Notes: a model not told the origin generated them from the letters alone. A stretch of 34,881 bases of DNA from an uncultured Nitrososphaerota archaeon (GCA_964408285.1 CAYOYV010000013.1:11617-46497); one strand, 5' to 3'; numbered from the stretch's first letter, positions 1 through 34,881 are shown. Program-made: numbers and translations.

Positions 1-478
1 GTTCTTTACAGATCTCACGAAGTTCTTCCATGTTGCCAATTCCCCCGAATAAATGAATGGCTATGACCGCCACCGTCTTCTCGGTTATCCTTCTCTCAAC
101 ATCTCTTGGATCCAGTGAATATGTCAGCGGATCCAAATCGGCGAAGATCGGGATGCAGTTCTGATAGAGTATCGGGATGACAGTGCCGATGTCACTTATA
201 GGGCCAGTTATAATCTCGCTGCCTGGATCGGGATTGACGGCGCCCAATGCTACATGTATGGCAGCCGTCCCAGAAGTTGAGGCTATGGCGTGCCCCACAC
301 CGTACATCCTGGCGAATTCGCGTTCAAACTGCTCCACCTTGGTTCCCCCAACTCTGTTCAGATTTCCAGAGAAGATCACGTCAACCAACTCCTTCATCTC
401 CTCTGCGCCGATGTCCCTCCTTGAAGGCAATGGTTTTGTCCTAATCCTAGTTCCTCCTTTGATGGCGAGGCCCTCCAT
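1..478 (-). CDS. DegT/DnrJ/EryC1/StrS family PLP-dependent aminotransferase (N-terminal part, runs off the window edge)
   Basis: Not in the ORF track. Manual minus-strand translation from ATG 478 gives MEGLAIKGGTRIRTKPLP...KVEQFEREFARMYGVGHAIASTSGTAAIHVALGA...IPIFADLDPLTYSLDP...ITEKTVAVIAIHLFG, with typical DegT motifs (SGTAA, PIFAD, IHLFG). The frame is open to base 1. Confidence 0.92.
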   Translation of the reverse strand, partial: MEGLAIKGGTRIRTKPLPSRRDIGAEEMKELVDVIFSGNLNRVGGTKVEQFEREFARMYGVGHAIASTSGTAAIHVALGAVNPDPGSEIITGPISDIGTVIPILYQNCIPIFADLDPLTYSLDPRDVERRITEKTVAVIAIHLFGGIGNMEELREICKE

Positions 479-571
479 GATGGCGAGATCCTCGCCTTAC
501 CCTTTAACTCTTTCAGTCTCGCCCCTTTTTCTAAGGAAACGATAAATCCTAGGGCTGCAGAAATCACGCCC

Positions 572-1681
572 ATGGAAACCAGGCTCAAGATCACGGATGA
601 AGAGGGCTCGCATAAGGTTGAACTCCTTCTCGGCGATGCCGCCGTTAGCTCGATGCACATCAATGATTTGGAAGTGAAAATCGGGAACACTTACCTCAAG
701 ATGGGGGGCATTGGTGGCGTTGGGACTCTGGAAGAGCACAGGATGAAGGGATACTCCAGAAGAGTGATGGATTACTCCATCGAATACATGAGGAACAATG
801 GATACGATATTTCCATGCTTTTTGGCATTCCGGAGTATTACAGCAAGTGGGGATATGTTTCAACCCTGGCAGAATACAAGATAAGGGTGCCGATCCGCAA
901 CGCAGAAAGAGCCAAGCCGGGTCTGCATGCGCGCCCGATGGGTGAGGACGACATCGAACCAATCTTGGCCATATATGAGCGTTCCAATTTATTTCGAACG
1001 GGTCCAGTTAGGCGAGAAACAGGCAAATGGCTTAAGTTCAGAAAAGGGTCTGATTGGAGAATACCTGCTGACGGTACGGTGTTCGAAGACAATACGGGTA
1101 GAGTAGTAAGCTACTACGCCTCGGACAGATGGCCGAGGGTCGTGAGGATTACCGAGGTGGGTTCAGTTGAACCCAGATTCTACGAGAACATGCTTCGCCA
1201 CATGAGCGATATTGCGATACAAAAGAGAGCGACCGAGCTTGAGATCTTCGTCCCATTCGATCATGAGTTCGCCAACCTCTGCAAGAGAATGGGTTGCACA
1301 ATAAGCACAGAATATCATTACGATGCAATGGGTATGGGAAGGATAATCGACCTGACCAGAGCCATGAGCAAATTAATGCCCTTGCTCTCTCAAAGATTGA
1401 TGAAGGCTGATAGAACCAGCATGCCTTCAAGGCTAAGCATCAGGACTGACATGGGAAACTTCACGATCGACACAAGGGGGCTCCTATCCTTTGGAGAAGA
1501 GCCTTCCGTTGATTGGGTGGAATTGCCCCAATATGTCCTCATGCAATTGATGCTTGGATACAGAACGGTTGATGATGTCTTAGCAGATCCTCGGACAAGG
1601 ACCGAGGGAAACACAGCACAGGTCTTGAAAGCAATATTCCCGTCAGGTCATCCATATATCTGGCTAGCAGACTGGTTCTGA
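572..1681 (+). CDS. Eis-like GNAT acetyltransferase (tandem GNAT domains plus C-terminal SCP2-like domain)
   Basis: Acetyl-CoA motif A GIGGVGTLEEHRMKGYSRRVM, then LFGIPEYYSKWGY. C-terminal M-x-RIIDL...LMQLMLGY pattern as in Eis-family proteins. 369 aa. Confidence 0.8.
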   Translation: METRLKITDEEGSHKVELLLGDAAVSSMHINDLEVKIGNTYLKMGGIGGVGTLEEHRMKGYSRRVMDYSIEYMRNNGYDISMLFGIPEYYSKWGYVSTLAEYKIRVPIRNAERAKPGLHARPMGEDDIEPILAIYERSNLFRTGPVRRETGKWLKFRKGSDWRIPADGTVFEDNTGRVVSYYASDRWPRVVRITEVGSVEPRFYENMLRHMSDIAIQKRATELEIFVPFDHEFANLCKRMGCTISTEYHYDAMGMGRIIDLTRAMSKLMPLLSQRLMKADRTSMPSRLSIRTDMGNFTIDTRGLLSFGEEPSVDWVELPQYVLMQLMLGYRTVDDVLADPRTRTEGNTAQVLKAIFPSGHPYIWLADWF

Positions 1682-1763
1682 TTGCCCTTGAATCTTCCCA
1701 GCGCTTTTTCTACCTCCGAAGGCGACGTTATTGATTTAAGTGGGAGCCAGTGATATCCTCGCA

Positions 1764-2174
1764 ATGCACGAATGGGCAATATCCGAGAGCATATTGAACT
1801 CCGCAATAGACGGCGCCCGCGCTCAAGGCATCCTCAAGTTGACGAAAATCAGGATTGGAGTCGGCGAGTTGGCACAACTTGAACCGGATATCCTTAGGTT
1901 TGCATTGGAAAAAATCAAGGCCGGCACTCTGGCCGGAACGGCGATCTTAGAGATAGAGACAGTCCCTGCCAGATTCTCATGCAGATCGTGCGAGAACGAA
2001 TGGGGATTCGCCGATGTCAAAGCAAAGCTGTTCTCCGACGTGGGAAAAGAAAATCCGCTGCACTATGTTCCTGATTTCATCTATTCTTTCATGCGATGCC
2101 CGAGGTGCGATTCTCCAGATTTCAACATAATGTCTGGCAGAGACACGAGCTTTTCTGTGGAGGGAGAGAAATGA
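1764..2174 (+). CDS. hypA: Hydrogenase nickel metallochaperone HypA
   Basis: N-terminal MHE nickel motif, so the true start is ATG 1764. Also GELAQL and two CxxC zinc motifs (CRSC, CPRC) separated by the long insert seen in Thermococcales-type HypA. Confidence 0.93.
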   Translation: MHEWAISESILNSAIDGARAQGILKLTKIRIGVGELAQLEPDILRFALEKIKAGTLAGTAILEIETVPARFSCRSCENEWGFADVKAKLFSDVGKENPLHYVPDFIYSFMRCPRCDSPDFNIMSGRDTSFSVEGEK

Positions 2175-2932
2175 AGACCCAGTCGCGTGATTATAGGATG
2201 ACATCAATAAGAAGATCCCTTTCGAGGGTGAAGAAGGTGATAGTGACCTGCAGCGGCAAAGGAGGGGTAGGAAAGACTGTCACAAGTGCACTCCTGGCCG
2301 TTAGGCTCAAACAGATCGGGTTTAGGACAGGAATTCTAGATCTCGATTTTGCGTCTCCAGCGATCCAATACGTACTTGGTATTCATGAAGTACAGATTAG
2401 GGAAGGAGCAACAGGCATCTTGGCCCCAGAAATAAATGGAATAAGACTCATGTCATCCTCTTTTTTTGTTGGCGACGCTTTTCTCTCGCTTCGAGGAAAC
2501 TCCAAGGCGAACGCGTTGAGGGAGATATTATCGATTACGGATTGGGACATCCTCGACTATCTCATCATTGACATGCCTCCTGGGTCTTCTGATGAGATCC
2601 TGGAACTTTCGCGTGTCCTGCAGGCAGATAGGAGGGCACTTGTTATAGCCACGCCCTGCCTGCTTTCGAGAACGGCCACGGTGAGACTACTCAGGCTTCT
2701 GCCTACAATCAGCATCGCGCCAATTGGATTGATCCTCAACATGATCTCTGATGATTTCATCGAGTTCATGGCATACTTGGAACATATGCAACTAGACCTG
2801 CCATTGCTTGCCGCAATACCATACGATCTCCTAGTCCCAAAATCAGTCGGAAACGTTGGGCAATTGCTAGATACAGCCATTGGAAAGAAATCAAGCGACA
2901 TTGCCCATGCAATCGTGTCTTTGTGGTCATGA
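2171..2932 (+). CDS. Mrp/NBP35/MinD-family P-loop ATPase, probably Mrp/MinD-type HypB
   Basis: Deviant Walker A SGKGGVGKT, LDLD, and DYLIIDMPPG. ATGA overlap with the hypA stop. Lacks the C-terminal CxxC of Fe-S scaffold Mrp/Nbp35 proteins. Confidence 0.85.
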   Translation: MKTQSRDYRMTSIRRSLSRVKKVIVTCSGKGGVGKTVTSALLAVRLKQIGFRTGILDLDFASPAIQYVLGIHEVQIREGATGILAPEINGIRLMSSSFFVGDAFLSLRGNSKANALREILSITDWDILDYLIIDMPPGSSDEILELSRVLQADRRALVIATPCLLSRTATVRLLRLLPTISIAPIGLILNMISDDFIEFMAYLEHMQLDLPLLAAIPYDLLVPKSVGNVGQLLDTAIGKKSSDIAHAIVSLWS

Positions 2933-3014
2933 GCCATCATTCCTTCCTTCAAGATGAGCGTTCTCGGACCGGCGGGTCCCTTCTTGAACCAATACTTGGG
3001 GTGGGCGAATAGGC

Positions 3015-3026
3015 AAAGTATAAATC
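3015..3026 (+). promoter_or_regulatory. Putative BRE/TATA promoter AAAGTATAAATC
   Basis: Purine-rich BRE plus TATAAA about 30 nt upstream of ATG 3056. The identical 12-mer occurs at 32190..32201. Confidence 0.6.
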
Positions 3027-3055
3027 TCGAAAATCACGAGAAGCCCAGGAAGAAA

Positions 3056-3433
3056 ATGCTACCAAGTTACATGTTGAGGCAGTTGTATGTAAAGGGCAGT
3101 TTGAGGAACCTGAAAGAGGGGGACTCAGTAAAGGCATTTACATTCACTATGAAAAACAGGCTGGGGACTGGGACAATAAAGGGAGAGGTGGGCTTGACGG
3201 TCGACAGCGTTCAGATTCCACTAGAGTCAATAACGATCAAGACACAGGATCAGATATTGAATGCCTCTGAAGCCTTTGTAAGTCCATACAAGTTCAGGGT
3301 TGGAGATACCATCGAATTCATCGTCAACAGAGAAGGAGGGCTTACAGTAGGCCAACACAAGATGCTGATAAGGGTCAATACGATGGAATTCGGAAAGGCA
3401 GAATTCGATGTCGTTGACACTATCAGCCAGTAG
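3056..3433 (+). CDS. Hypothetical beta-sandwich protein, DUF6379 (C-glycoside deglycosidase beta subunit)-like
   Basis: 125 aa from ATG 3056. The pattern LYVKGSLRN...FTFTMKN...LTVD...IP.E.ITI...EGGL..G.H resembles DUF6379-type proteins as I recall them. The upstream ORF extension covers a TATA box, so it is probably not coding. Confidence 0.55.
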   Translation: MLPSYMLRQLYVKGSLRNLKEGDSVKAFTFTMKNRLGTGTIKGEVGLTVDSVQIPLESITIKTQDQILNASEAFVSPYKFRVGDTIEFIVNREGGLTVGQHKMLIRVNTMEFGKAEFDVVDTISQ

Positions 3434-5162
3434 ATGCCCTGATGCCCACATTCTTCGAGTATACCAGTTCCAGCTTGCGCTTCAGATTCGCAATCATGGC
3501 CGGTAGCCTCTCTTCAAACATAATGCTCACGAGAATCACTATCTGGACAGGCAGTGTGTAGCCAAGGCTCAAGCTTGCATGCCCCCCAACATAGCTGAAC
3601 AGGATCATACTAACGAGGGTCGTCAGAAGTGTGCATGCAGCTGCCATGAATCTGAACCAAGGTTCGGAGGCTGAGACGAAGAAGAGGCCAAATGGAAGTA
3701 GACAGGCCATGAGCATGGGTATCCAGGCTGGCACCCAAAGCTCGAAGGTAGCCGCCAGCTTCCAGAAGTCGATTGCTATCACGGAAGCACCGATGAATAA
3801 TGGCATTATGTAGGTCAGCCAGAACAAGAGCCATATCAGGGATCTTTCGATCCCGTCCACCCAATTCCTCTGAAGGCTCAGTCTCGCAAGCCAAATCGCT
3901 GAGAACAGACAGACAACGAAAACGAAGAATGAAGCCGCAGACAGGATTTCTGGATCTACCTTCACTACTTCGCTTGAGATGACCTGCTTTTCCCCGACTA
4001 TGCCAGCTACGTATATCACGTACCCGGCTGGAGAGTTCCCGAGAATCATGATATGGCCCTGCTCGTCCAACTGCATTGTCTCAGTTCTCCATCTTGACCA
4101 AGGCCAAGATTCCTTGTAGTTCACCACGATCTGATCGACTCCCTCGCCGGTTGCCCTTATGGCAATGCCTCGAGAGGTCTTCGATATGGACTCAATCGAG
4201 ACTTCGGGGAAATCGGCCTCACCTTTCAGCCATCTTGATGACCAGAGGAATCCAGCCTCTATCCATTCGTCCTTCACAACAAAGTGGCCTGTATTCGGAA
4301 GTATGTTGATGGCCTTGGGAGCTCTCAGAGCCGAGAATGTTTCATTGTAGCTCTGCAGAGGGAAGAATTCATCCGATGTCCCTACAAGCATGAGAACCGG
4401 CACCTTCGACATAGGGGCATAGGCCAATGGGTCGAAATATCTCATCAAGAGAAGGCATCTAGGATCGTCAGCTCTCATTCCCTTCGGAAGATGCCCGAGG
4501 GCAAAAGATCCTCTCTCTACCAAAAGCGGGAAGTCCCCAGCAGCAACGACAGATATCGATGCCTTAAGCCTAGTATCCAGCGCGGAAAGCCAGATACACT
4601 CAAGGCCGCCCTGCGATGCACCGATTGCGGCAATCCTTTCGGAGTCGACAAAGGGCAGTTCCGTGAGAAATGTTATTCCCCTCATAGCGCTGTATAGAAG
4701 TCTGTAGTAGTAACCGTAGTAGGGACCAGATGTAAGATTCAGACGATTCTCATTCGTTTCGCTCGGCCCAGTTGACTTGCCTTGCCCCGGCCCGGAGACA
4801 GCAAGGACAACATATCCCCCCCGAGATATCTCTTCTGCGAGTGAGCTCATCGAGTCGGCTGAACCAAAAGAGCCATGAAGAACGATCAATGCGGGATACT
4901 GCCCATCAGCTTCGGGCCTGTAGAGAATGGAGTCTATCATGACTGGCGATCCCCCGTAATTCTCGCTGAAATATCTCGCCGTAGACTTGAGGATTCCTCC
5001 CTGGAGTTTCTGCCATGGGCCTATCTCCCCCATTGTGGTATCGCCTATTCTGGTGAGGTTCCAGAATGAAATATCGTATTCATTTTTCCTGTAGCTGAGC
5101 GTGGGAGAAAGCAAAAAGCCCACGGCCACCGCAATCACTGTAATATATGTGGACGGTCTCAT
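3423..5162 (-). CDS. Membrane-anchored alpha/beta hydrolase (acetyl xylan esterase / dienelactone hydrolase-like)
   Basis: N-terminal hydrophobic signal or anchor, PALIVLHG, nucleophile GASQGG, GTSDEFF (Asp) and NTGH (His), followed by several C-terminal hydrophobic helices. Likely start MRPSTY at 5162. Confidence 0.8.
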   Translation of the reverse strand: MRPSTYITVIAVAVGFLLSPTLSYRKNEYDISFWNLTRIGDTTMGEIGPWQKLQGGILKSTARYFSENYGGSPVMIDSILYRPEADGQYPALIVLHGSFGSADSMSSLAEEISRGGYVVLAVSGPGQGKSTGPSETNENRLNLTSGPYYGYYYRLLYSAMRGITFLTELPFVDSERIAAIGASQGGLECIWLSALDTRLKASISVVAAGDFPLLVERGSFALGHLPKGMRADDPRCLLLMRYFDPLAYAPMSKVPVLMLVGTSDEFFPLQSYNETFSALRAPKAINILPNTGHFVVKDEWIEAGFLWSSRWLKGEADFPEVSIESISKTSRGIAIRATGEGVDQIVVNYKESWPWSRWRTETMQLDEQGHIMILGNSPAGYVIYVAGIVGEKQVISSEVVKVDPEILSAASFFVFVVCLFSAIWLARLSLQRNWVDGIERSLIWLLFWLTYIMPLFIGASVIAIDFWKLAATFELWVPAWIPMLMACLLPFGLFFVSASEPWFRFMAAACTLLTTLVSMILFSYVGGHASLSLGYTLPVQIVILVSIMFEERLPAMIANLKRKLELVYSKNVGIRASTG

Positions 5163-5227
5163 CTGCCAATAGCCTCTCGTTCGCCTAATTAAAAGCATAG
5201 TTGGCACGCGGCTCAGTCCGGATCCGA

Positions 5228-6379
5228 TTATGGGGAGAACTCGGTTCTGCCTGACGTAAGCGTCCTTACATATGATTCATAGTTGTGTGCCAATCCAGAG
5301 GAGACAGAAGCAACTATCGCACACCCCATTGCCTCGCTCGCAATGCTTGAAGCCCTCTGGATTCGGCGTGACATCAGTTTGGAAAGTGCTCTCGGCAACA
5401 TTGTGGAGAAAGCCATTCCTCCGCTAATGAGGAGATCGCGATTCGTTCCCACAATTGCCTGCAATTGCCTCACTGAGTTCTTTATCCTCAGAGCAAGGGC
5501 GACAAGAGCCTCTTCCGATTCCCCTCTTTTCCAGCTTGAGGGAATCACCTTGCCAAGGACCCATTTCCCCTTGATGAAGAGCGGAGAGCAGAAGAATTGG
5601 TCCGATGACATTCTACCATCAACAAGAGCGTTAATCCCGACCGTGGACCCGATTCGGATGAGGAAATCATCAGAAATGAAGGCTCCTGAGCCTATCAGAT
5701 CCATCTGGTAGTCCCAACCCCCGACGTATACTTTGGCATCAATGCTGAGCCCTGTGACCCTCGCGGCTTCCGTCGTCACGTTGCCAACTAATGAGCCAAT
5801 CACCTTGGAAGGTGCGACTTTCTCCGGAGATACTAGGTGCTTTGTTATTCTCTCGTTTGCTTCAGAGAGATCCCCACCCCACGTGTGATAGGAGTTCGAG
5901 GGCGTCGACGAGAACGCCATCCCTGTAAGCATGTATGAAAGATATTCATGAGGATTCAGAAAGAAGACGGAGTCGTCATAGAGCCTGGCGTCGAGGCCTT
6001 TCAGTTTGGCAGCCAATGAATCCATGAAAAGGGAATCTCCCTCTTTCTCGTCGCTCGCTGGTCCTCCCCAGCCCAACACTGGGCCTTTTCTGCTTCTTTT
6101 CCTCAATCCGACCAGAGTCGGCGATCTGCCTGATATCGACAATGCAGCGACATTGGCGAGGGGATATTCTCTGAGTAGTTCTCTGAAAAACGATCTTAAG
6201 GATTTCCAAAGCATGCAAGTATTCTTGGGCCTTGAAATCGTCATCTCCAGTTCATGTGCCAATTCAAGTCCGTCTAGAATCACTCCCTTTATCCGACTTG
6301 TCCCGACATTGACCCCGAGTGAGGCAGACAAACCCCTGTATTCCTCCTTCTCGCCCAATCCACAGGATGGACCTGCCAT
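5228..6379 (-). CDS. FGGY-family carbohydrate kinase-like protein (short and divergent)
   Basis: LGVNVGTSRIKG (FGGY phosphate-1 motif), EYLSYMLTG, VG.VT.EAA..TGL, GGWD, ISGG, GCAIVA. Alternative start TTG 6331. Confidence 0.72.
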   Translation of the reverse strand: MAGPSCGLGEKEEYRGLSASLGVNVGTSRIKGVILDGLELAHELEMTISRPKNTCMLWKSLRSFFRELLREYPLANVAALSISGRSPTLVGLRKRSRKGPVLGWGGPASDEKEGDSLFMDSLAAKLKGLDARLYDDSVFFLNPHEYLSYMLTGMAFSSTPSNSYHTWGGDLSEANERITKHLVSPEKVAPSKVIGSLVGNVTTEAARVTGLSIDAKVYVGGWDYQMDLIGSGAFISDDFLIRIGSTVGINALVDGRMSSDQFFCSPLFIKGKWVLGKVIPSSWKRGESEEALVALALRIKNSVRQLQAIVGTNRDLLISGGMAFSTMLPRALSKLMSRRIQRASSIASEAMGCAIVASVSSGLAHNYESYVRTLTSGRTEFSP

Positions 6380-7024
6380 TCACATGCCAGGCGGAGATGG
6401 AACCCAGACCTCTGTCGGTTGGGGGAGCTCCTCCTGAGTGCACTCGACCCAATTCTCCACCAATATCCTCGTCCTGCTTTTTCCGATCAGGAATTTCTCC
6501 ACCCCATTAAGCGGCCAGTCCACCATCTCGTTCTTGTAGTGCATGGGGATTGCAATGTTCGGTCTGATCAGTTCGAGAACTTTGGATGCACCTTTGTGGT
6601 CTATGGTGTAGACGCCTCCAACTGGAATAAGCAGAATATTTGTTCCGTTCAATGCTTCGATTGTCTTGGTGTTCGGAATCTCGCCGATGTCTCCCAGATG
6701 AGTTATCCTCATTCCCTCTATCACCAGGGAATAGATCATTGTTGTTCCTCTCTCCAAGCCTCCGGATGAGTCGTGAAACGCCTCAATCCCATCGACTAGG
6801 ACAGGGGTCTCCCAATGGCCTGCCTGCCTTATCACGGTTGGATTTCCCTTGGCAACCCCGAAGTTGTTATGATCGGAATGATTGTGAGTTATTAGAACAA
6901 GATCCGCGAAAGTATCTATCTCCGGATGTCTTACGCCCTTCCTCTGAAAGGGATCTATGAGGATGCGGAGGCCGTTCGCCTCCAGAAGAAAGCAAGAATG
7001 GCCAAACCATTCTATTGTTGCCAT
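6380..7024 (-). CDS. MBL-fold metallo-hydrolase (Lactamase_B_3-like)
   Basis: WFGHSCF, IDPF, ITHNHSDH, HLGD, IPVGG.YT, IPMHY. Start MATIEW at 7024. Confidence 0.9.
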   Translation of the reverse strand: MATIEWFGHSCFLLEANGLRILIDPFQRKGVRHPEIDTFADLVLITHNHSDHNNFGVAKGNPTVIRQAGHWETPVLVDGIEAFHDSSGGLERGTTMIYSLVIEGMRITHLGDIGEIPNTKTIEALNGTNILLIPVGGVYTIDHKGASKVLELIRPNIAIPMHYKNEMVDWPLNGVEKFLIGKSRTRILVENWVECTQEELPQPTEVWVPSPPGM

Positions 7025-7144
7025 TTCTATGACGGACGAGACTTCATTCGAGGATATAATTCTATAAGTGATGGTATCTTGTCGGCCTGTTTGGGCTGAA
7101 GACGTATCACGCTGCTTTTTTGCACAAGGGACGTCATCCCGCAT

Positions 7145-7549
7145 TCATCCCAATTCGACCTCGTCCGATTCCCCGACTAGTCTCTTCAAGTACATTCCCT
7201 CAAGTCTGTCGAAGTCTTTGCTGCCATGATTCACAACGCCGCCACCAAAATTGACAGGGATATGGAGAAGTTCATGCAATATGACCTTCTTCTTTGCTTC
7301 CTCGTCCAATGCATCGAATCTCTCGCTCAAAATCTCGATTACATAGTGGGATTCCAAAGAGAGCGCCACCTGTATCGCCTTTGGCATTCCGTGAATCCTA
7401 GCCACTGTGTTCCGAGACCTTGAGCCAGAGCTTCTGACGACCCTCACTCTGCCTGCATCTATGTAGTTCAGCCCAAGCTTCTTGGTTGCCATCTTCACAT
7501 AATCCTGCAACTTCGGATCGAGAACATATTTCAAGGCCACCCGCCTCAC
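7145..7549 (-). CDS. Putative zinc metallopeptidase (small archaeal HExxH family)
   Basis: HELLH zincin motif preceded by YVIEILSERFD and followed by GG...H. 134 aa. Confidence 0.75.
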   Translation of the reverse strand: MRRVALKYVLDPKLQDYVKMATKKLGLNYIDAGRVRVVRSSGSRSRNTVARIHGMPKAIQVALSLESHYVIEILSERFDALDEEAKKKVILHELLHIPVNFGGGVVNHGSKDFDRLEGMYLKRLVGESDEVELG

Positions 7550-7633
7550 AGCAATGCGGTCATTATCCGGGAACTTATAGCTTCGTCAATCTGACCGGGA
7601 CTTCGCTACAAAGTTGGGTCCAGATCTAGTTGC

Positions 7634-7644
7634 ACATTTATATT
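7634..7644 (+). promoter_or_regulatory. Putative TATA box (TTTATA) of the methyltransferase operon
   Basis: CATTTATATTC about 30 nt upstream of ATG 7672. Confidence 0.5.
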
Positions 7645-7671
7645 CCCCTTGTGCCGCAAGAGGAGCAAAGG

Positions 7672-8310
7672 ATGTCAGGATCTGTACTTGAGGGGATTAG
7701 GAATTCGATAGTCGATCTGAAATTCGAGGAAGAGAAAGCAAGCGTCCAACAAGCGCTCTCAGCGGGCGTTTCTCCGTTGAAGATCCTCGATGAGATGGCC
7801 AAGGCAATGGAAATCGTTGGACAGAAATTCGAAGCCTCGGAATATTTCCTTTCGGAATTGATTGTTGCGGCGGATGTGATGAAGGAAGGACTAACGGTTC
7901 TAGATCCGCACCTGAAGGGAAAGGAGGTCAGGAAATTGGGAACGGTGGTAATCGGGACAGTGAGGGGCGATCTTCATGAGATAGGCAAGAATGTAGTTGT
8001 GATGTTGCTTGAAGCAGCTGGATTCAAAGTCATAGATTTGGGAGTCGATGTTGCTCCTGAAGCATTTGTTGATGCGGTTGCGAAGAACAACGCGCAAATA
8101 GTGGGGCTTTCAGCATTGCTCACTTCGACAATGAATGAGATGGGCAACATAATTCAATCACTGAAGCGAAGCACGGTTAGAGGCCAGGTCAAAGTAATAA
8201 TCGGGGGCGCGCCTATCACAGAGGAATTCGCCAAAAGGATAGGTGCAGATGCATACGCGAGGGATGCTGTAGAAGGGGTCAGAATCTGCAAGTCCTTCGT
8301 CGGAGCGTAG
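7672..8310 (+). CDS. mtaC: Methyltransferase cognate corrinoid (B12-binding) protein, MtaC/MtbC family
   Basis: Cap domain (VGQKFE..EYFLSEL), DxHxxG cobalt ligand motif GDLHEIGKN, DLGVDV, GLSALLT, IIGGAP. Directly upstream of mtaB. Confidence 0.9.
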   Translation: MSGSVLEGIRNSIVDLKFEEEKASVQQALSAGVSPLKILDEMAKAMEIVGQKFEASEYFLSELIVAADVMKEGLTVLDPHLKGKEVRKLGTVVIGTVRGDLHEIGKNVVVMLLEAAGFKVIDLGVDVAPEAFVDAVAKNNAQIVGLSALLTSTMNEMGNIIQSLKRSTVRGQVKVIIGGAPITEEFAKRIGADAYARDAVEGVRICKSFVGA

Positions 8311-8314
8311 TTCC

Positions 8315-9688
8315 ATGAGGAATGCCTTCAGGAAAGCCGCCCTAGGCGACGAAAGCGAACTCATCTTTGGCAAGGCTAAGTCCGCTGTCCGATATGGCAG
8401 AGGGCTTGTTGCAGGTGACGGGATTGTAATACCTGAGATCAAATTCCATCCGAGAAGGGAATCCGAAGGCGATGTCAAGGCTACGTCGAAGGAATATGTG
8501 GGCATAGTCAAGGATCTCATGGAGAAGGCAGTATGGCTTGGTATGGAACGAGTTCAGATCGAGACGGAGTTCACGGCAAGCGACATTGAGGATCCTGGTT
8601 ACGCAAGGGAAGTCCTAATAGCGCAGACCGATCTCCTCGAAACATACAAAAGCAAATATGGCATCTCATCAGCACTGAGGGTCACAGTTCCGGACATCAG
8701 AAATCCCGCAGGCGGTATGCGGAATGGACCAGAGGTCGAGAAGATGTTTCAGCTTTTCGAGGACGCCTGCGAACATGGAGCGGACCTCGTATCGATGGAA
8801 TCGATTGGAGGAAAGGAGGCGTTCAATCATGCAATTCTCAGACAAGATCTGTCCCAAGCAATATTCTCAGTCGCGGTGTTGGGCTCAAGGGATTCGGAGT
8901 ACATATGGGATCGGATCGTTCGCATCTCAAGAGGCCACAATGTTGTCCCTGCAGGGGATAGCGCCTGCGGATTCGCGAACACTGCGATGGCACTTGCTGG
9001 TGGAACGAGAACCCGAATGATCTCCCATGTGTTCGCGGCAATTATTAGGGCTATTTCCGCTGTGCGTACTCTCGTGCCATTCGAAATGGGTTGCGTTGGT
9101 CCAGGAAAGGACTGTGCATACGAGAACGTGATAGTAAAAGCAATAACAGGATTTCCCATGTCTATGGAAGGAAAGACTGCAGCAAGTGCGCATCCAAGCT
9201 TGGTTGGAAATGTAGCTATGGCCGCGTGCGATCTATGGTCCAATGAGCAGGTTGAGAACGTAACGTTGTATGGGGGGACAGCGCCTCAGGCTTTCTTGGA
9301 GATGCTTTCCTACGATGTAGGGCTTCTCAATGCCTCCATCTTGCATGGGAAACAGAGCACGTTAAGGGATTTGATATGTCAAAGCAACAAGTATCTCGAC
9401 CCTCAAGCGTTGGTACTCTCTCCAGATGTCGCATGGAGATTGGGGAAAGCAATAGCAGATAGTGAACCGAACGATTTCTTCAGGGCGATTGCAGTTGCCG
9501 ACGAGGCTCTTGAGCAGATCGAGCTTGCCTCCGCTAAGATGCGACTGCCTGAAATAGAGATCAAAGCGCTGAGGAGGTTCAGGGAGGAGATTGGAACTAT
9601 CCCTGATGAGAAGCGATTCGTTGAGACTAACATAAGAGAATTATCAAGCAAGCTTCCTAGCTTCAACCCAAGGAATTACCAACTATGA
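8315..9688 (+). CDS. mtaB: Methanol:corrinoid methyltransferase MtaB
   Basis: MtaB motifs ESIGGKE, GDSACGFANTAM, GPGKDCAYE, TG.PMSMEGKT, SLVGN, CDLWSNE. The Glu/Cys/Cys zinc-ligand positions are present. 457 aa. Confidence 0.92.
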   Translation: MRNAFRKAALGDESELIFGKAKSAVRYGRGLVAGDGIVIPEIKFHPRRESEGDVKATSKEYVGIVKDLMEKAVWLGMERVQIETEFTASDIEDPGYAREVLIAQTDLLETYKSKYGISSALRVTVPDIRNPAGGMRNGPEVEKMFQLFEDACEHGADLVSMESIGGKEAFNHAILRQDLSQAIFSVAVLGSRDSEYIWDRIVRISRGHNVVPAGDSACGFANTAMALAGGTRTRMISHVFAAIIRAISAVRTLVPFEMGCVGPGKDCAYENVIVKAITGFPMSMEGKTAASAHPSLVGNVAMAACDLWSNEQVENVTLYGGTAPQAFLEMLSYDVGLLNASILHGKQSTLRDLICQSNKYLDPQALVLSPDVAWRLGKAIADSEPNDFFRAIAVADEALEQIELASAKMRLPEIEIKALRRFREEIGTIPDEKRFVETNIRELSSKLPSFNPRNYQL

Positions 9689-9698
9689 GGATAGCACC

Positions 9699-11573
9699 AT
9701 GCCTCTCGTGCTTGCCCGTACGGACGGTGAGGTCATCAGAATAGATGCCAAGGGCTCTCTTCTGGATTCCATCGTCCCAAGGGGAATCGACGTCGATTCC
9801 ATATGTGGGGGCAAGGGCAGGTGCGGCAAATGCATCGTCAAGGTTCTAAGGGGCCAATGCAGCCCCCCGACTCGATCGGAGATCGATGTCCTTGGAACTG
9901 ATGCCTTGAATCAGGGATACAGGCTAGCATGCCAGACATTCCCGAAGGGCGAAGTCGAGCTCCGGATCTTTTCAAGGGGAACCAAGAAGAAGATACTCAC
10001 TTCTGCAAAAAACGTTCTGCTGGACTTGGATCCCCTTGTGAAGGTGGACACATTCGCTCTAGTTCAGCCCAGCATAACAGACCAGAAGGACGACCTGGAG
10101 AGACTAATGTCATCGGCCGGAGCGACAGCAATTGACCATGTTCTCCTCGGAAAGATGCCTGGCATTCTTAGGCAGAGCAACTGGCATGTTGACGTCATCA
10201 TGTTTGAGAAGGAGATAGTGGATGTCCTACATGCCGGGGGAGCAGCTCCACTGGGGGCTGCAGTTGACCTAGGGACGACTACAATCGTCCTTTATCTGAC
10301 GGATCTCCGATCTGGGAATCTTGTTCAGGTTCAGGCGGACTACAACATGCAGGCCGCTCACGGTGAGGATGTGATCTCACGGGTTTCTTATTCGGCAGAG
10401 AATGAGCAGAATCTGAAGCGACTTCAGGAGCTCGCCGTCTCCACGATCAACAAGCTGATTGAGCGTTCAGTACTCGAAAGCGGGGTGAGAAGGGAACAGG
10501 TCTGTGACATTGTCGTTGCGGGGAACACTATCATGTTGAGTTTTCTTCTGGGTGCAAATCCGAAATACATCGCGTCTGCCCCTTACACTCCTCCGTTCTT
10601 GAAAGGGATGAGGGTGAAGGCGGCCGATCTGGGGCTGAATTCAAACAAAGCGGCATATCTCCGCACGCTACCCTGCATAAGTGGCTATGTGGGCGCGGAC
10701 ATCGTCGCGGACATCCTAGTTTCCGGTATGGTAGGAGACGAGGGCCCTGTCATGCTCATTGATGTGGGCACAAACGCGGAAGTCGTCCTCAAGTCATCCG
10801 AAGAGAGGATGTCGACGACCTCGTGTGCTGCTGGCCCTGCTTTCGAGGGAGGGGAGTTGTCCTCAGGAATAAGGGCAATGGCAGGGGCAATAGAAGAAGT
10901 CATGATAGATCCCGACGATTTCACGGTCTATTGGAGGGCAATTGAGGGAGCAGCTCCCAAGGGTATCTGTGGTTCGGGATTGGTTGACGCATTGGCATGG
11001 ATGCTTTTCACCGGGATACTGGAGAAATCCGGAAGAATAGCAAAGAAGGAAACCATGGAATGTGTCCGGGTGGTCAACGGAGAAGCTGCCTTGGTCCTCG
11101 CGGCCGATGAGAACGGACGTCTGATAACCGTTACTCAGAGTGACATCAGGAAGGCCCAGCTGGCAAAGGCAGCCATATATGTGGGTTGCGAAACGCTGGT
11201 GAAGAAAGAAGGAATACGGTTCTCGGACCTCAAGAGAATATACTTGGCTGGCGCATTTGGAAACTACATAGACCAAGTGTCTGGAATGTCAATAGGGATG
11301 TTCCCGGACATTGAACTGACCAGATTCGAGAATATCGGCAATGGTTCTGCCGCGGGAGCGAGAATGGTGCTTCTGTCGAAGAAAGCAGATGAGGAAGCGA
11401 TGCGCGTGGCCCGCCGACTTCTTTCCATCGACATGAATCTTGAATCTGATTTCCAGGAGAGATTCGTGAGAGCAACACTGTATCCGCATCACGATGAAGA
11501 TCTATTCGAGAACGTATGGAGAGGCATCAGGAGGAGAAGGGGCATAAGGCCATTGCCTTCTGAACTCAGATAG
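9699..11573 (+). CDS. ATP-dependent reductive activator of corrinoid proteins (RACE/RACo, ASKHA DUF4445) with N-terminal [2Fe-2S] ferredoxin
   Basis: CGGKGRCGKC...RLACQ [2Fe-2S] motif, DLGTTT, GEDVISR, DVGTNAE, CAAGPAFEG, GICGSG, LAGAFG. Confidence 0.93.
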   Translation: MPLVLARTDGEVIRIDAKGSLLDSIVPRGIDVDSICGGKGRCGKCIVKVLRGQCSPPTRSEIDVLGTDALNQGYRLACQTFPKGEVELRIFSRGTKKKILTSAKNVLLDLDPLVKVDTFALVQPSITDQKDDLERLMSSAGATAIDHVLLGKMPGILRQSNWHVDVIMFEKEIVDVLHAGGAAPLGAAVDLGTTTIVLYLTDLRSGNLVQVQADYNMQAAHGEDVISRVSYSAENEQNLKRLQELAVSTINKLIERSVLESGVRREQVCDIVVAGNTIMLSFLLGANPKYIASAPYTPPFLKGMRVKAADLGLNSNKAAYLRTLPCISGYVGADIVADILVSGMVGDEGPVMLIDVGTNAEVVLKSSEERMSTTSCAAGPAFEGGELSSGIRAMAGAIEEVMIDPDDFTVYWRAIEGAAPKGICGSGLVDALAWMLFTGILEKSGRIAKKETMECVRVVNGEAALVLAADENGRLITVTQSDIRKAQLAKAAIYVGCETLVKKEGIRFSDLKRIYLAGAFGNYIDQVSGMSIGMFPDIELTRFENIGNGSAAGARMVLLSKKADEEAMRVARRLLSIDMNLESDFQERFVRATLYPHHDEDLFENVWRGIRRRRGIRPLPSELR

Positions 11574-11639
11574 GGTCTCACCTATGCCTTGTAAGAAGCC
11601 GAAGCAATTCATATCTATCGGCCTGGGATCAAAGTGCCA

Positions 11640-12737
11640 ATGAATTCGCTGGAGAGATTCATGTTGGCGCTGTCACGGAAGGAGCCCGACAAGGTGCCGA
11701 TATATGAATTGTTAGTGAATCCACCTATCATCAGGAAGATAATTGGTCGTGATTCTCTGCCTGATCTGGTTGATTACCTTGACATGGATGGCTTGACGGC
11801 CGGTGAGGATGTCAGGATGAAGCAAATATCGTCCGGCATCTACCAAGATGAATGGGGCATAACATATAAGGTCGGTTCTGGGGAGGTCACATATCCCATA
11901 AAGGGGCCAGTCAGAACTAGATCCGATTTGGAGAAGATCAAGCGCCCCGATCCTGATGCTGATTACAGATTGGGCACGTTGAGATCATACGTGAAGAGAT
12001 TCGGAGGAAGGAGGGCCGTGGTTTTCCTGGGTCATGATTCCTTTGAATTCTCTCATTATCTGACGGGAGGACTGGACAAGCTTCTGCCCCTTTACTATCG
12101 CGAACCGGAGCTTGCACATGACCTCGCTCAGGTTGTGAGTGACTACAAAGTCAGAGTGATGGAGAGGGCGGCTGAGGAAGGGGCGGACGTTCTCCTCACG
12201 GGCGATGACTACGCCTCGAATTCAGGCCCTCTTATGTCCCCCAAGCATTTTCGCGAGTTCATTCTTCCATATCTCTCGAGGGCAATAGAGGTTGCCCGAA
12301 GGAAGGATGTCCCTTTCATGAAACATACAGATGGAAATATCTGGAGCATTCTGCACATTCTGGTGGACGCAGGAATCGATGCTCTTCATCCTATCGAGCC
12401 ACATGCCGGAATGGACATCGGAGAGGTCAAGAAACGGTTCGGAGACAGGATTTGCCTGGTCGGGAATATTGACTGCACAGCACTGCTCCCCCATGGAACC
12501 AAGGCAGAAGTGGAAGAGGCGGTGAAGGAAACCATAGCCAAGGCAAGCCCTGGCGGCGGGCATATCATCTCATCAAGCAATAGCATTCACCCGGGCGTTG
12601 ATCCGAGGAATTTCAAAGTCATGGTGGAATCGACACGAAGGTACGGAGTCTACCCCTTGGATGAGTCATTTGTTGCGACATATGACAAGAGGGACTACAT
12701 GAATCGATATCGCCTGGGTTGGACGCCGGCCAGATAA
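11640..12737 (+). CDS. Uroporphyrinogen decarboxylase superfamily protein (MtaA/CmuA-like methyltransferase)
   Basis: ER...AL...EPDKVP, DEWG, GDDYA...GPLMSP..FREFILP, HTDGN, LHPIEP, GNID, GGGHIISSSNSIH. Confidence 0.85.
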   Translation: MNSLERFMLALSRKEPDKVPIYELLVNPPIIRKIIGRDSLPDLVDYLDMDGLTAGEDVRMKQISSGIYQDEWGITYKVGSGEVTYPIKGPVRTRSDLEKIKRPDPDADYRLGTLRSYVKRFGGRRAVVFLGHDSFEFSHYLTGGLDKLLPLYYREPELAHDLAQVVSDYKVRVMERAAEEGADVLLTGDDYASNSGPLMSPKHFREFILPYLSRAIEVARRKDVPFMKHTDGNIWSILHILVDAGIDALHPIEPHAGMDIGEVKKRFGDRICLVGNIDCTALLPHGTKAEVEEAVKETIAKASPGGGHIISSSNSIHPGVDPRNFKVMVESTRRYGVYPLDESFVATYDKRDYMNRYRLGWTPAR

Positions 12738-12788
12738 TACGCGTTGAGACTTTAATAGTCGGATAAAAGAGAGCGGTTCAATCAAATA

Positions 12789-13817
12789 ATGGGCGTCATG
12801 CTAACACCGATAATCAAGAAAAGGACAGTTTCACTCGATGACTTGAGGGGATTGACTATAGCAGTTGATGCGAACAACATCCTACATCAATTTCTAGCGC
12901 TCATAAGATCTCCAGACGGAACGCCCCTGATGGATTCAAAGAAGAGAGCAACGTCACATCTGGTCGGGCTCCTTCTCAGAACGAGCAGGCTCATCGGTCG
13001 GTTCGGGATATTCCCAGTTTTCATCTTCGATGGCGAGCCACCTGCGCTGAAGGCGGGGGAGATACGGAGGAGAAGAGCAGCTCGCAGAAAAGCAGAGAAG
13101 GAGTGGAAAGAGGCCAGAAGAAAAGGGGATTTGGCCAAGGCGTTCTCCAAAGCGGTCTACTCCGGGAGACTTACGTCCGACATGACAGATGATGCAAAAA
13201 GGTTGCTTGAACTGATGGGAGTGTCGCAAATCCAAGCCCCAGGCGAGGCAGAGGCTCAGGCATCCTTCATGGCCGGCAAGGGTCAAGTCTGGGCAGTGAA
13301 CAGCCAAGACTATGATTCATTGCTCTTTGGGGCGCCCAGGCTTCTTAGATACATTACGATATCTGGGAAGGAATTCATGCCGAGAAAGGGAGAGTCTAGG
13401 CCTCTGAGACCTGAGTTGATTGATTCCGCAGTCCTTCTCTCTCATCTTGGCCTCACAAGGGATCAGTTAGTTGACCTCTCGATTCTGATCGGAACCGACT
13501 ACAATCAAGGTGTGTTCGGTATTGGACCGAAGAAGGCTTTGAGGTTGATAGGCCATTTTGGGTCAATAGAGAAGATGCCCCCTCATATGATCTCCGGACT
13601 TGATTCCAACTATCAGGCGGTCAGGGACCTATTTCTGCATCCCACGGTATCGGAGACATGTTCAATCACTCACGCTGTATTGGATGAAGATGGTTTGATA
13701 CACTTCCTTTGTGACGAGAGAGACTTCGCCAGAGATAGAGTCGAGAATGCAATAGAGACTTTGAGAAGTGGTCTCTCGATGAGGAGATCAAAAAGACTGA
13801 TGGAATATCTCAGCTGA
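12789..13817 (+). CDS. fen: Flap endonuclease-1
   Basis: MGV start, DANNILHQFL..IR..DG.PL, FDG.PP..K, EAEAQA, SQDYDSLLFG, GTDYN.G..GIGPKKA, and a degenerate C-terminal PIP-like tail KRLMEYL. Confidence 0.95.
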   Translation: MGVMLTPIIKKRTVSLDDLRGLTIAVDANNILHQFLALIRSPDGTPLMDSKKRATSHLVGLLLRTSRLIGRFGIFPVFIFDGEPPALKAGEIRRRRAARRKAEKEWKEARRKGDLAKAFSKAVYSGRLTSDMTDDAKRLLELMGVSQIQAPGEAEAQASFMAGKGQVWAVNSQDYDSLLFGAPRLLRYITISGKEFMPRKGESRPLRPELIDSAVLLSHLGLTRDQLVDLSILIGTDYNQGVFGIGPKKALRLIGHFGSIEKMPPHMISGLDSNYQAVRDLFLHPTVSETCSITHAVLDEDGLIHFLCDERDFARDRVENAIETLRSGLSMRRSKRLMEYLS

Positions 13818-13866
13818 GAATCTGGAACGGAAAAAACCTTGAAAAATGCATGAGGAGGCAGAGGAC

Positions 13867-14091
13867 CTAGAGATCCTCTGGTCTCACGGTTGATCTCTTG
13901 TTCTTCTCCGCTCTGTGTACGGCTTTCTTTAGGATTCCTTCGACTATCTTGTTGAGTTCTCCAAATGAATCTGGATCAGTTCTCTTGTTGTTTTTCTTGA
14001 AGAACTCCTTGCAGGAACCCTTCACAATGTAGCTTACCTCTTCCTTCTCCTTCGGTGCAGGTTTTGCTGCCTCCTTCGTTGCTTCACTCAA
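13867..14091 (-). CDS. Archaeal histone-fold protein, alpha3-truncated (face-to-face / DUF1931-like) type, with N-terminal extension
   Basis: C-terminal KAVHRAEKNKRSTVRPEDL matches the histone RxTxxxxD signature and ends immediately after it. TTG start at 14091 is preceded by a GGTGA SD and a TATA-like ATAAATA near 14130. 74 aa. Confidence 0.82.
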   Translation of the reverse strand: MSEATKEAAKPAPKEKEEVSYIVKGSCKEFFKKNNKRTDPDSFGELNKIVEGILKKAVHRAEKNKRSTVRPEDL

Positions 14092-14302
14092 TTTTGTTTC
14101 ACCTGCATATATTGAGCACATAACCCTATTTATGATTTCTTAGCGAGTTTGATTTAGTAAAGGCTGAGCGAGCTCATTTTGGGGGCTACTATATAAGCAT
14201 CATGTTCCAAGGTCGATTCTCTGTTCGGCTAGGGACTCGATTCCGATACATTCAATGAAGTATGAAGGTCGTGACTACTGATGAATATCGGGGATCCCCT
14301 TC

Positions 14303-15001
14303 TCAGCGAGCGCCCATCATTGCCCTTATCTTTGGCTCGTAAAAATACCACAGCCAATCGGCGAATTCCGCAAGATTCTTTGTCTGCAAAAGGACTTCTC
14401 CGGGTCCCGTGACCTCAACAATCACACCTTCTCCACTCAGCACGAATTCTTTCAGACCTCCCAGTGTCTTGACCTCGTATGAACATGTGTCTGACAAGGC
14501 CACAAGGTGGAAGTTGTCTACGATAAGTTTCTCCCCTGGAAGCAGATCATGTCTGTCTATGGCGCCAAATGTGTTGATGAATAGGTCTCCTGTTCCCGAT
14601 GTCCTTATCATGAAAAGCCCCTGGCCGAAGATGCCCCTTGTGAATCCCTGCCATTGCACGTCTAGATTCACGGTCGATTGAGACGCTATGTAGGAAGATT
14701 TCTGTACTATGTACCCTCTTTGGCCATCCAACGTAAGTTTCTCTATGTCCCCGATAGGGGCTGCAACGAACCCGATCTCCCCTGGCGCGTTGGGAGCCGT
14801 GTAGTCATTCACGAAGAAAGACTGCCTTCCAAGTATCCCCACCTTGAGTGTGTCCCAAAGTCCGCCTCGTGCACGCGTGTTCATCTGAATACTGGGGGAC
14901 ATGTAGGTCATTGCCCCAGCTTCAGCTGTTATTGTCTCTCCCTGCTTTAGCCCCACAACCAAGAGACTATATGATGGCCTATACTTTATTTCGTATCTCA
15001 T
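14303..15001 (-). CDS. TIGR00266 / AIM24 family protein
   Basis: L.V.L..GE.I.AEAGAM, SFFVN, GQGLF...SGTG.LF...FGAI, VDNFHLVA, SGEG....TGPG.V..QT. Confidence 0.92.
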   Translation of the reverse strand: MRYEIKYRPSYSLLVVGLKQGETITAEAGAMTYMSPSIQMNTRARGGLWDTLKVGILGRQSFFVNDYTAPNAPGEIGFVAAPIGDIEKLTLDGQRGYIVQKSSYIASQSTVNLDVQWQGFTRGIFGQGLFMIRTSGTGDLFINTFGAIDRHDLLPGEKLIVDNFHLVALSDTCSYEVKTLGGLKEFVLSGEGVIVEVTGPGEVLLQTKNLAEFADWLWYFYEPKIRAMMGAR

Positions 15002-15251
15002 ACCGATTGGTGTGTCATTTCCACATAAAAACCTTGGCATGATTCAGTCGATCGCAGGTACGAGAAAGGCGCAGATCTACTTGGGACGCGACTGTCGTTC
15101 CGCTAGCTAGCCGCACACCGTTGAATTGGAATGGCATTTGGCAACCTGGTCATCAGTGGGCATTGCGCCAGCCTCTTGACGTTGCCCATTTCGGCGATTC
15201 GTGCAGACGGAAAGCTAAGACACCGTTCATGAAAGACGGGAAGGGGCCAAG

Positions 15252-15332
15252 ATGTCGGAGAATGTCCTCAGGAAGCAAGTCCTTGAACTTCTTGGACTAT
15301 GGCCCGGAAGAAGAGAAAACAAGGTCTATTGA
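15252..15332 (+). CDS. Possible small protein (26 aa), MSENVLRKQVLELLGLWPGRRENKVY
   Basis: ATG with a purine-rich GGGAAGGGG just upstream, amphipathic-helix-like sequence, followed by a GC-rich potential hairpin. No homology support. Confidence 0.25.
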   Translation: MSENVLRKQVLELLGLWPGRRENKVY

Positions 15333-15465
15333 GCGGGGTCCCGATCACAGGAGGGATCCGACTTCAATTGCTTGGATTTCTCCCTGTCGACGGTCCATGC
15401 CTATCAGCATTCCCTATCAGCGCTCTCCGAAATCCAGCAAATCCCCTTCGATTGATCCACTAGCT

Positions 15466-15711
15466 TCAAATATCATGCTCATGTTCAGCGATCAAGCCCC
15501 TTCTTTCTAGGTTTCTAAGGGCCGCGTCGACTTCCCACAGATGGCATCCTAATATCCTCCAAATGGATGAAACCGGCATTTTTCCATTCTCTTTGAGAAG
15601 GCGCATTATCTCTTCCTCTAAGTCGATTGGGTCCCTGAAGATTACCAGATCCCAGTGAGGACCGAAGACTATCAGGGAATCCCTTACCTCCTCTGGCTCT
15701 TGGTCCTCCAT
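15466..15711 (-). CDS. Small winged helix-turn-helix protein
   Basis: EEIMRLLKENGKMPVSSIWRILGC....VDAALRNLERRGLI is a wHTH pattern. TTATAT box about 25 nt upstream of ATG 15711. Confidence 0.65.
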   Translation of the reverse strand: MEDQEPEEVRDSLIVFGPHWDLVIFRDPIDLEEEIMRLLKENGKMPVSSIWRILGCHLWEVDAALRNLERRGLIAEHEHDI

Positions 15712-15875
15712 TTGATGGATCAATTCCCTTCTACGATATAAGCGATTTGAGATAGACTACCCTTTTTCCTGAAGAGAACCGTCTGCCAGTGCTTGCCTTC
15801 CTGTACATTGGATGGAGTGACCACGCCAGTCTTATAAACAGAACCACGAGAGTGAATCATCCGGAGGAATGCACT

Positions 15876-16592
15876 GTGAAGGCGCTTCTCTTGGCGGGTG
15901 GGTATGCAACCAGATTGATGCCTTTGAGCAGAGATACCCCAAAGCCACTTCTGACAATAAAAGGAAGAGCGGCGATGGACTACGTCCTAGATTCACTTAA
16001 GGGCATACAGATTGATGGCGTTTTCGTTCTCACTAATAGAAGATTCGCGGAAAGTTTCGAATCGTGGAGGAAAGAGAGAAGGATCAATGTCGAGTTCCTC
16101 GTGGAGGATAGCTCTGCCGAAAGTGAAAAGCCGGGTGCGATAGCTGCAATCCTGAACGCAATAAGAGCCTTGGGTGATGACGACTATATCGTGATCGCTG
16201 GCGATAACGTCTTCACAATGAGCCTGGGCGACATGTACAGATATTTCAAGTCAAGGGACGCACCGGTAGTCGGCATATATGATGTTCGGGAAACCAAACT
16301 AGCAACGATGTACTCCACAGTTGAAACTGATGAGAAAGGCAGGATCGTAAAGATGCTCGAGAAGCCAAAGCATCCTGAAGGTACTCTGATTGTCACTTGC
16401 ATCTACATCCTGCCCAAGGGAATCGGTGAAATGTTGCAGCAATATCTGGCATCTGGTGGCCACAAGGATAGTCCAGGTTACTTCGTAGAATGGTTATCGA
16501 AAAGGACCGTTGTCTACGGATATCCTGTAACCGGCAAGTGGTTCGATGTGGGGACAACAGAAGCCCTTGAGCGAGCACAAAAGGAGATCTAG
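15876..16592 (+). CDS. Sugar-1-phosphate nucleotidyltransferase (NTP_transferase family)
   Basis: LLAGGYATRL.PL....PKPLL, AGDN, EKP, WFDVGT. GTG start with GGAGG SD and TTATAAA upstream. Confidence 0.92.
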   Translation: MKALLLAGGYATRLMPLSRDTPKPLLTIKGRAAMDYVLDSLKGIQIDGVFVLTNRRFAESFESWRKERRINVEFLVEDSSAESEKPGAIAAILNAIRALGDDDYIVIAGDNVFTMSLGDMYRYFKSRDAPVVGIYDVRETKLATMYSTVETDEKGRIVKMLEKPKHPEGTLIVTCIYILPKGIGEMLQQYLASGGHKDSPGYFVEWLSKRTVVYGYPVTGKWFDVGTTEALERAQKEI

Positions 16593-16596
16593 TTAG

Positions 16597-17523
16597 TTAC
16601 GTCTTCAGAGGAATCCTCGAAAGCCCTTCGACGAGACTCACTGATGAGCTGAATCCGATTGTCTTCCTTGCAAGAGTGACATCGGCGTAGCTACTCTTGA
16701 TGTCGCCCGACCTGGCTGGAGAGAAGCGTACGCGCAATCCTCTCCTCCCCGATATTCTGATGAGCATCTCTGCAAGTCGCTTTATGGATGTGGGCTTGCC
16801 CGTTGCGATGTTCAATGTAAGGCCTTTTGCCTTCTTCTCTGTCATAGATCTGATCATTGCTTCAACACAGTCGCCCACGAATATGAAGTCCCTGGTCTGA
16901 TTTCCGTTCCCGAAGATGACCGGATCCTTGTTCTGTTTGATTGATTCAACGAATCTGGTTATTACTCCAGCGTAGGGACTGTATCTTTGTCCCGGGCCGT
17001 ATACGTTGAATATTCTCAATATTACCGCGTCGAGCCCGGAAAGCGTCCTGAAGGCATTCACGTAGTGTTCTGCTGCAAGTTTGCTTGCTCCGTATGGAGA
17101 GATAGGTCTTGTCCGGCTCGTTTCCTTTAGAGGAAGCTCTGATGGAATTCCATACACTGCCGCGGACGATGGGAAGACGACCCGTCCCACGCCAGATTCA
17201 ATGCTAGATCTGATGACCTGCAATGTCCCGCCCACATTCACAGAGTTGGTGCTCAAGGGATCTCTAATGGATTCATGGATATTCGTCTGGGCCGCTAGAT
17301 GAAACAGAACCTCGCAGCCATGGAGAAGGGGTATAATGCTCTTGAAGTCTCTTACGTCTGACTTGCTGAACCGAAACCCAGTCCTCTGGAGGTAGGGCTT
17401 CAATGCGTTCGGGTCTCCTGTTGATAGATTGTCAACTCCCATGATTTCGTGCCCTTCCATCAGCAGTCTGTCCACGAGATAAGGCCCTATAAAGCCCGCA
17501 GCTCCAGTCACGACTATTCTCAA
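16597..17523 (-). CDS. NAD-dependent nucleotide-sugar epimerase/dehydratase (GalE-like extended SDR)
   Basis: TGAAGFIG, HLAA, SSAAVYG, YGASK, NVYGP, RDFIFV.D. Confidence 0.93.
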   Translation of the reverse strand: MRIVVTGAAGFIGPYLVDRLLMEGHEIMGVDNLSTGDPNALKPYLQRTGFRFSKSDVRDFKSIIPLLHGCEVLFHLAAQTNIHESIRDPLSTNSVNVGGTLQVIRSSIESGVGRVVFPSSAAVYGIPSELPLKETSRTRPISPYGASKLAAEHYVNAFRTLSGLDAVILRIFNVYGPGQRYSPYAGVITRFVESIKQNKDPVIFGNGNQTRDFIFVGDCVEAMIRSMTEKKAKGLTLNIATGKPTSIKRLAEMLIRISGRRGLRVRFSPARSGDIKSSYADVTLARKTIGFSSSVSLVEGLSRIPLKT

Positions 17524-17634
17524 ATCACGATCGATCCCCCAATTGCATCAGGAATTCAATATATTGCTTTTTCCTGCGGATCAGGATCTCGCAAGCAGTC
17601 TCCTTTGTTCGTCCGAAGGAAACACTGATGGGCA

Positions 17635-18963
17635 TCACGTACTCTGTTCCCTTATGAAGCTCGAGAGCAGATCGTCATACTCCTCAATGAGAGGCAATGA
17701 TTTCGCCCTTCTGAACTCTGAACTCCACAGAGAATAGGAGAAAAGGGTTATGCCGCTGGCTCCTCCTTCCCTCAACGCGTCAAAATACATGGAGAGGTCG
17801 TTTCTGGTGATCCTGTAATCAGCACTGGTCAGAACTCCCGGATAGATTGGGAATATCTCATTCTTTATCAATCTCCTGTATGCCGTGAGTGCCTCCCGGA
17901 TCTTGTTCGGATCGATCCAATATGTCATTGGATTCACGAAGTCGAGCAGACCTTGCGTTATCCACGATACCCAATCTTGCGCGACCAATTCCTTTGCAGC
18001 AGAGTAGTTCCAGAACGTTGCGGCAGAGAGATTTATGAGCGGAGACATATCGTTCAGGATTTTCCTTATCCCAGAAACGACGGAGGTTACGTTGGAGATC
18101 CTCCATTCATTCCACCTGTTCTTCTCATTCTTCTCTATCCATTGCGCCTTCTCGTATGTTGTCTTGAGATCGTATGGGATGCTCACGGAATATTCCGACT
18201 GAAATTTCTCAAGACAACTGTTACAATAGCAATACGAATATTCACGCTCGGCTTGCATAGTCTGGGAAGGCTCGGACTGCTTCTTTTCAGTCACTTTGAA
18301 AACGAATCTAGCATCATATATCGAGGGATCCTGCTGCCATTTTCTCATTACCCATATTTCGTCCCCGCTTCTTATTACTCTCCCGAATTCCTTCGCTTGG
18401 GTGTAATCGATCCCAAGAATATTCTTGAAACTTTGATATCTTATGTAATCCAAGTGAACGCCGTCTATATAGGGATACTTCCTTACGAGTTCCTTTATCA
18501 GATCGAAAACGAAGTTTCGAACGCTTTCCTTGCCTAGGTCTATGTAGCAGGAGCCACCGGCCGAATAGACTATGGAAGGCGCATCCAGGATCGAATACCC
18601 ATAGCTGTCCACAACGAAATAGTCAGGATGGTCAGCCTGCAGAGGTTGTGGACCTCCCTCAAAATATTCGCGTCCGCCGAGACGAGGTAGAAGACTACTA
18701 CCCCAATTGGCTATGACGACCCAGGGATGAACTTGCATCCCCCTTTCACGCGCTCCCTTGATTATCAATCCTAAGGGATCCCAGTCTGTGCAATTCTTTG
18801 CAATAGGGGCTAGCTTGCTTTCATAGCACACGGTTCCGGTTCCGTGGTTGATACACGGCAATAGAAGGTCCATGCCCACTTTCGAACACCATTCAAGGAA
18901 TGCCGTAACGTCGGCTTCATTGCGAAAATCGTTTATGACGTCTGCCCAGATGGCGGCCTTCAT
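17635..18963 (-). CDS. Glycoside hydrolase-like protein (GHL10 / DUF187 TIM barrel)
   Basis: WDPL..II..A.ERGMQVHPW, YPYIDGVHLDYIRY, YCYC..C, QDW..W...GLLDFVNPMTY. Likely start MKAAIW at 18963. Confidence 0.82.
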   Translation of the reverse strand: MKAAIWADVINDFRNEADVTAFLEWCSKVGMDLLLPCINHGTGTVCYESKLAPIAKNCTDWDPLGLIIKGARERGMQVHPWVVIANWGSSLLPRLGGREYFEGGPQPLQADHPDYFVVDSYGYSILDAPSIVYSAGGSCYIDLGKESVRNFVFDLIKELVRKYPYIDGVHLDYIRYQSFKNILGIDYTQAKEFGRVIRSGDEIWVMRKWQQDPSIYDARFVFKVTEKKQSEPSQTMQAEREYSYCYCNSCLEKFQSEYSVSIPYDLKTTYEKAQWIEKNEKNRWNEWRISNVTSVVSGIRKILNDMSPLINLSAATFWNYSAAKELVAQDWVSWITQGLLDFVNPMTYWIDPNKIREALTAYRRLIKNEIFPIYPGVLTSADYRITRNDLSMYFDALREGGASGITLFSYSLWSSEFRRAKSLPLIEEYDDLLSSFIREQST

Positions 18964-19117
18964 ACCCCTTATGATGTCGAAATAGCTTTTGAATTTTGTG
19001 CTTTGCTGGGCGTGGGTATCCATGCACTGAGCTCGACTCGAAGCGAATGGTATTCTTTCAGCAGGCATTTCATTGGGTCGGAAATGGTTATCAATATGAG
19101 GACCTGAGTTGAACGAA

Positions 19118-19906
19118 ATGAAATTCGCGGTTCAGGAGGACAAGGTCCCGGGAAGTTCACTACCAGATAAGCTACGTAGGCTTGAGACTTATGGATATGA
19201 CGGAATTGAACTCTGGGGAAGGGATGGATTGAGAGAATCCATTGGATCGATAGATGATTGGTTGTCAACCAGCAAGGTGAAGATAAGCACCATATGCTCC
19301 GGCTATTCTGGTGATCTTCTGGCAGCTGATAGGGAATCCAGGGAGAGGGCAATACTGGGCATTGAAGAAAGACTTGGATGGGCTTCTCAGCTTGGCGCCG
19401 TAGGATTGATAACAGTGCCAACTTTCGGTGGGCCAAAGCTGAGCGACTTGTCTCCCTTGTTTCCTTCAATGAAGGAACTCGAAACAAGGCTCCTGGTGGA
19501 GGAAGTGAAGCGGCTCTCCAAATCAGCCGAAGACAAAGGTGCATATCTCATTCTTGAACCGATCAATAGATACGAGACACATTTCATGAATAGGCTGGAG
19601 CAAGCCGTTGCCATCTGCAGAGAGATCGGATCCGAAAAGGTGGCTGTCATGGCGGACTATTTCCATATGAACATTGAGGAATCCAAGATCGAAGAAAGCA
19701 TTGGGCAATTCTCCGATTTCATAGTTCACCTTCACCTTGCAGACAGCAATAGGGTTCAGCCAGGGTACGGGCACACAGACTTCTCATCATTAGCAGTGCT
19801 GGAGAGGAAGGGCTTCAAGCACTACGGGGCCTTGGAGTGTTCGATTCTGGGCAATCCTGAGACTGAATTGCCAAGGACACTGGCTTATCTCAAGAAGCAT
19901 CTGTGA
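19118..19906 (+). CDS. Sugar phosphate isomerase/epimerase, ketose 3-epimerase (D-psicose/D-tagatose 3-epimerase-like) TIM barrel
   Basis: GYDGIE, LEPINRYE, DYFHMNIEE, HLADSNR..PG.GH, LE metal and catalytic residues. Confidence 0.88.
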   Translation: MKFAVQEDKVPGSSLPDKLRRLETYGYDGIELWGRDGLRESIGSIDDWLSTSKVKISTICSGYSGDLLAADRESRERAILGIEERLGWASQLGAVGLITVPTFGGPKLSDLSPLFPSMKELETRLLVEEVKRLSKSAEDKGAYLILEPINRYETHFMNRLEQAVAICREIGSEKVAVMADYFHMNIEESKIEESIGQFSDFIVHLHLADSNRVQPGYGHTDFSSLAVLERKGFKHYGALECSILGNPETELPRTLAYLKKHL

Positions 19907-19989
19907 GATCAGGCATCTAACTGCATGGGATCAGCAATTGCACCGAATGACTTATTTTCACCTGATCGAGTCTCATGATTGCAGCCACC

Positions 19990-20532
19990 ATGATAACGAG
20001 AAGTGAGTTCAGAAAGGCGCAGATGAGGGCAGCGCGCATGCTGCGTGAGGCCGGCATAGCTCTCAAGAGAGAAGAGAGAGACAGAATAGAAGTGGCCGAC
20101 TTCGGACTTAGCCAACTTCAGACTTTTGGGCTCGAAATCGTCACATACGTTAACACTGAGCGTTGCTGTGCAAAGGAATTAGTGCTCTTTCCGTTCCAGA
20201 TCTGTCCTGAACATTCGCATCCGAACATAGATAGTGAGCCTGGAAAAGAAGAAACTTTCAGATGCAGGAAGGGATTGGTTCATCTTTATGTAAGTGGCCC
20301 AAAGACTGAAAGGCCCCATGCAAGAATACCCAGGGTAAAGGAGAGTTACTTCAATGCTTGGCATGAAATCACTCTCAAGCCAGGAGAACAGTATACGCTG
20401 CCACCTAATACGCTCCACTGGTTCCAAGCTGGAAAAACCGGTGCAATAGTGTCAGAATTCTCCACAAGGAGTATCGACGAGAGAGACATTTTCACAGATC
20501 CTGAAATAAAAAGAACAACGGTTGTCGTGTGA
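19990..20532 (+). CDS. D-lyxose/D-mannose ketol-isomerase (cupin)
   Basis: EVADFGL, CAKELVL...Q.CPEHSHP, GKEETFRCR, PGEQYT.PPNT.HWFQAG, VSEFST, D.FTDP. Confidence 0.92.
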   Translation: MITRSEFRKAQMRAARMLREAGIALKREERDRIEVADFGLSQLQTFGLEIVTYVNTERCCAKELVLFPFQICPEHSHPNIDSEPGKEETFRCRKGLVHLYVSGPKTERPHARIPRVKESYFNAWHEITLKPGEQYTLPPNTLHWFQAGKTGAIVSEFSTRSIDERDIFTDPEIKRTTVVV

Positions 20533-20541
20533 GCGCAATCG

Positions 20542-21705
20542 CTACTTCACCTCGAACATGATCGAATGTGCTATGGATTCTTTTGCTGCCGAGGTTATGT
20601 CCGCCTCAGACTCCAGGGACTCTAGAATGTCAAGCTTCGCCTTTGTCTCCGGATGGCTGGAGATGATACTGCAGCAGTCCTTGTAGGGCTTCAGGGATAT
20701 GTCGTAAGTTCCTATCTTTTTGGCTAGATCGACGATCTCCTCCTTGTCATAGGCGATCAGAGGCATGAAGACAGGGAACTTCAGATCTTGGTGGATCACG
20801 CGGATGTTCTGGAGTGTTTGAGAGGCAACCTGGGCAAGACTCTCACCGGTCACAAGGGCTTCAGCGCCGATTTTCGCTGCGATCTCTTCAGCAACCTTGA
20901 ACATGTATCTCCTGAAAAGGACAACATCGTAGCGTGGCGCAAGTGAGGAAATTGCAAGGGTGAACGGATAGGCCGGGACTATGTGAATTCGCGTAGGACC
21001 GGAGTATGGAACTAGATATCTAACCAATTCGATTATTTTGGATGTCAAGACCTCAGAATTGTCGCTGAATGGGTGAAAGTGTATGTAGGAGACATTGGCT
21101 CCTCGCTTCAACATGAGCCAAGCGGCGACTGGCGAATCAAACCCTCCGGATAGAAGGCAAAGCACTCTGCCCGAAGAACCCACCGGTAGTCCACCAGGGC
21201 CTTTGAATTTCCTGAAGTAGATGCAGGTAGTGTTCTTAGCTATTTCAATGAACACGGTCAGTAGGGGCTTTGCGAGATCGACTCTCTTGCCGAACTCTCT
21301 CACGACCTCGGTTCCAATCCGTTCATTGACCTCGACTGAACTCAACGGGAAAGCCTTGTATGATCTTCTTGTTTCGATCTTGAACGAATCCGCGTTCTCG
21401 ATTCTTCCTCTCAATAGCATCAGCACAGTCTTCTGAATCTCATCGAAATCGCTGCGGACCCCGTAGGCGAAGGCAAACCAAGCCACACCGAATATCCTCC
21501 TCATGGCCTGGGAAACCAAGCCCTCATCAACATCTTTGGATAGCTCACCTAGAATCCTAGCATTCGTTCTCCGAACACGCCTTACACCGAGACGAGAGAT
21601 GGATTCCCTGATATTCTCGACAAGTCTCCTTTCGAAAAAGGTTCGCCTTCCTCGTTTGAGTGCAATCTCCGAATAATGAATAAGCAGTATGTTGGAATCC
21701 CCCAT
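20542..21705 (-). CDS. thiI: tRNA 4-thiouridine synthase ThiI (THUMP plus PP-loop, no rhodanese domain)
   Basis: YSEIALK, THUMP domain, GPGGLPVG, LLSGGFDSPVA, TGESLAQVASQT, DCC, HP.T. Confidence 0.95.
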   Translation of the reverse strand: MGDSNILLIHYSEIALKRGRRTFFERRLVENIRESISRLGVRRVRRTNARILGELSKDVDEGLVSQAMRRIFGVAWFAFAYGVRSDFDEIQKTVLMLLRGRIENADSFKIETRRSYKAFPLSSVEVNERIGTEVVREFGKRVDLAKPLLTVFIEIAKNTTCIYFRKFKGPGGLPVGSSGRVLCLLSGGFDSPVAAWLMLKRGANVSYIHFHPFSDNSEVLTSKIIELVRYLVPYSGPTRIHIVPAYPFTLAISSLAPRYDVVLFRRYMFKVAEEIAAKIGAEALVTGESLAQVASQTLQNIRVIHQDLKFPVFMPLIAYDKEEIVDLAKKIGTYDISLKPYKDCCSIISSHPETKAKLDILESLESEADITSAAKESIAHSIMFEVK

Positions 21706-21794
21706 CGTCCCAGAAATGTTACTGTTGCCTTTAAGCGTTTTTTCCTCGGTCGCCAGACCTTCATGTTTATTCATACCCCTTCGTTCAGCATGAT

Positions 21795-23348
21795 ATGGGT
21801 CAAGCCTTGAATGGCATCGAATATGAGGCCATGCAGTTGAAATCGGAGAAGGGGCCCCTCTCAGTTAACGTGATCACCCTGGACTTGGATCGATCAGGAT
21901 CTTCCTACGAGATAGCTCCAGCGTTGGCAAGCGTTCGCCCTAGATTCGAGAAACTCCATCAGGTGGCGAATTCCATGAGAAGAATAGCGAGCGCGACCTC
22001 GACGGGGATTAGGGGGACAATGACCAGGGATTCAGTCTTGGTGATCGCTCGCGGGGGATCAGGGCCTGGGCCTCTATTCGGATACGAGGTTGGAGAGGGA
22101 TGGCGATTCATGGGGGAAAGTGGAGTCTTTCGCTTGATTCAACAGATCACCGAACAGAGGAGGCTTCTCTATAGGTCAACCGATTCTACCCAGGATTTTA
22201 CCATAGCAGAACCCACAATTGAGGAGAAAGAATGCCTCAAAATGCTCTTGGACGATGGAAGAGCAACTTACTCGACTTTGGAGGAAAGCAGTGAGCGATC
22301 TAGGGAATTCACCACCGTCGCTCCAACCTTGCCTATTGCCTTCTGTGACGGGTATGATACCGTACCCGAGATATGCGAACGCAGCAATGCCGTTGCAGGC
22401 GTCAATGGCGGTTTCTTCGCGAATTTCCAGGAGGAAATGAGTCTGCACACAGTTTTCAATGATCCCGTGGGAATCCTTATGATCAATGAAAGCATCCTTG
22501 TTCCACCCAGCTTCAAAAGAGCCACGCTGATCGTAGATGAGCATGGAAAACCTTCATTCCAAGTCTTGGGAATGGAGGATGTTTGGTTCAGGGTTGGCGG
22601 AATGGTGTTCTCGAGTCGAACCAAGCCGTTGCATGGGTGCCTCCCTTTCGAAGTCAACCCGACTCAAGAGCAATCCGAGTTCTCGATTTTCACGAGATTC
22701 TTATCCAAGAACTCACCTAATGGCGGAACTGATATCGTGATTTCCAGGGATTCCATCTGTGAGCTCAAGCCAGATGGTGGAGCCGAAATTCCGCAGAACG
22801 GATTTGTTCTGAAAACAAAGGATGTTGATCTTGCATCGAGAATTCTGAGGGAGGCCCATGAAGCGAGAGATTATGGAGTGAGATATGGGCTACATGTCAA
22901 GTCGAGGGAAAAGATAATTCACGCCATCGCGGCCGGCCCCTTGCTTGTGTCGAATCGAAAGAAGATAGACGAGCAGTACCTCAGAAGTGAGATCGAGCAA
23001 TTCAAATCCAGAGAAGTAGTCCCGACCAGGCTTCCTGACTTGGTTGATCCAACCAAAGCATCCGCACCAAGGACCGGTTTGGGTCTCACCCAAGACGGCA
23101 AGTTCCTGATGGTGACAGTAGATGACGACAGAAGAAAAGACACCCCTCCTGAGAAAAGGTACAGCGTGGGAACGGAAATCCTCGGTTTCGCCAGGATAAT
23201 GGCAGATCTCGGATGCAGCAATGCATTGAATCTTGATGGCGGTGGCTCCGCTACCATGTGGTTCAATGGGCTCGTGAGGAACAAACCCTCGGATGGCTTT
23301 GTGAGATCAATACCAAATGCTGTCATTGTGACACGTAGAGACCATTGA
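21795..23348 (+). CDS. Phosphodiester glycosidase (NAGPA / DUF2233) family protein
   Basis: VNGGFF, IP.NGFVL, AGPLLV, PRTGLG, ALNLDGGGSATM, R.IPNA. Confidence 0.85.
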   Translation: MGQALNGIEYEAMQLKSEKGPLSVNVITLDLDRSGSSYEIAPALASVRPRFEKLHQVANSMRRIASATSTGIRGTMTRDSVLVIARGGSGPGPLFGYEVGEGWRFMGESGVFRLIQQITEQRRLLYRSTDSTQDFTIAEPTIEEKECLKMLLDDGRATYSTLEESSERSREFTTVAPTLPIAFCDGYDTVPEICERSNAVAGVNGGFFANFQEEMSLHTVFNDPVGILMINESILVPPSFKRATLIVDEHGKPSFQVLGMEDVWFRVGGMVFSSRTKPLHGCLPFEVNPTQEQSEFSIFTRFLSKNSPNGGTDIVISRDSICELKPDGGAEIPQNGFVLKTKDVDLASRILREAHEARDYGVRYGLHVKSREKIIHAIAAGPLLVSNRKKIDEQYLRSEIEQFKSREVVPTRLPDLVDPTKASAPRTGLGLTQDGKFLMVTVDDDRRKDTPPEKRYSVGTEILGFARIMADLGCSNALNLDGGGSATMWFNGLVRNKPSDGFVRSIPNAVIVTRRDH

Positions 23349-23381
23349 ATGCATATATCCCCTAGATTCCTCCAGAGAATC

Positions 23382-25247
23382 ATGTCTGCTGGAAGGGTAA
23401 AGGCCCGGACATATTCAGGAGAGGAGATTGAGATCCCGAGGGGAGAGAGAGGAATATCGACGGATCCCTATGAAGGGAGATTCCTGATTCCTACCAAAGA
23501 AGAATATGAAGTAGAGAAGAAGAAAGTGCGGGAAATAATCGATGCACGAAGGAGAGAAGGCAATCAGGTAGTCGTAGTTCAAGGTCTAGGATTTGTTGGG
23601 ACAATAATGGCGACTATAGTGGCCAAGGCCGAACACAAGTTCGTCGTTGGCCTGCAGCGGGCCTCCGTGCGTTCTTATTGGAAGATACCATGGATCAACT
23701 CAGCGAGGTCTCCCGTTGAATCTGAAGATCCGAAAGTGGCTGAACTCCTCTCGGAAGTTGTCACAAAGGGCAAATTCATTGCCACCTTCGTTGAGGAGGT
23801 AATGCAGTGGGCCGATATATTGATCAGCGATATTCAATGCGACGTGGTTAAGCCCTTCTTGGGTAATGCTTGGAGAGCCACAGTGGAGATAGATCCTTTC
23901 CTCAAGTCGGTGGAGTCGGTGGGAAAGAACATTCACCCGGACGCCTTATATCTTATAGAAACAACCGTTCCCCCCGGAGCGACAGAGTTTCTAGTATACC
24001 CTAGAATTGAGAGGAGCTTTCTTGAGAGGGCGAAAGCATCGCTTGGTCTGCTGCGGAGGGCGAATGTCAAGCCCTCAAAGGAAACGATAGGCAGAGAACC
24101 TCTCTTCCAAGACGTAGAGGAATTGGTGGCGGCCTACTTGAAGAGCCCAACCAAGCAGAACGAGAAGAAGGTGCTTGAAACTGTGAAGGCGATGCACCCA
24201 CCAAGGATCGCACACTCCTATGAAAGGGTCATGCCTGGCAAGGAATACGTTGATTCCGTAATCAACCTCCCAAGGGTATATTCTGGCATCGATGCTGAGT
24301 GTGCAGACAGAGCCGGCAGATTCCTATCTGAGGTCTTGACCGGCCCCATGGCGAAACTCACAAGACTAGAGACACCGAGCGATTCTGAATTCTCAAAATG
24401 CGCTGAGAACACATACCGAGCGTGCTTGATTGCAATCAGCAGGGCCATGGGAAGGGCAGCCGAGGTGATGGGCGTGAACTACACCGCAGTTGTTGATGCA
24501 ATCAAGGTTAGACCTACCCACAGGGATATCCTTGTTCCGAGGACGCCTACGACAGGCGGCTACTGCCTTCCGAAGGATCCTGTGTTCCTGCTTTGGTCAA
24601 TCAAGCACATCCCGGAATTCAAGACAAGATTGAGCCGTGAGAATATTGAGGAATTGAACGGAGTCCTGAGACTCATCTCATTCATAGTGGATATGAATGA
24701 CTTGGGAGGGATACACACAGTGGGCCTTGTCGAAACGGGACTGCGTGAGATCGGCAGAAGGCTGAAGGGCTCAACTGTCCTGATCGCAGGAGGGTCCTAC
24801 CGGGAGGATGTTGCCGACACCAGATATGCCCCATATGAAATGATAGTGAGACTTCTTTGGCAGAAGGGCGCTATCCCGAGGGTTTCCGACCCCTATGTCA
24901 AGTCATTGCCTGAATTGGAGCATCAGGACGAGGACCCGTATTCAATGGCAAAGCACTTCAGGAGTCAAAGTGGACTGAGATCTCTCAGACCTCTGGGCAA
25001 TATCAGAGAGGCTGCAAAGGGAATCGATGCAATCGTATTCGCCATACCACACCAGCAATACATCGAGTTGGATCCGGTGGAACTGATTGAAGCCACTGGA
25101 AAGCCAGCACCTCAATTGGTGATCGTGGACTGCAATACCCTGAGCAATGAGAAGATCGCGAAGTATCTTTCGCTTGGATGCGTTGTCAAGAAGATGTATC
25201 ACGGCCACACCGGCAGGCTCCGGCAACCGACCAAGGTGGCCTTGTAG
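23382..25247 (+). CDS. Nucleotide-sugar dehydrogenase (UDP-glucose/GDP-mannose dehydrogenase family, long form)
   Basis: VQGLGFVG, ETTVPPG.TE, ERVMPG, K..ENTYRA, catalytic GGYCLPKD, SYREDVADTR, DPYV. Confidence 0.88.
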   Translation: MSAGRVKARTYSGEEIEIPRGERGISTDPYEGRFLIPTKEEYEVEKKKVREIIDARRREGNQVVVVQGLGFVGTIMATIVAKAEHKFVVGLQRASVRSYWKIPWINSARSPVESEDPKVAELLSEVVTKGKFIATFVEEVMQWADILISDIQCDVVKPFLGNAWRATVEIDPFLKSVESVGKNIHPDALYLIETTVPPGATEFLVYPRIERSFLERAKASLGLLRRANVKPSKETIGREPLFQDVEELVAAYLKSPTKQNEKKVLETVKAMHPPRIAHSYERVMPGKEYVDSVINLPRVYSGIDAECADRAGRFLSEVLTGPMAKLTRLETPSDSEFSKCAENTYRACLIAISRAMGRAAEVMGVNYTAVVDAIKVRPTHRDILVPRTPTTGGYCLPKDPVFLLWSIKHIPEFKTRLSRENIEELNGVLRLISFIVDMNDLGGIHTVGLVETGLREIGRRLKGSTVLIAGGSYREDVADTRYAPYEMIVRLLWQKGAIPRVSDPYVKSLPELEHQDEDPYSMAKHFRSQSGLRSLRPLGNIREAAKGIDAIVFAIPHQQYIELDPVELIEATGKPAPQLVIVDCNTLSNEKIAKYLSLGCVVKKMYHGHTGRLRQPTKVAL

Positions 25248-25264
25248 GACTGAAGCTGGTCTGA

Positions 25265-25894
25265 ATGGAACTAGCGGAGCTATGTCTGATATCCTTCCTC
25301 GTTGGTTTCTCTGGTGCCGCAAGTCCTGGGTCTGTTACTCTGACAATAATCAAGGAATCGGCTGACAAGGGGATCAGGGTCGGGACCTTCTTCTCAATAG
25401 GGCACTCGTTGATAGAGATGCCGGTCCTCGCTTGCTTGTTCATTGGAATCGGCTCAGCCTTGCTTAAGCAGATTCTCCCTTTCTTGGGGCTGATAGGAGG
25501 GATTTTCCTCGTCTTCATTGGGGCTATGACCTTGAGGGAAGGGCTTGCAGGGAAGTTCAAGGGTAAGATTGGCAAGCCAGTGGAACCCTCCGAAATCACA
25601 CGGCTGATCGGCCTTGGCGCTTCACTGTCCCTGTTGAATCCCTACTGGATAATGTGGTGGCTGACCATCGGCGCAGCCTACGTGGGCCAATCGATCGAGC
25701 TCGGCTTGATTGGATTGGTAGGATTCTATATCAGTCATATCGCGGCAGATTTCATCGTCTTCATTGGGCTGTCAGCCTTGGTATCAAGGGGCCATGAACT
25801 GATTGGCAAGAAAGGATACAGGATCATACTCTTGGCAAGTGGGCTCCTGTTGGTCCTGATCGGGGGCAAAACGGCATTGGACTCCCTGACTTAG
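25265..25894 (+). CDS. LysE-family translocator
   Basis: GFSGAASPG, GHSLIE, SLLNPYW..WW and about six hydrophobic helices. Confidence 0.88.
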   Translation: MELAELCLISFLVGFSGAASPGSVTLTIIKESADKGIRVGTFFSIGHSLIEMPVLACLFIGIGSALLKQILPFLGLIGGIFLVFIGAMTLREGLAGKFKGKIGKPVEPSEITRLIGLGASLSLLNPYWIMWWLTIGAAYVGQSIELGLIGLVGFYISHIAADFIVFIGLSALVSRGHELIGKKGYRIILLASGLLLVLIGGKTALDSLT

Positions 25895-25941
25895 GCCATC
25901 GAATCTGGCCCTGCAGACGGGATCCCTAGCTGATACTGGCC

Positions 25942-26952
25942 CTATGGTGGTTGAGCACTGTCACTTAGGACCTTCTTCATCTGATGCTTGTACGAATAGA
26001 CATATGGTATAGCGAAATCGACCCTCTTGCTTTCCGATACCTTGTCAAAGATGAGCTTGTTTATCTCATGAGTTATGCGGGGTCTATCAATGGCGACGGT
26101 CATATACCTCAACCGGAGATAAACTCCATAGTCATAGAAATCAGAGCGCACATACGGTTCTTTTTGAGTGGCCTTTATTATGTCGGCGGTGATCTCCCTT
26201 GCGGAATCGACAAGGATTTTCTCGGCTTCCTTCCAGTCGGAGTCATACGTTATCCTGACTATTATCTCGTCCAAGATGTGAGTAGACTCTCTTTCTTCTC
26301 CGGCTGTGTAATCAATCACAACATTTCCGAAGAGAATGGCATTCGGAACTAGAATGCTCCTCCCAGATGGTTCTTCTGTCCCCACTGTTCCTCCTACCTG
26401 GTTAAGGACGGTATACATGAGACCGATATCCAATACATCACCAATAAGGCCCCAGGCCGGGAGGTAGATTCTGTCTCCTATTCTGAAGGGTCTCCTCAGC
26501 ATTATGAGGGCCCAAGCGGCTATTCCAGTCACAGGCTGCTGAAGGGACCAACCAAGGAACAGCCCACCAAATGCACCAACTGCCGTAAGAAAAGCGCCTA
26601 TGTTGATGAACAGGCTCAGGATCGCCAGGAGCCATACTGAGATAATGAGGTACCTCAGAAGACTCATGAACATCTTCACATCGGCGTCTCTGCCACCTGC
26701 TCTGATTATGGCAACGCTTATGGTCCTTGAGATTACCTGGTACCCGAGGAAGAAGGCGGCGGTCATACCAATGACCATTAGGAAGTCTGTGATCGTTTTG
26801 GAAGGCGTCTTCTGCAGGAAATCAATATAGATCTGCAGAGCGAAAGGATAGGATTGGTAGAAGATTAGGAATGACAACACTATTACTACCGCAAGAAAGA
26901 CAAATACAACGCGTCTGTCCAATTTCGTCACTATAGGGATTTTGGATTCCAA
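25942..26952 (-). CDS. Small-conductance mechanosensitive channel (MscS family)
   Basis: N-terminal TM helices, GWSLQ, RPFRIGDRI, G.V.DIGLMYT, VPNA, ITYDSD. Confidence 0.9.
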   Translation of the reverse strand: MESKIPIVTKLDRRVVFVFLAVVIVLSFLIFYQSYPFALQIYIDFLQKTPSKTITDFLMVIGMTAAFFLGYQVISRTISVAIIRAGGRDADVKMFMSLLRYLIISVWLLAILSLFINIGAFLTAVGAFGGLFLGWSLQQPVTGIAAWALIMLRRPFRIGDRIYLPAWGLIGDVLDIGLMYTVLNQVGGTVGTEEPSGRSILVPNAILFGNVVIDYTAGEERESTHILDEIIVRITYDSDWKEAEKILVDSAREITADIIKATQKEPYVRSDFYDYGVYLRLRYMTVAIDRPRITHEINKLIFDKVSESKRVDFAIPYVYSYKHQMKKVLSDSAQPP

Positions 26953-26976
26953 GGGGGATTAATCTCTTTTCATCCA

Positions 26977-29900
26977 TCAGGAACTCGGTGGCCGAAGGAT
27001 CTGTGCACCAGAGACTGGTACACACACGATTACGGATTCCTCCAGCTTGGGCCTTTGATGGTAATACTCCCTTAGAAGTGCTTGCTTGAGCCTTGTAACG
27101 GCGCTGTTTTCAACAAGGATCCCAACGCATCCTCCGAGACCGGCGCCCAATATCTGAGCCCCCAATACCCCTTCTATTGACCGAGATATTTCAACTATCT
27201 TGTCTACCTGTTGGGACCCACAATCATAGAATCCATGAAGGAGAATGGGGTCTGCTTCGTTGAAGCGATTTGGAGTTTGAATTGAGGCTCTAGCCATCAT
27301 CTCTTCTATGGATTCCTTTCTTACTGAACCATCGTATCGAACGGCATTTCCGCCCCGGAATGTCACTTTTCTGTCCCCGCCATGCGATATCCTCATGAGC
27401 CTGCCGAATGATTCTATGCTCGCCTCCAGAATCGTTGGGGCAACGCGGCTTCTTGCACACTCCGATATACCAAAAACTGCTATGTCTCGTATCCTGTAGC
27501 CTTTCATCGGTTCAGAATGCTCCTTGAAAAGTCTCTCAAGTCTTGCGTGCTCCTCCGGCAATTCCAGATACAGCTCTTCCCTTGTCATGCTTTCTGGTAG
27601 ACTCAAGAGGATCCCGTATAGCTGCTTCAGAGATATTCCGAGGCTGGTTGGATCCAGATCCCTGAAGTATTTGATCCGATCGGCCAACAAGGGATACATT
27701 TTCCTGATCAGCATTAGAGCTATCTCATAGCAAGCTACCCTCTGATTGAACGTGTCCTTGGCGCCTACCATCTTGGCCGCTTTGACTAGACTGTCACAGA
27801 CAACTATCTTGTACCCATCAGGAAACTTGTAATGGGATACACTGAGCGGGAAGAATCCTATTTGTGATATATGCCCCTTCTTTCCAAACATCATTGCAGC
27901 GTGATCCCCCATGCCGCCTCTTGTTCCGACATACCACTCAGAAATCCCGGCCCACTCTACTAGCCTTCTCTTACTGATTCTGAGTCGATTGACGGCAACA
28001 AGGGTCAACCAAATTGCCACGACAAGAGCTGACGATGAGGATAATCCGGCCGCCTTTAGAATATCTCCGAACACTACGACATTCGCTCCCCTGAGGTCCT
28101 TCCTGAGAATGCCGGCTTCGGTTTTATACATATTCACAGCGAATCCTATGGTCCTGAGGTAGTCCATCCATGTCCTCGTCTTTCTTTTCTCCGAGAGCTC
28201 CCCTGTCAAAGTTCTCCACTCCTCCTCAGTCAGTTTCCTTGAAGGAAGCTCCTCGCCGATCCTGAATTCGCCGGGAGAATACGACATGTCGACATCCCAA
28301 GCTCGAACTGTTGAGTCCCTTCTTGGCTCAGCTATCATAATGATCTCTCGAGGGATTGCGATTGGATTCACATGACAACCTCTATGGTCCACATGTCGCC
28401 CCATCAAGTTGACTCTGCCAGGAGTCCTGATTAGATAGACGCTCGCATCCCCTCCGAGGATCTTTTTCGATTTTCTGAGGACTGAAAGATAGATCTTCCT
28501 GCGTTCAGCTGCAATCTCAGTCTCTCCATATATTTCCTCCATCAACGTTTGACCCTTTCCCTTGTCCTCGAAGGTCTCGATCCAACTCGATATCTTGGAT
28601 TCCGCCGGCACATCGACTGACTCTAGGTTCGGGTAGCCAGATTCAATCAGCTCCCCGTTCAGCTCCTCATAGCTTATTCGCGAGATCTCTGATTCCTGAC
28701 TCTGGACTATGCAGTTGGTGACGACAGATCTTTCAACAACAGCGAAGGGTCCCAGATTCGATCGGGCGATGGTGCAATCCAGTAGGTCGGAGAATGACTC
28801 CAATCTGAGTGGGGGGATCAGTGCAACTCTCCCTCTCAAGACTGAATTCGGCTTCGGCTCGAAGACCAGATCCGAATATTCCGCCAGGCTATCTATATCA
28901 GAAAGGCGCCTTCTTTTCAACTCGTCCCCCAATACCGATACGAATCGCTTGATGCCACCCAATTCATTTGTCAATCTCATCAGTGAATTGAGGAAAGATG
29001 AGACCTCGGCAGTCGACCGAATGATTGCATTTGGGTGAACCGATACTCCGAATATCTTCTCAAGGGCCTGGATTCCGACTTCGTCCAAGGGCACAAGCTT
29101 CATCGTTTCTTGCGAGAACTCCGAGCCTTTGGGAATGGCCCCTGTAGCTGTGCTATACCTCGCTACATCCTTGCAGACCAAGGCGCAATCCTGAACCTTG
29201 GCGCCTTCTCCGACGCTCGAATCTCGTATGATCGCCCTAGAGACAAACGAATCTCTGCCTATTCTCAAGGAATTGTCGGGGCTCGCAATGATGATAGAGT
29301 CAACCAGAGAGGCACCTGATTCCAAAAAGATCCTTCCCTTCAGATGGATGTCTCCTGAAAGGGACACACCCGGTTGGATTCCATCGATATCGAATCCTTT
29401 GCCGAACCCGATCCATGAACCATCTCTCACAATCACACCTCTCTTACGTAGGGAATCTATGACTTGGTGATTCTTCTGAAAAGAGAATTGCCTAAGATCT
29501 GTTCTGGAGTCCATGCCTTTGGCCGAGCCCCTCTGCAGTCTAAATACGCCCACCCTACCGCTGTTTCTCTTTACCACGTTCGCAACTTCCGGGAGGTAGT
29601 ATTCGTCCTTTTCATGTCTCTCAAGCACGTATGCGTCTTCGCGCTCCGAGGCAACCCGTTCGCACCTAGTGATCCTCGTCAGGTCACCTCTCGAGAATTT
29701 AAGCCCGGATATCTCAAGGGTTTCGCCATGCCCCATTGCCATGAACTTCACATTGGGCACGACAGTCCGGATACCGCCAGATTCGAGGACTCTTCCATAG
29801 TTCCGGCTGTCTAGGTCCCTTATTGTTTTCAGAAACACCTCCCTCGAGACAACCATGCAGAGAACATTCCTTTCTCGTATCGAATTCAGATACTCTGCAC

Positions 29901-30906
29901 TGAATCGAAAACCACCAACATCTATCTCACTTTTTCTCAAGCGATCTTCCTTGGAGAGCCCGATCTGGCCTTGCTCGATTATTCCGAGAAAGGTTCCACT
30001 TTCCTCTCCAAAAAACACATATTCATCCGGATTCAATCTTAGTTTGAGTCTCTCAATGGCTTCCGTCGTCAACTCAATACAGTCCTGTTCGATGGAGCCA
30101 ACCACCGGGTGATGGATGTTCATTTTTCCCTCGCGCCGAATCAGATCGAGATCATCCTTCTCGAGAAGGAGATATCGCGTCCATCCCGGCTTCGATTGAG
30201 CTACTCGGGGTAGTTCCAAGGCAATCAACTCTCCAGTTCTGATCTTGTCATTTAGCAATCGCTGAATATCAGTGACTTCGTTAGCATTCGGCCCTGCCCT
30301 TATGATGCGTTCGATCATGTAAGGCATCCTGACAATCCGACCATGCTCAAATGCACTATCCTCTGTTACTGAGACCAGAGTCACATCGTTGTTGGAACTG
30401 AAGTGATACGAGATTATCTGACTGAGCTCATCAGAACCTATGGTGGGCAGGTCCGATCCAATTATCAGTACAGCCTTGGCTGACGGGTCAGAGGCCAATA
30501 TCTGTTTAGCTTCTTCTGCGACAATAGTGGCACCTGTGCCGGCATCCTTTCCTTCTAGGTTGTTGTAGAATATCCTAACATCCTCCCGGGAGGCTAGAAC
30601 CTCCTTTATGTCATGCTGTATTCTGAATTTCATCTTGGCAATGCGGTCCAGAGCTCTTGGATCGTTGAAATCAATCCTATCTCCGATCCTCACAAGTATT
30701 CTTGACGACAACGGCTCCACGTTTTCAATTACGAGTTCAAGCAGAGTCTTTCCGGACTGAAAATCCCTGAGACATGGCTTCGCTAGATAGTCAAGAAGGG
30801 GATCGTCAATATTCCAATCCGGATTGATTCTTGTGCCGAAGCCAGCAGCTGGAATGACAGCTATGACCGATGTCTTGTAATGCGCCGGTCCCGAATCCAT
30901 GGACAC
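26977..30906 (-). CDS. Multidomain fusion: GlmU-like nucleotidyltransferase + left-handed beta-helix repeats + galactokinase-like GHMP kinase
   Basis: N-terminal AAGFGTR..K, GTG, GSDLP, HGRIVR, GIIE, EYYLPEV. Central hexapeptide-like repeats. C-terminal PGRVNLMGRHVDH, AGLSSSSA, GGMGDH, FG.LM..SH, GAGLGGC. 1309 aa uninterrupted. Confidence 0.85.
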   Translation of the reverse strand: MSMDSGPAHYKTSVIAVIPAAGFGTRINPDWNIDDPLLDYLAKPCLRDFQSGKTLLELVIENVEPLSSRILVRIGDRIDFNDPRALDRIAKMKFRIQHDIKEVLASREDVRIFYNNLEGKDAGTGATIVAEEAKQILASDPSAKAVLIIGSDLPTIGSDELSQIISYHFSSNNDVTLVSVTEDSAFEHGRIVRMPYMIERIIRAGPNANEVTDIQRLLNDKIRTGELIALELPRVAQSKPGWTRYLLLEKDDLDLIRREGKMNIHHPVVGSIEQDCIELTTEAIERLKLRLNPDEYVFFGEESGTFLGIIEQGQIGLSKEDRLRKSEIDVGGFRFSAEYLNSIRERNVLCMVVSREVFLKTIRDLDSRNYGRVLESGGIRTVVPNVKFMAMGHGETLEISGLKFSRGDLTRITRCERVASEREDAYVLERHEKDEYYLPEVANVVKRNSGRVGVFRLQRGSAKGMDSRTDLRQFSFQKNHQVIDSLRKRGVIVRDGSWIGFGKGFDIDGIQPGVSLSGDIHLKGRIFLESGASLVDSIIIASPDNSLRIGRDSFVSRAIIRDSSVGEGAKVQDCALVCKDVARYSTATGAIPKGSEFSQETMKLVPLDEVGIQALEKIFGVSVHPNAIIRSTAEVSSFLNSLMRLTNELGGIKRFVSVLGDELKRRRLSDIDSLAEYSDLVFEPKPNSVLRGRVALIPPLRLESFSDLLDCTIARSNLGPFAVVERSVVTNCIVQSQESEISRISYEELNGELIESGYPNLESVDVPAESKISSWIETFEDKGKGQTLMEEIYGETEIAAERRKIYLSVLRKSKKILGGDASVYLIRTPGRVNLMGRHVDHRGCHVNPIAIPREIIMIAEPRRDSTVRAWDVDMSYSPGEFRIGEELPSRKLTEEEWRTLTGELSEKRKTRTWMDYLRTIGFAVNMYKTEAGILRKDLRGANVVVFGDILKAAGLSSSSALVVAIWLTLVAVNRLRISKRRLVEWAGISEWYVGTRGGMGDHAAMMFGKKGHISQIGFFPLSVSHYKFPDGYKIVVCDSLVKAAKMVGAKDTFNQRVACYEIALMLIRKMYPLLADRIKYFRDLDPTSLGISLKQLYGILLSLPESMTREELYLELPEEHARLERLFKEHSEPMKGYRIRDIAVFGISECARSRVAPTILEASIESFGRLMRISHGGDRKVTFRGGNAVRYDGSVRKESIEEMMARASIQTPNRFNEADPILLHGFYDCGSQQVDKIVEISRSIEGVLGAQILGAGLGGCVGILVENSAVTRLKQALLREYYHQRPKLEESVIVCVPVSGAQILRPPSS

Positions 30907-31071
30907 TAGGCTCCAGTAGGCACAGCGGACCTTACCGTTTAAGGATTTGGCTACGAAGTGCGTAGCATCGATGCAGCCTAGCTGTATCGTCGCCGGGGCC
31001 CAAGCCTCAGATGAGTCTGTTCAGTCACCTCCAAGAAAGCTTTTTCATCTTCTATCGACAAACAGTATTGA

Positions 31072-32109
31072 TTGAAGACCTCGATTAGATTCGGCTTGGC
31101 AGGAACAGGGGTAGGGGCTGAATTCGTGGCCAAGGCATATGAGATGATTGAGAAGGATGGCAGAGCTCAGCTTGTGACCGTCTTCGGCGTGCCATCGCAA
31201 CTTGCAAGCGACTTCGCATCTCGCTATGGCATCCCCTCTTGGTACGACGACTACGATAGGATGATTGAGACCCAAGATATCGACGCGATTGTCATCTCCA
31301 CGCCGCACTTCCTCCATTATCAGATGGCCATCAAGGCTATGCAAAGAGGAATCCACGTATTAGTGGACAAGCCGATCTCGATCGCTCTCAGGGAGGCAGA
31401 CGAGATGATCGCCTTTGCGCAGAAGAGGGGGCTGAAGCTGGGCGTAAACTTCCAGAACAGATTTGACGATTCAGCAATAAGAGTCAAAAGGGCGGCAGAA
31501 AATGGACGGATGGGAAAACTTCTTCTCGGTGCAGCTCAGATACACTGGTATAGGGATCAGGAGTATTACGACAAGAGCGAATGGAGAGGGAAATGGGCCA
31601 CAGAAGGCGGAGGAGTTCTCATAAATCAGGGGATTCACACCATAGATCTCTTGGCCTGGATAATGGGGCCTCTTGACGAGATTTGGGGAAGGATAAACAC
31701 CTTGGCTCACAAGATAGAGGTCGAGGATCTGGCAGTAGGATGTCTAAGGTTCAGGAACGGAGCCCTTGGCGTTATTCAGGCAAGCACGGCTACCTATCCG
31801 GGATTCCCCACTGCGCTTGAGATATATGGCACTGACGGTTGCGCTAAGATCGAGGGCGCTTCGCTCAAATACCTCATGCTTGACCGAAAGGAAGAGCCCG
31901 TTCAGCAAAAGGAGAGCGAACTAGCTTCATGGGCAAGGCCAGAGGCCGTTCCAGCGCTCAATCACTCAAGGGTCTTGAAAGACTTCTTCTCCGCTATATT
32001 GGAAGACCGGAAGCCCATGATTGACGGAGTGGAAGGAAGGAAATCGCTGGAGATAATAACTAGTATATATGAATCAAGCAAGACTGGCGAGAGCATATCA
32101 GTGGCTTAG
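31072..32109 (+). CDS. Gfo/Idh/MocA family oxidoreductase
   Basis: GLAGTG, TPHFLH, HVLVDKP, FQNRF, WRG.W..EGGGVLINQGIHTIDL, EVED. Confidence 0.93.
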   Translation: MKTSIRFGLAGTGVGAEFVAKAYEMIEKDGRAQLVTVFGVPSQLASDFASRYGIPSWYDDYDRMIETQDIDAIVISTPHFLHYQMAIKAMQRGIHVLVDKPISIALREADEMIAFAQKRGLKLGVNFQNRFDDSAIRVKRAAENGRMGKLLLGAAQIHWYRDQEYYDKSEWRGKWATEGGGVLINQGIHTIDLLAWIMGPLDEIWGRINTLAHKIEVEDLAVGCLRFRNGALGVIQASTATYPGFPTALEIYGTDGCAKIEGASLKYLMLDRKEEPVQQKESELASWARPEAVPALNHSRVLKDFFSAILEDRKPMIDGVEGRKSLEIITSIYESSKTGESISVA

Positions 32110-32189
32110 AGCAAGTCACGGATGGAACGTAGCGGCTACTATCTTGCTCCCTTGCAGGGGATTGGGTCAGGAGATGCTTCAGATGAGCT

Positions 32190-32201
32190 AAAGTATAAAT
32201 C
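32190..32201 (+). promoter_or_regulatory. Putative BRE/TATA promoter AAAGTATAAATC (leaderless transcript likely)
   Basis: TATAAA about 25 nt upstream of ATG 32224. Identical to the element at 3015..3026. Confidence 0.6.
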
Positions 32202-32223
32202 GCTACTGGCTTGCGAATCATCC

Positions 32224-33432
32224 ATGGCTAAGTTGGCTGTAAAAGGAGGTAAGCCAGTCAGGAAGAAGGCTTTCCCTTCTTGGCCGATTTTCGATGGAAG
32301 GGAGAAGAAGGCTCTACTGGATGTTCTGAACAGCGGGAAATGGGGGATAGGTGGAAAGAGGAACGAGGAGTTCGCGGCGAAGTTTGCCGCATCTCATCAA
32401 GCGAAATTCGGTGTGACTTGTACTAGCGGAACGACAGGCCTGATCCTTGCACTGAAGGCGGCAGGTATAGGCTACGGCGATGAGGTCATAGTCCCTCCCT
32501 ACACCTTCATTGCGACGGCGACTGCAGCACTGTCTGTCGATGCCATCCCCGTATTCGTTGATATAGATGCCAGGACATACAACTTAGATGCTGACCTTCT
32601 AGAACAAGCAATCACCCCGAAGACGAAAGCGATAATCCCCGTTCACATAGGAGGAGGACCGGCTCATATGGACAAGATCATGAATGTGGCGACCAATCAC
32701 AACCTGTTCGTCATTGAGGACGCATGCCAAGCCCATGGTGCAGAATGGAAAGGTCGAAAGGTGGGAGCTATAGGTCACATGGGGGTCTTCAGCTTTCAAT
32801 CGAGCAAGAACATAAACGCAGGAGAAGGCGGGATTGTTCTCAGCAACGACGAAGATCTTGCGGAGAAGGTCTGGTCCTATATGAATGTCGGCAGATCTAG
32901 AAAAGGAGAGTGGTATGAGCATGCCGTGTTGGGATGGAACTACAGGATGTCTGAGTTCCAAGGGGGCCTTCTGATTGCCCAGCTCACCAGGATGGAGAGG
33001 TTCATGAGAATCAGGGAGAGAAATGCTGAGTATTTGGCCAAGAGGATCGGTCAGATACAGGGCATCGAGCACGTTGGATCCTATCCGGAGACGACCAGAC
33101 ATGCCTATCATCTGTTCCTTATGAGGTATGATAGCGCCCAGTTCGGTGGACTTCCACGTCAGAAATTCATAGCGGCCTTGAACGCAGAGGGCATTCCTGT
33201 TAGTCCGGGCTATGCGACTGGACCCCTATACAGAATGAGGGCCATTGCTGAATACCGAATCCCGGGATTAGTTCTCGACTACTCTAGGACTTTCCAACCA
33301 GTATGCGAACGCGCCTGTAACGAAGAGGGCATGTGGCTCGGTCAAACCGTCTTGCTAGGCAGCAAGAAGGACATGGATGATATCGCAGACGCCATCCTAA
33401 AGGTAAAGGACAACGTTTCAGAATTGCTCTAG
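32224..33432 (+). CDS. DegT/DnrJ/EryC1/StrS PLP aminotransferase (RifK/BtrR-like subgroup)
   Basis: LAVKGG.PVR...FPSWP, SGT, PPYTFIATA, EDACQAHG, SFQSSKN (PLP lysine), GEGG, GWNYRMSEFQ. Confidence 0.93.
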   Translation: MAKLAVKGGKPVRKKAFPSWPIFDGREKKALLDVLNSGKWGIGGKRNEEFAAKFAASHQAKFGVTCTSGTTGLILALKAAGIGYGDEVIVPPYTFIATATAALSVDAIPVFVDIDARTYNLDADLLEQAITPKTKAIIPVHIGGGPAHMDKIMNVATNHNLFVIEDACQAHGAEWKGRKVGAIGHMGVFSFQSSKNINAGEGGIVLSNDEDLAEKVWSYMNVGRSRKGEWYEHAVLGWNYRMSEFQGGLLIAQLTRMERFMRIRERNAEYLAKRIGQIQGIEHVGSYPETTRHAYHLFLMRYDSAQFGGLPRQKFIAALNAEGIPVSPGYATGPLYRMRAIAEYRIPGLVLDYSRTFQPVCERACNEEGMWLGQTVLLGSKKDMDDIADAILKVKDNVSELL

Positions 33433-33576
33433 CCGAACGCCCGCTGGTCTATGCCTCGGCCCCGGTCAGGCAATATGATTGAAGACTCAGATTAAGAGTT
33501 GATCTAGGATCATACTGTCGGCCGTTCTGTCTTGCATGCCAAAGGCTTTTTACCCATCCGCCTAACTCAGGTGACG

Positions 33577-34434
33577 ATGATTGCCACTAACGGATTGGTG
33601 TTCGCGAACTTGAGGTTTGAAGAGGCTTTGCGTGCCTTCAAGACAATAGGAGTAGAAGCGTTTGAGTTGCCGCACCCGATATTCTACACCGGAATATTCT
33701 CGTTCAGCATCTCTCCGTCCCTGAAGGACTTGCTCGAGGAGACTTCTGTGTTGTCATCAACTGATATCAAGATCGTCACCGTAAACGCAGGCAATGATTT
33801 TCTGAAGCCAGATGATCTGTCATTTAGGAAAGAGATAGAGAAGACCAAGGTCTGCATCGACACTGCTCAGGCCCTAGGAGTTCCATTGGTCAGGGTTTTC
33901 ATAGGAGAACCCAAGGAAGGAATGTCCACCGAGGGATATTTCGAACTGGCACACCAGGCCTTAGCGGAGGTCTGCAAATACGCAGAGAAGACCAATGTCT
34001 TGCTTGCCCTTGAGAATCACGGCAGATATAGCAATGACGTGAAAGTGATCAATGCAGTATTGGCCAGGGTGAATTCTCCGATTCTGAACCTGAACATCGA
34101 TACGGGCAATTTCTATTGGTTCGGGTACAGCCTTGAGGAAACTGAAAACATTCTGGATTCTCTCTCAAGCCTTGCTGTTCACACTCACCTGAAGAATGCA
34201 AAGGCGATTGACAGGACAAAACCCAGATCGATCGGAGAGACAGAAACCGTAAGGCTATGGGACGGGGACATAGATATTGGTCGCTTCGTGTCGAATCTTA
34301 TGAGACAGGGCTACAAAGGAGCACTCTCACCAGAATTCGAATTCAAGGGCATGAGGGAAATGAGACAAGTGGAGCTAGAGGAGGCCCTGCGGGAGGATAC
34401 TGATAGACTCAGAAAACTCGTGGCAACTCGCTAG
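33577..34434 (+). CDS. Sugar phosphate isomerase/epimerase (xylose-isomerase-like TIM barrel)
   Basis: VRVF.G, LALENHG, NIDTGN, HTHLK, G..G.LSPEFE. AGGTGA SD before ATG 33577. Confidence 0.87.
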   Translation: MIATNGLVFANLRFEEALRAFKTIGVEAFELPHPIFYTGIFSFSISPSLKDLLEETSVLSSTDIKIVTVNAGNDFLKPDDLSFRKEIEKTKVCIDTAQALGVPLVRVFIGEPKEGMSTEGYFELAHQALAEVCKYAEKTNVLLALENHGRYSNDVKVINAVLARVNSPILNLNIDTGNFYWFGYSLEETENILDSLSSLAVHTHLKNAKAIDRTKPRSIGETETVRLWDGDIDIGRFVSNLMRQGYKGALSPEFEFKGMREMRQVELEEALREDTDRLRKLVATR

Positions 34435-34543
34435 TATTCTGCGATTGCCTCTTCCCAGCGTTGCATGAATTCCCGAGTCCTAACGGTCTTTTCCGGCACT
34501 CGCGTATCATTTATCTTGGCATCCCCTTGCGCGTTATCAGAAA

Positions 34544-34881
34544 ATGGCCATTGATTTCTATGACTTCGGGCACATAGTAGTGGATGGTAGGGCATACGAC
34601 TACGACATAATAATATTCGAGGGCACAGTGCTGAGGTGGACAAGAAGACAAAGCCATTTACTGGAAATCGAAGATCTGAGAGAGGCGCTTCGGGAGAGTC
34701 CGGATATAGTCCTTATAGGAAACGGTTACAATGGCTTGATGAAGGTCCCAGATCAAGTCATCTATGCCATTGGAGCTCAGGGAATAGAGGTCATTGTAGA
34801 GAAGACCACTGAAGTCGTCAGAAGATTCAATGAGCTGCCCAAGAGTAGGCGGGCTATTGCAGCTCTTCACATTACGTGTTA
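34544..34881 (+). CDS. Mth938-like (DUF498/DUF598) protein; stop codon cut by the window edge
   Basis: Not in the ORF track. Manual translation MAIDFYDFGHIVVDGRAYDYDIIIF...HLLEIEDL...PDIVLIGNGYNGLMKVP...GIEVIVEKT.EVVRRFNEL...AIAALHITC, followed by 'TA' at the window end. This is the classic Mth938 pattern. Confidence 0.88.
   Translation, partial: MAIDFYDFGHIVVDGRAYDYDIIIFEGTVLRWTRRQSHLLEIEDLREALRESPDIVLIGNGYNGLMKVPDQVIYAIGAQGIEVIVEKTTEVVRRFNELPKSRRAIAALHITC

Follow-up and report, generated by a model that had tools for sequence, protein, structure and literature searches.

The window, the whole 34,881-nucleotide stretch of DNA analysed here, comes from an uncultured Nitrososphaerota archaeon and carries on its minus strand one giant gene, whose product joins a GlmU-like nucleotidyltransferase, a spacer of beta-helices and helices, and a sugar kinase of the GHMP superfamily (Table 1). 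On one side lie two plus-strand genes, for a NAGPA-type "phosphodiester glycosidase" and an NDP-sugar dehydrogenase; on the other, an oxidoreductase-aminotransferase pair is transcribed divergently from the fusion. The original prediction, made from the sequence alone, had named both the dehydrogenase and the divergent pair as neighbours, and both are in place.

Table 1. Features of the fusion gene and its neighbours (window coordinates).
Feature	Residues	Coordinates	Strand	Basis or remarks
Whole ORF		26977..30906	-	1309 aa from GTG 30906, 1307 aa from ATG 30900; stop 26977-26979
GlmU-type sugar-1-phosphate nucleotidyltransferase core	1-490	29437..30906	-	Model, fold match, profile, conservation
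Large alpha/beta insertion	~204-344	29875..30297	-	Alignments and model secondary structure
Second insertion, beta-hairpins	~370-430	29617..29799	-	Directly ahead of the EYYLPE motif
LbH1, first left-handed beta-helix-like stretch	~491-598	29113..29436	-	Model, profile alignment
Conserved helical bundle	~599-680	28867..29112	-	LE..FGV motif, model
LbH2, second beta-helix, end of N-module	~681-760	28627..28866	-	pLDDT ~90
Low-confidence linker	~761-790	28537..28626	-	pLDDT 43-53
GHMP anomeric sugar kinase, GalK/GALK2 type	791-1309	26980..28536	-	Pfam, NCBIfam, phmmer, model, Foldseek
NAGPA-type "phosphodiester glycosidase" gene	517 aa	21795..23348	+	Stop abuts dehydrogenase start
NDP-sugar dehydrogenase-like gene	632 aa	23349..25247	+	GGYCLPKD cysteine motif; 1.7 kb from fusion
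GFO/IDH/MocA oxidoreductase		31072..32109	+	Divergent from fusion
DegT-family aminotransferase		32122..33432	+	Divergent from fusion

The single long reading frame first seen in the sequence is intact, with no stop within its 1309 codons, and overlapping ORFs in other frames are 90-116 aa at their longest. A public protein of 1307 aa (P0002), located on an 8.5-kb contig and representing eight member sequences, is 99% identical to the fusion and begins at Met3 of the ORF, which makes the ATG a likelier start than the GTG. The gene is covered by contigs from four runs, each of a different other study (30, 30, 30 and 29 of 30 bins), with neither indel nor joint; each spans the module boundary near 28537, and none of the 24 differences seen creates a stop. 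The original prediction had allowed for homologues being consistently split, and had proposed a search for the same architecture across genomes. In four of the five other genomes of the family (G001, G002, G003 and G005), one open frame joins both modules, nucleotidyltransferase before kinase, without an internal stop, and in three same-family cases the fused frame is complete, at 1136-1340 aa. The fusion gene is genuine, conserved within its family and not an assembly artefact.

The C-terminal domain is a complete GHMP kinase of the GalK/GALK2 branch, as the reading of a complete galactokinase-like domain had it. Three Pfam domains score above their gathering thresholds (GalKase_gal_bdg, 42.0 vs 23.1; GHMP_kinases_N, 41.2 vs 22.3; GHMP_kinases_C, 24.8 vs 21 bits), the model has a pLDDT of 90.7, and the closest solved kinase is human GalNAc kinase (2a2c; Foldseek E 1.2e-26, TM 0.79; phmmer E 3.4e-29). 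The motifs comprise R831, the sugar-site stretch G836-R-H-V-D-H-R-G-C844, GLSSSSA (954-960), a catalytic-type D1001 and GAGLGGC (1254-1260). R831 and D1001 align with the Arg and Asp of GALK2 and are kept in 23 of 23 relatives; we take their catalytic roles to be those assigned in the GalK literature to the Arg of PGRVN and the Asp of the GGMDQ-type motif. The glycine/serine runs of motifs II and III are invariant. The domain is not a galactokinase proper, scoring 126.3 against a cut-off of 226.65 bits with the equivalog TIGR00131 and lower still with NF003472 and others. The G-E-H-x-D-Y sugar signature of galactokinases and GalNAc kinases is likewise replaced, here by GRHVDH; its Glu occurs in none of the 23 relatives, whose consensus is G[R/V/S]H[VI]DHRGG (R in 19, V in 2, S in 2). 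With the signature replaced and the equivalog cut-offs failed, neither GalNAc nor galactose is to be assumed as the substrate. In a quick tree, the archaeal kinases linked to the N-terminal module form one clade (7 rows, SH-aLRT 95). Elsewhere in the same subfamily, 25 of 78 kinases (80 species loci) are fused to a canonical NTP_transferase, and the same kind of fusion occurs in most of 51 protein hits.

The N-terminal module (residues 1-760, hereafter the N-module) is far more divergent by conventional search. A Pfam scan gave no NTP_transferase match (PF00483/PF12804) to it at E <= 1, and the NCBIfam GlmU models matched at E 8e-15 or worse, with about 54 bits against cut-offs of 367-725, none of which was reached (best-scoring model, 54.3 vs 450 bits). 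A profile of 24 relatives nonetheless matches Streptococcus pneumoniae GlmU (E 3.3e-20). For residues 1-800, AlphaFold (pLDDT 83.4, pTM 0.84, core mostly above 85) predicts a Rossmann-like nucleotidyltransferase followed by a left-handed beta-helix, and in Foldseek the matches at ranks 1-37 among those listed are all GlmU-type (best E 1.6e-14). The likeness to GlmU, asserted in the original prediction, is thus weak by single sequence and solid by profile and fold. Domain mapping and two structure predictions, which had been suggested as checks, confirm both assignments, the nucleotidyltransferase as GlmU-type and the kinase as GalK/GALK2-type.

Conservation within the N-module follows the GlmU-type signature (G-x-G-T-R, Lys, the Asp of GD.P, G-R, N, E-Y-Y, D/N) at every point except a variable Thr25. 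The core residues are G22-x-G24-x-R26, K43, G123-T124-G125, D152, G189-R190, N347, E435-Y436 and D466, and a long helix at 468-488 closes the core; the motifs picked out at the start, AAGFGTR, HGRIVR and EYYL, occupy residues 20-26, 188-193 and 435-438. Among non-gap sequences, G22 and R26 are kept in 18 of 18, K43 in 20 of 21, G123 and G125 in 20 of 20, T124 in 19 of 20, D152 in 21 of 21, and G189-R190, N347, E435-Y436 and D466 in 22 of 22; G24 is likewise conserved, whereas the Thr of G-x-G-T-R varies (T 2, V 3, A 4, L 1, F 7, S 1; n = 18). The catalytic and Mg-binding roles of these residues are presumably those assigned in the GlmU literature. A domain stripped of its catalytic residues, the other outcome allowed for at the outset, is not what the alignments show, since the residues aligning with the GlmU and GalK catalytic motifs are conserved. 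Two insertions interrupt the core. The larger one shares its site with a ~95-residue insertion of short bacterial fusions and contains the invariant F306, E311-Q312 and G316, of which E311-Q312 is only a candidate for the equivalent of the GlmU sugar-binding Glu. The second is missing from relatives of 1108-1168 aa and falls in a gap of the matches from G001, G003 and G005.

Residues 491-760 form a beta-helix, then a helical bundle, then a second beta-helix, so that both of the beta-helix-like stretches originally claimed are present. LbH1 is modelled at a pLDDT of 55-75 only (beta-helix part ~498-590) and aligns by profile with the start of the GlmU beta-helix (GlmU 201-334); it is missing from the 1108-1168 aa relatives, is deleted in P0005, P0006, L001 and L002 and, judged from these sequences, is dispensable there. 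The helical bundle (599-677 in the model) carries E616, G650 and L663, invariant in 24 sequences. LbH2 (beta-helix part ~682-750) gives weak profile matches to the C-terminal domain of GlmU (4aa7, 3twd, E 2e-4), and the N-modules encoded by split genes terminate at its end. No acetyltransferase-site residues were mapped in an alignment limited to GlmU 201-334, with LbH1 absent from four relatives; because the profile alignment ends ahead of the GlmU acetyltransferase catalytic-site region, no acetyltransferase function is indicated. The linker that follows is the site at which the loci L005-L007, L024 and L035 divide into two genes.

Gene order in the relatives ties the two modules to a third gene. 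In the sister family, kinase and N-module are separate adjacent genes, in that order, in 7 of 17 genomes, and the NDP-sugar dehydrogenase comes after the pair; at L005 it follows directly on the same strand. The modules being separate and in reverse order there, a covalent link is not essential. Two Latescibacterota loci (L035, L024) have N-module then kinase as separate genes, and there the N-module shares a polypeptide with a second, canonical unit made of NTP_transf_3 and a beta-helix. A dehydrogenase homologue adjoins six of the nine N-module loci, the window and eight others (window, L001, L005, L006, L007 and L024, by tblastn and gene order), which fits an NDP-sugar product. Kinase, N-module and dehydrogenase genes are thus linked across lineages. 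The best equivalog-type NCBIfam match of the dehydrogenase, below cut-off, is archaeal UDP-ManNAc dehydrogenase. Homologues of the NAGPA-type protein, which has no obvious signal peptide, lie beside the fusion in three relatives (L001, L002, L004), and GFO homologues are found at 19 of 80 related loci, the six archaeal N-module loci all among them.

Together, these features make it probable that the fusion is a two-step anomeric kinase/pyrophosphorylase, an analogue of the bacterial fucose-salvage enzyme Fkp built from other families, acting on an N-acetylhexosamine-like substrate. We infer two coupled activities: the C-terminal kinase would phosphorylate the anomeric hydroxyl of a free sugar at the expense of ATP, and the N-module would convert the resulting sugar-1-phosphate and an NTP, probably UTP, to NDP-sugar and pyrophosphate. 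The likeness to GalNAc kinase, the UDP-ManNAc dehydrogenase match and NagA neighbours hint at the sugar, which would most likely be an N-acetylhexosamine or a close derivative. The NDP-sugar so formed would probably be handed to the nearby dehydrogenase, giving an NDP-hexosaminuronic acid, and perhaps onward to the GFO oxidoreductase and the DegT aminotransferase.

Salvage is one of two possible physiological roles for such an enzyme. The same chemistry could serve a Leloir-like catabolic entry, with the NDP-sugar epimerised or oxidised into central metabolism, and this we consider unlikely, if worth weighing. Sugar-converting genes, rather than glycosyltransferases, abound in the window and in related archaeal loci: there are GFO oxidoreductases, TIM barrels of the xylose-isomerase-like kind (AP_endonuc_2), a cupin resembling lyxose isomerase, GHL10 and an esterase, and in L002 also UxaC-like and YdjC genes. 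No glycosyltransferase was found among the 30 window ORFs scanned, so a biosynthetic outlet for the product is not apparent in the neighbourhood. The kinase subfamily in bacteria, moreover, sits with a true NagA (256.8 bits vs a cut-off of 225.65) in 19 of 80 loci, and with NagB-like (5), heparinase II/III-like (15) and aminotransferase (15) genes. These catabolic neighbours, however, lie mostly beside stand-alone kinases of another clade; 18 of the 19 NagA loci have stand-alone kinases of a Planctomycetota-dominated clade, not fusions. The most consistent partner of the N-module is instead the NDP-sugar 6-dehydrogenase, typical of uronic-acid precursor synthesis, and the GFO and DegT pair resembles amino-sugar-building pairs of the Wbp/archaeal acetamido-sugar type; the best NCBIfam matches of the GFO protein include archaeal UDP-GlcNAc 3-dehydrogenase (E 1.4e-34, below cut-off).

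It is also conceivable, but improbable, that the kinase product is not the substrate of the N-module. The module would then be a nucleotidyltransferase working on some other compound, or else a paralogue with a regulatory or scaffolding part, in the way GMPPA relates to GMPPB, and the NDP-sugar would come from a different enzyme. Its strong divergence, with no Pfam NTP_transferase match, two large insertions and a varying signature Thr, would suit such a role, as would the presence of GMPPA/GMPPB (7d72) among the Foldseek fold matches. The genome also carries five canonical NTP_transferase genes besides the fusion, including one within the window at a distance of 11 kb (15789..16592), and should the NTP_transf_3 unit at L035 and L024 be the pyrophosphorylase that uses the kinase product, the N-module would have some other task. 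Yet the near-complete retention of the GlmU-site motif residues is unexpected for a dead paralogue, the N-module takes the position that canonical nucleotidyltransferases occupy in the other fusions of this kinase subfamily, and it accompanies the kinase in three distinct arrangements. Least credible of all is an artefactual origin of the long ORF, through chimeric assembly or from a gene pair that is frameshifted or decaying: the source genome is a draft of 46 contigs and sister-family relatives carry two genes, but the uninterrupted frame, the near-identical P0002, the bridging contigs and the complete fused frames of the same family all speak against it, and split relatives of opposite gene order cannot be a frameshifted version of the fusion gene.

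Building on the two-step kinase/pyrophosphorylase, a bolder and distinctly tentative proposal is that the fusion is central to a laterally mobile, so far undescribed route of three enzymes leading directly from a scavenged amino sugar to an NDP-hexosaminuronic acid, common to one order of Thermoproteota and to Latescibacterota. Its members would be the anomeric kinase, the giant GlmU-derived nucleotidyltransferase and the divergent NDP-sugar 6-dehydrogenase. The two insertions and the spacer of the N-module would confer a new substrate specificity, or else allosteric or channelling roles that neither GlmU nor Fkp has, and the co-located, cytoplasmic NAGPA-type phosphodiester glycosidase would free the sugar from sugar-1-phosphodiesters.

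Among known systems, residues 1-760 are matched best, in fold and by profile, by GlmU, the bifunctional GlcNAc-1-P uridylyltransferase/GlcN-1-P acetyltransferase, and the archaeal ST0452 type. Like the N-module, these run from nucleotidyltransferase through a long helix to a left-handed beta-helix, and their pyrophosphorylase motifs align with those of the module. The fusion differs in lying far below all GlmU equivalog cut-offs, in its insertions of ~140 and ~60 residues, and in a beta-helix that is broken by the helical bundle and whose first part is dispensable in relatives. For the kinase, the best solved relative is human GALK2 (2a2c/2a2d; 24% identity), with the aligned catalytic Arg and Asp and the ATP motifs present. 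GALK2 has GEHIDYCGY at the sugar site where the fusion has GRHVDHRGC, and the fusion carries an extra insertion of ~40 residues after SH(D/N/G)GDR. Human GALK2 works with a separate pyrophosphorylase, AGX1/UAP1, in GalNAc salvage, whereas the archaeal kinase is fused to its transferase.

Also comparable are bacterial NTP_transferase-GalK-like fusions (P0007-P0051, 770-1090 aa), whose kinases are of the same subfamily (35-40% identity, GxHxDHRGG motif) and group in the quick tree as a clade of their own, apart from the archaeal kinases. The domain order and the site of the transferase insertion are the same; the transferase itself, unlike the N-module, is canonical and recognised by Pfam PF00483/PF12804, and the beta-helix/helical spacer is absent, except for one beta-helix in P0007. 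Some of these proteins carry the source labels "N-acetylgalactosamine kinase" or "NTP transferase domain-containing protein".

Zebrafish DrGKUP, a glucuronokinase and putative UDP-GlcA pyrophosphorylase, offers a eukaryotic parallel in which an N-terminal bacterial-type nucleotidyltransferase is joined to a C-terminal GHMP sugar-1-kinase; by that account, the pyrophosphorylase activity could not be demonstrated in the fusion (PMC3938481). DrGKUP differs in its glucuronokinase-type kinase and short, 260-aa transferase without a beta-helix, and shows that kinase/nucleotidyltransferase fusions arose repeatedly.

Another precedent for kinase and pyrophosphorylase on one polypeptide is FKP (PMC11982464). 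Fkp starts with an N-terminal alpha/beta domain that is the pyrophosphorylase, continues through a domain containing a left-handed beta-helix and a helical linker subdomain, and ends in a GHMP anomeric kinase. The archaeal fusion has its parts in the same order, and the shared logic runs from free sugar to sugar-1-phosphate to NDP-sugar. The archaeal fusion is 360 residues longer, with two transferase insertions and a second beta-helix. Its transferase is GlmU-like and its kinase GalK/GALK2-like rather than fucokinase-like; it has no match to the fucose pyrophosphorylase family PF07959 of Fkp/FKGP proteins, and clusters bearing PF07959 are only distant atlas neighbours, at 0.84. Fucose is almost certainly not its sugar. 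The idea of an Fkp analogue assembled from different parts is supported, each of the computational checks suggested for it having come out in its favour. In the literature searched, no natural fusion of a GalK-type kinase with a remodelled GlmU-type transferase was found, in agreement with the earlier impression that no archaeal example had been characterised. To judge from its sequence, this single protein probably turns a scavenged sugar, perhaps an amino sugar, into its activated form.

The fusion gene appears in the ORF listing of the window as a single frame of 1309 aa with a GTG start, and the longest open stretch in any other frame across it is 116 aa. Its start is probably the ATG at 30900, because P0002, a 1307-aa protein relative (8 member sequences) that is 99% identical over its full length, begins at Met3. 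The original prediction described a nucleotidyltransferase, two beta-helix stretches and a GalK-like kinase; domain searches and two AlphaFold models agree with this layout, and the translation contains the quoted motifs AAGFGTR (20-26), HGRIVR (188-193) and EYYL (435-438). Pfam recognizes the kinase alone. In NCBIfam, galactokinase models reach E 1.4e-36 and GlmU models E 8e-15, every one well short of its curated cut-off. Against solved structures, the kinase part best matches human GalNAc kinase (2a2c, E 3.4e-29), and the N-terminal part weakly resembles GlmU (E 1.4e-6). The kinase model (residues 791-1309; pLDDT 90.7, pTM 0.89) matches, in order, 2a2c/2a2d (E 1.2e-26, TM 0.79, 24% identity), yeast Gal3p/Gal1p and human GALK1. 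For the N-terminal part, both model and profile were built on 24 relatives. With the model of residues 1-800 (pLDDT 83.4, pTM 0.84), listed Foldseek ranks 1-37 are GlmU-type entries throughout (best E 1.6e-14), followed by GMPPA/B, ADP-glucose pyrophosphorylase, eukaryotic UAP and S. tokodaii ST0452. The 24-sequence profile meets S. pneumoniae GlmU at E 3.3e-20, placing SDLP...GyGRiVR opposite GDTP...GYGRIVR of GlmU, and EYYLPE...D.R with the first beta-helix turns opposite GEYYITD...N.R and the GlmU beta-helix. LbH1, the first beta-helix stretch, and the second insertion are missing from relatives of 1108-1168 aa and are therefore not essential parts. A GlmU- or WbpD-like acetyltransferase role for the beta-helix was considered and found unsupported, LbH1 being poorly modelled and deleted in relatives.

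Features of the fusion protein (residues) and of the surrounding window (nucleotides)
Feature	Position	Strand	Remarks
Fusion gene	26977..30906	-	1309 aa
Nucleotidyltransferase core	residues 1-490		Long terminal helix 468-488; model and alignments
Alpha/beta insertion in core	residues ~204-344		~140 residues; short bacterial relatives carry ~95 residues at the same site
Second insertion in core	residues ~370-430		Model and alignments
LbH1, beta-helix stretch	residues ~498-590		Poorly modelled, pLDDT 55-75
Helical bundle	residues 599-677		Well modelled
LbH2, second beta-helix	residues 682-750
Linker	residues 761-790		Low confidence
GalKase_gal_bdg	residues 819-860		Pfam, above cut-off
GHMP_kinases_N	residues 924-1009		Pfam, above cut-off
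GHMP_kinases_C	residues 1232-1282		Pfam, above cut-off
NAGPA-type phosphodiester glycosidase	21795..23348	+	No obvious signal peptide; stop abuts dehydrogenase start
NDP-sugar dehydrogenase-like	23349..25247	+	632 aa, unusually long; GGYCLPKD cysteine motif
MscS-like and LysE-like genes			Between fusion and dehydrogenase
GFO oxidoreductase, DegT aminotransferase, AP_endonuc_2 TIM-barrel protein			Other flank, divergently transcribed
Canonical NTP_transferase, GalE-like epimerase, GHL10, second AP_endonuc_2, lyxose-isomerase-like cupin			Further off in window
159-aa ORF	2954-3433	+	Matches HMG-CoA_red_N and C-glycoside deglycosidase beta-subunit families
Alpha/beta hydrolase	3423-5207	-	594 aa, acetyl xylan esterase-like; adjoins 159-aa ORF
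383-aa ORF	5228-6379	-	No Pfam family at E <= 0.001
'Putative phage metallopeptidase' domain protein	7145-7549	-	134 aa
B12-binding protein	7630-8310	+	Corrinoid methyltransferase set
MtaB	8315-9688	+	Pfam E 5e-156
RACo reductive activator	9699-11573	+
URO-D/MtaA-like protein	11634-12737	+
129-aa ORF	15121-15510	+	No Pfam family at E <= 0.001

Residues of catalytic type are widely kept in the N-module (residues 1-760, the transferase with its beta-helix stretches and helical bundle). Counted over the sequences covering each column, these are G22 and R26 (both 18/18), G24 (17/18), K43 (20/21), G123 and G125 (20/20), T124 (19/20), D152 (21/21), G189-R190 (22/22), and E311-Q312, N347, E435-Y436 and D466 (each 22/22). 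The alignments match them to pyrophosphorylase motifs in GlmU and in the canonical transferases of short fusions, and their catalytic roles are presumably those assigned in the GlmU literature. The threonine of G-x-G-T-R is variable in the N-module (T 2, V 3, A 4, L 1, F 7, S 1; n=18). In the kinase, R831 (of PGRVN), D1001, which alignment places at the GalK catalytic-base position, GLSSSS and GAGLGG occur in 23/23 relatives. The GalK sugar signature GEHxDY has become G[R/V/S]H[VI]DHRGG in the kinase family, its glutamate found in 0/23, which leaves room for a substrate other than galactose or GalNAc. A reading of R837, the arginine in place of that glutamate, as the mark of a carboxylate-bearing substrate (uronic acid, MurNAc) was not kept as a firm claim, arginine being present in only 19/23 (V 2, S 2).

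The kinase subfamily is widespread: two peptide patterns run against a species-genome collection gave at least 600 matched stretches, and at least 586 were confirmed. Among 78 kinases classified from the best 80 loci of these at least 586, 44 are stand-alone ORFs (some perhaps cut by contig ends), 25 follow a canonical NTP_transferase within one fused protein of 736-1026 aa, and nine, the window included, are linked to the N-module. A length-limited protein search yielded chiefly fusions of 773-1091 aa combining Pfam PF00483/PF12804 with GHMP domains, from Planctomycetota, other bacteria and one Asgard MAG; in the protein atlas, short-fusion clusters stand under automatic names only. The N-module is rare, with 11 cluster representatives at E <= 1e-30 and 49 at E <= 1e-3 among 1.84 billion. 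Within the window's phylum it was found in 12 of 301 sampled genomes, which belong to just two families of a single order (f1, the window's own, in 4/5 others plus the window's genome; its sister f4, in 7/17), and the remaining 278 genomes searched gave none. Relatives that carry a name are MAGs, labelled as Candidatus Brockarchaeota, Thermoproteota or Nitrososphaerota.

The same two modules occur in three arrangements. They are fused in f1; in f4 they are separate adjacent genes in reversed order, a kinase of 531-580 aa and then an N-module of 786-795 aa, followed in loci L005-L007 by a same-strand NDP-sugar dehydrogenase. At two Latescibacterota loci, the N-module is instead fused to a second, canonical NTP_transf_3 and beta-helix unit (LbH_EIF2B-like), with a separate kinase downstream. 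One of these 'double nucleotidyltransferase' ORFs, of 1406 aa, lies at L035:1602-5819, and the other at L024:1-2589, where a dehydrogenase and a class-III aminotransferase also lie downstream. In a quick kinase-domain tree (IQ-TREE short search, SH-aLRT support only, midpoint drawing), the seven archaeal N-module-linked kinases form one clade (95), the two Latescibacterota kinases fall elsewhere, and the 25 short fusions sit inside a clade of 29 rows (99). The occurrence of kinase and N-module in three arrangements is classic evidence of joint action, with a covalent link that is optional. One main alternative is an N-module that takes no part in processing the kinase product: the Latescibacterota double-transferase protein points that way, and the persistent pairing of the two modules speaks for cooperation. 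As a separate observation, two sister-family genomes (G008:C14, locus L090; G024:C7, L089) have ORFs for kinase and N-module that share a reading frame of 1323-1327 codons, with a single TGA between them; other genomes of the genus have more than one stop there, or different frames, and the arrangement is probably chance adjacency.

The most probable reaction sequence has three steps. The kinase domain would phosphorylate a free sugar at its anomeric hydroxyl, the position that characterized GalK-branch kinases are all known to use; the N-module would convert the sugar-1-phosphate and an NTP to an NDP-sugar; and the linked dehydrogenase would oxidize this product at C6. The best guess for the substrate is an N-acetylhexosamine-type sugar, and for the nucleotide UTP, because of the GalNAc-kinase and GlmU affinities, the UDP-ManNAc-dehydrogenase-like partner, and the NagA context of the subfamily. 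More speculatively, the NAGPA-type enzyme could supply the free sugar, and a 3-amino derivative could be formed by the GFO and DegT pair, in the manner of the Wbp pathway and of archaeal acetamido-sugar pathways.

The gene neighbourhood was surveyed by tblastn of window proteins against the best 80 loci (E <= 1e-8). Dehydrogenase homologues were found in nine loci, namely L001, L005-7 and L024 (of the eight N-module loci) together with L036 and L065-67; NAGPA homologues in four (L001, L002, L004, L016); and GFO homologues in 19, including all six archaeal N-module loci. The nearest NCBIfam model for the dehydrogenase is archaeal UDP-ManNAc dehydrogenase, and for the GFO protein inositol 2-dehydrogenase and archaeal UDP-GlcNAc 3-dehydrogenase, all under cut-offs. 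The dehydrogenase also falls short of the subfamily cut-off (144.9 versus 189.8 bits), but its cysteine motif is intact. A scan of 30 window ORFs revealed no glycosyltransferase. The coupling of a cytoplasmic NAGPA homologue to a nucleotide-sugar enzyme (window 21795-25247, + strand) is puzzling. The other main alternative is a catabolic, Leloir-like role. Clustering of 725 neighbouring ORFs found true NagA in 19 loci (256.8 bits versus a cut-off of 225.65), class-III aminotransferases and heparinase II/III-like proteins in 15 each, and a NagB-like protein in five. Eighteen of the 19 NagA loci carry stand-alone kinases of a Planctomycetota-dominated clade; the relevance of NagA is therefore limited to the kinase subfamily in general, and the idea that it accompanies the bacterial fusions was dropped on the evidence of the tree and the architecture table. 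At L009, L010, L019, L023 and 15 further loci with stand-alone subfamily kinases, mainly from Planctomycetota, a recurring set of NagA, GFO oxidoreductase, class-III aminotransferase and a heparinase II/III-like protein of ~990 aa may represent an amino-sugar or glycosaminoglycan utilization locus.

Elsewhere, the window carries a methanol-type corrinoid methyltransferase set (7630-12737, + strand), consistent with the non-methanogenic methylotrophy reportedly found in Brockarchaeota. The 159-aa ORF and its adjoining hydrolase, with the GFO and AP_endonuc_2 genes, recall oxidative glycoside-cleavage systems.

The fusion gene is real, intact and conserved. The window's genome is a 1.82-Mb draft, 93.7% complete, and the architecture sought across genomes, N-module followed by kinase in one stop-free frame, recurs in four of the five other f1 genomes (G002, 1340 aa; G001, 1153 aa; G003, 1136 aa; G005, 890 aa and apparently contig-cut), the fifth (57% complete) giving a weak match only. 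Near-identical DNA occurs in 13 public metagenome runs from sediment or freshwater sediment, with no RNA run on record among them. Contigs from four of the 13, drawn from four studies that are not the possible source, cover 30, 30, 30 and 29 of 30 bins without indels or joints, and every run has a contig that spans the module boundary near 28537. The 24 single-letter differences comprise 10 synonymous and 14 non-synonymous changes and 0 stops. The original prediction had named consistently split homologues (an assembly or frameshift artefact) among the things that would undo it; the fused f1 frames and the indel-, joint- and stop-free contigs make an artefactual long ORF very unlikely, and that explanation is practically excluded.

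If the proposed sequence of reactions is true, a function would be assigned to a kinase subfamily of at least 586 species genomes and to a rare, remodelled nucleotidyltransferase module; the protein would be the first archaeal sugar-salvage or activation enzyme of such a fusion type, and a pointer to where acidic amino sugars come from in an uncultured Brockarchaeota-related lineage. One-pot synthesis of nucleotide sugars and metabolic labelling of glycans rely heavily on natural kinase-pyrophosphorylase fusions such as Fkp. The fusion enzyme could serve nucleotide-sugar synthesis, and should it accept N-acetylhexosamines or derivatives of them, a natural GALK2-type and GlmU-type fusion would be a new biocatalyst.

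A search for kinase/pyrophosphorylase fusions in a literature collection with few subscription journals yielded Fkp, a zebrafish enzyme and engineered chimeras only; no natural GlmU-like and GalK-like fusion and no archaeal kinase/pyrophosphorylase fusion came up in it. FKP is a tetramer built from an alpha/beta pyrophosphorylase domain, a three-turn beta-helix domain, a three-helix linker and a GHMP kinase (PMC11982464), the same order of parts as in the window protein. In zebrafish, DrGKUP unites a transferase of bacterial type with a glucuronokinase, though no pyrophosphorylase activity could be shown for it (PMC3938481). A GalK-uridyltransferase chimera has been engineered for one-pot nucleotide-sugar synthesis and glycan labelling, and its authors state that they know of no enzyme in nature that turns xylose into UDP-xylose (PMC11267548). 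The window protein is predicted to work by the logic of these fusions but lacks PF07959 and hence lies outside the Fkp family, and by curated cut-offs it is neither a galactokinase nor a GlmU. The concept of a bifunctional sugar-activating enzyme is already known; what is new here is its assembly from other component families, with a strongly remodelled transferase, in an archaeal host.
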